A DNA stretch of 64,000 bases from Raillietiella orientalis (lineage: Eukaryota): NCBI GenBank assembly GCA_036172245.1, contig JAYWIR010000078.1, forward strand, positions 62,001-126,000, read 5' to 3'. The position numbers were made by a program, and so were the translations under genes. The number at the start of each line of letters is the position of its first letter. The first letter of the stretch is position 1. Positions 1 to 64,000 of the stretch are shown here, piece after piece. Below the pieces are notes generated by a model. The model did no database searches. It was not told the origin of the DNA and saw nothing but the letters and a program-made list of their open reading frames with translations.

Positions 1-789
1 GGATTTGCTGATGGTAATTTATGCAGCTCGGGTGTGTAGCACTCCAGTGTTGGTCAATGAAAAGCTGTGTTCACTGAATGCTGGAACATGAATAAATTCT
101 TTCGAACAATCTTGGTGTACGAAGTTTTTTATTCATGAGTAAGATACAACTCAAATGGGTAGCATTTTCGTTTTTAATGTGCATAAAACGCTACGTATGC
201 ATGATGAAACATACAAAGAAAAAGTGTTTTGGCAAGAATTGAAGTGTGTCAGCTTCTTAGGAAACTTTAGAAAACAGCATGGTGTCTTGTCACTGGGACT
301 GGAAACATCAGCATGCTTGGTGCTCACAATCTCCTCGTCGAAAGGCTCCCTAATAGTTGACTGCATGGTGTTGCAGGAGTACTGCTGTTGAGATGAGAAA
401 CTCACTTGCTGCAGTCCTATATTGATGACAACCTGCATTTTTTCCTGTTGCCTTGGGCATCCACGTGTCTTGTGAAGGCAGTTCAGGCGTGTGTATCCGA
501 TGTGTGCTGTGCACGAGTGGAATGTGTCCTTTTTTCCGTGTTGCAAAAAGGAAGATGACAGGGACATGTTGAAACAGTTGTGCTACCTCAAAGTCAGAAG
601 GTGCCACAGAACATTGCTTCATGAACAAGGAGCATCCTCACTGGCATCTTGTTTAGAAAGACGGAATGGACAATTGGTTTCTAGATTCTCATGGACAAGG
701 AAGTGAAGAATTCGGCAGCGTGGTTTTGGTGGAACGCATAAATGCTTAGCGCTTTAGCGTGGGAAATGCCTTTGTTCGGTGGCATTGGT

Positions 790-1591
790 TCCAATAGGTG
801 TTCAGTGGAATAAGGGATGATGCAGCGGTGGGTTGTGATTTTCTCGTAGTTGGGGTCCTTGTTGAGGAAGATGATGAAGCGAGGTGGATCGTATAATTTA
901 AGGTGACGTTGACATTTTGATGGAGCCCAGCGTTCCGATTTTCCGGATTTGCATAATGCCGTAGTTGCTGTGGTCATGTGAGGTCCAGCACGATGATTTT
1001 GTCTCCTTTCCCCATGTGGTTGGCGCCGCTCTATTTGCGATTGGTTACGTGCAGTGCCTAGCATTTGATATGTTTAGCTTCTGTGGTTTTTCCCCAGTTA
1101 CCTTGGTAGTCGGTGTACCAAGGATTGTCCGAGTCTGTTGCTGTCGATGTTGAAGCCATTCTGTTTATCGAACGGTGGTGGTTCGTTTTCGCAAAACCCT
1201 TTTTCTGTTTTTTCCCTCTTTTCTGTATGCGAAGATCTGAAATGCATTGTGTTCCTTTGTGTTTGTAATCGATGTACTTGCTCTTGTATAGTGGGAGGAT
1301 TTTCGTAGGTCTGTGGGCTCCTTTCTCATGGTTGTTGGACTTTTTGCGTTGAGCATTTCGTTTGGAGGTTTGCACGGGAGCTCTTGACAAACGTTGGATT
1401 GGTTTTAGGAGACGTATCGTGGAGGGTATTGCTGTTTGGAGGCATCCCTGGAGGTGAGCGGTTGGTGTTCAGCTTGCCTCTTTACCGAGGATTGCGTGTT
1501 TTGCTTTTCGAAGTGACCTTTCCTGTGTTTCCTCCGCGGTTATCCATCTGTTTGAGGTGAAGCACCGCTGCGTGCTCTTTGCCTATGGCAT
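790..1591 (-). pseudogene. rep: Endogenous CRESS-DNA virus Rep pseudogene (HUH endonuclease + SF3 helicase)
   Basis: One frame from ATG 1591, with internal stops, reads MP*AKSTQRCFTSNRW (motif I, cf. WCFTLNN), ILGKEAS*TPTAHLQGCL (motif II HLQG, 1445-1456), RAPVQTSKR..SNNHEKG (degenerate motif III), WYTDYQGNWGKT (Walker A, 1085-1102), KGDKIIVLDLT* (Walker B, ~980-997). After frameshifts: NYGIMQ..GSIK and DPPRFIIFLNKDPNYEKITTHR (motif C and Arg finger). 3' end approximate. Confidence 0.85.
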
Positions 1592-1646
1592 GTTGCGACT
1601 CTTTGGTGTGTGTGTGTTTGGTTTTCTACGGTTTCGAAAGTGCCGA

Positions 1647-1664
1647 GGTCAGGGTTACCCTGCC
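1647..1664. other. Putative degenerate rolling-circle origin hairpin of the CRESS element
   Basis: ggtcagggttaccctgcc has caggg/ccctg arms ~55 bp upstream of the Rep ATG. The canonical nonanucleotide is not intact. Confidence 0.35.
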
Positions 1665-1689
1665 CACTATCCAAGTGCTTTTGCTGTTC

Positions 1690-2420
1690 TCAGAAATGTT
1701 TCTTTACGTGAACTTCGCCGTAGACGTGGTGTATTGCATTGTCGTGATGATCATCGTATGGGAAATTCAATTGGTAATTTGGGACGTGCTTCCTCTTGGA
1801 TTGGTAAGGTGTTGTGTTGTGGTGCGCGTATTAGGTGTAGGGATTTGGCTTTTACGGAGGGTGCTGATACTGTTAGTCAAGAGTTGTGGCTTGTCAGCTG
1901 TGAAGTTTATTAGGTTGGTTGCTTTGTGTATGATACCGATTTGCATAAGCGCACGGTGAGTACGTTGCTTGGATTGCGGAAACCAACTGCAATTTCGAGT
2001 ATGTTTGAGTATGTAAAGTTGTACGGTGTGAGGATATGTTGCTGCGACAAATCCCGGAGAGGAGGAAGATTTTGGGAGTATGAAAAATGGTGATTCCGAA
2101 GGAGTGTGGAATCAGCTTACTAGGCAGCAAAGAAACTGATCACCTGTGTTTTGTAAATTAAAGAACAGGACGTTATGTGTGTATGTGATCCACGTATTCA
2201 GCACGAGATGCTGCATCTGACTGGTTCTACAGCGACACCCGGAATGTATGCCGCAGTGGACGTAATTGACTGTACTGTTCATCATTTAGCCAACATCCGA
2301 ACGGTGGCTCCAATTATAAACGAGGTGGGAATGAAGAAATGGGTTGTGTACGCGGTCTACTATTTTGAGTGTACGATGGAATTCATAGACGAGGATTCCT
2401 ACTGTGAATTTCGTGCAGTA
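1690..2420 (+). pseudogene. Possible decayed capsid gene of the CRESS element (ambisense to Rep)
   Basis: Arg-rich segment RELRRRRG just past the hairpin, and a beta-strand-like VYAVYYFECTMEF near 2350-2385. Based on position and composition only. Confidence 0.25.
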
Positions 2421-2899
2421 AGTATAAGCCTCGCCATGACTTCGTCACGCAGGCTTCAGAAAAAGAAGGCATTTCGGATTTCGTATTGTGAAGCATCCTT
2501 TCGTAGGATGTGGTCTCTGGACCTTGGTTTCGAGATGCTGATCACGCCCGAGTGCTCCAGAGTGTTGCTCGGTCGTTGCACAAAGGCTGACCGCTGCAAT
2601 GGCCACAAACCTCATTGCTGAGAAGCGTAGTATTTAGCTTGAGACTGGAAAACTACTAAAGTGTATCTCATGGCGGTTCTTCTAGTGTTTTCGTCACTAA
2701 AAGTCGGTGAACTTTACGTCCTCTACTCTTACATGTACTAAAGAATGGGCAGTGCCTGTTCAATGCAGAGGGCTTCATCAGACGCACTCGCAGAGTGAGA
2801 CAGCCCAGTGCTGCGAAAGAGATGAGCCAGCCAAAGCCTCACACCATATGGTTGGGCCTGTAAACACGCCTGCAGCAGCAGGACGCAGCGTTCCACGCG

Positions 2900-3620
2900 A
2901 CGGTGGCCGTAGCTGCGCCGAATGCGGTCAACGGTCGCGTTCTGAGGGCAAAGGCACGTCACCTAGGAATTGAGAACGTGAATGAAAGAAATTGGAAACG
3001 AGCCTCGGTTAAAAGCCCAAAGTTATCCCGAAAGGGGCGCGAAAGCACTGCAGTGCGAGACGTGTATGTGTATCATTATGAAGAAACTGTGTGTTTGAAG
3101 GGGATGGAGAAGGATATTCCCGCTTGCACGTAAACTGACCATTTACGTAGACTGCGATCATACCAGAATGCCCGATGCTCCTGTCATTGACGGTATCTCC
3201 CTAAGCGGTTGCCTGCTGAAGAAAATGAATGGAAGAGTTGCGATGACGGCCCGCTTCTTCGCTTCAGCTGTCGGATGGACCAAAACACCGTCCGAGAAAC
3301 CCTGTGCGTGCGTGGAAATCGAAGCAAACCGGAAACTTGCTCGGGAACACCTCGGGTGAGGCGCTTGTGAAGATCAAATCATACGCCACTACGCAGATTG
3401 CTGGCATCACGCCAATGGAGACCTACTCGCACGACTTTCCAGTCATGCGTACGAAGTAGTCTGCGCTTTTGTCTTTTGCGCTGCAACTTCGGAGACCGAG
3501 TGGATGCATGTCCAACTGCACTCTGCAACAAATGCAGCCATAGACGGAATGTCTGCACAATTCCGGGGTATCTAAAGCTCGAGCGTGAAAACAACCTGCG
3601 TTGGTACGAATGAGCAAACA
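2900..3620 (+). mobile_element. Decayed L1/Tx1 ORF1 (zinc-knuckle) remnant
   Basis: RFCLLRCNFGDRVDACPTALCNKCSHRRNVC aligns by eye with VFCTGCKQFCHRVNACPRSRCFRCGKQGHQVRNC of the ORF1 at 15015-16337. Confidence 0.5.
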
Positions 3621-4199
3621 ACGGACGAGATCCAGCATCCAATCTTGAAAACGCCAGCAGATCTAAGGAGATAACTGGAAACCAAGATGGGGATCACCGG
3701 ATGCGGAAAACTCGTCAAAGAGAAAATCAAGACGTCATTCGACCAGCTGGAGATAAGAAAATGAGAAACGAAGAGGTAGAGCAAGGAAAACCTTACCAAA
3801 TAAAAAGAAATAGGTAAAGCAAGCAGGGAAAGGTTCGACGAAGGACAAAAACACAGTTCAGCTCGCTTAAGAATAAGTAGAAATTGAAGTAAGAATTGGC
3901 TGCGCTGCATTGCATGTTTGGGGTCCTTACCATATGCGATACCACTTCAGAAATGTCATACATCGCCCATCACTCCCCGACACATTCAAATGATAGTTCG
4001 AGGGGATGACACTGAAAACGACATACAAGCCATTTTGTTTCAGCTACCTGCACCTCTGATTGAAAACAAAGAATCTCCTTCGCTCCAATGCTGTACCGTC
4101 TTCCGCATGAGGCATGCATTTGCCATAGAGAATACTTTACCATCCGTTACTCCTTTCTTCCTTCATTGAAAGCAGCAAATTTTCGTGACTCTTTACTAA

Positions 4200-5535
4200 A
4201 AAGTCGCTCCTCCATGCATTGGAAAAGTGCGTACACGAGCACTTCCCGCTCATGTCAACGCCCACTACTTCCATCCTCTGATGCGTCACAGGAGACAGGG
4301 ATTTGGGTATCGTTTGAGGCAGCTCACCACCTTGTTGGAAGCAAATACATGGATTTCCTGCCGCCCAATGAATACAATGCATGGCGGCAGGAATCCATTG
4401 ATTCCTTGGCTGCATTCTTAGGAATGAGCCACGAAAATCTTCGCCCCCTGCATCAATTTCAACCTTGGTCACTCCAAGATATGATGCAGGACGAGGTGAA
4501 GTTTTCCTCCCTGGCCGCCACGCCCCTTGCCGAAGCATTGCCTGCCCTAGAGGTTCGAGAAGACAGTAGCCATCCGGCAAGGTGGGAGTTCTCCTGCACC
4601 ATTGCAGGAAGAACGAAACCACTTGGCCAATGGGCCACGAGCGAGCTTGCGGATGCCGCCACTCCTCGTGCTACACCAAAGGGGAGAAACTCTTGGTGTT
4701 TCCCCCAAGGAACTTATAATCCCTCCCTGGTGTTTGGACGGCTCGGTGTTTCCCCTTGCATGAAGCAAGACGTCTTGCTCTTCTTGCACTGGGGTTTGTG
4801 CTACAACGAACGGCGCCACCGAGTTTCCGGTGGGGTGGCTTCACCCTACTGTGCCCGGTGCGGTGCGACGGAGTCGTTTCCGCACCTTGTTTTGGACTGC
4901 GGTGTCCTCCAGGAACTCTGGCGGAAGTTGGCAGCAGCACTCCTGCTACCGAGGGACACCGCCCGAGAAGTGCTGCGACGTTTCTTCCAAGCCCAAGGAC
5001 TTTCGAAGGCTGCGATGATTTCCACAGCTGGTTGCATCCGCGCCATCGTCACGGTCCGAGACGTGCTGGAGAATAGTGGTCAGCGATGTTGTGTCACCAG
5101 GAAGGCAGCCGACTTCATCAGAGCGGCAGCTGGGTGGCGACACCTGGACGAAAACGCAAAGGAGGAGCTCACTGGCATTTATCGCCGTATGATACACGGT
5201 TTGGAACGAAGAACCCGGTGATCCTTCTCCATTCCCCTGTTTACTTTATTTTTGTTCTTGCGCCCCACTTCCCATTCGCTCCGTAGTGCCTTTGGTGCTT
5301 TTCCTTTTTATCTTTTCCGGTGACTTCGGAGCGTCACCAAAGTTCCCTGGCCCATTCCTCCCATTTAGACTTTACTTTTTTGTTTATAGTCCCCTTCCCC
5401 ATTCGTTCAGGTCCTTCCGTTTTCCTGGCCTGCGTGCCAGTGGTGTATCTCCGTTGTTGGTTCTTGTAGTCGTTGGTTGGAAACAACTATTTCCAGCTAG
5501 TATATAACAATAAACGTCCCGGCGTGACCGGGTAA
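4200..5535 (+). mobile_element. L1/Tx1-clade LINE 3' fragment (family A): ORF2 C-terminus with zf-RVT-type finger and 3' UTR
   Basis: ORF 4088-5221 has LFLHWGL...CARCGATESFPHLVLDC. It is followed by a pyrimidine-rich UTR, AATAAA 5509-5514 and terminal hairpin cccgg-cgtga-ccggg 5518-5532. 5' boundary approximate. Confidence 0.85.
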
Positions 5536-7689
5536 CCAACTTCCATCCTCTGCAATCGAAACGTCTGTCGTCAGAGATATGCAGTTGAAATGAAGGCTCC
5601 CCTAGCAGAGGTCTTTGAATCTCCAGCGCAACGACAAGGACTCTACAGGGAATAGTCCGCAGCTTCCTTGGCAGAATCGCGAGCAGCCCTTCGTTTGTTC
5701 AGAGGGGCCTTGAAGGAATAGAAGATTGCCCGTTGCTATTGAAGCTGCACACAACGGCAGCGCCTCCTTGGATTCATGACGGATTTCGAGGCACGAAGCT
5801 TCCTTCAACATTCCGGTTTTCCCTGAGCCAAATTCAAAAGACAGGGGGAATACAGCTTCCACGCTGTCCTTGATGAACGCGCAGGCGATTTTCTTCCTGC
5901 GCTTGATACGCTGAATAGTTCGTTGGATCGAAATTCCGACTTTTGCCTTGCAGCGTTATTAATCATCTGGAAATCAAAGAGCAGTTCAACTTGAGCTCCC
6001 AGAGACTGCCCACAGAAGCATGAAAGGTATGTTCGAACGTTCCACTTTGTTGTTCCCGGTTACCCCCAGAACTGCATCCCCTATTCAGGAAGACGGACAC
6101 TGATTATTCAATCCACTTACAACACGAAATGGAGAACGTGGTTTACCGCAATTGCTATTCTTCTCGTACCACTTCCCAGCACGAATAGCATGGTCAATGC
6201 GTCAAAACACGCAATGCACTAACGAGCTAGCCCCTCGCTGGGAACCCAGATGGATGCTCTCTCCGTGGACTTAACCAACAGTCCACCACTTGCGCTAAAC
6301 GAGAAATTCTATTTCAAAAATGCTCTGCGGCTTGCGGCACAGATTCGTACCCACTCAACTCGACCCTACCGAAACCCATGACTTCAACAACCTAAATGAG
6401 TACCATAAACAGATGACTGCAAAGAAACAAACCTTGTCGAGTGGGAACACCGAAATTTTGACAATGAAGTGACTCATTCTATTCCACACATAGTACCCAC
6501 ATGTTGGCTTTAGGTCCTTCGCTTTTCTAGAGCAGCTATCTACATCTAATCATGCTCTTCACATCCCGTTTTGTACATACTTCTCTGCCTCCACGAAACA
6601 GAAAATTCATGGTAAACACAATCTCCTCTTCGCTGTCCATGCTCCATTCCTCCACCCTCCACCAGATATTCCATCTTACTGCATCCGTTATCAACCGTCC
6701 ATGCAAACTTTAGTGCCCAAAACTTTTACCATCCCTGCACAAAGGTCCTATGTGCAGACTTGTAACTAGAATGGAATCGCTATTGAAAACCATCGTCATT
6801 AACTCGGTTGACTCCTCCAATGCTCTTTCGATGAACATCTTCATTGCCTTAGTATTCATCATTATCGAAAATCAATCCAGATTTGTCCAAAACACATTCC
6901 CATCATCTGCTCTCTTCTTTGCATCCTTCCATTGCAAACTTGCTGAAGCATTCAGCATTCATTCCACATACCTAGGAAAAAAAAAACACTGACCCTATGT
7001 CTCCCCTTCTACTTTTCGAAACCTGGACATCTATCATTCAACGGGTATCCCTCTGAGATTGAGTTTCATGTGACCACATTACCTGGCATATGTGTCCAAA
7101 TTCTTACACTCTCCAATACGCAAAGCTCATCTCGATCCGTTTCAAGCAGATCTTTGTAAATTAGCCATGGTCCTCATGCAAACTTACAACTTCACTTACA
7201 GAACCTGTACGTACATGAAAATATCGATGCAATACCAATCCACCAACCATTCCTCCTTCACCAATGCACATCCATGATTCATCCTTCATTCTCCATAACC
7301 GCCATCCATACCCCTCTCCCTGACCTGTTACGCACGCAAGAAACACACCCGTCTTGCACTCTTCAGGGTATCTGCGTTGGTGAGTTGCCTGGAAAAGAAA
7401 GAATTGAAACGAGAGCATCGATTTCCAAGAACCCTTTTCACAAGAATACTAAAAATTTTCCATTAGCTGCATTTTCCTTCCCGGAAGGTTTTTAACTGGC
7501 ATTCATCTTCTGTTCATATCTTCCCGTTCCGGACTCACCCACAATTCGGCTTGAACTCAAACTCTGTTGAGAAAACCGCACTACACGCCATAGCAGCACC
7601 CCGCTTGAACGCAATTGGTTTCTTAGGGGCGAATGCTGGAAAGAAATCACAAAAGTCAACAAAAATCACAAAAGGAAGAGGTCCACCCT

Positions 7690-8690
7690 CTGAAACGTGG
7701 CTCCTGCCAGAGGACTGGCCGAGCCTCTCAGGAGCAGCGGAACATCGCGCGCTTCAGCGAGAATTCCAACTTCGGATGCTCTCTGACTGGGACGAAATGA
7801 AGAGCTCAGTCCGACCAGTTCTTTATGAACCGTCTTCCTCCGGCTTTTTGCGAGGGATTGAGGAAGCAGAGGGCCTACCTCTGCTTCCTCAATCCCTCAC
7901 AAACAGGTCCGTCTCTACTCCAGCAATGGACGTCCGACGACTGGCGGAACCAAGAGCTGGGGCCGAAATATAGACCTAGCAATCCGGGTCGACCAGGTTG
8001 CAGGACGCCGATAGCTGCGAATACTCAGACCCAGCGCAGGTAAACCGCATCTTTCGTGTTTTTTTAATCCTCACTTTACACGAGAGCAAGAGCCGAGCGC
8101 GCCTTTGAACAGCGATTGCTGCCAGCAGGCGCCTCAGCGTTGAGGGATGAGATTAGCAACCACCTCCAGGAGCCTTTCTCGATGGCGAAGATCACCTCCG
8201 CCATCGGAAAGCTGAAAAAACGAAAGGCACCAGGGATAGACGGTCTGCCCGCGGAGTTTCACCAGTGCTTCGCGGCAGAGCTGGTCCCCCTGGTGCTGAA
8301 ACTAGGCATGCTGATCCGCGAACGAGGGGACCTTCCCGACTCGTCCATCTAAGCTAGAGTACGTCTCCTCCCGAAAGGAGGAGACTTACGCAACGTAGGC
8401 AACTGGCGGCCCATCACTCTTCTGAATGAGGACGGGAAGTTGCTTGCCAATTTGTGGGGTGAGCGACTTGGACGGGTGGAGGAATCCGTGGTCAGTGTGG
8501 AGCAGACTTACGCGGTTCCCGCGCGAACTGTGGTGGCGATTCAGGTCAAGAGTATCCCGAGTTTCCTTTGTCGAAGGAGGGGAAGGCCAAGGGAGAAGAA
8601 CCGTGTCCGGAGCCATTGCAGTTGCCGATTTGCGTAAAGCATTCGATTTTGAATACTTTTTACCTGTACTGTGGCTGGACCAGTGATCAA
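7690..8690 (+). mobile_element. L1/Tx1 ORF2 fragment (linker and RT N-terminus), decayed
   Basis: KAPGIDGLPAEFH, LLPKGGDLRNVGNWRPITLLNEDGKLLA, EQTYAVPAR and ADLRKAFD, with stops and frameshifts. Confidence 0.8.
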
Positions 8691-8699
8691 GCGACGCCC

Positions 8700-8930
8700 A
8701 AGGAAACAATAGGGAATCTCCCGATTCACCTATTCGCAGACCGGTACGTTCTACCAAGGCAGCAGAACGAAGGGGGAGCAAAATAAAAAACAAAACAAGA
8801 ACAAGAGGAAATGTGGGGGGTGCCGGAGGAGATCACTGTTGCTTCTGGGGCTGTGCATCGTTTGCAGGATCCGGCAAGCTCTTTCTGCATTTCTGGAACT
8901 ACATGTAGCCATTTTTCCCCAAGTCCCACA
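8700..8930 (-). mobile_element. Family-A LINE fragment: ORF2 extreme C-terminus and start of 3' UTR
   Basis: WLHVVPEMQKELAGSCKR resembles WRHLDENAKEELTGIYRR at the end of ORF 4088-5221. It is followed by gtgatc and a pyrimidine-rich tract, as at 5218 and 13126. Confidence 0.55.
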
Positions 8931-9046
8931 TGAGGTGGGGTAAATCTATTTTTCCAATTTTACATTACATTCATACTACAATCACATTCACACTACTGGC
9001 ACTATACTACCACTTTGAAGTCCTTGGGGTGTCACAAGTTCTGCAC

Positions 9047-11081
9047 TCAGAGTGGGTTTCCAGATGTTTGGTTTCGGACGTCGTCCACAATGCTCTTCAG
9101 GATGAATCGGTACGTCCAGGCATAGATTCGTCCACAGTTCCTGATATCGATCTCCCTCTTGATGAGTCCTTGCAGGATCTCCATCGGGGGTGCGGCTCTC
9201 CTGGCTTTCCTCATCTTCCACCACCGCACAAGTATGGCGGTGATGAAGAGGGCGATGGTCGTTCTTACCATGGGATTGTAGCAGGGAACATTACCATTTT
9301 TCTAAAACATCCCGGATTTCCATCACATACTTATTGTTTCGTCCTATGATCCTTTTCAGGATCAGCCAGTCGTGTAGCAATGTGGGACACGTCAAGACAT
9401 GAAGTCTCGTATCGATGTCTCCACATGCCGTGCAGTCTTCATCTTCCCGTCTTCCGGTGAAGTGCTTGAGCCTGGACCCGCTTTGGATTCCTCCATGATA
9501 GAACATCAGGAGTTCGTCCTGGGTGCCCGGAGGAAGGTCACTCCTCCATAGCGTCGTGACGATTGCTAACAGGTTGATGCTGTCACTCCCGTAGCGATCG
9601 GCGGCTTCTTGGAGGGCACTGGTGTCTTGGTCCTGGTCCTTGATAATCTTCCGGAGATTCATCTTGGTTACCCTAGACCACTCTGGAAGTCGTTGTGGTT
9701 TATCCACACTTCGCGGGTCTTATGGGTGAACCTACCTAGCATCATCTCCATATACCGAAGTATACGAGTGTGATGTAGGTATCCTCCTCGTCGCCATTCC
9801 TGGATTCTTTGCAGGGTAACTCTGGGCCGCTGGTAGATCCAGCTTCTCGTGTCCGGAGGGACCGGAAGCATCCACGGGATCACCAGGATGAATTCCTCCT
9901 GCCAGAGTTCCCTGCTTCTCGGCACGATCTTGATGTTGTGCTTGCGCACCAGCCGCTGCTTTCTCCTCCAGGTTGGGTCGATGGTGTTCCACTCCTCTGC
10001 TCGGCCTAGCAGCTCAGTCATCAGGCCTTTCGAGTTGTTCAACAACAACGCGTAGGCCCTATGCACCGCGTACGGCCAGTCATCCCAGTGAGTAGCGATA
10101 TCCAGGATGTGTCGCGAATCCATGATTTCCATGGAGGTGCGACATCATCAAGCGACTTCATCCCGGAACCGCCCTCTTCTTTGGGACGACACAGGAAGTT
10201 TCAAACGAACTCTGGGGCAATAATGCCCCCACAATATCTTTCTTTGCAGCTTTTCTACTTCTCTGGTATTCTTTTTCTTCATTCTCGCGAAGGCCGCTCC
10301 AAAGAGCACCTTTGGAAGGAGTACTCCATTCCAGAGGTTGGCCTTTCGCTTCATGCCAAAGTCCAGTCGGGTGTACTTCTCTGCTTCTTTTGCCTTTTTC
10401 CCAGGATTTCCGTCCACAGTAGCTTCGACGCAGAGTCGTCGCCGATGTAGACTCCCAGGTACTTGGCCGCGTCCATTGTTTGAAATCCTCTCCCCGTGAG
10501 AGCGGAGAGATCCAGGATTCCGACGGGCAAAAGCTGGCTCTTCTGGGCGTTAATCTTCAGGTCCAGTCCTTCTTCCATTAGCGTCACCACATCCAGGAAT
10601 GCTTGCTGATCCCTCTCTCCCCTAATGAAGAAGAGGAGATCGTCTGCGTAAGCGAGATGGGTGAGCTTCTTGCTGTTGATTTCCATACCCCGTAGTCGCC
10701 CGCTCTTCTCGATGAAAGAAGACAGCGCCTCCATGTAATAACGAACAGCATCGGACTTGGAGAGTCTCCCTACCGAACTCCTCGTTCCATCCGAATGGCT
10801 GTTGTTTCTACCCCGTTGATCTTGATCCGGAAACGTTGATTCCGGAGGATCATTTCTACGAAGTTGCTGAAGTATTCCGGAAGTCCCAGCTTTTCCAGAA
10901 TCTTCAGCAGCATCCCGTGATCGATGGTGTCGAAGGCTTTCTCCATGTCGGTGAACGCCAGCACCAGGTTCTCGCCGACGTATCGGCTAAGTCCCACGGT
11001 GGCCTGCGCGCACTTGACATTGTCCGACATGTGGCGTCCGGGTACCGCACATGTCTGGACAGGAGAAATCAGCCTCGACAT
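9047..11081 (-). pseudogene. Family-B ORF2 RT and C-terminal domains (frameshifted)
   Basis: ISPVQTCAVPGRHMSDN, FTDMEKAFDTIDH, ERGVR*GDSPSPML, LAYADDL, KINAQKS, KYLGV and CTACGDIDTRLHVLTC across successive ORFs. Confidence 0.9.
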
Positions 11082-13417
11082 ACCATGGAGACCAACCTGT
11101 TCCTCGCCAGCAGCTGGTGGCAGCTGCAACAACGCGAGGCTCAGCTAGGTCGTGAGAGTCCTGGACTCTCCACAGATCGGGGGGAGGGAAGCCTAAGGGG
11201 AGAAGCGGCGCCCGGAGCCCTTGAGGTCGCAGTCGATCTGCGTAAAGCTTTCGACTGCGTCGACCAGGAACTCCTCCTGGAGCTCCTGGAACGCATGGGA
11301 TTTCCTGCCGTCTTCCTGGTCTACCTGCGCTCCTGCTGGCGCTTCGCGTTCATCAATATTAATTTCAGCGGACGGCACGTGTACGGCGTTCCGGTTCGTC
11401 GCGGTATCCGGCAGGGTGACAGCCTCAGCCCCCTGCTCTTCAGCATCTACTTTGAGTTGGTGCTGAGAGCATACAGGGAGACTTTGGCAACCCTGCCGAG
11501 CTCGTGTCCCGGCACGCCTGCCGTGTCGACCTATGCCAACGACCTTCTGCTCCTGCTTCCCGGGTCCACCCCGGCATCGGCGCTCGAGGATTTCTTCGAG
11601 TTGCTGCGCCGTGGAACTGGTCTCGACGTAAACAGGGCGAAGTCGTCCATAATTCAATCGGACACGTCGCGGGCAGGACGGTCGGACTGGAACCGCTTGG
11701 GGATCCCCACGGGCGGATACATCAAGTACCTTGGCGTTCCGTTGGGGGACTTCTGCGCTGCAGAAGCCTGGTTCGACCGTCTCCAAAAGGTGGAGTTGGA
11801 GATCGGCCCGTTCCGGGACGGCAAGTTTTACTTGCAGGAAACGGGCCGCGGTATGGAACGCCTTTGCGGCCCCCTTCCTTCGCCCCCTACTTTTTGTGTG
11901 TCCCGCCCCTCCCCAAATTAGGACACGGTCAAGGGACCTCATACGGAAAGCCCTCTGGGGCAACCGGAGGCCCCGCGCCCGCCTTAAAGACTTGTGCGCT
12001 CCACGCAGGGACGGTGGACTTGGTCTCCTGACGTTGGAGCGCATGGAGCGACAGCTCCAATTTAGAAAACTTGCCCTTGTGGCAAAGTATTGGACAGCAC
12101 TCTGGTGTGCGCCGGCAAGACTCCACGCTCACAGGGCGACCGGCTGTTTCGGATTGACCACAATCCTAGTAGCCAACGACCGTAGCCTAAACCATTGTGG
12201 GTTTCAGCTACGGGACTTGGTTGCCCTGTTGAGAGACAAACCGTGGATCTCCTGCATCCCTGCGGACTGGACTACCTAGCTACAGGAGTCCGTTTCCGCG
12301 TGGGCCTAAATCAACGGCTCCAGCGATGAGGACTTCTCCTGCCTCCGTAGAGGCAGGTAGGCTAATCAGCCACTGCAGGAGATCGTTTGCAACCCACGGA
12401 AACTTCTGTGGGCTTCCTTCACCCTCCTTGCCATCGTGCTGCCCTCCCTCAGGAAAGTTAGGGACAGCCAACATGAGGCATCGTGGGAAGTGTCCTGCCT
12501 CATCGGAGGCGGGAAAAAACTGTTGAAGGCGTGGACATCCCGGGAACTAGCGGACGCTAGTACCCCCTCTGTCCCGCCGAATGGACTTGTACGCTGGGGC
12601 GCGCTGCTCGACGTATCTCTGGAGGAGGTAAAGTGACCCCCAGCGTCTTGGGACAACGGCACCCTTCCCCTGCAGTAGCAGGAGACGGCGTTGCTTCTGC
12701 TCCATTGGGGACTTTTAAGCAGAGCACGCCTGTCTTACTGGACATCGGGGAGTGTGGATGCCAATTGCGTCAAGTGCGGGGAAAGGGAGTCCTTCCCCCA
12801 CTTAGTCATCGATTGTGTTGCTCTCCGCGAGATGTGGGACCGACTCTCGTCGATCCTGAACATTCCGGTGGGCGACCCCAGGAACATCTCTAGACGCCTC
12901 CTGATGCGGGACGCCTTGCCAGCCTCCGGGTGTAGCAGTGCTCTGTTGCATACGCGGAATCCTGGACAAGTGGACCGCGTCAAGGAGAGGCCGGACCAGT
13001 CGGAATGCCATTCACTGGGCAGCCATCTCCTTGGAGAAGGCCTGCCGTTGGCGCCGACTCAAGAAACATTTGCCGGCACTTGTTCGCATCCGCAACCGGA
13101 TGCAGAGGCCTCCTCACGGTGTACCGTGATCCCCTCCCTTCCCCTCCCCCCGCCCAAAGAACATTGCCTCCCCAGGCGGTTTCCTTTTTTTGGTTTTATT
13201 TTTGTTTTTCCCGCCCCTGCGCCAGTGTGGAGGACCTTATCGGCCTGCGGGTCGGTAAGGACAAGTGCCACAACATAGTCGGATCATGTGTTCCGACGCA
13301 AAACAAATCAACGGAAAAAAAAGAAAAACTTTACTTGACAAGCAAGCAAGACTTTATTATGAAATTTTTATTGTAAAAATTTTAATAATAAAAGCCCCGG
13401 CTCACCCGGGTGAAAAA
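11082..13417 (+). mobile_element. 5'-truncated family-A L1/Tx1 LINE inserted antisense into family-B ORF2
   Basis: VDLRKAFDCVD, RRGIRQGDSLSPLLF, YANDL (YADD decayed), VNRAKS, KYLGV, GGLGL and CVKCGERESFPHLVIDC. The 3' UTR ends aataaaagccccggctcacccgggtgaaaaa at 13417. Confidence 0.9.
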
Positions 13418-14796
13418 CCTCTTCTTCAGAGAAATCCTCCTCCAGTCTCCTCCGTTGGAGGTCGTCTATCTTCTTCTCAAGATGGCTCAAGAAGGTCTTC
13501 TGCATCGCCTGACACAGATGTTGTCGCCGGAAGTGTCCCGTGTATTGCCTTTCGAAGGCGTCCACGATGTCCTCCGACGTGTGTCGGCTATGGTCGCCGT
13601 CCTGAATACTGAAGATATCTGAAGCCAGATTCTTCTTCTCCAGCACGCCGACTTCCTCTTTTACGCTATGGAAGACGTCCCGACTCTCGTACTGATCGAA
13701 GTACTTTGAGAGGGAGCGATCTTGGATGTTCAACTCCCGGTACGCCTCCTGCCTCAGTCTCTTATCGCCAAATTGCATTTCTGCAAACAAATGTATCCTG
13801 TGCTTCAGGCTGTCCCAGTCGGCGACTCTTCTGATCGTAGTGGTCTTCAGAATCGCCTCCAGGACCTCCTGATGACAGGGATGGGTTTCGAACCAGGCGG
13901 GCATGCTGATGAGTGCCTCCCTGGTGCCTTGCCTTCGCCTAGGATTTTCCGTCCTCAGGGAAAACAGCACCAACGGGTGATCCGACAGCGCAGTGAGCGT
14001 GTCGCGAAAACCTTGGATGCGGTTCCCTAGTTCGGTACTGTGAAGGATGTGGTCGATCGGCTTGTGGCTAGCTGTTCGCCACAGCAGCCCGAACTCGTCG
14101 GACAACCGCCAATTCGCCGTCCTTCCCCTGGAGTCCTGGGAATGGGTGATCACATCCAGGATGTTGAGATCGCCAGCGACGATCGCGACGTCCTTGGGCG
14201 CGACCTTTTGCCGGAGAGCTGCATGCAGCGCCTCCGCACACCGATGTTTCAGTCTGGGTGGCCCGTACACGCTCACCAGGAAGAGGTGAACGGTAGCGGA
14301 CCACGCCAGTCGCACGCCGATGATGCGTCCCGGCAAGGGACAGAGGACTTCCAGAATGGTGGAGGCCAGGTGGTTCTTGATCAAGACCGCCACACCTTCC
14401 GTGTTCCGCCGTCCCTCGCTGACGAACATCTGGCTATCGAGGCGTCGTTCCATCTGTTGGCTGATCTGGTGACCCAGCCTGTGGGTCTCCGGCAGGATGT
14501 CTTGATGTTTTCACCCGGATAAGCCGGGGCTTTTATTATTTTAAAAAATCAGAATTACAATTATTAATTGCAGTCGATTGATTATCATTGCTTTTGTGTT
14601 TCTGTCGGAACACTTTTCCGTATTGTTTTGCACTTGTTTACCGACTTGAGTGCCGGTAAGGCCTACTCCACTCGCGAAGGATGTCTTGATGTGCGATGAT
14701 CCGCACGATCCTTTTTCTTTTCTCCTGGTCGATCAATCCATTTACATTCCAGAAGGCGATGTTGATCCTCCTGGAGGTCGATAGAGACGAGGTCAT
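13418..14796 (-). pseudogene. Family-B ORF2 apurinic-like endonuclease (APE) domain, split by a 169-bp insertion
   Basis: ATG 14796 gives MTSSLSTSRRINIAFWNVNGL...HQDIL, then after the insertion PETH, GVAVL, VSVYGP, AGDLN, IDHI and SDH. Confidence 0.9.
14509..14677 (-). mobile_element. 169-bp family-A 3'-end-only retroinsertion with 15-bp TSD
   Basis: Direct repeat aggatgtcttgatgt at 14494-14508 and 14678-14692. The insert is homologous to the 3' UTR at 13215-13417 and ends AATAAAAG-CCCCGGCTTATCCGGG-TGAAAA. Confidence 0.9.
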
Positions 14797-14808
14797 AAAG
14801 GGGAAGAC

Positions 14809-16395
14809 CTACTTCTTGGCCTTCCTGAATTTCTTCTGTCTGGGAGGTTGTTGTGATCTCCCAGACGAAGAAGAAGCAGTGGGCTTCTCGCTGCCAGCGT
14901 CACTCTCCTTTTCGGTGAGGTCGGTAACATTGGCCTCCTCGGTGGAGTGCTCGGCTTGTGTGACGAGTTTACGTGAAAGTACTTCCAACACCACCCTAGC
15001 GCAGAAGTTTGCCTTTACGTCGAGAAGCTTGTCCTCCAGCTTCTCGCGCTCGGCAGTTTCCACCACCTGGTTGATGGTTTCTTGCGCATTGCAGATCTTC
15101 TGCAGGAGTTGTTCCTGCTGAGCTCCGCTCTGCGCCTCCGCCACTGCTTCTGCCAGTTGTTCCACCACTTCCGTGGTCTGCAGGACCTCCTGCGACACTG
15201 GGGTGTGCTCTGGCGTTTTCGCCACCTCGCCTTCCTCCCGACTTCCATCCTCTCGGCCTCCTCTGCCACTACTTCCGGGATAAGAGGAGTTTCCTGTTCC
15301 TTGACGAGCATCTTCCTCTTCCCCTTCTTTCCTACTTCTACAAAGCCGTCCGCCGAAACCGGAGCGGCCTCCTTCGCCTTCCTCTGTTTTTCAGTCACCT
15401 TTCTAGGCTGTTCCGCCTCCTTGAGGGTTCTTTCCTTCATGGGGGAAAGCCCTTGCATCTTACGGCAGTTGGCGTATTCGGGACAGCTCCACTTAGCATA
15501 TCCCGGTTTTTTGCAAAAGGAACAGACTCCCGGCTGCTGGCAATTGCGGACTTGGTGTCCCTGTTTGCCGCAGCGGAAACAACGTGATCTTGGGCAAGCA
15601 TTGACCCTGTGGCAAAACTGCTTGCATCCGGTGCAGAATACCGGTTGCTGCCGGTAGCGCATGCTCACCTCTTGGGAATCGCCATCAATGTGTGCGATCC
15701 CGGGAATCACCGTATCTTCGAAAAGCGTCACCTTAGCGATCACGTTACCAGAAAAGATCTTCCTGGAGAAGTTCTGGAACTCAAGTTCCAGTACTTCCCC
15801 ATACCTTGCAAGAAAATCCCACACCGTTATTTGGGTGGTATATATGGATACTCCACTTAGGAAGACGGTCGTGTATGGCATCTCGCCGATGCCACGGACC
15901 ATTCTTCCCTGGATGTTGATCCCCGTTTGGATCAACGCTTCCCTAATGTGTTCGCAGTCTGTGTAGACTGTGAAACCCGATGTACTAGGGATGATCGCCT
16001 GGATGCGATCAAAGTATACATTCGCCTTGTACAGAGACAAGTAGACCTCTCTGATGTTATGGAACCGGATTAAGTCGGTCTTGAAGGTGATGGGCTTCAC
16101 GTTCGGACCCACCCGAACGATCGGCTCGTCCACCCTGGCCAGCTTCCCACATTCCGGTTTCCCGGAGCTTCTCTGGGGCTGGGCACTAGCCTGGCCCGCC
16201 GCCACCGCCGCGTACGAAGATGGCCGCACCGCCGCAGCCGAGCAAGATGGCGTCGCGTCCTGCGTGGACGCCCGCGGGTCCCGCCTGGGACGCCGCCGCC
16301 GCGGGCGCGATCCTTGGAGTCGCCGCCGCCTCGCCAATGCCGTACTGTACCTCCATTGGGGACGTCGGCCTCTCCACTGCTCCCGATGCCTGCAT
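14809..16395 (-). pseudogene. Family-B ORF1 (Tx1-type gag-like, CCHC zinc knuckles), probably two frameshifts
   Basis: SYAAVA motif, RRM-like TTVFLSGV...LARYGEV, and three knuckles CTGCKQFCHRVNAC, CFRCGKQGHQVRNC, CSFCKKPGYAKWSC. The stop at 14809 lies 12 nt before the ORF2 ATG. Confidence 0.85.
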
Positions 16396-16872
16396 CCTCG
16401 CGGCTGACACTGCCGCTGGGGAAGTTAACAGGGCTTCCACCGTGGACTCCTCGGTGCTGCTACTGCAGGTGGTGAAGGTGGTCCTCGGCTGCACTGTCAC
16501 TGTCACACTATTTTTCCTTGACTCTTCCCCGCTCAGGGCACGCAAAAATTGCCGCGGCAGTGGTTTTACGCACTGCCTTGGCGGGGTATTGGGTAAAGTT
16601 TTCAACTAGTAATAATCGCGCCTCCCCGTAGATCAGCCGCGGCGATACTGCCCGTGCGCGAGCCTGACTGACAGTCCTCGTCTCAGCAGCAGAGGAGCAA
16701 TCTGCCGATCTGCCGACTGCAATCTGGTGGCGACGGCAACACCGCCCACCAACCAACACGTGAGGCGGCACAGCAAACGCAGCAATTGACTGCACTATGC
16801 CTTAAGTCAGAGACATCTCTCTGAGACCCGGTGTGTCCATTCTGCTACTAGATAGCCTACTTATGTGGCCAT

Positions 16873-17420
16873 CTATCTGCCTAAAACTTTCCCCAACGCG
16901 CCGAGCAGGAACCATCGTTCCTGTTCGGAGCGTTGCATGCTGCTCTGTGCCCATGTGCAAACGGTTTCCTGCAACCAGTCACGAAGGCCGTTCGCGGGGA
17001 GACAGGTAATCCATCCATGATTCTTCCATGTCATGGTAGCCACCCTCCGTAGATGGAATCCGCAGCGGTTGATGCGGCGGCGATGGAGTGCGAGAAAAAA
17101 AGTGAGTCCCGTCTTACCGGTGACTTCCATGACGAGGAGACATGCAGGGACGCACCAAGAGTTGCATCACAATTCCGGCACAAGGGCCGCCATACGGAAC
17201 TGGAGCTGAAGCTTCAGCCGCTCCGGCGTCAGGAGCTGAGACCGCCGCCCCGACGCGGAGCTCACAAGTCCTTCAAGCGGTTTCAGACCCTCCTGTCGCC
17301 TCAAAGGGCGATATGGAGGAGATCCTTCGACCTCTTCTTAATTCCCTCTGTGGGGGAGGGGCAAACAAAAAGCAAGGGGCGGTCAATTCCTGTTTTTTTT
17401 CCAACGTGCTATTGCAAGCG
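16873..17420 (-). mobile_element. Family-A LINE ORF2 post-RT fragment
   Basis: LHRRRINRCGFHLRRVATMTWKNHGWITCLPANG matches NDRSLNHCGFQLRDLVALLRDKPWISCIPADW of ORF 11731-12279. Confidence 0.75.
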
Positions 17421-19803
17421 TTGTGGCGCGACGGGCAGTAGGTCCTGTGCTCTTCGCGAGATCTCAGTCCCTTCTAGGTTCCTGGTTTTTTGACTGCTCG
17501 CGCGAAGATTTGCAAGTGAATTGCATAGTTTACTCTTTCCATGCTCTTGGAGGAGATAGCAATCCTTGTTTATTATTATAGACATCTACACTGTTCTGGG
17601 TTGTTCACTCTGTCAACAGATTGCTGGTTCTATCTACAAGCCTGCTCCAATCTTCTGCACCCAATCTTCTTTATTTTTCCGTATTGGCATTCCTTGCAGT
17701 CCACTCTTCACGCGCACACCACATTCCTTCAAGAGACAATGCTTTTCTTCTCAGCACATCCGATGGTCGTTCGCTACCCTCATCACCTGCCAAGCCCTAC
17801 TTTCACCTCCTATCTCGAAGAAAAGCATCCACTTGTGAATCGCCCATGTGATTTTCCTCTCTCAAAGGGAAAACTAGGAGACGCGGAGCGTTGAAGCCGT
17901 CATGATCCAGAGTGCATCCGACCATCTTCACCTCCTCTACTCACAGAATGTTGATTTCCGTTGTTCGATTATCCATCAGCTGCTGGCGGAAACTCACACT
18001 TGAGATCCGTGGGATGGAAAGATCGAGCGTTCGAATGAGGATGCTGTGCAAACAGGCGGTGCACAGAGGGGAATACATAAGATACGAGCGTATTGGTTTC
18101 CAGTCGGGCTCAGTCTGGGGTCAATTCCAAATGATTTATTCTTATGGGAATCCTATGTGGTAAGGATCCCGTTGCAAACACACGTTTTCCTGTGAGGCTC
18201 ACGTTGACGTCATCACCGAGCATAAGTTGGGAATGACTCCTTGCTGCTTGTTGCTTTCGGTTTTTGGAAAACAGGCTGCGATGCGGGTTGTTCAGGTAGA
18301 TGATGGACATTCTCAATGGATGGTGATGTTGATAATGTATTTATGCTGTCACAGCACGTTTTTAACTGTCTTGCGTGGTCTCGAAGTTTGCTGAAGCATC
18401 TCGAATCGAGCTGTTCTCGGCAAGCTATCGTGGTACCCATTCATGCTTGTGAATGGAAAAGCTGACAGCAGTAAGCACTGTGATTGTCAGGGTTTTTTGA
18501 ATAGGGGTCGGTTTAAAATAAGCAGTCAACAAGAAAAGGTGTTTCGTTCAGATCTCGGATTGTGGATACAGCATTCCTCATTTCGTAGCAGTGTTACCAC
18601 TTGTGTTCTCCATGTTCGTCACTTACATGCTTGAACCACGATATCACAGCAGTGCTGTAGTCAAGAGAGAAACATTCACCAGAAACTGATGTGAAGAATT
18701 TCATTAACCAGACAGCAGACAACTCGAGTATTTAACTACCTTTATGAACTTATAATTAGCATCTGCAGTCCTTTGTGTAAACTGAGAACGGAACTTTATT
18801 TCCATTGTGAATTCAGCCCAGCTATACAAAGATTGCCTTTGGGTATTCTCAAATTTGGTGACCTTTCCTCAACGCAAAGTGAAGAAACCGAGAATCGTAT
18901 CAGGGATTCTGGAGAGGCATTCGTTTGCCCTGCGTCCATTTAACAAGTGGGAAGCTCCTCAAATAAACTTTGACAACTGAAGTGCACGCAAATAATCATA
19001 GATATCTGCTGCACGAATTCGGGAGTTTGATAATTCATTGCATAAGCAGATGCTGTGTTATCCGAAGCCAGGACCAGGAAATGGTAAGAGTAAGTGTATA
19101 CTGCTGATGCAAATGCAAACCTCATTTCGAAAGGAAACACTTCGAGTGCTGAAATTTTGTTGGTTTGGATGCAGACTTTGAGTTTGCTTGTCGCCAAATG
19201 ACAACCTATAGTGGAAGTGTCTTGCAAAATAATGTATCCTACTGGAGCCGTTCCTTATGCAATTTGTGAGTCAGTTGCAAACAATAAGCATATTCGTGTA
19301 GACATATCCCGTTGTACAGGTGCTCTTCTTGTACATGGAAATTGCATGAAGGTTACGCACTCTTAGGGAAACGAGTGCGGATGTTCGATTTGGGTTGAAT
19401 ACTTAAAATTTAGAATTCATTCGTTCAACTCTTGCCATATTTTGTTGGTTTCGTAATGTATAGATGGATGCTTGCAAAATGTATGAATTTATCAAAAAGG
19501 CATGATGCTTTTCTAATTGGTTACTTCCTGTGATCGGACCACTTTGATCTTACTTTGAAGATTGTATTTAGCTCTCCATAGGCCATGCCATAAACTTATG
19601 TACATCACCACAACATAAAAGTATGCTTGAAATAAGTCCAGATTAGAATTTCAATAGATAAACATGTATATTTTTTTTTTTTTTTACAAACACACCTAAT
19701 CCTAATGTTTAGGAAAAAAAATACCTATTTATATAATCTGCAATCAAAACGATGGGAGGAGTTTAAGGTAGGTATGATTTAAACCTACAAAAGTCTGAAA
19801 GAA

Positions 19804-21182
19804 TCATTCTAACTCTGTTTCACATGCATTAACAAAAATGTAGCTGGGAAGTTCTGAACCATAGAGCGAAATAGTATAACAGGTTTGCTCTACTTTTTCT
19901 AGATTTTTCTTTAGGATAGAGAGCTTTTTATACAATTCTCTTGATGAATAAGGCATGACTAACTGGTAACCATTATAAATGCATTGTAAAAACTCGGAAA
20001 TTGCATAGCATTCCTTTAGATTACCAATGCTTGCTGAACTAATACTTTTCTTCATTAGTTCTCCAGTGAAATCTGCTATACCAGCTAAATAGTCAGCAAA
20101 TGGTACGACAACATGAAAGGAACCTTCATCAGAAGAAAATTCTAATGTTTTTTCTATATAATCCAGGCTGACTAGGTCAGTATTTTCCAAGTAGTAACAA
20201 AAGGCCACTGCTTCAATATATTCCTGCAGACCTAAGTTGAGAGAAAGATTAAATATGAGAACCTGTGACTAATCAAATTTGCATGTAATGCATTTTGTAA
20301 ACTGTGACTGAGAGATCACAGAAATTAAGGAACTGGCTAATACTATACATCACAAAAAGCACTCCATATTCCATGTGCACAAAGAAGCATTAAGAAGTCA
20401 AACCTTAAAACTTTTCCAAAAGATTATTAGCTCAAGAAATTATATTACAATACTTTCAATACCCCTATTTTCAGACATGGGTCATATACAAATGAGGGAA
20501 ACCTCTTATTTAAGAAAATTATTAATTCATTATCAAATTTAAGAAACCAAAAAGAATTTGACAGATTTGGTTTCATAAACGTGAGTTCAAGTCCTATCCA
20601 TACACTTCCATTAGTTCCAAAATGTAATTCCAGTATTTACATCAAATGCTATAGAAAGCAAAAAAGATTTTCTTAAATTAGACACACTTCATTAAGGCAA
20701 GAAAATCACAACCTTTTCGAGAACAGCATAAAAACGACACAGTTCTGGGTTCGTTTAATTCAAGTACATATAAACTCATTCTTAAAACCCGTGCAATCAA
20801 ATGAAAAGCCAAATACCATTTGTGTAAGCTTTCAAAAATTTATGATGATCCTCCGCTTTAAGTTCTTGGGCAATGATTCTCCAGTCCAGTTGTTGTAAGT
20901 TTTTTAATCGCAGTTTTACATCTTCAATAGAATCGTTTGATGACTGTGAATTCCTGAAATTGAAATTATTACGAACATCAGAACATGTGAATGCATCATT
21001 CACGTTTCCTTATAATTTTACATAAGCACTCTTGAAAATTGTTCCACTCACTGAGAAAGACGCTGTAACTGGTATATAATTCTTTTGCTTTCGATGTTGA
21101 TATTTCTTGCAATTTTGAAAATTTTCTCATGTTTGTTGTTTTTATTATCTAACTGATGGCTAAGATGGGCAAACGACAACAT
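19804..21182 (-). CDS. TSNAX: Translin-associated factor X (TRAX), 3 exons: 21182-21052, 20953-20817, 20231-19804
   Basis: LDNKNNKHEKIFKIARNINIESKRII, GLQEYIEAVAF, YLAGIADFTGELM and LEKVEQTCY..GSE. GT-AG introns keep the frame. Confidence 0.9.
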
Positions 21183-21449
21183 TTCGAGACGTTTAAGCAC
21201 ATATTAATTCTTACATCGAATAAGACATATGTAAACACAGTTTTATTGTATATAGAGTTCCCAAATTAGAGTTCCCAAGGTAAAATAGGATGAGGGAATT
21301 CTTAAAATTAGGCTATAGATTCGATTTCTATAGCATAGAACCGATTGCTAAAGAGTCAACTTCTCTTCTAATCTCATGGTCATCTTAGTTGACCATCTTA
21401 GTTGACCATCCTCAATTGCTACGGTTTCATTTCTGATTATGTTTCCGGT

Positions 21450-24200
21450 CTGGTTCCTGAGTTTAATGGGCCACTGACATCAAGGTTTAGCTACAGCTCT
21501 TCTGTGAGAATCTGTCCCGAATCTGTCTTGATTTCCGTATAGAGAATCATTTCACATATGGTTCTTCCCGATGGATTTTCTGCGGCGCTAAACTTTATGC
21601 ATAGTTTGTTGGACCTGCGTTCTGCTTTAGATCGTGGAATCGGCACTAAACGCGGGAGTATCTTCATTAGTTCTTCTTTCTATAATTCCTTACTTCGCAG
21701 AATGCCCTTCAGTTTCTAATTCATGATCACATTTTGCTTCCGTGTGCAGGTAAGGCTTAAATTAATCCGTCCCGGGTTGGAATGAGTGCTGAGAATAGAA
21801 CTTTGCAGTAATTTTTCTATTTATTGCATTTCTTGTGTGCCTCGTAGAGTCGAATTAATTGAATTAGATCCTTCGTGGGTTCAGTGGAGATGTATTTTCG
21901 AGACATCTCACTTTTCTCTCTATTCGAAAACCTTGTTCCAATCTTCGATTGCATAGATTTTTAAAATCGATTTGTGAGGGTTGACTCTTAAATCTAGCCT
22001 GTATTCCATCTTCTTCATGATTAATATATAGATTTGTTAGTCTTCCTTTTTTCTCTTGATAGAAAAATCTTTTATTCCTGTTATCTTTGCTATCAGCGTG
22101 CTCACTGCCTCCATGAAAACCAGAAAAGCATCAGATTCAAGAGATACCTCTTTCTGCCGTCACTGCATCAGCTATACATCTTTCTGAGGTAGCGCGCATT
22201 TGGACGGGGATGATCACTTTGTTCAGAAGTTTTCAAGTGATTGATCCACAGCTTTGATCATTTTCAGAATTGGGAGTAGTCTCAATTGGCTCACCTTGGT
22301 TAGGTCTTCAGCTTTGGGGAGCAATCTCATTTAGCTTTTCTGAAATCAGTCAGTCAGGTTTCCTTCCCTTACTGGTCTCATCGAAGAGCTTGACATATGA
22401 GAAGATGGTTTTGGTAGTGTCTTGAGCGGAATCGATCAAACCCAGTAGCACTTTCGATAATTCCATGAAGGTCTCTTTGATTTCTTGTGCTGAGAATTGT
22501 TCTTTCGAAATACTTTTGTCGTGGTAGTATAGTCCGTTGCGCATATTGTTCGAAATCTCTTCTTGGACTGTCTTCATCAATGCTTTCTATTTGAAGGGTT
22601 TCTTGTAGTTCTTTTGGAAGGCTCCCATAATAACATCGCTCTGATAGCATATTCTGCTCCCATGCTTGTATCGAAAGATATCTCATGAGATGTTCACCTT
22701 CTCAAGTCGTCTGATTTCCCCTTTCATGCTTCGATTGAGAAATCTCCTCTTGTACTGTGACCAGTTTGCGACCTTTGAAAATCTGCTTCCTTCAAATCTT
22801 GCAGCATCCTCTGAAATCATTGGCCTGGAAAACGGTGAGACCAATGGTCGTAGAAGTCTTGAAGATAACACAGTTGGAGAGGGTAAGAAAAACACTGAGT
22901 GGGCAAGAAGGAACAGTTTGGGAGATGGACTTGCTGACCAACTCGGTGTCTCCATGGTTGCGTTGGCGAGTTTCAGGGGCGTTCTAGAGGCCATCTGAGC
23001 GTGACTACGAATTGGTCGATAGAAATTAGCAGTACCCTTGGAAGAGACCCACAGAGTGTCCGTGTGCTGCCTTTAGTGGGGTGTTTTCGTGCAGCAAAAA
23101 ACTTTGAAATGAAGTACTGGTAATTCCTTGCTTCCTGCACGTCTTATGGAAGAGCTGTGCCAGAACTGGACAGCGCTGAAGATGCTGGCAGGTGGCAGGT
23201 ACGAACTCAGGGATGGCAATTCTGAAGAGATCGTTTGAAGTAGACGGCAACGTTCTTCGATAAAATCCCATGGTACAAACAGGATCGGCCTCTATATCAC
23301 AAGCATTGAGATAAGAGGGGCAAAGATACGGGAAATAGGAAGAGCAACGCTTGCCATAGAAATCTTCAAAGGAGTCTTACAGGTATCAGGTTCTGTCGCG
23401 GAATTCCAGCCTGTATGTATCGCTACATCTTAAAAAACACTGAAGTACAGAAAGCCTTCAAACCCCTATTGACCATCACCCAATGACCCTGGACTTGACT
23501 TGCACTGGAAAACAAAAGGTTGGATGAGAAAGACGGTGCTATCTGTTGTAAATTGAGTAACTGTCAATTTACAACAGATAGCACCTGACGAAATAAATTC
23601 ATCCACCTCTTGTCTGTCCTGGAGACAATTGTGGAGTCTAACTTTATCTAAGCGGCGATGGTTTGAGGTAGTCTCACAGGAACACACAAAATGCCTTTTC
23701 GAGTGATGGCAGCGTTTTCCAAATCTGCTTCCATCTTAGGGATCTGCTCCAGCCGAGGCAGGGGAAGCACCTCTGTCTTGATACTCCGAATCAACGCAAA
23801 CTCTGCAGGCCTGAGATGAACAGCAATTAAGCGTGGATGATCTTCGCCGAGGGGCCGAGGGTCTTCTCGATGATTAACGAACAAGAATGCCTTTATCGCT
23901 GAAGGCCACTATCGAGACAAAAATCTACGAGGCGATCAATCCATGGCCACCTCCGTCAGGAAAAGAAAGGAGATTGCGGTCGAACAGACCATCATCAACG
24001 CACACGACACCACTTCTTTCGATACAGAGAGCATCTGTAGAACCAGGAGAGATTTCGTGTCGGAGGAAGAGACTTCTCGTAATGACATCAGGGACAAATA
24101 CCCACTAGATTTTTGGCGAGCAAGTTTCCTCTCCTTTTTTAGGTGCTTAAGAGCACTTAAAAAAGGAGAGAAAGGTGGTCTAGTATAGTCCTTGACTTAT
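21450..24200 (-). mobile_element. Highly decayed DIRS/Ngaro-like retrotransposon (RT region ~23000-23700)
   Basis: RQEVDEFISSGAI, STVFLIQP and VMVNRGLKAFCTSVFFKM resemble the DIRS RT N-terminal motifs (E..LL.KGAI, S.lFlVPK, LN.F....FKM). No intact YxDD seen; boundaries approximate. Confidence 0.45.
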
Positions 24201-24599
24201 TACAAACAGACGTAAAGCATCTAGTTCCTGCTATCAACAGAGAAACCTAGGGCCTCATCCTCCGAAAAATCCTTACCAAGGGGCTTCCAAGGATTGAACA
24301 GCTTTTTCCCTTTGATATGTTGAAGGAACTCTACGGCAGGGTGCTACCCCAGACCCTAAGCTACGCCCTGAGAAAACCCAGGAAACAGAGCGGCAGATCA
24401 TGAAGAAGCAGAGAGACCAGGGACATAGCAGTGCGCAGTGGGCTCCCCAATTCCTCTCCCTCTCTATTCTCCTCTATTCACCCCCCACTCCGATCTCCCT
24501 CTTTTCTACCTATTGCAAACCCATCTTTTCCTGCTGGAAAAAACCTGAAATATCAAGGGCAAAGCTCAAGGTGTTGTCAGGAGAAGGACTTCATTCTTT

Positions 24600-25650
24600 G
24601 TTGGCTAACTTTTCCTTGTTAAAGTTAAAAGAACGAATGAATCCACCCTATCGCATGTCGGACTGGGGAAAATCGATCTGGGGTCCCACGCGAATGAAAT
24701 CAAATTTTCGAAAGGACGTTCGGAAAGCTCCTCACTTTCCACGCAACTTTCTCAGTCAGGTGATCCACTGTGCAACTGAGAAAATCACGAACCAATACAG
24801 GAACGAATGCTGACCACAATGATTTCGCTGATGACCTTTTCAGATACGATTAAATTAGTGCGCACGGAGGATTGAGGATAGGACAGCAGCACTCGCAGGA
24901 GATCTTTTTTTTTTCCTCCCTCCTGTCCTCCTTGAAGATACGAAATTCAAACTGATCCTTCTGCCTTTCTAGTGAATTGACAAGAGCAGAAAGAATCTTC
25001 TAGTATGAAATGAGGATTGCGGGTTCAAAAGATGGTGACAACACCATGCCGGAGGAGTGAAAGGAGATTGGCGGCGGCGAAAATGGGAGTGGCTCTTCGA
25101 GCACGTATTTCCGAGATGAAGCAGCAGCAGCTACTTGCCGCTGCCGCGTGGAGGGATGGAGGGACAGCGTCCGGTGCCTCGAATCCAGAGCAAACGTTCA
25201 TGGCAAGTTCGGCGCACCGCGGGCTTCGAACCCCCTGAGAGCTGTGCAAATCCCGATTCGGAGAGGGACGGAAGGAACAGAAATCCCTCGCAGCACGCAG
25301 AACATCTATGAGTGTTCTACAAGGAAGACTCCTCTACTCCTCAAAAGCGCCTCCGGGGAGAAAGTGAACCTCCTTGAAGAGAGAAACGCAGCTGTGTGCA
25401 TGTAAATTCCCGGAGTAAACGAGGCTTACAGGAATTCCTGGAAGAAGATACCACATTCTGGAGCTTCTTGGGTTTTCCTAGAACCAGAGAAAGTGCGAAG
25501 ATGGTCGGCATCACTGAAAAATGGACAGCAATCCAAGAAGCGTAGCGAGGTGCCTCTGAAGCGTATGAACGAAGGGTGCCCTTGGTCGGCATGGCTTGAT
25601 CAAATAAAGAAGCTTCCACCTATTCCATAGCAAAAATGATCCACATGTTA
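24600..25650 (-). mobile_element. Possible tyrosine-recombinase remnant of a DIRS-like element
   Basis: TLRSYASEAPRYASW (cf. ST..sY...W) followed in order by RCAEL (cf. R.sEL) and CPILNPPCALI*SYLKR (cf. CPV.AL..Yl.R), across broken frames. Confidence 0.3.
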
Positions 25651-28349
25651 ATCTTTTGGAATGCAAGTTCCGAGCTCGAGTCTTAAGATGCGAACGTTTT
25701 GCATACCTCAATTCTTAAACCGGTTTATCCTGCCATATCAACCACATCTCACCTTCACATTGTGCGCCACAGTGCACTTCTGTCTCTTGAATCCCCGCAA
25801 ATCTTATTCCAGGGACTCAGGGGTACCTGTTGAAGAAGAAAAATCTCTTTTTCAGTCCAGCTTTTCGAATCCCCATGCAAACTCTCCTATCACCATGGAT
25901 CGACAAGACGAGTTCTGTTGAGTTTGCAACTTGACTGGGTGCTTCCGAACAGAGGAGTCTGAAATCAGCCCAGGGACGAAGGACGGACGAAAGAAGGTCG
26001 TGTTACAAAAAAAAAAAGAGAGAAAGACTGCGCAGGTTACGATCCAGATCGATGAACCGTACTCTTAATTTCTGCATCTTTCCTCTATTTTTGGAGAAAC
26101 CACTTGACCGTGGTCTTGAGAAATGCTGGATTGTCGTATGTACGAGAAATAGAACTGCAGTTTCTTTCTCAAGAGTTTTGCGTTTCCAGCTGAATCTTTC
26201 AGCTTGTACCGTTTCACAACACCTGTATTTTGCTCTGATTCTGCGGGCAGTATTGAGATTTGACTTTCCTCTGTGATCTTTCCTTCCTATGAGGTCCGCT
26301 ATTGTCTTTCCAGTATTTCCTGCACAGTTATTCTTTAGGTCTTTCGATCACTTTCAGCAACAAACACGTGGGAATCGAATTTGCTAATATCCTGAAGTGT
26401 TACACAGATTCATCAATTCGAGCTGGCAGTCTTCTTACCAAGGAATCATGTTCACTCTTCCGGAACACTACTCATAGATCGATCGTTTGGGATGGGTATT
26501 CACGAAAAAAATAGACAGCTGACAATCGCATGATCCAAAGAAAAAAGGAATACATGCAAGGGAATATAGATTTTCCTATGTGAAGACATTAGAAAGCTTC
26601 CTTAGCTGATTCCTAGCGACCCTCACATAGCTATTGCAACCAGATAAAGATGGAAACAGAAATAGCGATTTTACTTATCGTTTTCATAATGGAAGAAATA
26701 GTCTACTTCTCAAGTAAAGGTAAAGAAACAAGTTTGAAGGTACGTCCAGATGTATAGTTCTGAGATACGTGTCAAAACTCACAAAACACAATTGAAAATG
26801 AGTTTGAAGAAGAAATACATGATTAAAGAAAATTTCTTTAGAGCCACTCATGGCCCTACTCTCTCATAATAAATCACAATAAGATTATAATGGGAAGGTG
26901 ACAATTATAGGAGCAGTTTTGTATAAATGTAGCTGGAATCAAAGTAGACTCAAATCTGTTCAATGGATCTGAAGTTCTGCAATGGAATCGAAAGGAGTAA
27001 AGCTCAATTCCTAGAGATACTTGCTAGCAAGGGACTTGACTGAATGACTTACACTAGAACTTTTTTGTAATATTCCTGAACACGATGACATGTCGTTATT
27101 TATTTCAAGTGCCTCCAAAAGCATTCAATGGGAACGATCAAAGTTCATAAATTTAACTACTAGCAAGGGCTGATTCAAAGATTTTTGCCATCGGGTGCGC
27201 AAAACTGATCTCTCCCATTACCTTTTCGATCTTTAGGCATAGTCCTCCATGTGCTTCAATGCTGAAAAGAAGTTATTGGAATCAGGAAAGGGAAAGCTTC
27301 CGCGGAAGGGAATTCCGAGAAGCCACTGCACAGAATCCATTGGAAAAAAAGATCAAAAACAGTTTGGAATAATGTCAGTTCCCTGTTTCAAAAGAAGGAA
27401 GTCCATAAAGTGTAAAGTGTTGAACTTGTCGAAAAATGTAGAAAAATATCTTACTGTTCTCTTATGAACGTAGATTTTCTTCTTTTCTTTTCTTCCTCTC
27501 TCTTACTACGATTCTGTATGGGAAAAAAAAAAAAAAATAACCGCTTTGAGCATGACACTCACACAAGTTCTGCTACAGCTGTTTTTGATTTTCCATTAAG
27601 TATTTGCTAAGGTAAGCAGCTACGTTCTTGTTCATTGTTCTTGTTGGAATTCATCCCAAGCGTCTTGACTGATTCCTTTCTAATCTCTCCAATGTCTTGG
27701 CTTTTTATTCTCGGCAAGCACAGATGCAATCGATATTTCCGAAGATAAGTGACTCACTTTCGGATGAACGAGACGAATTTGAGAACTCTTGTTGAAACAG
27801 TAACTACCAGCGTGCACGGTGAAGAAGAGAAAAGAAAAGAAAACGAATTTTGTCACAAGACCGTTCTTAGACGAGATGATATGTAGATTTTTTTCTTCTT
27901 CTTCTTCTTCTTTTCCATCTCAACGTTGGGGCGTGCCAAAGATGTACAAATTCTCTCCACGTCACTTTCGAAGTAATCAACGTAAACGTGCAACATGTAG
28001 TGAAGCACGAAGCAAAAAGAGTTTTCCATTCGTAGGTGTTTACTGAAAAGCCGAGGCAGAAAGAGGAAAGCTGATGATGATGACACTTGCTGCAAAGCAA
28101 TGCACTCTTCAGTTGCCGGATGCATTAATCGGGAAGAGACAGCCGTAGCCGTCGTAAACATAAGGTCTTTGAATGTTATCCACGCTGAAATCAACTCGGT
28201 TTCAGAAAATCTTTCATGTCCACGGTTTTATGCGAAGTTGTTACCCCAACGTGAAAATTATTGCATTTAACGATGAGGGAAGCTGATTTAATTTGAGAAC
28301 ACATAAGGTTCAATGCTTCATTTTTTAAGGTAGATACGTTTTCGCGTCT

Positions 28350-28381
<32 letters not shown>

Positions 28382-28631
28382 CTGAAAGCACGGAAACGGT
28401 ATGTAGAGTGCATAATTGGGTGTTTAAACTGTCGTATTTGAAATCCTTTCGGTAACCAAAAAAAATTGGAAAAGCAAATTTACCGTTTTTGTTCCTTTGC
28501 AAATAATTTATATTATCGAATGAAAAAACCTTAGTAACTTTGACAAAAGTTAGTGAGGTCATGCTCGGTTCGAATTCGTGTTACCACTGCTTATTATATC
28601 TCTTAAAGTTTTTCTGAAAAGGAGTTGGAGT

Positions 28632-29559
28632 ATGACAGAAACTGAATCAACCAAACGTTTAAGCATTAAAAAGCAAACTTTGGATGATGCGTATGCTGCT
28701 CCTGCAAATTTTCTGGAAATCGATGTTGTTAATCCCATAACGCAAGGAATAGGCAAGAAACGTTTCACCGATTATGAAGTAAGATTGAAGGTATGTAGGT
28801 AGAACGTCATTCGGTAACCACAATGCTTTTTTCATTTTAGACCAATCTACCAGTTTTTAAATTGAGGGAGTCAGTAGTGCGCAGGCGATATAGTGATTTT
28901 GAATGGTTAAGAAATGAATTAGAAAGAGATAGTAAGGTAATAACAAATTGATAAGAGTAATGCTACTTATTTTGATTTTGCGTATGAGCAATTTTGTCAA
29001 TATCCTTACTTTAGGATGTGTTTGTAGTTTCCTTGAACCCTCATCCTTTATTTATTGCAGAATTGTAACCTTTATATAGTTGTACTTTTTGTTTGTGAAT
29101 ATGCAATTTTTTTGCTGTAATATTTGCACTATTAATTGTGCTTAGTTTTTAAAGATTGTAAACTTGTTTTGAAGTTTGCATCCGTATACAGAGATTGTGT
29201 GTGTTTAGTATAAGAATTTTTGGGTTATGAATGTGTCAGCTTATAAATTGAAAACTGTTAATGTAGCCAGTGTAAATATGCCATAGATTGTGGTACCTCC
29301 ATTACCTGGGAAAGCCTTGAAAAGACAACTGCCTTTCAGAGGAGATGATGGAATTTTTGAAGAGGACTTTATTGAAGCAAGGCGCAAAGGTCTTGAACTT
29401 TTCATCAACAAGTATGAGAACAACATATGTAATTCCACATTGATCATTTGTAGAGTGGCAGGCCATCCACTAGCCCAGAATGAGCGATGTCTACATATAT
29501 TTTTGCAAAAAGCAACTATAGATAGAAGTTACGTCCCTGGAAAAATCCGTCACACTTAA
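28632..29559 (+). CDS. SNX3: Sorting nexin 3/12 (PX-only), exons 28632-28790, 28841-28936, 29287-29411, 29454-29559
   Basis: [43 protein letters not shown] and [18 protein letters not shown] introns. Confidence 0.95.
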
Positions 29560-29785
29560 TTTTTATGTATTTAGTTCTTTTCATTTGTAAGTCACTGCTG
29601 AAATTTTTCTAAGCTAATCTTTATTGGATAACATCTTTAGAAGACGGCTGGTAATGCACTGTTTACTAAAGCTATCAGTTGCATAGCAGAACAGGTAGTT
29701 CTGTAAAGTAAGCAGAATCTCTCTGGAAGATGGCAGAAGCTCGACCTGCTGTTGCCATGCCATTAAAGTCCTTCTGAAATAATGT

Positions 29786-32700
29786 TTATTTACTTGATGC
29801 AAGTGGGTTAGTAGATGTTTTATGATACTGTTTGTACCAGCACTGAAGAGTGGCTCTGAACAAACAGTGTTTACAAGGTTGAGACTTTACATGCTCACCT
29901 GCAGTTTTCCAAAAGGGAAGCAAATTGGGGCAAGAGCCTGTTGAGAATTTCGTAATTTGGAAGACATATGTATTGTACAAAACTGATTTGCTCTTTTGCT
30001 ATGTTAGATGCATTGACTCGATCCATCATAGGCAATGGCTTCATTCCTAACTCTTTCTCCATGTCACCCTACCCAGAAGTGGCCTTATCTCTTACATTTC
30101 TACTTGCCTGTTGATAAAACTCAATTTGCAGGTCAATGACCAGTTGTTGTACAATTTCAAATGCTTTGCAATTCCCACTGAGATCACATGCAGTCATCAT
30201 ACATTCTTTTACCAAGGTTCTTTTAAAGATATTCCACCCACATCATATAAGAGAAATTTGTGAGATTACCTGTGATTATCGTTTTTAAGTTTGAATCCTT
30301 CCCTCATCGCAACAACAAGTTTATGACGCTTCTTAAAATGTGTTGCCAGATCAGTAGCAAGGATGGAAGTTCTTATTTCTTGCATCACAAACTGGTATTC
30401 ATCTTTGCTTAATCGAGACAAAATATCATGATTGGGGTACTGCAATGAGAGGCATTTCTACTATTGCACTGTTTTCCTTGATTAGCTTTTGTTCCTTGTT
30501 CATCATATACCTGTAGTAAGGTCATTGCAAGACTTAAGTGATGGAATTCCATAACTGAAACAGGATACAACTGACTTAGAATGTGAGATGTAGCTTGAAG
30601 AAAAGAATTATTGACTCCTCGATGATCTAAATCATGGCATACACATCCAATCATTAGTGCCATAATCTGAAATCCAAAAATGAAATCTCATTTGGCTGCC
30701 TATTTACCTCCAGATGACTAAAACACTCCCTGCTTCTAAGAAGCATGCAGTACATGCAGTGTGCCACAACAAATGCATGGCGGAAATTATGATATGCCAC
30801 CGGTCTATAATTTAATTGTACTGTTAGCAAAAATTGGCAAAGTTTATATGGATTGAAATAATGTGGGAGCAGTTGTTCCAACATCAGCACGATTAATTCC
30901 GGCAGCTGGTCTTCATATCCTTTGAAATACCATTGGAATTCATCAAAGCCTGCTGGTTTTGTTAGAAGATGCAGAGTTACATTTACATAAAGATCGTGTA
31001 CCCGCACAGGCAGGGCTGTATTGTGGAATGACAAAACATCAGTACTGATTTGTAATCTCTTTTCCTATGATGAGAATAATGAGAAAGTTTTGATTTCTGC
31101 TTTGAATAACAAATTTAGATATGAAATGCTAAAGTGTCTTGGAAAAAGACTTAAGGCATCACCTTGCGAACCAAGTCATTGCACAGTTTAGCATAAAATA
31201 AAGCTAAGGAGCAATATACAGAAAAGGTTTGAAGCATCATCACATCACAGTTAGAAAAAGGAATATTTCCATGTTTGTTTAGCAACTCAATAACTCCTAA
31301 AAGATCAGAAGACATTCATATGAGAGGAAAGGAAATCAAAAGGTGCTGAAAAAGAGGCATGCCTACCCACAACTTTTCCCTTTGAGTTAACAGGCATGCA
31401 CAGTAGGGATGTTGTTGTATAACCTGTCAATTTATCAACGTCTGCATTAAAATGCGAGTCGGTATATGCGTTGGAAATATTCATGATTGTTCCTGTCTTT
31501 GCTACGTGACCAGCAATGCCTTTCTCCATGGAGAATCTAGGGAATTTCGGGAGAAAACAGTTGAAATTGTTCGTGCTTTTGCAGCTTAATGTAAAGCATT
31601 GCTACACGTATAAATAAGGTCACGAAGACATGAATTCCAAAACTTCTAATGCGCTGCTTAAAATGTGCCGAAAAAGTTTCCGGTCGACTCTGGCGCGGCG
31701 AACCTTTCGCCTGTTGGCACAGGCAAACCGTCAGAATGTGCCCCATAGTTTAAAGGCAGCAGCTGACGAACGCATCCGCGTGTTATCACTGCGCTACGGC
31801 GTGGTTTCCCTTTTACCACCGATGGAAAAACTCGTTAAACATGTTGGGAAAAGAATGGAAAGACGGCCTAAGAGCCCCCTTGCCGAAAATCGTATCGGTT
31901 TCGATTAGGCGAAACGGGAATTCCACATTCATTTTTGAGAAAAAGCGTCCTTGTGAATAAAATGACAGAAAATGCTCCTCCGCAACTTTTTTTTTTTTTC
32001 CTGCTTCCTTCTCAGCTCGGAAAACAAATGATCGATGCAAACAGCAGTGTGAAAAGCTGAAATTGCTGAAATTGTGTTGCGGTCTGATTTTAAATGGTAA
32101 AAAATTTGCTCAAAAAGTATAAGCTCAAAATGTATTATCCGCTATGGGCATTATTATTACGTCAAAATATGAATCTGTCCACCTCAAAGGATCAAAGAGT
32201 CCAAAGGAAAATTTATGAGGTCGCCATTAAACACGATAAATATAGGAAGAATAAACAGCGACACGTCCACGTAGACTGCATATCCAAGAAAAAAAAAAAA
32301 AAGCATTTTTATAGTAATGCTTTTGAGTTTCAGGAAGGATGTTTTCCGATGGTCCCTAGCATCATCATTATCCAGAAAGGTGTCCAAATTGCTCTCTCGT
32401 AACATCGCAGCTTAATCGCTGGAGGGGCCGACGTGGCTTTGGTGTGAGAGAAAACGTAATTCTAAGATCTAAATACGACAGCGTGGGTAAACGGTCTGGC
32501 GGGGGGGGGGGGGAGGGCGAACAAACCATTGCCAGTCCTGCTGCGTTCGTCTCACCTAACGACTCCTAGCGAATCAAGAGAAACCCTACGGAACGTGAAG
32601 GCTGAATGGGGGATTGCGCTGTCTTCGAAGAAGTTATCTCGGAGAAACGTGCACCGTGTACAACACTCATTTGCAACATTGCTGGAAAACCTTGGAATGA

Positions 32701-35700
32701 AAGCGTGTGCAAGACATCCGTGAAGATGAGTAAAACAACCGCGCCAACAACACACTCCGAGGCGCCAGCGTGGAGACAACTTTTCCGTAACCGTTGGTCG
32801 TTCTCGTGTCTCCTTTAATGGACGCAGGACGTGCTGGCACACGAGGCTCCGGAAGAATCCTATTGCCTTCATTCAGAAATTATTTGGGATGGAGATGAGT
32901 ATTTTTAATGAAAACTTTTGATCCAGTTATGTGACCTCGATAACAATTCGCTGTTTCTATGAAATCTCCATACTTTGTCATTTACGTTTCCGTTTTATCT
33001 CTAACCAAAATAAATACTCACAAATGTTTGTTTTGCATTTTTTTTTTTTTTTTTCCCTTTTGGATAAACGATATTTTACGGTAACTCGAACAGTTCCGTG
33101 TGCTGTTCGGTATCACTTACCGGACAGTGCTAAAATGTTTATTTTTGGTTGGAGATAAAATGGAAACTCAGAACACAAAGTCTCAGTCAGATAGGAAGGT
33201 TCAGTGATTTCGCAATACAACTGCTAAAGGAAATTCTTGTCGAAAATTGAAGGCATCAGAAACGACCGAGTAAAGTACAATCCCGGAAAAATTCATCCAA
33301 GATCACACTTCACCGGCTACGAGAGGTTTTGCATCTGTTCCGTGCGGAGAAAAGGTGGATCTTTTCATTTTTTACAGATTGGTAACCCAGCTCGAAAACT
33401 TTTTTCGAGAGATGTTCTGTAGATGCCTCAAGCGGGAGGATTCGTCGCCTTCCTTCTGGCTCTTGAAGACGACGGCGACGGTGAAGATCGAAGAGTTGAA
33501 AAGCAAAACGAGAAGGAGCAAAGGAAGTCGACTCGAGAATTCGTAAGAAGGCCACAGATTGATTGGAACGAACCGAAAGGAAAAAGTCTGCACGAGGCTG
33601 AATAAAACGGAAACTATGGGGGAATATCGCAATGGCAATATGACTAAATGGAGCACAAGTCTGCTAGCTCTTGAAAAAAAAAAAAGATCAATTTCGAATA
33701 ACCTGATAGAGTCTCGTCGAATCAAAATGGGCTTTCCATTTTCATCCACATTTCCTTCGTCAAAAAAATCAGCAATGAGTTCGTTTCGTTCGTGGTTTAT
33801 TAAGAAAAAGGAGCATCGATCTGCATTCACCATTTGTTTAGCAAAAGTCTAGGTGCCAAGGCTGATGTGAAAACAACAACAACAAAAAAAAAATACATGA
33901 ATCGGAATGCTTACAATTGTTTTCGCAATAAGCGAATCCATGAGAAAAATATCATCGAACTGTGATGTGGTAATATCACACAAAAAATCGTTGAGTGTCA
34001 TCTGATTTGTGAAATTATTGCATCTTATCATCGTATGGGCACTTATTCCCGCCCACGCTGTCAAACTCGATATAAGCTGACGGTCTAACTGTTAAAAGAG
34101 AGACAGTTATTCCCGATGGTTCAATCAGTCATCTTTCTTTTTTAAAAAAAAAAAAACAGGTTCGTTAAAAAATGACCTCAGTAAATGGGAGACTCCCTAT
34201 GAATTTCCGAAATTCCACAGCATAAAGGGCATCATCCATGTCACAGATTATGGGAGAAGCTAGAATTGATGAAACTCCCGAAGTCTGAAACTCTTCTGAC
34301 AACAAGAAAACCATTAGCTTAAGTCAATGCTATAATACGAAGATATTTACTTCGGATCTTCTCGTTTTCTATGAATCTCTCATCACATATGCAATCCTCT
34401 ATCAGGATGACTTCCTTTTTTGAAATAATGTAGGCAGCAATAGAATCAATGGGTTCTAAAGAGTAATCGTAAAATGCATGTATGTTATTTTGCAAGAGTT
34501 CAAGTGCTTCGGCTGAATATCACTTACTTTATATGCATATATGAATTGAAAACAGAAAATACAGAAACTCTTTAGGGAACAGATTTTGCTTATAGGGGTT
34601 TCAGTTTTTGATGTGAATTGGATTTTTTCGGTTATGAGCACTTACTAAAACGCATTGAAATTTCCATGTTTCCGAATAGGTAAACGTGCTGATTTTGCTA
34701 GTTTTCTCTCTATTTACCCGCCCTCTCTCTTGACCACACTTGATTCCTTTTGGTCACAAGTTAAATCATTATTTCCTTGAGAATATGAAAATGAAAGCTT
34801 CATTCATAGATGAAAGTTACTCTTCCCTATGGAAACTGTTTAGATGACAGTGTCATTTATATATGATTATGAGTGACTGCATCCGTAACAGGAGATGGCA
34901 TTTTACTGTAAAATTCCGACCAGCACTTTTGGCACTTTTTTCCACGAGATTGCCGATAGTACATAAGCTCTCAGCTTTTCCTCCGAGAGCTATGGCAGGC
35001 TTCGCATAGTGATTTCAGAATTCCTTTTCGGTGAAAAACGAATATTTGAATAGGGGGGTTTTGCGTTTTCTGTATTTACAGGATGACGAACCTATTCGAA
35101 ATAAATCTACGGGTTCTTGCCGACAGACTTAAACCTCCAGAACTGATCGTTTCAATTACTTGAATTAGGTTGCAGCAAGGGTGTACGCGAACGCAATACG
35201 ACTGATGCCATGGTATTTTTTTCACTAACGGCTATGATATTTACTTTGACATTTGATTCACTCATGACTTGATATTATGTTCACTAATCGAATGAATAGA
35301 GCGCCGAAATAGAATAATCAAGAATAGCTTTTCTGTTTTGCCGCGTTATTTAGCATATCCATAAGTAATACGTTCGCAGAAACGGATACAGCGCACAGTC
35401 TGCATCAAAATGAGGAGCACGTAATATCCTACACAACAACTCATGTACACTTATGAAGGAAGCATCTGCTTCATCTCGCTAGAAATGTTTCATTTCAAAT
35501 GCTTGCTGAACAAGATCTCGACAGGATAAAGAGTTGATTTGTACACCTGGTGACCGAACATCGCTTTGGCCTCCGTTTCAAGAATTTTCGTGTGTGGTTT
35601 GTTTTCATTTGTCCTTGGAGCTGATGGTCAAACGAATGTGGGCGTGGGTGTACGATGGTAGGCACAAAGGTAATGCTCGCTTTTGTCAATGAATCACCTC

Positions 35701-38700
35701 AATGGAAACGCAATTGGCTGGAAACGTCGAAAACGAAACGGATTTTCCGAGGAAGAGGACTTGAAATCAAATTGGTGCTTCGAAAAACACCGAGTAGTGA
35801 GATTTTCAGTACACTATGCGGTTCGGATCACTTTGACTGGAAATAAACTGCTTGATGACCAGCTTCAAGATGCATCGCAGCGGAGATCTCTCGACTTCCG
35901 AGTTGAGCTCAGTTTACTTCGAGCGATCATTCCACTTTTTGCACGTGAAACTCACAGTCTTCTCCCGCCAGATGACTACAAGGACCAAACATTGTCTTTT
36001 CTTTTGGATATTTTACGATAGCAAAGGCAACTCGAAGAACAGTACCGTGTGATGTTTAACAAGATATGATACACGGATGAATGGATGGAAGGTTGCGATA
36101 TTTGCTGCTAATGCTGCTAATTGTGCGTAAAAACTTAAACTGTACGTAAACATTCATCAGCAATTTCATGTATTTAAAAATTAAAGGTTGTATGCAAGAA
36201 TCCTTTAATTGGATTTGGAGGAGACACCGAACTTAAGTGGAGAATACCTTATGCATCTGAAAGCTTCGAGCTCTGAAATTTCCTCTTTACTTTTCTTTCC
36301 GTATCAGAGATTTTGCTTAATGATGACTTTTCGGAAGTGCCTGATAAATAACACGAAACAGCACACGGTACTGTTCTTCGAGTTGCCTTTGCTGGGTCAG
36401 TTCTGAAGGTTTAAATCTGTCGGCAAGAACCCGTAGATTTATTTCGAATAGGTTCGTCATTCTGCAAATACAGAAAACACAAAACCTCCTTATTCAAATA
36501 TTCGTTTTTCACCGAAAAAGAATCCTGAAATCACTATGCGAAGCCTGCCATAGCTCTCGGAGGAAAAGCTGAGAGCTTATGTACACTATCGGCAATCTCG
36601 TGGAAAAAAGTGCCAAAAGTGTTGGTCGGGATTTTACAGTAAAATGCCATCTTCATAATTAGCAGTATTAGCAGCAAATATCGCAACCTTCCATTCATTC
36701 ATCCGTGTATCGTATCTTGTTAAACATCCACTTAAAAAAAAAAAAAAAGCAAAAATCCACAATCTGAAGCCAAAAATGCCATTAAAACAAATCTTTAAAA
36801 ATGGAGAACGTAGCCATGCATACTTGGAATTTGTATAATGTGCCCAGATGGCTAGTCAGTTGCATGTGGGGAATCGCTAGCGACAGCCCACAAAACGTTG
36901 GTAACTAGAAAAGTGCGTCTGCGTCAGTTTCCTGAAGTCATCCTCCTGTGGGACATTTAACTGTAAAGTCGTAATTATTACAAGAAACAGCAGTGCAGTA
37001 GACTTTGGATCGGGAGAAATGGTCCTGGACTAAGTGGGCCTCGACAAAAGCTTGTGGCCTCTTTGTATTGCAAGACGAAATATAAAGAGGTAAGTAAGGG
37101 TCATTTGTTGCTCCCCTACTCTGGTTGTTTCCAAAAGCAACGCCCCCTGAGGGACAGTTGCGCAGTTTAGGTTTTCGCGGGTTATACAAAAGTTGGTCCA
37201 TACATTCCCAGAAGCTGAACAAAAATAATGAGAAAGCGAATTCCGTCACTTCTTCCTTTCTAGAGATTTGCGTTTTGTGCGTTTTCCGGTGGTAAAACGC
37301 ACAAATTTTTCGTAAGATTTGATCTTTGATAAAAGGAATCCCCTCTTCCTCCTCAAAAAACGAAAACAAAAGAAAAAACGGGACAATTCTTACTTAATTT
37401 CCATCGTAAACAGTTAGATATAGAACCAGAATCGAAATACTGCACTATTTCGTCACTGCTCCTGTCGGCAATGAAGAATTTCATGCCTGGAAACAAAACA
37501 GAATTCGACACTTTTCGAAACTGTATACAGCTGAATCTGTATACTAGAATCACAATTTTCTTGTCGCTCTGATGTCCAGATAGGAAGCACAAAAAAAAAA
37601 AAAAAAAAAAAGAGAGAGAGGGGAAAGAATCAAAGTAAAACAATAATAAATAAATACTTTTAGAGGAATTGAAAATACTTTTAGAGAAAACGGTTGCATC
37701 TTTCGCTACGTTTTCATTACAGCACGCGTACACGTATTTTGTTTTATTGCTCAGTTTGTCACATTTTCGCGCTACAGCCTTCATGAAATCCAAATCCAAA
37801 TTGATGCCTGAAGACTTCTACATATCATCAACCCTTTGAATACGCACACTGATTCAGTGGAAACGATAAAGATTCAACTTTCCCCTCAGGAATTGCAACT
37901 AAGCTGCCCTATCGATATGCATACCTATCGGTGCCCCCCCACCGAACATAGTTCAACGCAAGTTGTCCGTCGATATGCTTATGAAACAACAATTCGACCT
38001 TGAGAGACAACTCTGCTTTTGTAGGGAATCTGAAACATGATTTTCAGATGCCAGGGTGATGTCGAAAAGTCATTATCTTCAAGATTTCCAACTTTCTTGG
38101 GTACCAGCGCTTGAACTGCAGCGCCACAAAAAGAGGGGGGGAGGAGGAGGACAACGATAGGAAGAGCTCATGTTCTAATTTGGAGGAGGTCTCAATCCGG
38201 AATCCTGCAGGCATAGCTTGAGAAACTGCATGAGGAATAACCCAGAGGAGAGTCTACTTACAAAAATGGCCTAACCTTTTCGTGTGGAGCTGAAAGTAGC
38301 GCAAAAGCCAGGTTAGCACTTGGACCAGTTGTAGGCAAAGAAACAGACGGAAATGGAAGCATTTTGCTTCAAACATCAGCACACCAGCATCATTCATAGC
38401 GCACCACAACCACCGGCTCAGAAACTACTTCGGAAGAACACACTTGAAGTTCTATAACTTGCTGGCCCTGATAACAACCGAAGATGTATGTTATTTTGGC
38501 TCGAGGATGAAGCTCGTCTTAAATGTATAGCTTACAGGCATGATGAGATGGTCCACGTGAATGGGAAATGAGAAAGGAAAATTGGGGAGGGCCCTTCGTT
38601 ACCGTGGGCTTGTTCATAGTAGTCCAAGTCTTCGTGCAATGGATGTCACAAAAGCTTACAATGTTTTCAAGTATTAAAAGGCTTTCTGATCTCAGAAATG

Positions 38701-40665
38701 ATGCAGAAAGAATTCGAGAAAAAAGGAATGCGTTCCAGAAAGACGCAGTATTTCCCACCCTAACGTCAAAGGAACTTTCGAGACAGATGAAACATGGAAT
38801 TAGCGAGTCAATCGGCTAGCCACTTCGGTCTTCGGACTTTATAACGATGGTCTTCTTGTTAGAGCCCATCAAAAATGAGATTCATTCGACAGCGACGGAT
38901 GCGACAGGATTGAAGGACATCATTGCTGCATATGGGGCAAGAAATTAACTACCACTATGATGAGCGCCTCATTACTTCCAGTGGCTACGTCGAACGATTC
39001 AAGAGATGGGCAACTTGATGCTTCTCACTGTTTTCCAGAGCTTCCTACTTCACGAGTTTTAATATTCAAAAGATCACAGCACAAGCCTCGAAAGCACTGG
39101 CGTACCTTGATGTTTTTATTTAGGGTGGAGTTTTAAGCGAATTTTATTTCTGAATTCGCCTTTCATTTTTGCTGAAATCGTTATTTTTTTAACCTGTCAC
39201 AACTATATATATATATTAAAAAAAAATGAATCATTGCAACGAATGGTATTTTTGCCTTATGAATTAATTTTTATCAGAATGAAGTGTGCTGAAGCTTCTT
39301 CTATTACTTTGAACTATGCTTCTATCGGCTATAACCCTCACTCCATAGAGCACTCACGCATGCGTTCGATGGCTTTCAAAAAGTCCTATAAAGTGTTTAA
39401 GAAAAATGTTACTACATTCTCTTTTCAAGACATCAAAAGCGTATGCATAATCCTTCTACATTCATTACTTATATTCTCAACGGCTGAGATCAAAACATTG
39501 GCACAAAAAGCCGATAGGGTTTTGTCTATAACATATGTTAACAGCGATTGTTTAGCGGATACGATCCTCTTCTTGGGCTCGCTGTGTTGTGATCGTCCAT
39601 CATGAAAAAAACAGCAAATACGGATATGTTAATCTGGTTCCATATAATTTGAACGCGAGGTTAGAAAATGAATTGCTTTCCCAACCAATTTCATTTCTTC
39701 GGATTCTTAACAACTGTCGAAGGAGAGCGCGTTCCGGTTGCTGCTTGTTGTAAACCAGAGTTGCCAGAAGACAAATGAAGCGGCTTACCTTTCTATATAT
39801 GACTTCGATGCACATGACTTCGATGAAACGAAATTGAAAACAGAAGAGAGAGAGAGGAGAGAAGAGATAGAATGAAGCAGACGAAAAAAACTTGGTGCAA
39901 AATGAAGACCAAATTTATTAGAAGAATGAACTTGAATTTCTCAAGAGTATAGGGAAGTTTTCCATCAGTACGAATGTACATCAACACCTCTATTCTTCAG
40001 AAAGTAGCAGCTTTGCCAACAGTTAAACTAATGTAAGCAATATGTGAAATAAAATCACATCTTTGAGCTCATACTGTGATCACTGTGTGATGTTTTTTCT
40101 CCCCCCGAATGACTCTAGAATTCAAAAGTACAGGATTTCTTCGTGAATTTCTTCAGACACGCACAGACAAGCTGAATGAGGTAGCTTCGTTTTCCCTATT
40201 CCAATAGCAAAATCTACCGCTGACCACAGAGCATGCAAAAAGCTGCATGTGTAAAAAAAAAAAAATTCGGATTTTTGTAAGTATATGCACTTTTAATCTT
40301 CTTAACAGAATATATCCGGCATTCCTAATATGAACGTACATGGACTCGAATATATTTTTTCTTAAAGAATACGAATCGAAAATAGAATATTACTATAAAC
40401 ATTACAAACATTTGAAGTTTAGGTACTAACTCACTGTCTGCGTTCAATCGTTGGCCAATTAAATAGAATATCTGACAGAATATGTGTGATAAAGAAGATT
40501 CGCTGCTCATCGTTTCTTTCATGTAGCTTTGCATGATTCTTTGATTGCTTATGCTATGAAGAGGGAAGAGATCTGAACTCCTGTTCTCGACGATCGACGT
40601 CGATTTCATTTCCAAACTTTGCTCGGTTGCGAGAACATATTCCTGCTTTTTCTTTAGCCAAAACT
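29786..40665 (-). CDS. PDE10A: GAF-domain cyclic nucleotide phosphodiesterase, PDE10A-like, multi-exon
   Basis: Catalytic motifs [45 protein letters not shown] and EFYQQGDME. GAF motifs [10 protein letters not shown] and [32 protein letters not shown]-terminal exons at ~37400-37490 and ~40430-40665; a possible first exon at ~43364-43420 is uncertain. Confidence 0.85.
34893..36728. repeat. Compound inverted-repeat structure in a PDE intron
   Basis: 34893-35146 is the reverse complement of 36397-36652 (few mismatches), 36020-36051 of 36362-36393, and 36051-36122 of ~36657-36728. Confidence 0.9.
38150..38950 (+). mobile_element. Tc1/mariner-family transposase relic in a PDE intron
   Basis: In order: WLEDEARL (cf. 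FSDE.RF), WGGPFVTVG (cf. GG.VMVWG), [14 protein letters not shown] (cf. FQQDNAP.HTSK), G*PLRSSDF (cf. WP.RSPDL). No TIRs found. Confidence 0.55.
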
Positions 40666-43600
40666 GCAAACAAACAAACATATACGTATACATAAGAATT
40701 TCAAATTTATGAACGGTGCTTTCACTTTGATAATGAAATACAGATGACCCATACATGATGCTGTCGCTATCTGATTCTGTGCATCTCAATAATCTCTTGA
40801 CCCAACATGAATCACAAGGAGGATTTATTTATAATTTATCAAACCATCATCATATTTGGGATAAATGTCATCGGAAAATACGATACACATTTGGAGAATC
40901 TGTTTTTATTTTAACGTATGTAATTGATTCGAATGTATTTGTATGCATATATGGATATATTCAAGTAAACGGAATATAAAGAAAAAAAAATATGATAAAG
41001 AAAACATTGGATAATCTGCATTCTCAAATATCCAAACCGCCTCTAAGACAAAAAACAATCGCACTTTCATGAACAATCTGAAACAACGTCAAATACTTGT
41101 TTGAAATTTAGATGCTAATTATGCAACTCTCACCGTTTATAGACCTAGAGAAAGGTTTCCTTCCTACAAACTCTAGCATCTTACCCTTGGGAAAGATATT
41201 TGTTGATAGTGCGCAGATCCAAGACTCCGAGGTAGCACGTGCAAGAAACATGAAATCTTGAGGGCATTGAAACACCAATATGGTATTAAGCACATAAAAA
41301 CTACTACTATGTATATGAGGTAAGAGTAAGAGATCGCGAAACTGTTTCCAGAACTTCCATTACTAGCAAGATAGCAAGAAAAACCGTGCATTATTGCTGA
41401 CTAACCATGTAGATGAATCCTATACTTGTCTTTCTATTCCTTATTTGCAGGGCATCAGTAAACCACTGATTGCTCGAGAATTACTTACACATCTGTTTCT
41501 TATAAAAAAAAAAAAGGCCACTTAAGCGGTTTGATTCCAAGTGCTGACTATAACAGATTAACCATCCTGATATGGGCGCAGTATATTTTGGAGTGCAATA
41601 GTTGCCTACTAATCTCTATCCTCAGCGACAGATATAGCAAAGAGTATACCAGAATGAAAGACTACTTTGCAATTAGTAATTCTTCAACTGGATGTGACTG
41701 AAGAGGAAACTGTTCATACCGATGGAAAGACACCCATAACTACGAATTCGCGATACATGCGCACGTAGGGATTTGCCGCAAACTTCAAGGATTGCCATTT
41801 AATCTGCAAAAATGCATAAAATTCACAATTTTGAACTTGAATGCATAGAATTCACAGAGCATTTTAAAGAATTCTCTCCTCCTGCGCTGAGAAAATTGAA
41901 GACTTTGTATGCTGTGAATGCCTGAAAAAATATACATCGGCTGCCATTGCGCATGATTTAAAAAAAAAAAAAAAAAAGTGTGTCTGCTAAAAAATTTTTT
42001 CCCATGTCTTGAGTCTGCACAAATGAATTTTTCTGAATACCACCGACGTTCTCTTTTCTATGACGTGATTGATATTCCTCAAAGTTTTGATCCCATTTCG
42101 CCCCCTCCCCTCTCTTCCCCTGAAGAATGACTTTCAGTTTAAAAAAAAAAAAGTTGCTGATGTAATTAGTTTGCAAGTGATACTCAGTAGAAATTTTTTT
42201 TGTGTGGAAATATCGATAAGATATTAATTCTATTGAAAACGTTGCTTCGAGTGTACGCACATAAAGCGGATAGCTTTCTATTTGATAAGGCAAGTATATC
42301 ATCACCTGTATTGTCTTCTCTGGTACCCTCGTTATCACAAAGTCTTCCATAAATAGTGGGTTGAGTGTGAGGAAGAGTCGAATGTCCGCAAGATTTCCAT
42401 CTAAAGCGAAACCGTTAGCTGACTGCCAAAGATGAAATACATACGGTTGGGACACGCATACGCTTTCAGAATGTACATCGAATACAATGAATGGAAAGCC
42501 TTGCACCGTTCATTTTTAGCGTGATCGTGGGCGAGAGGTTCCTCTTGACTCTCGACAGTTCAACTTAAGGGATGTCCTACCTGCTTTCCCCTCAGAGCTG
42601 GTCCCATCAGCCAGCGCCAACGTACGCCCATGCAACAGGGTCCCTTTGGTGATGGATTTTTTGAAAGACAAAATCGCAGAAGTCGAGATCGAAGCGTCAG
42701 CAACGGTCTGAACAAAATATATCAAATAAACACGGCTGTTTGCATTTAAAGAGCAGGTGAAGTGCATGAATCACGAGAAAAAGCACACGTGGGAAAGTGA
42801 ATGCCTAGCTCTGTGGTCAGGAGCAACCACGAGCTCACTTTCGCCGAGGGTCTTCCTCAGGGATTTCTTGGATTCGTTCTCGAACCTGAGTTTCCCAACC
42901 TTTACACGAGTTCACCGGAGCGCCATCCCCGATCAGATTTACACCAAAGCTACTTTGAACTGATAGTTACAAGATATAAAATGAAACCTGCAAATAATTT
43001 CCCGTCTGTCACAGTCCTTCATGAATTTTAGGAAAACTTTCTAGCCACTGTGAAAGCTAGACATGAAGCTAAACTTGGTGGCTCATAAGTACAAAGTGTG
43101 TTACTACCTACATGGAAACTGCAATGATATGAATCTGCTTTCCATTATCATTAATCTAATTCAAATGTCTTTCATGAAACCAGCAAAAACACATCAGGCT
43201 GTGCACCACGAATCACGAAAGCTTCCGGAAAGTTCATCGCTATTTGAGAAATGCTTAGGCAATAACCCAAGTTATTACGTAAAACTAGCACCCCCATGAA
43301 CAAATATATGTGCTTTGAAGTTATCAGAGAATTTACATATTATAATTACTAATGAAATCTTACTTCATCATCACGTTCATCTTTTGCATGTGCCACTGTC
43401 CTTGCAGGATCTTCTTCCATGTCTGTTAAAACTTTTAGTCGTAAACGTGAATTAAAACGATATAAATTTGGAAATTTTGCTATTTAACATCTACCAATGC
43501 TAATTTTACATGAGAAAAATTACAAACACTTCAAACTAGGTTAAAAAAATGAATAAATAAAGCATAACTTGACATCAAGACAAATGGGAATCCGCTCAGA

Positions 43601-46600
43601 GAGTCTTATTTTCCCTTATCAAATTTTCTCATTCATGAAAACCTTAAATCCAGCTGTGGCAATGCGAAATTATTTATACACTGCCGATATGGCATTTGTC
43701 TTTAACTGAACTTGGATCGAGTGTCAGGGAGCATCTGTATACGAAACTAATAAGCGGAAGGAGATTGGAATTTTTCTCTCAAAATTACATAACATGCACT
43801 GGATACGGTATTTCTCCGTAAAGGAACTTACACTCTAAAGGACTCCAGAGGCTTCATAACACACATTCTTTAAACATATCTCTAACAACCAAAGTAGATT
43901 ATGGCTTTGTTTCTTTTCATTGGTCCAGCAACCTGCACTACAATCTTCCTTGTAAGTTTCTATGTTTGCAGTCATCTTTTATCTGTGATTTTCTGTGTAT
44001 TACTTTTTAAGGTTGTCTAAAAAAGCATGTGTATGGTTCTTGATTTTCAGTGCTCCTTCCATATGAAACCATAATAGTTAACTTCAGCTGATGTTTTCTT
44101 GCATTACATTGTGTTAAAAGTGAATTTGTGATCTCTGCAAAGTCAAATAAGGGAAAATCTTGAGAAAAGATTTCACAATGAACTTTTAACATATGACTGT
44201 TTCATGGAAATATTCAAAGATTTTGCTTTACATTCTATTCATAATAGCATCATGTATTCCAGATGGGAATAAACCTCAGATAATATCCACTTTTGAGAGT
44301 AATTTCTGATTGCCCAAATTTTCTTCCATGCAGAAAGCACCCAGATGCAAATACAAAGACTACGCAGACGAGTTGCACCAACTGCTAGAACTCATTCAAT
44401 GAGGAAATCATTTGCTTTCTCGTTTTATAAAACTGTAAACTAAACTGTAATCTCGTTTTGAACATTTTTATGTAAACAACCTTGTTTTTTATGTTGATTT
44501 AAAATGTAAGGCATTTGTGAAGGCTCAAGATACTTTGTCAGGCAATAAGTTTATTGATTAGATTGATGAGTTTTGTTCCCTTTTCTGCATACATAAATCG
44601 TATTTTTTATGCTACTCTTCATCATTCAAATGATGTCTGCATTTACATTTATATTTTATCATTAGCATTCTTATTTTGGCTGACAAATTACTTTCAAAAT
44701 GCTCATTTGGCATAGATATTCACAGTATCACGTTTGTTGAATGCTTTTCAATCCCTTATGGATTTTATGATTTCATTGTCTGTGGCTTATTTTGTCTGAT
44801 AGTTAGCAAATTCCTCAAATCACAAATGAACGGTATGCAAATTCGAAAGTGGTCTAGTTCCTTAAAGCTTGCTCAATTCCTTGTACAAGCAAACCATGTT
44901 AATCAGCAAAATATTGAAGACTTCATATTTTTAAATACAGGAAGAGAAGTTTCTGGATAACACTAACATATTTAGAGTATGTTTTCCTAATTCATTATGC
45001 TTCCAAAATTTCAAAACTTCAAAATAATGCATTCCAAACTTTAGTTTAATACATCTTAATCATCAGAAAGCTTAGAAAATTTTCACATACGGAAATATAT
45101 AATATAATATACAATTTTCACTACTCTTAGTAGGATTAGAAAACTAACTTTTTTATCAAGTTTTACAAACGACAAAAAAATGAATCAAATTAAGTATGAA
45201 AAATTGCGGTGTTTTATATCACAATCTTAGGCATACCAACTTTCCTGCCATTTGAAAATCATTCGAAAAATTAATTATATTTGTAGATATCAAGTAATTA
45301 TAAAGTCGGTATGTAGGTTCAGGAAAGTCTATGCATTCTGCGCATTCCATTGCTTTGCGGCATGTGAAAAAACTACCTCTATACAATAAATTCGTATGTA
45401 TGAATTGATAAATAACCCATGCTAATTATGAAATGATTTTTTGCTTTCGGCTAACAAGTTAAAGAGTTTAAAATAATTTTCATGATATGTATTGCAAGTA
45501 CTATAGCGGTATTGGCTACTCAACGTCAAACTCTAATCCTTCACACAGCAGAATGAAAATTACACAGAAATAATGCTCAAATAGAAATTCGGCACAAACT
45601 TCTGTTTTACAGAAATCTCTTTCAACACTTATTAATCAAATTCCTCCATACTACTCAATGTGACCAGACTTCAAGAGATTCTGAGAATGGAAGAACGAAA
45701 CCGTAATTCCAAGGAATGAAGGAGTACCATTAACCCCGCAAAAATTAGATTTTATTCTAGATTCATGTATGCAAACTGGTGGATGTTTCAGGAGAGAAAA
45801 ACATCTCGTTAAATACGAATGAAATTAATAATGCACATCAAAGAAGATTACATATGAATGCGAAAAAAAAATGTGTGAGGCATTTTTTTTTTTTTTTTTT
45901 CAGGAACAGTTCAAAGCATTTGATATACAGTACTTAGAGGAGCATTAAAACAATTGCTCCTACGATAGTAATCCAGGAAGTCTTTCAACTGATCTAGTCA
46001 TGAAAATAGAAATTAGTTCAGTTAATGTAGTCTTGAAGAATAAGATGAAATCATCCATTTTCAAGGGTGTAATCCTATGAGCTACAAGAAAGAAGGAATC
46101 CTGTTATTTATTAATAAAATGTAAAAACCACCTATTTCTTGGTACTTATGAAAATATATTCAGATGCTTCAAGCATCACTCCAAAGTTTTAAATTTAAGA
46201 TACGCGTCGATATCTTGAATGGTTTCGTAATTGCTTGCTTTTAAATACTAGGATGATGATTCCACGGATTCAAGTGCTAAAAATAGCATATCATGTTTAA
46301 ACAGCGTATCTTATAGGCCAGGTGCTGCCTATGACAAAGACAATATCAGTTTTTCAACATAATTATTTGCTTTTCTCAGTTTAGTACTTTGAGGATATCC
46401 GTTCTTTTTCGATTATTAGTTTCTCAAATGGAGAAAAATTCCAGAAAAGACAGAGTCGTTGACTAATCTTGATTTTCCAGATGAGCTAAATCACACTGTA
46501 ATGGCTTGTCACATTTATGGTTTGTATGTTTAGAAATGATACCGATCCTGTTTTGCACTCAAAAAGTTTAATGGTTGTAGTTCTTCAAAATTACAGCATC

Positions 46601-48499
46601 ACTTAACCTCAAACAAAATATCGAATTAACCTCCCAAAATTACTTTTGATATGACATTTGAAACATATGATGCGAAAAGTAGAGTGCTTAAAGTAATGAT
46701 TAAAATAATTTCTGCTGACAATAGTATAGTTTTTTGCAACTGTTTTTGTTCTTAGTAGATTTCTTGGATTTTCAATTATCAAGTGAGGTATTTTCATTCT
46801 TAACTCACATATTATCCAATATGCAAGCATTTGTTTTGAAGGTCCAAGTTTCACGAGAACTTAGGTGACAATTGTCCTATGTAACAGTACAGAAAACAAA
46901 GTTAATACAAATCTTTTTTGTCTAATTGTGAAGAAAGGAAGATAATTCACAACTATGCAGTTCGTAGTTTTGAAAATCATCGATGTTGAATAGGCTACAA
47001 AATCTGCGTATGTGCATCTTTAATGAGTCAAAGATTTTAGATCTTTCAACATTTTTGTATTATTTACTATTTCCATGCAAGCATTTTTTCTGATAAATTT
47101 GAAGAAAACAGCTTCTTTACAGTGTAATCAAAAATTGCCTAGCTTTTTCGGAGAGAAAATATTTTCAGAAAATATAGGAGAAGAAAGACTTCTTTAAAAA
47201 TCATTTTTTTAATAAAAAAGACAAGGAGAGTCATCTACGCAAAGACAGTATAATTATTGAGCTCATTCTGAGTTAACTGCTTGGAAATCATTATATGAAC
47301 TCCAACTAACAGGTAATCTGAGTCAGATGGGGAAATAGACTGATTATCGCTAGTTTAATTTTTGACTGATACAGAATACCGTGAATACTTCATTCTTCCT
47401 ATCACCAGATTTCTACATACAAAAAAAATATAACATGAAATTCATTTCGCATCATCTCTTAGATCTGTACTGTGGTTGAATTATATTGTAATTGACATTA
47501 AAATTATGAGAAAAAGTACTTCAATCTAATGAAGCATGAAAATGCTTTTCGTTTCGTTCCTTTTTTGATGAAATTCTACTGTAAAGAACTGAGCAGTGCT
47601 TTTATAGCTAATTTATCTAAAATATGTGCAGAAACTTTATCATTTGACTAGATTAATAGTTTTGTTCAGTTACTTTTCATTTTATGTATTTTGCTTTTGT
47701 TCTTTTAATTTTTAACAATGGTTGCATATCACTGACTCCGAGCCATGTGAATTCTAAGCTACCACAGTTGCTGAAATTTCCCGTTGTAGGTCATTAAATA
47801 GCATTGGAATATACTATATTTGATACCGGTCTACATTTCAATGCCTTTTTTCCCCAATAACTTCTAGGAGTAATGTTAAAAAATCTCATCAATAAATAAT
47901 ATCTACTGTGATTTATACAGCTAAATATTTGGCAGCTTTGTGGTGGAAATTATGATTAAGATTTAAGGCTTATTGCGTTTCAAACGAAATAAAAGCAGAA
48001 ATGTTCTGTCTCTGAGATTTGGAATTCCGATTATTGATTTCTTTTTATATTACACAGTACTTTTTAGTTTCACTTAAGTAATCGAGTGATCATACAGAAT
48101 GATTTCACTTCGACAGTGGTAACGCGCACTGCTGCTTTCAAATTTTCCATGGAGCTCCTTGGTATTTCCAGCAGAAGTGTCCGTGTGCTTTTTGCGATTT
48201 TCATTGATTTCCAATAAAACAAGCTACTAAAATACATTATTTTTAGATAAATAACAATATCTGAACTTCGATGCATGTTGAGAAATTTTATTCAATTATT
48301 GTTTACATCTGGTCACGCCTGGGCATTTCTTGTAAAATGCATTTACATAAATAGGCATGGTTTGAGACAAAAAATCGTTCATAATTGGCTTAGAGATCCC
48401 ACTACGTCGATGTGGGTTTGGGAAGTGTTTCTGCTTGCAAACAAATTCCTTATAGAAGTTCACAAAAGGAAAGCAGGAAGAAGGGAGAGAAAATGAATA

Positions 48500-49620
48500 A
48501 GGAACATGAAAATTTTCTCAGACAAAAACTATGGGGAGAAAAAGAAACGATCATAGAAAACACCCTGGCATTCTCAGTATCCTCTCGAGGATGTAGCCAA
48601 GTTTCTCCTTGTAATACTGCAGGTGCGGTCACCTCGCCTTGATTCTCAAAAACGGAATGATTCTGGGATGGCCATTCTAGCCCCTTTCGGCATGGCTTCT
48701 CGTTGCCATGACACTGCAGAGGCAGCATACGGTAAATGAGATTGTGCCACGCACTAAGAGAAGTCTCAACACGAGTTGTTTATCGGGGGTTGTTCAACTA
48801 TTTCAAAATGTCCTCATACACTCCAGTGGATAACTACCTAAGTAACCGGTATAGGAATGTCTGTTTCATCGCACCTGCAGCCGTTCGGGCCACCTTTGGT
48901 CCAGTAGTGTCAGCGTGTACATTCATGATCGCATCGCGCTAAAGAGAGTGCAGGTAGAAAAGAAGAGTTCACTGGAGCCCAAGCGCTCCAGGAGCTCCAG
49001 ATGGAGTCCCTGGTTGTCGAACACCTTTTTGAGATCTAGTCTTTTGCAGCCGAAATCAGGTCTCTGCAAAGAACAGGTTGTTTTCTGTGCCCCCTCCGGG
49101 AGCAGCACAGGACTTCTCCAGGCTGATGATGCAACCTTCCCTAGACTCATGGCCCACAGTGTCGAGAGCAACCTGACCTCGGGGGGGTCCTTAACTGTAG
49201 TGTTTGTAAAGGATCACTTTGTCAGATTCCTCATTATTGCAGCATTGAAGCTTCTTTCCTGCTTACGAGCCTTCTTATTGTTCCGAGCCTCCACGATCCT
49301 TCTGAGGCAATACAAGTTTGCAATTGGGAGAGCAGACGGAAGTGTTTTTACACGCTCCGGTTACCACAGTCCAACAACAAGTGCGTAGAAGTCTCAGTTT
49401 CTCTGCAGCTGGCGCAGTTCGGAAAGCGTTCTTTCGTCCAGTGATGCCGTCGCTGGTTGCCTGGACTGATCACGGATTCGGCCACCTGTCCCAGGAGTTC
49501 AGCCAACAACTTGGTCAGCAAATTGGAATCTGCGTTTACCACGATAACCGGACTCTAGTTGCCAAGCTGGCGCAAGTCTCCTCTTGAAGGGTGCTTTGAT
49601 CTGGAGCTTCTTAAAGAGAT
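48500..49620 (-). mobile_element. Internally deleted, rearranged L1/Tx1 ORF2 remnants
   Basis: VNADSNLLTKLLAELLGQVAESVISP (early RT) is fused to CASCRETETSTHLLLDC (C-terminal finger). Downstream lies LDLKKVFD..ELLERLG (RT). Confidence 0.7.
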
Positions 49621-50700
49621 TCATAATATCTAGGTAGGAGACGCCGCGGAGAGCGGATAGCGTGCAGAAAGCTGTACTGCAGTGCGTTTTCGCTCTCTCG
49701 TGCGAGGGTGATTTTTTATTGTAAAACCAGCCGTGGACTACGGGATGTGGTTCGTGCAGTTTGATAAGAACGGTCGTGTCTGCCACCCTGAATAAAGTAG
49801 TCGGAGTCCAGATCAGTCATGGAGTAATTTTTCATGTGCAGAATTCAGTCCTGACACGTATTATTTAAAAATAAAAATCTGAAATGCTATATACATGTAA
49901 GAAAGAATGGTCCAATGAGCTTAATTTTCTGTTACAGTTTCTGTTATCAGTTATTTTTATTTGGAAATGTAAACATTAATTCCTGGAACTAATATTATAC
50001 AAAGTAAAACTATTTAAATTTATTTGGATAAATGGAATGCTTGAATCTGGTATTATTTAGATGTCTACTATCACTTTAATTATTCGCTTTCAAGCATGGC
50101 GACTATGCAAGCATGAATCCATTAGCATCAAAATAGGAACATTGAAATACTTGGATAACGTCAGTAAAATAAATCTGCATGAAGTATTATTGCATTTTCA
50201 TTACTCGTCTATTTGCTCTGAATATATTCACATTTATGAATACTTTGTGAAAGTTAAATAATCTTTTTGTTGGTAGTCTTGTAAATAAATGCAGTAGGTA
50301 TTCATCGCCCAATGTCGATTAAATGTATATGTTGGTATGAGATTTGGGACTCTAGTTTGAATTTCAAATAAAACTAATATTAATTCATACTAAGGACTTA
50401 TTTCACTAAACAAACATATCGTGAAATCGTGTATATAAAATTGAGTTGGCATTCCTGACAACCTGAAAGCGAAACAGCTGTTTGCCTATATGGTCTTGAG
50501 TTGATGTTTTGTAGTTCACTTGATTAGTGCCTATGAGAAAAAGCAATTTTTTATTATAAGAGTTGTGAAATTGATTTTTAATTCGGTGAGTAATCAATAT
50601 TTTAACCAAAAAATGTCCCCATTTGTATTCGTACAGGTTTTTGATTTCTTCGTGTACCTATTTTCTGTTTTCTTAAAAATCGTACAAACTGTCAAGTGCA

Positions 50701-52353
50701 ATGCCAGAAATAGAAGAAAATGAAGATAGCGATGTGGAGGGTGATTCTGAACATACAGATAAATCTTCTTCCACCGAGTCTGTTGGATCAGATTCAGAGG
50801 ATACATCTGGTAATTAAACTTTTTGAAATAGTTATTGCTTTGATAAATGGGATTTTTTTTTTCAAGCATAATACGAGCCGAATTTCCGCATTATCTCAAT
50901 TTTTTTGAATTAAATGACCTAGAAATGGTGCTTGTAGAACTTTTTTTTGGTATGATGAGTTGAGTCACATGAAAGCAATGTAGGTGCTATAACTTTTAAC
51001 TTGGTGTAGTCTTATGTCATTACCTTAGCAGTGAAAATTTTTCTCATGAAGTTATTTGTAATATTATAAGATTTTGTTTGGGGTATGTGAACTCAAATTA
51101 TATTTGCACTTTTGTATATGAATTCATTTGCAGTACAGCTGGTTCTATATCCCTTCAAAGACATGATTAGATATGTACGATCATTCTATATTTCAAGCAA
51201 TTTGTATGCCATATGAAAGAAATGAGTTTGTTTTGTTTAATTTCTTGAAAAAATAAGGATTGTTCTACAAGGCAAATTTCATGGTTTCACTATTAAAGGA
51301 ACAAATATGTTTTTGTTTGATTTATTTCTATATACTCCTGAAGTTTATGCTGGAAAAAAAATCACATTTATGAACTTTTTATCATGCTTATTAAAAGAAG
51401 TGCTCTAAATTACTGGAGTTTGCAAATTTCAAGGACAGTTGTAGCACTGATTGTAATTATTTTCTTTTACATCAAGAAGCATTTGGAGTATCTGTTATTC
51501 CCACTCTCTTTATATATTTTAATTTTTCCATATTTGTGGCTTTGTATTCTAGCATAGACTTACTTTTGCTAATGAGCCCAGAAATTGATGTTCAAACTTT
51601 TAGATATGGATGAACCAGAATGTGAGCGCAGGCGTAGTGAGTGTATAAGTGACATGGCAGACCTTGAAAAACAGTTTGAATTATTAACTGAACAGTAAGA
51701 CAAAACACTTAATTCAAAATAATAATCCATTTCATTAGGCTGTATCAAGAACGGATCACACAAATTGATGCTAAATTGGAAGAGGTTCGCTCTGGCAGAG
51801 CTTCAGAATATCTTGAGCCCTTAGAAGAACTGCAACACCAACTGTGTTTACGCACAGAAGTGGCAGGAATACTTAGAGATATGCGTCTAGTAAATATAGC
51901 ACACATGCATGAAGCAGAATACTTGGCTTCCCAGCAAAATTTTGAAGTACTTGTTCTTTTACATTTCTCTCTGACATTTCTTACAGCTTGCATCTTATGT
52001 TCACAGAGTCAGAAAAATATACTATGGGATTCTACTTGTAGTGAGTTAGAAGAGCACATACGTCGATTAGAAGAGGATAGGCGACAAGTAGATATAACTT
52101 CGGATTTATGGGAGCAGAGACATATGCAGCACAGAAAAAGATCTGCTGTAACTAGCCCTGAAAGACGCAAGAAACCTGTAACAATTACAGGTAAAATAAC
52201 ATCACTCATCACTGTGTGAAGAGAATCATTGTTATGATAGGCCCATACATTGTGTATATGTTGAATGAAGAGGACCTTTTAGAAGATTGGACCACAATTC
52301 GAAAAGTATTGGCATCTAATAGACAACAAAACTGTAAGCAAATCAGACAGTAG
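50701..52353 (+). CDS. BRMS1: BRMS1/BRMS1L (Sds3-like family), exons 50701-50809, 51604-51694, 51739-51946, 52007-52190, 52241-52353
   Basis: Acidic N-terminus, [61 protein letters not shown]. Confidence 0.9.
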
Positions 52354-52396
52354 TTTTAATGACTGTACTCAGTAGTCAGATAACTTGTATTTGACA

Positions 52397-54283
52397 TCAT
52401 AATTGAGCTGCCAATCCTGCAGCTGAAATATTATCTCCACCTCCAACAGTTTGATGTGCCTCAGTGCAGACAAGTCCTGGTGCTACACACAATGAAACAT
52501 TGTCTTCTATCCAGCAAACCACAGGTTGATTATTGTTAATGTTTACACGACGAGCATTCTGTTCACTGCTTGTTGAAAAAGAATCATCTAACAGGATATG
52601 CATTTTGGTGAGGTTGACCTGCATAATTAAATATATTTTATGAAACCTGGACGTAAGACTACCTGTTGTGTATCACAGACATGGCGATATGCAGTTAATG
52701 CAGCTTTTGCCATAGCTGCATCATTATTTGTCCAAACTGATCTTTGATGTGTTAGAATAGCTTGAAATGCTAATGTGTGAACATGTATACGAGAGAGAAA
52801 ACGTCCATTACTTAATTTTTCTTGTAACTTTCGTACCAGCCTGAAGAGTACACATTAGTATTTCTGTAAATTAAGATGCTCGAACCTGAACACAGAGCGC
52901 ATTTGATCTAGAACTGTTGCTACTCTTGGTAAAGCTTCTGCAGCAAAAGATATTTCATTATCACGTAAAAGGGAATGCAAATTGGCTAATTCTTGTTCAT
53001 TCATGCCCAGAGAATTCACAAAAGGAAAAATAGACTGTAATAAATCTTGTAGGAATTCTTGCTCAGTAAAGCTTGCCATCTCAAAATGAATTAAGGTAGA
53101 ATCAGGTAGTCCTGAAAGCTGCTCCTTTACCAATTCCAGTTGTTTCTGTCTTTCTCCTGAAGGGAATGATGCCCACATTGCTGAGGTCTTACAGTTTGTT
53201 AATGGTTAATTTGTAGTTAATTTTAGAGTTACAGTCTTTATGGATTATCATGTTGAAATATTTGATTTAAAATAGCTGTGTACTATAGTAAATACTTATT
53301 CAAAAGTTTACCTGCTTTAAATAGATAATTATCCATCACCTGTAAACCACTTACAATGAACAAGTGTGGTTGAAAATGCTCCAGTAACTCACTGATAGGT
53401 TTCACGGTATCTAGATGTGGATTATTATTATCATTATGAATTATGAATCGATTTGCCCGGGGAGTTTCATAATGACCCCATTTTTCAAATGCTAGGTATT
53501 CCATGATCACATGAACATCATATGATTCAGTATATCCTTCCAGATCTAATATAAAAAACCAGTTATTTACTTTCGGACTTAATGTACAAATACAAAAGTA
53601 ATGTGGATAGTTACATGACACTTGAGATGGTAATTTATTTCTTAGTTGGGGTGAGATGTGTGCTGCCAGCAAAACCTGAAGTCCTTCACGAGCAAATCTT
53701 TGAGCCATAATTGGTGCATTTCCACCCAGAGACCATTCAGCATTTCCAGTATTTTTGGCAGCCTGCAGCACTCTTGCAAACAAACTTGCATTGTTTACAT
53801 GACGCCTAATATCAAAATATGAAATTACTCTTTTAGAAACAGAATTTAGTAATTTATGATCAACAATGTATAAAGCATTTCAAATAATTGGTTCAAATGT
53901 TAACTTATACACAAATGTGAATTGAGATTGTTGGAAGTACATTACTCTGCGGCAGCACCATGTTTGAAAAAGTACAAAAACACTTCCGTAAAATCATCTT
54001 CGGTTTCAATCACATGATGATGTTTGGGTTCTTTTGGAGGTTCCCATTTAAGGATCATTAACACTTGTCTTGCTGCTACAATTAAATCTTGGCAACTACC
54101 ATACCCAACTGCCACTTTTTTCTGAGGATCCAAATAGGCATTCTGTTCGGCTTTTAACAGTCCTTCTAAAATCGATTGGGGTCTACTCTTGTACGAACCG
54201 AAAATTCGTATCTGACATAAGTAGGCCAATATCGTTATGCTCAATGTTATGCACACAAGTTTCGTGTAGCCACCACTCATCAT
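52397..54283 (-). CDS. ADPGK: ADP-dependent glucokinase, multi-exon
   Basis: N-terminal hydrophobic anchor, VAVGYGSCQD, GAAAER, GGNAPIMAQR, PRANRFI, HFEMAS, SLGMNEQEL, IHVHTL and TVGGGDNISAAGL. Confidence 0.95.
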
Positions 54284-55463
54284 ATTTCGATTTCGTACAT
54301 AATCTGGAGAGGGGCATTAAAAATTTCCTCGCTTCTAACGTTTAACCTCATAATGTCTACAAACATCCCATACTTATACAACTTTCAGTCAGGCCTTTCT
54401 ATAAAGTCTGTTTCTATGTCGTATCTATCCATCGACACTAGCACAGCATACCTGAGCTCACCGGTTCACATTTACCGAAACATCTTTGCTGCACCGGCAA
54501 AGGAGGTCTAGCAGATGCTTTGCCAGCTGCGAACGAAAATCCATGCAGAAAAAGATACCGTCCCTATCAAAAACGTGGCATTTGCATAGCTTTACCGGTT
54601 GCGTGGGCGATGGTGCAGCAGAAGCACATGCAATCAATGCTTCCCATCAGATAGTTTCATTTCTGCATCACTCTTCATGATTTCGTGGAGAGACATTGCT
54701 CGTCAAACACTCACGATTTATGTCGAAAGCTATTTGTGTATTCAAGTGTCCTCCATCTGTTAATATCGTATAATTTCCAACAGTCTCTTACAAGAGCAGC
54801 ATTATCTTTTTGATGGTTCACTTTTATCTTTGACCAACTTTCTATCTGAAGGATCTTATCATCGGAGAACTGATCGGTTTCGATGGCGTACTCTTACGTG
54901 TAATCAGTTTTCATTCCATCATTCTTCGATTTTAGTTTTCTTTCGTCAAATTCTCAGAGCAATTTTCAAATCCTTAAATCCTCAATTCTGAAACCATGAA
55001 AAATGGTAAACACGTTGAAGATTATTCAGCTAATTGGTTTGAAGATTAAATGAAATCATGTTAACGTATTTGGTTGAGTGCATTGCAGTGCTTCGATTAT
55101 TCAAATATAATTTATATTCTCAATTAAAATTTGCATTTCTTAAAATTCTCCACAATTTTAAATAATTATGCTATCACTGGTAGTCGATTCTGATGTATTC
55201 TGATAACGAAGCCTATTTGGTGTACTATGATGCTATTGGAAGTAGTGGTGTAGTAATTCATCAATTATTTGAGTTAATATTCATCCCATTATGTTTCGTA
55301 AAGGCATTCTTTCTTCCTTCTATTCTAATTAATTGGTTTGCCGTAGTAATGTCATTGATGGGATGATGGAAATCCTTTTGGGTTCTTTTCTGTCTTCGCA
55401 TTTTTTCCCTTCCAGCATTTTTTTCCAGGTTTTCCAGGTTTTCTTTTTCTTTTTGGTTCGTCA

Positions 55464-55942
55464 TGTACCTCAAGAGCCGGTCGCGTGTCTCACGGCGTAC
55501 GTGGCTCTTTAACACTGTTCCACGCCACCCGTGGAGGTGCGTGCTAGTCTTCAAGATAAGGGGGGCAACCCCTGAAGGGAGTCCCGCCCTATGAATCCAG
55601 GAAGGCTCGGAGTCCGTTCCTCTCACGTTTGGGGAGGGAGGATCGCACCTCCCACCCTGGTTGTCTCCGAAGGGGAATCCAGAGGGAATCTCCTTCCTCC
55701 TTCTCTCCGAAGGGACCCCCCCGGAAAGGGGATGGTCCTCTCCATTTCATCTTCTCCGAAGGGAACCCGGAAAGGATCCGCTAGTAGGAATTTCTTCTCC
55801 GGAGGGAACCCGCAAGGGAACCGCTCCTGTTCTCTGCTCTGGGACGCTGCAGCTTCCCGCAGGGGGATCTCTCCCGCTTGCTCGCACTTTTCTGGAGAGG
55901 CGGCGAAATAAAGGTTTTTTTGTCGGAATAAAGCATAACACA
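55464..55942 (+). mobile_element. GC-rich ~480-bp insert, putative solo LTR with internal degenerate tandem repeats
   Basis: Sharp GC-rich island in AT-rich DNA, starting TGT and ending ACA, with two AATAAA near the 3' end. Flanks gtca/gtcc form an imperfect 4-bp TSD. Four tctccg(a/g)aggg units. Confidence 0.45.
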
Positions 55943-57717
55943 GTCCAGGAACTGTTAAATGTAAGCAGTCTGCGAAAGTATTGTACTCCGTTTCATTGAT
56001 TTTATTTTAGTAATTTAATTACAGAGCTCATTATATAGTTTTACTTTCACGCTTTCCTTTTTTACGTTTTCAAACACGAAGATGAATACAAAATAATAAT
56101 AGCTTGCAATAGAAGGATAAAATTCATCGTTGTCAATTTGTACGTGCAGTATGCAACTTGGAAACCTCTATCACCGGAAAAATTACTATGAAAAATTCAT
56201 TCATATTTCCCGTATTCCAAAAGAAATTCATTATGCCACAATAAATGAAACTATTTTTCCATATTAGCGATAAGTAATTAAACGAAAAAACTAGCCTGAA
56301 AACAATAGGACTTACACATTAGGTCTTATAAACGGGTAACAAGTGTCATACAATTATCCGGGGTTTACATATTTTACACTCCAGATTAAAGACAGACTAT
56401 TTTATCTGTATAAGTATTTAGAAAGAATAAAAAAACCCAGAAACTCCTTTGTAAAACGTTAATCTCAGTTTGTGAAGATTCCGTGCGTGAAAGAGATTTC
56501 AGGAAAGAACTGTGGCACATGAATCAGGAAAAATATGGTGCATAAAATATTGGGTGATATAGGGAATTTTTGAATAAAATGGAAAACAAAAAATTAGCAG
56601 AACTTAATTTTAAAATCATTTTTGATTTTGAAGTTTCTATGGCCTATTCGAAATTATGATGACCTAATGCGTTTTAAGCCATTTTGGAATGGATGGAAAT
56701 TGAAATTTCATTTTATAAAAGAATTTGATGAGGATACTCTATAAAATATCTAACAAGAAAAAGGAATAATTACACCGAGGTGAGTAGCAAAAGTGTAAGT
56801 CAAGGCATAAGCAAGGCAGCGGGTAATTAAAAATACAAATAATTGGCAAAAACTAACACATAAAGGCATACAGTTTGAATGCAAAGGAATTATAGCTAAC
56901 AGTTAACATTTGAAGAAAATTACAAAAGTAAGCATGATACGGCAATATTGCATTCATAAACTTTTTTTCTCAATGAAGTGTCTTCAAAATAGGTCAGAAA
57001 TGATGCAGAAAGCAAAAAGTGAAGAAAATAAAGGACAGCCCGATGTACTGCATTATAATTTCGAATAAATAATCTGCACTGTCATTTGATCCAATTAGAT
57101 TCCAGATGCTCTTAATGAGTCCCTTAATGAATCAAGCATAAATGAAATAACTTATTCCATCAATGAAATTCCTTATTCTTACTTATCATCATGAATAAAA
57201 GTTTTTACTGTTGATGCAACGTTTATATATCAATGTAAATAACCTTGATTACATATGCTTGGAAGACTAGAGTCATGTATTTATAATTTGATATTAACTT
57301 CAATTCTAAATGTCAAAGGAAAGTTTAGAAGTAAACTATTGAAAAATAAGTTTGATTCTTGATAAAATCCTCTTGGCATCTCTGACCATCTCTGACCAAA
57401 TCATGGGCGTAAAAGTTTTATAACGGGAATGTGCGATCAAGAATTTTTTCGTTGATTTTAGAATATCCGTAATGAATCTCGGACTTCTATGTAAGTGAGT
57501 AAAAAATAACATTCGATAGAAACTAAAGGATCACATGGATTTTGAGTGAAAATCATGAAGTGTTGTCTTGTCAGCAGATGGATTGCCTGTGAACAGTTTT
57601 GTGGATAAGCTTTCGTAATCAGTGGAAAACTCATTCTTGATTCCTTGTTTCATGTTCAGTTCTAATCCAAATCGACCTTATTAGTTGTATGTTACAGAAT
57701 CATTTGAAATCACTAAG

Positions 57718-60198
57718 ATGTTTACTTGGCTGAGTAAAGATGAAAGTAGAAAAAATCAACCTGAGGTGTACGAAAGTGTTTTGGAAGGACTTAAGAAAAA
57801 TTACAAAAATAAAATAAAACAACTTGAAGATCATTATTTCTTTCATGATTTTCATTCTCCACCCTTAGATGATCCTGATTTTGACGCAAAGCCAATGATT
57901 TTACTTGTAGGACAGTACTCAACGGGAAAAACAACTTTTATAAGGTATTTACTGGAAAAAGACTTTCCTGGAATCAGAATCGGACCAGAACCAACAACAG
58001 ATCGTTTTATTTGTGTTATGCATGGGGAACAAGAAGGAATTATACCCGGAAACGCATTAGTAGTTGATCCAAAAAAACAATTTCGACCACTCTCGAAATT
58101 TGGAAATGCTTTTTTGAATCGATTTCAGTGTTCTCTTGTAGAATCCCCCGTTTTGAAAGGATTATCAGTTGTAGATACTCCTGGCATTTTATCTGGTGAA
58201 AAACAGCGTGTTGACAGAGGATATGATTTTACAGGCATTCTTGAGTGGTTTGCAGAAAGAGTTGATAGAATTATCCTCCTTTTTGATGCACATAAACTTG
58301 ATATATCAGATGAATTTCGTAGAAGCATTGAAGCCTTACGAGGTCATGACGATAAAATCAGAATTGTTTTGAATAAAGCTGACATGGTTGATCATCAACA
58401 ATTGATGAGAGTTTATGGTGCTTTGATGTGGTCTCTTGGAAAAGTTTTGAACACACCAGAAGTTGCCCGGGTGTATATAGGATCATTCTGGGATCAACCC
58501 TTGAGATACGATATTAATAGAAAGTATGTACAATAGTTAAGCCATTGAAATATTTATTACTTATAACATGAATTTTGTATGACTATTGTTTCAAACTTAA
58601 AATCACAGAAAGTGAAGTAAAAAACTTCGATTTTCTTGCATTTCTCCCAACTGAATGAAATGTCAATCATTAATCATGTTTAAATAACTTTTTTGTTAGA
58701 TTTTTGTCGGTGTATTGTGCTTAATATGCATATTTGCTACCTTGTGTTTAAGGAGAGATTTAATCAAAGCTTATATTTGCATATGCAGATGAAAGAATTT
58801 TATAAATGAATCTTTTATAAAGAAGGCGCATGTGAATGAATGAAAACTTCACTGCATACAAGTTAGTGTAATTGCCACATGTATATCTTTGATTTGTAAA
58901 TATGTACTCTAAATAAATCTGTAACAGGAATGTACATGGAGTGATGTTTTCAGCACACAAAAGATCGTCATCATTTAAGTCAAGAAATACAAAGGAACAA
59001 TGTTTTTGTAACTGTTGAAAATGCCTTTTATTTGTTTAAACAGCCGTATTTCTGTGAAAATAATTAGGAAAATGTTGGCGAAAAGTGTGAAAAGCATTAT
59101 GTGGAATTTTTGCTTTGAACTGTTTTTGCCAACTTTCTCTTTTGTAGACTTTTTGAAGCTGAAGAACAGGATCTTTTTCAAGATTTGCAAGCACTCCCAA
59201 GAAATGCTGCATTACGGAAGCTGAATGATTTAATCAAAAGAGCCAGATTAGCAAAGGTTGCCTTTCTACATTTAAGTGTTTTAATAATTTGCAGTTTTTA
59301 GGTACATGCATATATAATCAGTAGTCTGCGTAAAGATATGCCATCAATGTTTAAAAAGGATTCAAAAAAGAAAGAATTAATTAAAAATTTAGATAAAATT
59401 TATGAACAAATTCACAGAGAGTATCAAATATCACCTGGAGATTTTCCCGATATAAACAAAATGAGGGTATGAAAAAACTGTCTTTAAATTTATGGGAATT
59501 AATAATTGTTATTTGCAAATTATTTTTTTGTAAATTATTTATAGTATTAATTTTTATGAAGGAAAATTTGCTACATTATGATTTTGCCAAATTCCATCCT
59601 TTGAAACCCAAGCTTCTTGAGGCTGTTGATCATATGTTAGCAGAAGATATTTCAAAAATCATGAATATGATACCAATGGATGATCATCCAATATCTGATG
59701 ATTCAGGGGCCAATAAAGGTAAGCAAGAATCATCCCGATAATTAGCTAAAATAAAAAAAAAAAAGTGGCTGGAGGTGCCTTTGATGGAATCCTGGATGAC
59801 AAAATCTCACCATTTGGGTTCAAGAAAGGTGAAGGTGTGGATGCAGGATTTGGAGAACCTGAATGGATAGTATCAAAAGAACGTTTCAAATATGATTCTC
59901 TGTTTGATACACTCAATCCTATTGATGGGAAAATTACAGGAGCAGGTAATTTAATGTGAAATGTTTCCAGAGTTTACAATCTCCTTATATAGCTGCAAAA
60001 TCAGAAATGGTCAAATCAAAACTTCCAAATTCTGTATTGGGTAAGATTTGGAAGCTTTCTGATATAGATCAAGATGGAATGTTGGATGCTGATGAGTTTG
60101 CTCTGGCCATGCATCTAATTAATGTTAAACTCGATGGATATGATATTCCAAGTGAACTACCAGATCATTTAATCCCACCTTCTAAAAGAACACTGTAG
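57718..60198 (+). CDS. EHD1: EH domain-containing protein (EHD1/Past1/RME-1), exons 57718-58523, 59148-59255, 59302-59466, 59562-59718, 59766-59945, 59993-60198
   Basis: P-loop [30 protein letters not shown], and C-terminal EH domain [35 protein letters not shown]...HLIPPSKR. Confidence 0.97.
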
Positions 60199-61158
60199 CA
60201 AATAGAAACAATGCTCAAGAAATATGTTTACTTGCAAAAATTATTTTATAAATTCGCATCACCATTTACTTGCAGCAAGTTTCCTGTCACTGGACTCTTA
60301 ACATAACTTGTCAAAAGTTTCCAACGTACATCTATTAATTATATTTGAGCTCCTATGCACAAGCACTTTTTCTTCATGTTCTTGTTTAGCAAGTTGTGCG
60401 TTTTCAATGTGAAGGATGTAGGCATCCTTTCATTGATTGGATGCGTTTTCTAGCTTTTCAGATTTAACTTCAGATTTTTCATTTTTCTGAACTGAGTTGT
60501 GGAATGCGACTTCGTATTTTCTGCCTTCTTGCTCTGTGTAGATGAAGAGTTCTTTGTACTATAACGAAAGTGAACAGGATAATTATGGTCATCAACACAA
60601 TGACTGATTCTTGCATCAGGGGTGTCAGATTTGTAGCAACAGCCTTCTACATAACATTGAAACTACTCTTAATAAACTTACATGTTTTTCAGGGAATCAT
60701 ATTTACCATAGGTGTTTGCTGCGCTTTAAGTCTCCAAAAATTATCATGATGTTCTTGTATGTGCAAATCCAAAAGATGAGCAGTTGGGAAATGTTTACAG
60801 CACTGCAAACATTTATGTGAATGCTTCATAGTAGCATGAAGTTCATATGCATGTACAGAACCGAATTGTTCTGAACATCCATTTGCACTGCATTTAATTG
60901 CATGTGATCTATAAGTTAAACCATTTGAAAAAGGTTAAATAATATTTGCTTTACACTTACTTCCACCCTAATAACTCTTCATCATCTGTAAATGTGAGAA
61001 ATTGATCAAGAAATGAAGAACATGCTAAGTTTCCTTCTTCAAAAAATGGATCATCAGGAGCATGCACTTGTTCAGTTAATAAACAATTTGATTTTATGCA
61101 ATTCGACATCGTACATAGAACCTTACTCAGAATGATACTACATATTAAAGATAACAGT

Positions 61159-62610
61159 TTATTTAGACAACCCATTCATGTAAAATGCAAACATATGTTG
61201 CATGACTTCTAAATTAAGCCCCATAATCACAGGCTGACTTTCAACAAAATCACAAGTTTCAAAAGCTGCCATTATAGGTTTCATCCAGAACATATTCTTA
61301 ATACCACTGTTTAAGGGGTTCAAGGTATTGAGCTGAAAGCAGCCAAAATGAAATCTTTTACCATCTGTCAAAACTGATTGCATGCAGATAGGTTCTGGCA
61401 GAAATTCAGTATTATCCTACAAACAACAGATAAAGTTGTTCAGCATTTATCTTTTTCTTACTCCAAATCTTTGCCGAGCTTGTGCACCAGCAAATGCAAA
61501 ACTAAACAATAATGATTTGGCATAAAACATATCATCATGAATTGTGACTTTCGGTGGATTAAAAGTTAAATAAATAGTATGGATCTGATGGTTGCAAACA
61601 GCTAGAAAAACAGAAAAAAAATACTTAGACGGCTAAATTATTAGACAAAGGAAGCATGCGTACATGAAAACTCCTGTTGAAATATGAATATAAAGGTGAT
61701 TACTTACGAAACACATTTTCCCACTGATAATCATTGCTCTGCTCTAGCATCACTGTCTGAGCAACTGGGTATATATCTGGGAGAAGTTCATTGTTAGTGG
61801 CCAAAACTTCATCTTTTGTGGAAAACTGATCTAAGGATTTCTGGCTAAGCAAAGCAAATATTCCGGAATAATCAACTGTTTGAAACAACAGGCGCTGTCC
61901 ATCTTTGAAAAAGGGGAAAACAACCTCTAAATCTTCGGCTAAAAGTCTTGATGCCACACTGCTTGCAACAAGACTTTCACACAAATGCAGTAATTTCCTG
62001 ATTGAATTTACACTGAAACAACACAAATTCTATGAATCCACCTTCAACTACGAATCTCTCCAGACTAATATGTTGACACAATTCTAATGGAAACTCTTAG
62101 TTACAAAGACGATTAAAAATATGGCTATATAGGGTTATATGTAATCATATATACATACACACATAATGCTATAACAGTTACATATTGTTTACATTGTAAA
62201 ATACAAAATCTTGAATCTAAGATGAAACGAATTTCGGATGCCAGGATCCTAATTCTTACGAAAATTCAAGCAAACAATACCAAAGACTGATGACTCGAAA
62301 TCGGAATAGGAGAATGCATAACAAAAATGACTTTTTCGATATTGTCCACATCATGCACATTTCAGCAATGAAAGCTTATGCTAACAAGTCCATGCAAAAA
62401 CAATGATGGAAGTTTCAGAAATTATATCACAGTACTTGACAGATTAATTACAGAAATACAATAAGCTGCTAAAGGAATATCTCCTTACTTTTTTCTATAA
62501 TTTGATAAACCATACTTTCTTCTTGGTTTAAAATGATCATCATAGTGCATGACATATTCATAAGGAAGCTTTTCTTGGACAGCATCATATACATGTGAAG
62601 ATAAAAAAGC
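61159..62610 (-). CDS. MRPL37: Mitochondrial ribosomal protein mL37, 3' exons (5' exons not resolved)
   Basis: SHVYDAVQEKLP, FAFAGAQARQRFG, LPEPICMQSVLTDGKRFHFGCFQLNTL, GIKNMFW and FAFYMNG. Confidence 0.8.
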
Positions 62611-64000
62611 TCTGAAATGTAAGAAAGTGATCAAACAAGTGAAAGATCATCAAACAAGGAAATTATTTCTGTATTACGCTTGTGAATATTTTGGGCTTCT
62701 TTCCATACATAATTTCTTACAAAATTTCACTTTTCTTATTCATAAAATGTTTTATATTACGCACATGCCCATAGTACATATTTAAATATCTACACATAGA
62801 ACAATTGACCAAAACTACATACATACAAACTGTTAGTCTTTTAACTGGGCTCATAACGTATTAAAGCATAATAACGTCAGACAATGTTTTGCAGGTGCAA
62901 GTTTTTTTTGTTCAAACAGAACTTTTCAAAAACCTATTGGAAAAAAAACCCTGAATCAGTATCTTTTTTTTACAACACTCTGAATCATAACAGCCATTTT
63001 TTCCAACAATTCTTCAGTGCTAATCCTAAAATGATGTGCAGATGCCAACTCTGTTGAGTTTCTTATGAAAAATCTGAAAATCATACTCCACAATGCTGAA
63101 ATCAAACAATACAAATGCTAAAAATCTCTTTATTCCTGCTGTGTTTTGACTAAAATTACTTCCAAGGATTTATTAGAACCTATTAAGTCGGCTGCACTTA
63201 TTAAATTTGTGCGCTACCAAACAATAACGTCTATTCATCACTTTCGAACACAAGGATTAAATAATTTTTTCATCATAAATTTATTGTATCATTACAGTTT
63301 CCAGTGTACACACGTAGACAGAAGAAAATTAACATAAAAAGAAATTAACAAATGCACAAATAAAAATGATTGATCAAAGAATAAAACACATTTGAAGAAG
63401 GAAAAACTTGGAGATTCCGTACCGAAAGAAAAAAAAAGAAAAACAATACATCGCAAGTGATATACCACAATTGATAGATAGAAATGAAAAACTAAAGGCA
63501 AAAATGTTGATGTACAAATAGACTGCTAAAATCCCACATAAAAAAATTCAAGTTTATCGACCAAATGTTTATGTTCACAAACGAGCATTCTTGTTGAGCC
63601 TTTGAAAATATGAATGGGCAGAAAATTGACAAAAAATTAATCAGCATGAGATCACAAACAATATATGCTTATGCAATACTTGACGAAGCTTCATCATCAA
63701 AACTTAAGATGTTCTAAACAGTTCCATTTGCAAATACAAAAGGTAGTTAGAATCTTCCAGTTCTCCCTTTACAACTCCTCATACTACAAAGATAGTTTCT
63801 AAACCTAGGATTCAGTTCCCAATAAAATGTGTAAACTTCCATTTTTGGTGTGTGAGGATCCTATTTTCTCTAGTACTGTGACTAAAGACTGATGGATAAT
63901 TTTTACCATATTCTCTGCATTTATCTTAAAAGCATCACCAATCTGTTTACCGTGTACCTTTTTAATGCAAAAGTGTACTGTAAACAAATGGGATTAACAA

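What the first reader, a model, noticed from the sequence alone, without database searches (positions are those of the whole stretch)
790..1591. Fossil CRESS ssDNA virus Rep hidden below the ORF track
Seen: motif I (RCFTSN), motif II (HLQG), Walker A (GNWGKT) and Walker B (IIVLDL) lie in a single reading frame broken only by point stops. Motif C and the Arg finger (FIIFLNKDPNYEKITTHR) follow after frameshifts. Established: this is the HUH+SF3 layout of Cressdnaviricota Reps, and the helicase wording (NYG, P.Y.Ki..dR) recalls nanovirus/alphasatellite-like Reps. Inference: an old germline integration recording an invertebrate host for a possibly unclassified CRESS lineage.
Basis: partly seen in the sequence, partly recalled or inferred. 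Interest (0 to 1): 0.8.

Follow-up and report, generated by a model that had tools for sequence, protein, structure and literature searches.

The report
Dead DNA virus, copied many times
A long-dead small circular DNA virus (replication gene plus part of its coat gene) sits in an arthropod chromosome and was later copied passively to many places with a large block of repetitive host DNA, a known kind of viral fossil from an apparently unclassified virus lineage.

Summary
The Rep fossil is real. A profile of 120 public CRESS Reps scores it at 41 bits, against at most 7.4 in 300 shuffles; Pfam alone misses it. It is more than a lone Rep: an ambisense capsid remnant (about 1683-2208, +), a collapsed origin hairpin and a probable mini-intron belong to it. 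It is not single-copy: 18 Rep-bearing copies lie on 14 contigs, about 15 after collapsing near-duplicates. They sit in a mosaic block of over 40 kb with a LINE piece, 427-bp and 643-bp arrays and the last exon of a Translin-family gene. Copies share stops, lack the motif III tyrosine (12 of 12) and the nonanucleotide (17 of 17), evolve neutrally (dN/dS about 1) and have no fixed ends. Best reading: one old integration, dead before it spread, amplified by segmental duplication; LINE-driven copying is the main rival. The 'single frame broken only by stops' is partly coincidence, as the linker is frameshifted and deleted. It is neither nanovirus nor alphasatellite, since Rep and Cap share one molecule. 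The host is arthropod-like. The scan had already noted other CRESS fossils in this genome, but not this family.

The parts
816..1591 (-). Degraded CRESS Rep gene (HUH nuclease + SF3 helicase): 5 stops in the main frame, frameshifts in the linker and after Walker B, deletion at 1121
1322..1333 (-). Position of motif III; no Y-x-x-K in any frame here or in 11 other aligned copies
1237..1277 (-). 41-nt GT...AG segment between nuclease and helicase, probable viral mini-intron (acceptor position shared with other Rep insertions; donor uncertain; splicing not shown)
1121..1122 (-). Site of a deletion of about 96-101 nt, shared only with the C71 copy among 12 aligned
1645..1665 (.). Collapsed origin hairpin: stem remnant resembling the stem of another insertion (L042), loop nonanucleotide absent
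1683..2208 (+). Capsid gene remnant, ambisense to Rep: Arg-rich start and conserved core. The window copy lacks about 136 nt at 1682 (intergenic DNA and gene start) and about 100 nt near 2015-2035
1..815 (.). Non-viral flank shared by the copies; continues left of the window through a 2.6-kb spacer, a 643-bp array (about 7 kb), a 427-bp array (about 8 kb) and a LINE 3' piece
2209..7657 (.). Non-coding shared block right of the virus (no Pfam family above cut-off in the 24 frames scanned, no Rfam hit)
4281..5538 (+). 5'-truncated LINE inserted into the block with a 14-bp target duplication (4267-4280 / 5539-5552); present in only some copies
7673..16424 (.). Cluster of nested LINE pieces (RT, APE, zinc-knuckle ORF1), partly shared with other copies
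17457..20336 (.). Host flank also carried by copies on C26, C31, C71, C133 and C19; furthest right point of shared sequence
19804..21203 (-). Translin-family (TRAX-like) host gene: upstream exons here are single-copy; only the last exon was copied with the block

Best explanation
A monopartite, ambisense CRESS-DNA virus of about 2 kb (size inferred) integrated once, long ago, into LINE- and satellite-rich DNA of an arthropod germline (shown: viral identity, chromosomal setting; inferred: single event). It lost its origin loop and catalytic tyrosine before it spread (inferred from their absence in every copy examined). It was then multiplied as a passenger when the surrounding block was duplicated in tandem and dispersed by segmental duplication and unequal exchange, each copy gathering further stops, deletions and LINE insertions (shown: shared flanks, shared lesions, neutral divergence; inferred: the mechanism). 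The site next to the TRAX-like gene, i.e. this window, is probably an old source locus (inferred). The sequence has no protein function now; at most it could yield small RNAs (untested).
For: 18 Rep-bearing copies on 14 contigs share flanks for kilobases on both sides. Flank and virus diverge in step, e.g. C7 78% flank and 81% Rep, C133 92-96% for both, and the flank tree broadly matches the Rep tree. Stops are shared in 5, 5, 2, 5 and 7 of 12 aligned copies. dN/dS is 0.62-1.92 in 11 pairs, with 10 of 11 intervals including 1, whereas two independent insertions of related viruses give pN 0.03 and pS 0.79. No YxxK in 12 of 12 copies; no nonanucleotide, even with one mismatch, in 17 of 17 intergenic regions, while 6 stem-loops were found at other insertions. 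Ends vary on both sides. Head-to-tail units at C104 and C26. The last exon of a host gene was carried along, also by the most diverged copy's flank. The family is one clade (SH-aLRT 99).
Against: No empty site was found, so the virus-host junctions are not pinned (one search failed to extend them). The same LINE 3' piece precedes the 427-bp array wherever that end is held, and one copy stops (C23, -19270) where another starts (C59, -19267), which retrotransposition could also explain. One dN/dS pair lies above 1 (1.92, interval 1.08-4.45), and intervals are wide (136 codons). Three copy pairs are 98.8-100% identical and may be haplotype or assembly duplicates. No long reads were available; the one run found (X1) holds only short contigs and may be the source sample.
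Confidence: 0.8

Rival explanations
1. LINE-driven amplification: read-through transcripts that include the virus fossil and end at a LINE 3' tail are retrotransposed, inserting preferentially in front of the 427-bp array, which builds head-to-tail units with variable 5' ends (as proposed for carnivore CVe-4).
For: The LINE piece diverges in step with the unit (92, 88, 85, 73-75%). Left ends are very variable. The C23 copy ends within 3 bases of where the C59 copy begins. Precedent in PMC6372831 and PMC11089739 (passages).
Against: Shared DNA spans over 40 kb including two arrays. Right ends also vary (2159, 2841, 2893, 3249, 3687, 20265, 20336). No poly(A) is visible at the 10 left and 2 right breakpoints printed (read by eye, no systematic search for target duplications). 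DNA upstream of the LINE is also shared between C2 and C9.
Confidence: 0.12
2. Rep- or origin-driven rolling-circle spread (Helitron-like or GRD-like element), using its own Rep or that of an infecting virus.
For: Head-to-tail units and variable ends; the idea has been raised for plant geminivirus elements (PMC5014472 passages) and for other Rep insertions (PMC3198968 passages).
Against: No catalytic tyrosine in 12 of 12 copies, no nonanucleotide in 17 of 17, dN/dS about 1, shared stops.
Confidence: 0.03
3. Many independent integrations of one virus strain.
For: The genome does carry many independent CRESS insertions.
Against: Family copies share non-viral flanks and lesions; the block's non-viral parts gave 0 blastn hits to 22 other insertion loci; no purifying selection between copies.
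Confidence: 0.02
4. Assembly artefact or contaminating free virus.
For: 7 of 14 block copies on contigs over 2 Mb lie within 100 kb of a contig end (0.75 expected); a few copies are near-identical.
Against: Copies differ by up to 23% with nested shared lesions; the gene is too decayed for a live virus; short-read contigs of run X1 cover parts of it, one with 0 differences over 283 nt.
Confidence: 0.02

Closest known systems
Endogenous CRESS/circovirus-like Rep elements of invertebrates multiplied after insertion (Liu et al. 2011, PMC3198968; Metegnier et al. 2015, PMC4573495; passages read)
   Same: Degraded Rep in an invertebrate genome; copies with similar flanks ascribed to segmental or post-insertional duplication after one integration.
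   Different: Here most of an ambisense genome (Rep, intergenic region, part of Cap) is kept, there are about 15-18 copies (PMC3198968 says integrated copies are generally under 10 per species), and the block with arrays, LINE and host exon could be mapped.
CVe-Carnivora-4 (Dennis et al. 2019, PMC6372831; PMC11089739; passages read)
   Same: One integration amplified to 10-20 copies; association with non-LTR retrotransposons.
   Different: Vertebrate circovirus Rep embedded in retroelements, ascribed to LINE retrotransposition; here a block of tens of kb without fixed ends, and a non-circovirid helicase type.
Geminivirus-related DNA of Nicotiana and yam EGV1 (PMC5014472; passages read)
   Same: Repeated degenerate Rep with intergenic region; GRD evolves neutrally.
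   Different: Plant geminivirus origin; short direct repeats that keep an origin-like sequence, whereas every copy examined here has lost the nonanucleotide.
Unclassified CRESS viruses near the nanovirus/alphasatellite clade (CRESSV4/5; PMC5923481, PMC8780604; passages read)
   Same: Walker B aspartate and single arginine finger in the sister Rep fit this part of the tree; fold hits are mostly unclassified CRESS Reps, with cruciviruses and a nanovirid lower down.
   Different: No labelled references were available for a placement; public relatives are at most 37% identical over the full length; the nuclease half is closer to circovirus structures (E 4e-14) than to the nanovirus-type entries (E 7e-5; assignment of these PDB entries to viruses recalled).

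Membership tests
Cressdnaviricota-derived endogenous element | HUH nuclease (motifs I-III) fused to SF3 helicase (Walker A, B, C, Arg finger) | tested here: met
   Motifs I, II, A, B, C and Arg finger located; HMM 41 bits vs 7.4; motif III position present but degenerate. Sister Rep hits Viral_Rep at E 1e-15.
Cressdnaviricota-derived endogenous element | Capsid gene on the same genome | tested here: met
   Cap profile from 9 pieces of other insertions: 8-17 bits in 5 sister copies, 0-2.5 in 3, no hit in the window copy and 5 others, shuffle maximum 3.0. Window 1851-2030 and 2035-2175 match the L042 capsid region at E 0.004 and 9e-5. The comparison capsid hits Circo_capsid at E 6e-6, below the curated cut-off.
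Cressdnaviricota-derived endogenous element | Origin stem-loop with nonanucleotide | tested here: not met
   0 of 17 intergenic regions have it; a stem remnant was found in 14 of 17. Read as decay, since 6 stem-loops occur at related insertions.
Cressdnaviricota-derived endogenous element | Joined to host chromosome | tested here: met
   358-kb contig with host genes; shared flanks in many copies. Long-read confirmation was not available.
Nanoviridae | Multipartite genome of 0.9-1.1 kb components (PMC8515864, abstract start in listing) | tested here: not met
   Rep and Cap are on one molecule in ambisense layout.
Alphasatellitidae | Rep-only circle without capsid gene (recalled) | tested here: not met
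   Capsid remnant present.
Circoviridae | Ambisense Rep/Cap around the origin | tested here: met
   Layout shown, but shared by many unclassified CRESS viruses.
Circoviridae | Rep groups with circoviruses/cycloviruses in a reference phylogeny | not testable with these tools
   No labelled reference set. The sister Rep has a single Arg finger, which PMC8780604 (passage) lists for CRESSV2-5, Nanoviridae and Smacoviridae; no named circovirus or cyclovirus species among the top 50 fold hits (one 'Circoviridae sp.' label at rank 7).
Rolling-circle transposon (Helitron-like, Rep-driven) | Functional HUH transposase under purifying selection among copies | tested here: not met
   dN/dS about 1, shared stops, no catalytic tyrosine.
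Rolling-circle transposon (Helitron-like, Rep-driven) | Conserved terminus | tested here: not met
   An apparent common end proved to be a LINE insertion site; homology runs on in other copies.
LINE-retrotransposed EVE (CVe-Carnivora-4 type) | Fixed 3' end, poly(A), target-site duplications around copies | tested here: inconclusive
   None seen at 12 breakpoints read by eye; later LINE insertions obscure many ends.

The most novel reading that the evidence does not exclude
The block is not a passive segmental duplication but a self-propagating composite element: a LINE whose read-through transcripts carry tandem arrays, a whole fossil virus genome and a host exon, and which inserts in front of its own 427-bp array, so building head-to-tail chains and spreading antiviral small-RNA templates of an undescribed intron-bearing CRESS family through an arthropod genome.
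Probability: 0.1. Interest if true: 0.6.

Novelty: new member of a known kind. Interest (0 to 1): 0.27.

Why it matters
It records an arthropod host for a CRESS lineage with no close public relative, and shows its layout (ambisense Rep/Cap, probable Rep mini-intron). It is also a caution for counting viral fossils: about 18 hits here are one event. The TRAX-adjacent site gives a single-copy anchor for finding the orthologous insertion in related species and so dating both the virus and the block's spread. None of this is a new kind of biology.

Tried and rejected
Pfam on the X-read Rep and the motif C piece: 0 families. PDB sequence search with the X-read Rep: no Rep hit. IMG/VR search with a sister helicase: 1 pattern match, 0 confirmed relatives. 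A second Rep remnant at 2513-2409 (tblastn E 0.26): not supported by the Rep HMM in 16 regions, best 0.9 bits. Arrays as RNA gene clusters: no tRNA in 10 loci and no Rfam hit in the block. Hidden genes in the flanks: no Pfam family above cut-off in 24 frames; 0 tblastn hits from 118 ORFs of other loci. A fixed right end: rejected. Subtelomeric location: none of four telomere-type repeats at 19 contig ends; the enrichment near contig ends may just reflect arrays breaking the assembly. Extending the virus-host junctions using two related insertions: scores at or near shuffle level in all 11 comparisons, one marginally above and only over the known overlap. A second dN/dS control (L060 vs L057) was misaligned (6% identity) and dropped. 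Expression: no RNA holder listed, which is no evidence either way. Run X1 (word share 0.17) may be the source sample and is not counted as independent. Earlier-finding look-ups by sequence and by words returned nothing. The helicase tree is the quick search only, 127 columns, with no labelled references. No paper supplements were read.

Full report
Observation. Motif I (1567-1550), motif II (1456-1445), Walker A (1102-1085) and Walker B (997-980) share one frame with five stops; the NYG stretch and motif C with the Arg finger follow in two other frames. Pfam finds nothing in the X-read pieces and neither does a PDB sequence search. A profile built from the best 120 of 153 public Reps found with a better-preserved Rep from this genome scores the main frame at 40.6 bits and the motif C piece at 9.5; the best of 300 shuffles scored 7.4. 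The linker between motif III and Walker A is not simply an open frame with stops: the window lacks about 96-101 nt at 1121, and the residues that align with other Reps lie in other frames.

More of the virus is there. On the plus strand from about 1683 lies a capsid remnant. A sister copy's ORF matches a capsid of another insertion (E 1e-4). A profile of 9 capsid pieces scores 5 sister copies at 8-17 bits, 3 at 0-2.5, and misses the window copy and 5 others (shuffle maximum 3.0). The capsid region of the related insertion L042 matches window 1851-2030 and 2035-2175 (E 0.004 and 9e-5), and another related insertion matches to 2208. The window copy has lost about 136 nt of intergenic DNA at 1682. 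A stem remnant at 1645-1665 resembles the origin stem of L042, but 0 of 17 intergenic regions hold the nonanucleotide, even with one mismatch, while six stem-loops occur at other insertions. A 41-nt GT...AG segment (1277-1237) matched in 13 of 19 loci examined. Its acceptor lies at or within 3 nt of the same position in 12 of 14 Rep rows from other insertions. The intron idea came from two earlier scan notes; splicing is not shown and the donor is uncertain.

It is one of many copies. The genome (210 Mb, 491 contigs) gave 58 matches, which I grouped into 18 Rep-bearing copies on 14 contigs. Three pairs are 98.8-100% identical and may be haplotype or assembly duplicates. Counts are lower bounds. 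Homology runs far beyond the virus. To the left it passes through a 2.6-kb spacer, a 643-bp array, a 427-bp array and a LINE 3' piece (to about -20.6 kb). To the right it passes through non-coding DNA and LINE pieces to 20336. Units stand head to tail on C104 and C26. Ends vary on both sides, and an apparent common end was a LINE insertion site. The block takes in the last exon of a Translin-family gene whose upstream exons are single-copy in this window; copies on C26, C133 and C71 hold only last-exon pieces, two of them with stops. The most diverged copy (C31) shares this flank, so the window's site is probably old and a source of copies (inference).

The virus was dead before it spread. In 12 aligned copies the five stops are shared by 5, 5, 2, 5 and 7 copies. 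None has YxxK at motif III; PMC8780604 (passages) gives that tyrosine as the nucleophile. dN/dS over 136 anchored codons is 0.62-1.92 in 11 pairs, with 10 intervals including 1 and one above it. Two independent insertions of related viruses give pN 0.03 and pS 0.79 (a second control was misaligned and dropped). Flank and virus diverge in step. This excludes repeated infection as the source of the family and makes Rep-driven spread unlikely.

Mechanism. Best reading (0.8): one old integration, then passive segmental duplication in repeat-rich DNA. LINE-driven copying (0.12) has some support: the same LINE piece precedes the 427-bp array and diverges in step, and one copy ends where another begins. 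Against it are the 40-kb span, variable right ends and no poly(A) at 12 breakpoints read by eye. Copies are enriched near contig ends (7 of 14 vs 0.75 expected; other insertions 1 of 12), but no telomere repeat was found at 19 ends and two contigs end inside the array, so this may be an assembly effect. The virus-host junctions could not be fixed, and no age in years can be given without a rate or orthologues.

Virus and host. In a quick helicase tree (155 rows, 127 columns, no labelled references) the 8 family rows form a clade (SH-aLRT 99) inside a group of this genome's other insertions (97), and one branch (97) separates all 35 rows from this genome from all 120 public Reps. A fold of a sister Rep (pLDDT 89.5) finds mostly unnamed or unclassified CRESS Reps; the first classified species is banana bunchy top virus M-Rep at rank 21. 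PMC5923481 (passages) places CRESS4/5 at the base of the nanovirus-alphasatellite clade and reports that about 71% of unclassified Reps are chimeric, so the helicase resemblance does not assign a family. The host's EHD protein is 82-88% identical to its best 120 hits, and all rows naming an organism but one are arthropods. The only run found holds short contigs covering parts of the region and may be the source sample.

Comparison and verdict. Rep fossils duplicated with their flanks are described in invertebrates (PMC3198968 and PMC4573495, passages). A 10-20-copy amplified lineage is known in carnivores (PMC6372831 and PMC11089739, passages), and repeated geminivirus DNA in plants (PMC5014472, passages). 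PMC4231630 (passages) reports 20 independent circovirus-like insertions in an isopod, and PMC6186406 (passages) notes intron-bearing Reps in arthropod-associated viruses. PMC11532311 (passages) gave only family names. Seven literature searches showed no description of this family, but with the host unnamed they could not exclude one. The scan already lists 23 CRESS-related notes for this genome, none matching this sequence. Verdict: a real fossil, a new member of a known kind; interest 0.27.

Noticed in passing
window 16527-16665 (-): Full-length U4 snRNA match (79.9 bits) directly 5' of a LINE with zinc-knuckle ORF1 (15015-16424) and APE ORF (13368-14510): a U4-LINE chimera or a U4-targeting LINE.
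   Followed up: no
window 4281-5538 (+): 5'-truncated LINE with a perfect 14-bp target duplication, present in only some copies of the block (C104, C5, C23), so it marks a sub-lineage.
   Followed up: partly
L041-L060 (G000, 20 regions): Many independent CRESS insertions of related viruses, several with Rep, capsid and origin stem-loop, some clustered (L049, L051, L055), often beside LINEs.
   Followed up: partly
L021, L022 (left of the window); starts/ends of C78 and C19: Two non-coding tandem arrays (427 bp and 643 bp, about 95% between units) with no Rfam or tRNA match; contig C19 ends and C78 begins inside the 427-bp array.
   Followed up: partly
window 19804-20336; C26, C71, C133: Last exon of a Translin-family gene duplicated with the block as decaying pieces.
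   Followed up: yes
L081-L084 (C24, C40): An 11.5-kb inverted duplication (99%) near the start of C24 carrying part of the block's right region but no viral DNA match.
   Followed up: no
L098 (C1) and L099 (C31): Isolated capsid fragments 71-75% identical to the family without the shared flanks; possibly separate insertions of a close virus.
   Followed up: partly
C2/C77, C7 (two places), C104/C5, C24/C40: Near-identical long duplicates suggest uncollapsed haplotypes or recent duplications in this assembly.
   Followed up: no
window 30654-58536: Ordinary host genes right of the block: phosphodiesterase, Sds3-like, ADP-dependent glucokinase and EHD pieces.
   Followed up: partly

Follow-up and report, generated by a model that had tools for sequence, protein, structure and literature searches.

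The choice of template by LINE reverse transcriptases is central to the spread of LINEs, SINEs and processed pseudogenes. In most LINE clades the feature used is a 3′ stem-loop; mammalian L1 relies on poly(A) instead. In the published accounts of eel UnaL2 and of the zebrafish LINEs (ZfL2), the 3′ stem-loop is described as bound by the ORF2 protein and as required for retrotransposition (PMC1636434, PMC4176376). For TRE5-A of Dictyostelium, the description reports that point mutations in the predicted stem I abolish retrotransposition and that those in stem III reduce activity (PMC3159450). A 3′ hairpin that is conserved and shows compensatory changes is likewise described for a monocot L1 lineage, the LINE1-1_ZM group (Ohshima 2012, PMC3472496). 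Based on plant and algal evidence, Ohshima proposes that the ancestral green-plant L1 was stringent and describes the relaxed recognition of mammals as a parallel development (PMC3472496). The first-pass annotation of the DNA studied here had set stem-loop LINEs against poly(A)-dependent L1. This contrast is too sharp, because 3′ stem-loops have been published for stringent lineages of the L1 clade (PMC3472496), and the hairpin described below would therefore be another case and not the first of its kind.

Hairpin loci and the LINE copies that carry them

We searched the window, that is, the whole 64-kb stretch of DNA that was analysed, for exact CCCGG-N5-CCGGG and found three matches, while none of 100 dinucleotide-preserving shuffles contained any. 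Re-reading of the sequence confirmed position, strand and loop of all three hairpins as first annotated (Table 1), as well as their start 3 nt past an AATAAA (3/3 exact copies). The window contains 55 and 49 AATAAA hexamers on its two strands, and a GC-rich perfect stem of at least 5 bp within 8 nt of AATAAA or ATTAAA was found on either strand only at these three sites. A relaxed scan for CCC-xy-N5-y'x'-GGG returned four loci (eight strand counts; mean 1.01 and maximum 6 in 200 shuffles), all of which are LINE 3′ ends; the additional one belongs to a copy that we refer to as element H. No partner SINE with the same 3′ tail was found within the 64-kb window, where every hairpin locus is a LINE end, and comparison of the four intact ends with Rfam gave no match at E values up to 10.

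Table 1. Coordinates of the LINE copies, their 3′ ends and their target-site duplications, given as positions in the window.
Feature	Positions	Strand	Details
Element 1, 5′-truncated LINE copy	4281..5538	+	ORF2 C-terminal part, 3′ UTR, tail TAACCA; bounded by 14-bp duplication
Element 1 target-site duplication, upstream copy	4267..4280	+	ACTTCCATCCTCTG; 14 bp, identical to 5539-5552
Element 1 target-site duplication, downstream copy	5539..5552	+	same as 4267-4280
Element 1 end	5509..5532	+	AATAAA 5509-5514, CGT, hairpin CCCGG-CGTGA-CCGGG 5518-5532
Element 2, LINE copy	11073..13417	+	tail TGAAAAA; tblastn with P0012, Pfam RVT_1
Element 2 end	13387..13410	+	AATAAA 13387-13392, AGC, hairpin CCCGG-CTCAC-CCGGG 13396-13410
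Element 3, heavily 5′-truncated copy of 169 nt	14509..14677	-	tail TGAAA(A); full-length alignment to element 2 3′ end
Element 3 target-site duplication, upstream copy	14678..14692	-	ACATCAAGACATCCT (minus-strand reading); 15 bp
Element 3 target-site duplication, downstream copy	14494..14508	-	15 bp, perfect
Element 3 end	14514..14537	-	AATAAA 14537-14532, AGC, hairpin CCCGG-CTTAT-CCGGG 14528-14514
Element H, 5′ part	13418..16526	-	ORF1 with CCHC knuckles, ORF2 start, AP endonuclease, linker; split by element 3
Element H, 3′ part	8912..11072	-	RT, CX2CX7HX3C, stop 9294, 3′ UTR, tail ACTTGGGGAAAAA; Pfam RVT_1, tblastn, translation
Element H hairpin	8925..8939	-	CCCAC-CTCAT-GTGGG; 5-bp/5-nt geometry kept
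Decayed element-1-like 3′ end	48299..48338	-	covariance-model match, 14.2 bits, E = 3

The loci had been called LINE ends, and true 3′ termini are indeed what we observe: perfect target-site duplications of 14 and 15 bp flank two of them (elements 1 and 3), and a reading frame is restored at the second. Element 3 interrupts the endonuclease-coding sequence of element H, and its removal in silico together with one duplication yields a 402-codon ORF with a complete endonuclease N-terminus. Exact direct repeats of at least 14 nt at a spacing of 100-3000 bp occur only five times in the window, and two of these are the duplications of elements 1 and 3.

The ORF of element 1 is open from 4064 to 5218, with homology to element 2 from near 4305 and a CX2CX7HX4C (CCHC) motif at 4850. 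Element 2 is truncated at its 5′ side inside the RT, at a point matching residue 174 of a relative, P0012; by tblastn with P0012, identity was 61% in 11073-11912 and 52% in 11827-12396. The ORF2 of element 2 contains several frameshifts, its CCHC motif (CX2CX7HX4C) lies at 12766, and a search for a target-site duplication around it found none. In element H, a frameshifted ORF1 extends from 16424 down to about 14809, the ORF2 start codon is at 14796 and about 100 codons are absent between the 5′ and 3′ parts. We infer its terminus at 8912 from the A-run, the alignment with the other ends and the presence of element-2-family flank sequence by 8878; no target-site duplication was found for it. 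The proposal of three diverged LINE ends stood in part. Element 1 represents a separate family, with 32% protein identity to the element 2 family in the ORF2 C-terminus and no DNA similarity by blastn, whereas elements 2 and 3 are one family and not independent. Elements 1 and 2 nonetheless both carry AAYAATAAAMGY-CCCGGC....CCGGGT. The total evidence base is five ends from one 64-kb window, with two of them, those of elements 2 and 3, from the same family.

The domain layout is L1-like, with an AP endonuclease, an RT, a C-terminal CCHC motif and an ORF1 with zinc knuckles. Pfam recognised RVT_1 (E 6e-14) and, weakly and below the family cut-off, zf-RVT (E 0.01); in element H it recognised Exo_endo_phos (E 2e-10) and, again below the family cut-off, zf-CCHC (E 0.0012). 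The C-terminal Cys-His motif that follows the RT in the L1 superfamily is CX1-3CX7-8HX4C; elements 1 and 2 have CX2CX7HX4C and H has CX2CX7HX3C. The nearest named RT relatives are plant LINE-1 elements with 33% identity, and zf-RVT occurs in 8 of the 11 matches. From the 150 distant relatives listed we picked 30 by a length of 949-1448 aa; of these, 19 contain Exo_endo_phos, 15 zf-RVT and two RVT_3. The PDB matches to human L1 ORF2p (4.3e-13) and Bombyx R2 (6.5e-13) are near-equal. The L1 half of an assignment to the L1/Tx1 clade is in line with the layout, but the one fixed insertion target of Tx1 was not found: the three insertions lie in three sequences (ACTTCCATCCTCTG, ACATCAAGACATCCT and the linker of H) that have in common only a loose AC...ATCCT pattern.

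Pairing, spacing and tails across the ends

Across the four intact ends, 20 of 20 stem cells are paired, compared with 65% after the partner is slid by one column. In each of the four 80-nt ends, the minimum-free-energy fold includes the hairpin, with pair probabilities of at least 0.90. On its own, the element 1 hairpin has -7.7 kcal/mol (pair probabilities of 0.91-0.93 in a 120-nt context) and that of element H has -6.0 kcal/mol (0.96-0.98). The centroid fold of H contains a competing CCCCA/UGGGG pairing, and the 80-nt end of this element is not more stably folded than its shuffles (z = +0.56).

At the end of element H, two of the stem pairs are changed on both sides, from G-C to A-U and from G-C to C-G; the hexamer is AATAGA and not AATAAA, and 6 extra nt follow the stem. 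When the 382-nt UTR of H was shuffled, 94 of 20000 shuffles contained a hairpin of this class by chance. Both-side changes affect two of the five stem pairs, all from one of the four sequences (H), and the observed covariation is reached in 27 of 500 shuffles. Taken together, the pairing across four ends and the two double changes in H alone support constraint on the hairpin as a structure. Variation among the intact ends spares three of the stem pairs and the first base of the loop; the rest of the loop differs between families. As G-U pairs are absent, the RNA and DNA strands are indistinguishable.

The hairpin had been described as invariant, with diverging loop and flanks. Invariance applies to the three exact copies only, since two stem pairs of the fourth end have changed in a compensatory way and the stem of a fifth, decayed end is damaged; the flanks are not free either, with AAYAATAAAMGY before the stem and T after it common to 3/3. 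Between elements 2 and 3, the terminus is identical at 30 of 32 positions (94%), with both differences in the loop, compared with 104 of 167 upstream (62%). Because the flanks of these two elements are as conserved as the stem, the constraint is not assignable to the stem alone. The fifth end aligns to the terminal 40 columns of the element 1 3′ region with 30 identities (best local alignment; score 37.5, where 100 shuffles reached 32 at most). Its CGTGA loop is intact, two bases of its stem are substituted and 2 nt are inserted there, and AAGAAA stands in place of AATAAA. This is the opposite of a fixed stem with a free loop, although the copy is dead.

From the hairpin to the terminus we counted 6 nt in element 1 and 5-6 nt in element 3, both set by the target-site duplications, 5-7 nt in element 2 and 13 nt to the putative end of H. 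A tail of only T(G)A2-5, as first annotated, fits elements 2 and 3, but element 1 ends after TAACCA, where its duplication begins. The long A tails of relaxed L1 are absent, with TAACCA and TGAAA(A) found on copies with perfect duplications. The duplications have stayed perfect, and the short tails (3-5 A, or TAACCA) are therefore original, as expected for precise initiation beside a recognised structure. Moreover, the 169-nt element 3 was mobilised, so that the last 169 nt hold whatever is required in cis.

Possible functions of the hairpin

We propose, with a probability of roughly 0.55, that the motif acts in cis as an RNA stem-loop at the 3′ end, in the manner of "stringent" LINEs, and is coupled to AAUAAA-directed end formation. 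It would constitute the 3′-terminal module of an L1-like LINE group, in which AAUAAA and 3 nt precede a GC-rich hairpin (5-bp stem, 5-nt loop) and U(G/A)A plus a few further bases follow it. From the anatomy and from the published stringent LINEs, we infer polyadenylation at the hairpin site, protein binding and a requirement for retrotransposition. The transcript would be cleaved and polyadenylated about 21-24 nt past AAUAAA, just 3′ of the hairpin, and the hairpin with its flanks would then be recognised by the ORF2 protein, as in stringent-type LINEs. The protein would begin target-primed reverse transcription no more than a few bases into the tail, with the consequence that new copies would end 5-7 nt past the stem, almost without poly(A). 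More tentatively, an animal L1-like group might initiate reverse transcription from a hairpin of ~30 nt fused to the poly(A) signal, and the module might predate the split that left the ORF2 C-termini at ~30% protein identity.

It is also conceivable, if unlikely, that the hairpin serves only 3′ end formation or RNA stability: placed between AAUAAA and the site of cleavage, it would fix or enhance polyadenylation or shield the 3′ end, and the RT would read just the short A tail, like that of relaxed L1. AATAAA lies exactly 3 nt upstream in three of the four intact ends, and the element ends 21-24 nt past the hexamer, which is within the usual distance between poly(A) signal and cleavage; in addition, LINEs have no downstream element of their own, which would make an internal aid plausible. 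However, tails of 3-5 A, or of none in TAACCA, next to perfect duplications do not resemble priming anywhere along a long poly(A), and element H retains the hairpin through compensatory changes despite its AATAGA.

We consider it improbable that the block is common merely by descent or 3′ end exchange, as a palindrome with no role of its own and with constraint on AATAAA and its neighbours or none at all. The equal conservation of flanks and stem in elements 2 and 3, the stem decay in the fifth copy once it was dead and the very small sample of five ends fit such an origin. It accounts poorly for element 1 and the element 2 family, which lack other blastn similarity and yet agree in the 15-nt geometry and in the distances to hexamer and terminus, and for element H, where pairing survives two double changes and shuffled UTRs rarely form such a hairpin.

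Little credence can be given to the palindrome acting as DNA, be it through snap-back of first-strand cDNA that aids second-strand synthesis or as a protein-binding site in the integrated copy. The arms form a perfect DNA palindrome that either strand could fold, with no G-U pair to mark it as RNA; the loop differs between families and an arm is changed in H, which makes a sequence-specific DNA site unlikely, and we know of no precedent for such a role in LINE biology. Finally, we reject bacterial-type intrinsic terminators on the opposite strand (hairpin, then GCTTTTATT) in prokaryotic or contaminant DNA: the same pattern in metagenome and viral contigs does resemble terminators, with 0/22 metagenome and 0/21 viral loci adjoining a LINE relative, but every site in the window is a eukaryotic LINE end, target-site duplications are present and the window contains eukaryotic-type genes that are split and have introns (translin, a GAF-PDE, ADP-dependent glucokinase and EHD).

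We regard the hairpin module as a well-defined candidate rather than a demonstrated mechanism. If the stem-loop does direct template choice, such hairpin-dependent, "stringent" choice would extend to animal members of the L1 superfamily, which would back a stringent ancestral L1 with a derived poly(A) dependence in mammals, and a very small cis element of at most 169 nt would be enough for mobilisation. An element of ~30 nt is also compact and easily mutated, and would suit the study of the link between polyadenylation and the initiation of reverse transcription.

Comparison with described 3′ stem-loops

As described for UnaL2 and ZfL2, which belong to the L2 clade, the ends studied here have a short conserved stem-loop a few nt from the 3′ terminus with the tail directly after it, and a family-specific 3′ end is retained where the rest of the UTR has diverged. 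The RT lineage differs, the layout here being L1-like. Elements of the UnaL2/ZfL2 type terminate in short tandem repeats, whereas the ends here consist of U(G/A)A and a few bases with AAUAAA directly upstream, and the window holds no partner SINE. Another published L1-type element has a position-specific stem-loop in its 3′ UTR, which its description proposes as an RT recognition signal and which resembles the hairpin here. According to that computation-based account, it differs in its 8-10 bp stem with a bulge and its long poly(A), and the element is classed as relaxed.

The C-module of TRE5-A, a non-LTR element, is likewise a structured RNA module at the 3′ terminus and is reported as essential for retrotransposition (PMC3159450). 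Unlike the hairpin here, it is described as a larger structure of three stems within 54 nt, of unrelated sequence and in an element that targets tRNA genes (PMC3159450).

Among the stringent L1 elements of plants and green algae, the LINE1-1_ZM group and L1-1_CR are described with a conserved 3′-end hairpin, like the ends here, and compensatory changes are reported to support it there (PMC3472496). Divergence is similarly reduced at the terminus, with 6% against 38% upstream between elements 2 and 3 and 0.144 at the terminus against 0.570 over the whole element in plants (PMC3472496). In the plant L1 as described, the stem bases vary, the loop UCU and the flank CGAG are conserved and the end is poly(A) (PMC3472496). 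The ends analysed here differ from these in three invariant stem pairs, a loop that varies between families except at its invariant first base, very short tails and an animal-type host. A clear hairpin-plus-AAUAAA module in several L1-like lineages that have diverged within an animal-type genome would be an independent case.

LINE ends in the retrotransposon nest

Pfam scans of 142 stop-to-stop frames, each of at least 90 codons, revealed a nest of non-LTR retrotransposons, GC-rich at 52-57%, at about 4-18 kb of the window. The sequence outside the nest is AT-rich and carries split eukaryotic genes for translin, a GAF-containing phosphodiesterase, an ADP-dependent glucokinase, an EHD protein and an Sds3-like protein. 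An exact scan for CCCGG-N5-CCGGG gave three matches in the window (5518-5532, 13396-13410 and 14514-14528), at the ends of the LINE copies elements 1, 2 and 3, and none in 100 dinucleotide-preserving shuffles of it. AATAAA and three bases lie directly 5' of all three hairpins, and in a scan that covered both strands and all 104 AATAAA hexamers, no further AATAAA or ATTAAA had a perfect GC-rich stem at most 8 nt downstream. The three sites after AATAAA, first noticed in the first-pass annotation, are thus borne out as a real pattern beyond chance.

LINE copies and fragments of the window
Feature	Position	Strand	Description
Element 1	4281-5538	+	5'-truncated copy; open ORF2 C-terminal part; CX2CX7HX4C motif
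Element 2	11073-13417	+	truncated inside RT; several frameshifts; 3' end adjoins H linker region
Element 3	14677 down to 14509	-	169-nt insertion in H endonuclease coding region
LINE piece	17381-16903	-	no 3' terminus to examine
LINE piece, element-2-family RT fragment	8062-8647	+	no 3' terminus to examine
LINE piece, element-2-family 3' fragment	about 8878-8655	-	ends about 90 nt before hairpin site
Old LINE remnant	22763-21256	-	no 3' terminus to examine

Two of the ends are bounded by target-site duplications. A perfect 14-bp duplication, ACTTCCATCCTCTG (4267-4280 and 5539-5552), borders element 1 and so sets its terminus, ...CCGGG-TAACCA. Element 3, a short insertion rather than the terminus of a long element, lies between the copies of a perfect 15-bp duplication (14692-14678 and 14508-14494); in silico deletion of the insertion and one duplication copy yields a 402-codon frame with a complete AP-endonuclease N-terminus at its start. 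These duplications are two of five exact direct repeats of at least 14 nt with a spacing of 100-3000 bp in the window; another of the five has its copies at 20049 and 21661, a distance of 1.6 kb, close to the old LINE remnant and a translin exon. A target-site duplication was sought for element 2 and none was found. Both duplications and the flank of element 2 (13418-13440) start with AC and carry ATCCT 7-18 nt on, a likeness among three sites that may reflect a preference in endonuclease or second-strand cleavage.

The ends had been described as those of three diverged LINEs. They are LINE ends, but not of three separate lineages: element 3 aligns over its full length to the 3' end of element 2, so that the three exact ends represent two families, element 1 on the one hand and elements 2 and 3 on the other. 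Elements 2 and 3 agree at 104 of 167 positions upstream (62%) and at 30 of the last 32 columns, with both differences within the loop. Elements 1 and 2 share 32% identity in their ORF2 C-terminal protein sequence, and blastn finds no DNA similarity between them.

In the larger minus-strand LINE, H, ORF1 has three knuckles, two of the form CX2CX4HX4C and one in which Y replaces the histidine, and its stop lies 12 nt upstream of the ORF2 ATG (14796). ORF2 encodes an AP endonuclease, RT and, at the C-terminus, a Cys-His motif, and stops at 9294. Directly upstream of ORF1 and in the same orientation lies a full-length U4 spliceosomal RNA sequence (16527-16665, minus strand; Rfam RF00015, 79.9 bits, model positions 1-138 of 138), which could be a chimeric U4-LINE retrocopy that arose through template switching, or a resident U4 gene that has the LINE as its neighbour; the cited parts of one source describe LINE or transposon families that target U1, U2 and U6 genes and give none for U4 (PMC4640811).

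The view that element 2 is a simple insertion and that H is a single clean element was given up, because alignment to P0012, an RT protein relative of element 2, exposed additional element-2-family pieces and rearranged junctions. The 3' part of H and element 2 abut head to head at 11072/11073, at nearly the same homologous RT position (P0012 residues 164 and 174, respectively), and about 100 codons are absent between the two parts of H; either a loss of about 300 bp of target accompanied the insertion of element 2, or the two parts of H are separate copies. The interval 8648-8911, between the plus-strand RT fragment and the 3' end of H, is partly made up of the minus-strand 3' fragment, which is colinear with element 2 at 13079-13325 and breaks off before the expected hairpin position. 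This tail-to-tail junction points to a deletion or rearrangement within the nest. A recognisable 3' end was sought for the old LINE remnant and none was found. A near-perfect palindrome of 63 nt (7844-7906, 86% self-complementary) has weak, sub-threshold Rfam matches to miRNA precursors, and an inverted repeat of 256 bp and 95% identity (34893-35146 and 36397-36652, arms about 1.25 kb apart) could represent DNA transposon ends or a foldback element.

A fourth end and the terminal module

A relaxed scan for CCC-xy-N5-y'x'-GGG returned four loci in the window, the three exact sites and the end of H (8 strand counts, where 200 shuffles gave 1.01 on average). The 3' region of H, from 8964 down to 8912 on the minus strand, ends AAAAATAGATTTA-CCCAC-CTCAT-GTGGG-ACTTGGGGAAAAA, and MAFFT placed it unprompted in register with the other three ends. 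We infer this terminus from the A-run, the alignment and the element-2-family sequence that begins in the flank by 8878; no target-site duplication was found for H. Its loop resembles CTCAC and CTTAT, the loops of elements 2 and 3. Its stem departs from CCCGG/CCGGG at two pairs, in each of which both bases differ: one G-C has become A-U, the other C-G. H carries AATAGA where the others have AATAAA, as well as six extra bases 3' of the stem. When the 382-nt UTR of H was shuffled 20000 times, 94 of the shuffles contained a hairpin of this class.

The hairpin 15-mers fold at -6.0 to -7.7 kcal/mol, their five stem pairs have a predicted probability of 0.90-0.98 within the last 120 nt of each element, and each of the four 80-nt ends contains the hairpin in its minimum-free-energy structure; the centroid fold of H contains a competing pairing. 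None of the four intact ends matched an Rfam family at E values up to 10. In elements 1 to 3, a second stem-loop is predicted just 5' of AATAAA (5459-5510, 13353-13392 and, on the minus strand, 14552-14572); these have unrelated sequences, and the 80-nt ends reach z-scores of only -1.5 to -2.6.

The module makes up the final 27-30 nt of the element. It is retained between families that blastn finds to have no other DNA similarity, and within one family it is far better conserved than the neighbouring UTR.

Element type and relatives

The nearest named relatives of the element 2 RT are plant LINE-1-type proteins (33% identity), with zf-RVT in 8 of 11 matches. A full HMMER search returned 10301 representatives at E 1e-3 or better, of which only P0012 and a second RT relative, P0013, reached 1e-30 or better; they are encoded on metagenome contigs of 2870 and 1425 nt, and the P0012 contig probably lacks the 3' end, because the protein stops before the C-terminal domain. 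Among 30 relatives picked by length from the 150 HMMER matches listed, Exo_endo_phos occurred in 19, zf-RVT in 15 and an RNase-H-like domain in 2. Searches of the PDB scored human L1 ORF2p and Bombyx R2 alike, and neither the ORF2 C-terminus nor the endonuclease-linker ORF had a match there; protein searches with the endonuclease ORF and with translin gave no matches.

A scan of genome contigs yielded five distant RT relatives (23-30% identity) in MAG contigs. The only one with a complete ORF2 was rejected as a comparable LINE: it lacks this kind of hairpin and lies on a contig that finishes in GATTT repeats, which marks it as an unrelated LINE type. In metagenomes, ORF2 C-terminal protein patterns matched 287 stretches, none of which was confirmed, and in viral contigs P0012 gave one stretch counted as a relative, with no locus, while an alignment query found none.

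Judging from the AP endonuclease, RT and Cys-His motif, the plant LINE-1-type relatives and zf-RVT, the layout of H and element 2 is L1-like. The first-pass interpretation is thus borne out in part. The 3'-terminal hairpin is genuine and constrained, and the layout makes L1/Tx1 a tentative assignment; the single fixed target that is the hallmark of Tx1 is not seen, since the three insertions lie in three different sequences.

Proposed recognition and end formation at the hairpin

The hairpin is a genuine, structurally constrained 3'-terminal feature of these L1-like LINEs and most likely acts as a recognition and end-definition signal of the stringent type. In the mechanism that we propose, the transcript would be cleaved and polyadenylated 21-24 nt past AAUAAA, just 3' of the stem; the ORF2 protein would recognise the hairpin and its flanks, and target-primed reverse transcription would begin at the very start of the tail, as in stringent LINEs. 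We put the probability of this coupling of AAUAAA-directed end formation, ORF2 recognition and initiation at the tail start at roughly 0.55. The main rival, in which the hairpin serves 3' end formation or stability only, is possible at perhaps half that weight. Copies with perfect duplications carry a tail of 3-5 A or no A tail, and element 3 demonstrates that a 3' fragment of 169 nt was mobilised.

Conservation of the block for causes other than pairing appears unlikely. In the four-end alignment all 20 cells pair and two of the five pairs show double changes, and sliding the 3' partner by one column lowers pairing to 65%; the pairing thus appears to survive sequence change in one lineage, the evidence coming from five ends in one window and the covariation from H only. 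A covariance model of the four intact ends, followed by local alignment, located the fifth end, a decayed one, downstream of a degraded LINE remnant (48338 down to 48299), with 30 matches to the last 40 columns of element 1 and a score of 37.5, where the best of 100 shuffles reached 32. The loop CGTGA of element 1 is retained, the stem has acquired a 2-nt insertion besides two substitutions, and AAGAAA stands in the place of the hexamer. Contrary to the claim of a fixed stem and a free loop, the stem of this dead end has changed more than the loop; the damage indicates that the stem is unprotected after insertion. A further covariance-model match (49876-49828) was set aside as too weak (E 0.43).

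A role at the DNA level is very unlikely. The hairpins contain no G-U pair, so that the pair counts by themselves assign the structure neither to RNA or DNA nor to a particular strand. The anatomy of the LINE ends rules out a bacterial terminator; scans with the DNA hairpin pattern gave 22 metagenome loci, none adjoining a LINE relative (best tblastn E 0.23), and 21 viral-contig loci, none with a LINE relative, all of which look like terminators.

A limited literature search found no earlier description of the hairpin-AAUAAA motif. The 3' stem-loops of eel UnaL2 and zebrafish LINEs are recognised by the LINE protein (PMC1636434, PMC4176376) and Dictyostelium TRE5-A requires a structured 3' module (PMC3159450). 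Ohshima (2012, PMC3472496) reports that in one lineage of monocot L1 elements a 3' hairpin is conserved and shows compensatory changes, and that an algal L1 has its tail in common with a SINE; the paper proposes stringency as the ancestral state of L1. For human L1, too, a 3' stem-loop has been put forward. Unlike these known stem-loops, the present module is fused directly to AAUAAA, has identical outer three stem pairs and an identical opening loop base in all four intact ends, and is followed by very short tails. Since 3' stem-loops of this sort are already known, including from L1 lineages (PMC3472496), the module represents a further example with features of its own.

Follow-up and report, generated by a model that had tools for sequence, protein, structure and literature searches.

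We analysed a eukaryotic window (the whole stretch of DNA, 64,000 nucleotides) in which pieces of non-LTR retrotransposons are nested across positions 1-17.5 kb. The eukaryotic origin is evident from a full-length U4 snRNA match on the minus strand (16527-16665), and host exons for EHD, ADP-dependent glucokinase, translin and Sds3 lie in the window. The EHD proteins listed among the matches of the EHD exon share 82-88% identity with it, and since the named ones are nearly all arthropod, the host is taken to be an arthropod. The domains and reading frames that frame the motif studied here are as follows.

10716-11918, plus strand: RVT_1 domain belonging to copy A (6e-14, passes the cut-off)
12679-13275, plus strand: weak zf-RVT-like C-terminus (E 0.01; 16.9 bits, below the cut-off of 27.5)
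13371-14510, minus strand: Exo_endo_phos domain of a LINE termed LINE X (2e-10, passes the cut-off)
13419..14508, resuming at 14678-14800, minus strand: ORF2 endonuclease region of LINE X, interrupted by copy B (from the domain match and translations)
15018-16424, minus strand: LINE X ORF1 with a zinc knuckle (zf-CCHC 0.0012; 19.3 bits, below the cut-off of 20.8)

An additional LINE piece was seen at 16990-17381. The closest database proteins are 27-38% identical; those with names are mostly from plants, and one is labelled LINE-1 RT. From the domains found and these nearest proteins we provisionally class the group as L1/Tx1-like non-LTR retrotransposons. The ESM Atlas returned only generic RT clusters (scores up to 0.90). 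ARAGORN found 0 tRNA genes in positions 1-18000, and therefore no SINE head there; no partner SINE was seen in the window.

The motif lies downstream of the decayed ORF2 of copy A, in the following arrangement.

12679..13129, plus strand: C-terminal part of the decayed copy A ORF2, frameshifted, with the homologous stop TGA at 13127-13129
13130..13418, plus strand: whole 3' UTR of copy A, 289 nt
13235..13260, plus strand: A HP1, ccuuaucggc-CUGCGG-gucgguaagg, 10 bp including 2 G.U pairs
13261..13277, plus strand: A linker, ACAAGUGCCACAACAUA, common to copy B
13278..13297, plus strand: A HP2, gucgga-UCAUGUGU-uccgac, 6 bp
13387..13418, plus strand: A terminal module, consisting of AAUAAA (13387-13392), 3 nt, HP3 CCCGG-CUCAC-CCGGG (13396-13410) and UGAAAAA, the end of the element

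The last stretch of copy A, in frame 2 up to the stop, could be aligned by eye with the C-terminus of another copy in the window, copy C, whose ORF is intact; the two ORF2 C-termini share 32-36% amino acid identity. Counted from this stop, HP1 starts 106 nt downstream. HP1 and HP2 are located in the sense-strand 3' UTR of a LINE, which reads in order: a C/T-rich leader, HP0, HP1, the linker, HP2, an A-rich spacer, an AT-rich hairpin, AAUAAA, HP3 and UGAAAAA. As a whole this UTR folds more stably than shuffled sequence (z -2.22, with 0/200 shuffles as good). Neither a target-site duplication nor the 5' end of copy A was found; the search yielded only a 9-mer chance match.

A second and much shorter tail, copy B, is inserted in LINE X on the opposite strand.

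14509..14677, minus strand: copy B, a 169-nt 5'-truncated tail with part of HP0, HP1, the linker, HP2, AAUAAA, HP3 and UGAAA(A)
14659-14638, minus strand: B HP1, with the loop ACUCAA
14620-14606, minus strand: B HP2, shorter than A HP2 by two outer pairs
14537-14532 and 14528-14514, minus strand: B terminal module, AAUAAA and HP3 respectively
14678..14692, minus strand: upstream copy of the B target-site duplication, ACATCAAGACATCCT, 15 bp, a perfect direct repeat of the downstream copy at 14494-14508

The host reading frame, the LINE X endonuclease, runs ...RIIAHQDI before copy B and resumes as HQDILPETH... after it. The perfect 15-bp duplication and this interrupted reading frame identify copy B as a 5'-truncated product of target-primed reverse transcription, the process by which the LINE tail was mobilised. 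The insertion also fixes where the element stops: A and B share the ending ...CCGGGUGAAA(A), and because that of B abuts its duplication, the true 3' end lies directly after the terminal hairpin. Copy A itself ends ...GGGUGAAAAA, at 13418, which is about 120 nt past the end that had been reported near 13305-13320. The terminal A residues number only 3-5 in A and B; there is no long poly(A), and the tail thus departs from the typical poly(A) end of relaxed L1 elements. AAUAAA precedes the 3' end by 23-26 nt, the usual spacing for a cleavage signal, and we infer that it is linked to this LINE 3' end.

Experimentally studied stringent LINEs carry the recognised stem-loop at the very 3' end. Here that position is held by HP3 (13396-13410), not by HP1 and HP2, which span 121-183 nt from the 3' end (in copy A, 158 nt separate the end of HP1 from it, and 121 nt the end of HP2); the tail module as a whole may nevertheless occupy the extreme 3' end expected of a stringent-type recognition element. 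The pattern AAUAAA-N3-CCCGG-N5-CCGGG occurs exactly three times in the window, at A 13387-13410, B 14537-14514 (minus strand) and C 5509-5532. Elsewhere, a metagenome scan for the terminal-hairpin pattern gave 3 loci, unrelated beyond the pattern; genome contigs gave 23, all prokaryotic and matching in the pattern alone, and viral contigs gave 0.

To characterize the hairpins, each was folded alone and compared with 200 shuffles. The three sequences quoted in the original prediction, from A, B and C, are all present at the positions it gave, and their hairpins, when folded singly, form as drawn. A HP1 (MFE -17.4 kcal/mol) and B HP1 (-10.7 kcal/mol) were matched by 0/200 shuffles, A HP2 (-9.8 kcal/mol) by 1/200 and B HP2 (-4.7 kcal/mol) by 10/200. 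C HP2, folded as 5472-5501, reached -11.2 kcal/mol (1/200), and C HP1 alone was no more stable than its shuffles (23/200 as good). In a 131-nt context copy A was unusually stable (z -3.07, 1/200 shuffles) and copy B unremarkable (z -0.47, 63/200 shuffles). Folding also distinguished the strands: in kcal/mol, sense versus antisense, A HP1 gave -17.4 versus -7.0, B HP1 -10.7 versus -7.2 and C HP2 -11.2 versus -6.2. As the G.U pairs favour sense over antisense, the hairpins are best regarded as structures of the sense-strand RNA.

Copies A and B can be aligned beyond HP2, through the A-rich spacer, an AT-rich palindrome, AAUAAA, CCCGG-N5-CCGGG and UGAAA(A), with 65.2% identity over 201 columns (blastn). 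Conservation along this alignment is uneven: 50/64 columns are identical in the block from HP1 through the linker to HP2, compared with 50/91 in the spacer and AT region (Fisher p = 0.0037), and 22/24 in AAUAAA plus HP3. The linker had been described as identical in the two copies, which holds for ACAAGUGC, directly after A HP1 at 13261-13268 and at 14637-14630 in B; over the whole linker 15/18 columns agree, so that it is conserved as well as the stems. A 9-bp long-range complement to the linker (13075-13083 with 13261-13269) was considered and rejected, as chance alone would give about 0.7 pairs of this kind and the upstream arm is missing from B. The sole stem substitution between A and B is one-sided (U.G to C-G), and B is without the two outer pairs of HP1 and of HP2. 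Its HP1 loop, ACUCAA, departs from the CUGCGN found in the other copies. With no double-sided change, and with an unpaired linker conserved like the stems, shared descent suffices to explain this pair, and between A and B the hairpins cannot be called covarying, as the original prediction had it.

More diverged tails are found in two other LINEs in the window, copies C and Z.

5423..5442, plus strand: C HP1, (ucc)uggc-CUGCGU-gcca(gug), with the core ctggc-CUGCGU-gccag at 5425-5440; 26.4 bits with the HP1 covariance model
5476..5497, plus strand: C HP2, guuggaaa-CAACUA-uuuccagc, the hairpin quoted from this copy in the original prediction
5509..5532, plus strand: C terminal module, AAUAAA, 3 nt, CCCGG-CGUGA-CCGGG
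8727..8746, minus strand: Z HP1, uaccggu-CUGCGA-auaggug, 6/7 pairs; 25.9 bits with the HP1 covariance model

The hairpin at 5476-5497 had been taken as the counterpart of the first hairpin; it corresponds to HP2, and the true HP1 counterpart in copy C is the one at 5423-5442. Copy Z, a decayed tail, belongs to a LINE on the minus strand; the RT of this LINE, at 11084-10357, is 33-36% identical to that of copy A. Z HP1 carries one G.A mismatch, and Z HP2 is uncertain because it has a competing fold. By blastn, A and B are the only alignable tail copies in the window, with no A-C or A-Z tail match; an alignment that includes the tails of A, C and Z is gappy, with 56% mean column identity, and no counterpart of the A-B linker was seen in C or Z. 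Another hairpin with a CUGCGA loop, the fourth with this type of loop, lies inside the C ORF (4966-4985) and was taken as chance since A has no counterpart there.

We then considered pairing across the four copies (A, B, C and Z), a sample in which all are decayed or truncated. An ungapped alignment of HP1 has 29/32 cells paired and contains two double-sided changes from C-G to U-A, the first of them in one of copies C and Z and the second in the other; slid registers gave at most 55% paired. When the four copies were shuffled, 29/500 shuffles reached the observed number of double-sided changes and 23/500 the covariation score, a test in which related sequences may beat shuffles without any structure. 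These four-copy statistics are weak, suggestive but short of proof, and the claim of covariation finds only some backing in the comparison with C and Z. For HP2 the pairs were read from a coordinate-anchored table, as MAFFT had placed three HP2 segments in a register that contradicts their structure. The GGA/UCC core is invariant, and the next outward pair (p3) is CG, CG, UA and GC in A, B, C and Z, respectively. Finally, a covariance model of HP1, the kind of model that had been proposed as a check, finds no copies beyond its four training sequences, which include C and Z HP1: with filters off it returned only these and two of their antisense strands, the next sense match scoring 12.8 bits (E 2.2).

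The HP1 loop is CUGCGN in 3/4 copies (CUGCGG in A, CUGCGU in C, CUGCGA in Z). The window contains 89 CTGCGN sites, four of which have at least 6/7 flanking pairs (null mean 1.2, P = 0.04), and 3/4 of these well-paired sites belong to LINE tails, lying about 97-202 nt downstream of the stop codon. LINE lineages that have diverged to about one-third protein identity still carry HP1, with its CUGCGN loop, and the GGA/UCC core of HP2. Could the hairpins nonetheless be inherited tail sequence without a function of their own, kept by chance and the slow decay of a GC-rich block? The one-sided A-B differences and the equally conserved linker fit such an account, as does the fact that the copies are all dead (A frameshifted, B truncated, Z decayed); with three copies, moreover, 150/500 shuffles reach the observed HP1 covariation. 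We consider shared descent alone rather unlikely all the same, as the tails of A, C and Z are otherwise unalignable and their proteins 32-36% identical, yet all three keep a CUGCGN hairpin at a similar place. Only about 0.007 such hairpins would be expected by chance in the roughly 755 nt of tails (in proportion to a null mean of 1.2 per 128 kb), and the two double-sided changes have kept the pairing.

Most LINEs pick out their own RNA through structured 3' tails, and L1-clade elements are usually taken as relaxed and poly(A)-dependent. The tails described here appear to combine a kept loop and a stem that can change while pairing is kept, and they end without poly(A); together these features form the signature of the stringent type. 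On the strength of these sequence features, HP1 and HP2 are probably an upstream protein-binding module in the multi-hairpin 3' UTR of a stringent-type L1/Tx1-like LINE group. The original prediction had proposed a functional structured RNA, either a protein-binding site or a catalytic motif; the former is favoured by the kept CUGCGN loop of HP1, the altered stems and the 32-36% identity of the proteins, and the latter found no support. The folded tail would be recognised by a protein of the element itself. This could be ORF2p, which has that role in stringent-type LINEs, or ORF1p with its zinc knuckle, and HP1 would be recognised by its loop and by the shape of its stem. The place where reverse transcription starts would be set by HP3, beside AAUAAA. 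Since the hairpin at the priming end is HP3, HP1 and HP2 would be accessory sites, bound in RNP assembly or cis-recognition, rather than the initiation site.

The same hairpins might instead act at the level of the mRNA, through a host RNA-binding protein that governs how stable the LINE transcript is, its export from the nucleus, its translation or the processing of its 3' end. Their location well upstream of the 3' end, which AAUAAA and HP3 occupy, would suit such a role, and a conserved loop could equally be read by a sequence-specific host factor. We regard this as quite unlikely: no known cis-element family in Rfam matches, and the covariance model search of the window found no such hairpin outside the LINE cluster.

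A self-cleaving or otherwise catalytic RNA, for which the ribozymes that occur in some retrotransposons are a precedent, is extremely improbable, because HP1 and HP2 are two independent simple hairpins with no conserved junction, the single-stranded linker that might form a core is not kept in C or Z, and no ribozyme or other Rfam family reached its gathering score in the window apart from U4 (16527-16665). A LINE-1 ribozyme is the subject of PMC11620745. The earlier statement that the motif matches no known ribozyme was borne out, as the Rfam search of the window gave no ribozyme or credible family. At E up to 10, the region 13050-14750 gave 4 chance-level matches, none of them a ribozyme; one, 6A RNA, overlaps the motif with 16.7 bits against a cut-off of 41.2.

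A protein-binding module of the stringent type has several counterparts. In stringent LINEs, ORF2p binds the stem-loop of the tail, with specific recognition of the loop and general recognition of the stem (PMC4176376). As in zebrafish ZfL2-1 and ZfL2-2 and eel UnaL2, of the L2 clade, the 3' UTR described here has a stem-loop in which the loop appears to be kept while the stem can change with pairing maintained, the tail lacks a long poly(A), and the ORF2 protein is the proposed reader (PMC4176376). It differs from those elements in its L1/Tx1-like clade, in having no 3' microsatellite repeat, and in the placement of HP1 and HP2 121-183 nt from the end, with the terminus held by HP3.

Within the L1 clade, a conserved hairpin at the 3' end, its stem altered by compensatory changes, is reported from some LINEs of monocots and of a green alga (PMC3472496). 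These stringent elements (the LINE1-1_ZM group with ZmSINE2 and ZmSINE3, and L1-1_CR) resemble the present family in that the 3' end is structured rather than poly(A) alone, with compensatory changes in the stem and a conserved loop, both of which are suggested here as well. Those elements, from plants and an alga, have just one hairpin, located within their final ~45-50 nt, with conserved loop bases UCU and a conserved CGAG flank; here, unlike in that group, the host is an arthropod, there are several hairpins, the loop is CUGCGN and no partner SINE was seen in the window. The R2 element likewise uses a folded multi-helix 3' UTR as a binding platform for reverse transcriptase before target-primed reverse transcription (PMC11194090). 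R2 has a restriction-like endonuclease and targets rDNA specifically, and the tail studied here shows no similarity to it in sequence or structure and no Rfam match.

The hairpin module is no new RNA class; it is a known kind of signal in an arthropod LINE family that is apparently undescribed. Neither this LINE family nor its loop comes up in the titles and abstracts that full-text literature searches returned. With its conserved multi-hairpin tail and lack of poly(A), this arthropod L1/Tx1-like group would place an animal example beside the plant and algal cases. Tentatively, diverged arthropod L1/Tx1-like lineages may share a tripartite tail code, made up of a CUGCGN-loop hairpin, a GGA/UCC-core hairpin and a terminal hairpin directly beside AAUAAA. 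In that case, L1-clade elements of animals could be strictly stringent, and a loop-specific handle lying 120-180 nt away from where priming occurs would act together with a terminal stem-loop in a two-site recognition that is undescribed for LINEs. Such a code would also support stringent recognition as ancestral in the L1 clade. The CUGCG loop offers a concrete and mutable candidate for binding studies. The practical value of the motif lies mostly in repeat annotation, where the true 3' end of these elements can be set at the terminal hairpin.

Three diverged LINE tails end in a common module in which AAUAAA and 3 nt precede a terminal hairpin, CCCGG-N5-CCGGG:

13387-13418 (+), terminal module
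14509-14537 (-), terminal module
5509-5532 (+), terminal module
13353-13393 (+), AT-rich imperfect palindrome of copy A, immediately 5' of AAUAAA

Across these tails the CCCGG/CCGGG stem is invariant and the N5 loop variable, and the 3' termini are UGAAA(A) or UAA, without long poly(A). Copy B carries an AT palindrome in the equivalent position, shorter than that of copy A. When we compared the starts of three 3' UTRs by eye and through motif hits, they also proved alike:

13130-13215 (+), 3' UTR start
5222-5270 (+), 3' UTR start
8843-8770 (-), 3' UTR start

All three have TGATC at the stop and a C/T-rich run (seen by eye), as well as a TTTATTTT(T)G motif with a C-rich stretch after it (by eye and from motif hits).

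At the end of ORF2, GGCACUUGU (13075-13083, +) is a perfect 9-nt complement of ACAAGUGCC (13261-13269, +) in the linker, the unpaired stretch between hairpins 1 and 2 of the copy A tail; this complementarity is probably due to chance. A hairpin lies in the ORF2 coding region of copy C, with no counterpart at the corresponding place in copy A:

4966-4985 (+), CUGCGA-loop hairpin, 7/7 pairs

On the minus strand, the endonuclease ORF of another element, LINE X, is interrupted by tail B (169 nt, accompanied by a 15-bp duplication), and a separate LINE piece without an attached tail is the closest relative of copy A within the window:

14494-14692 (-), nested insertion of tail B in LINE X, 169-nt tail plus 15-bp duplication
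16990-17381 (-), additional LINE piece, 44-62% protein identity to the post-RT region of copy A
16527-16665 (-), full-length U4 snRNA match (RF00015, 79.9 bits, model 1-138)

The U4 match precedes ORF1 of LINE X on its 5' side by ~100 nt and may represent a genuine gene, a U4-LINE chimera formed by template switching, or a reflection of target preference; LINEs targeting snRNA genes are known (PMC4640811).
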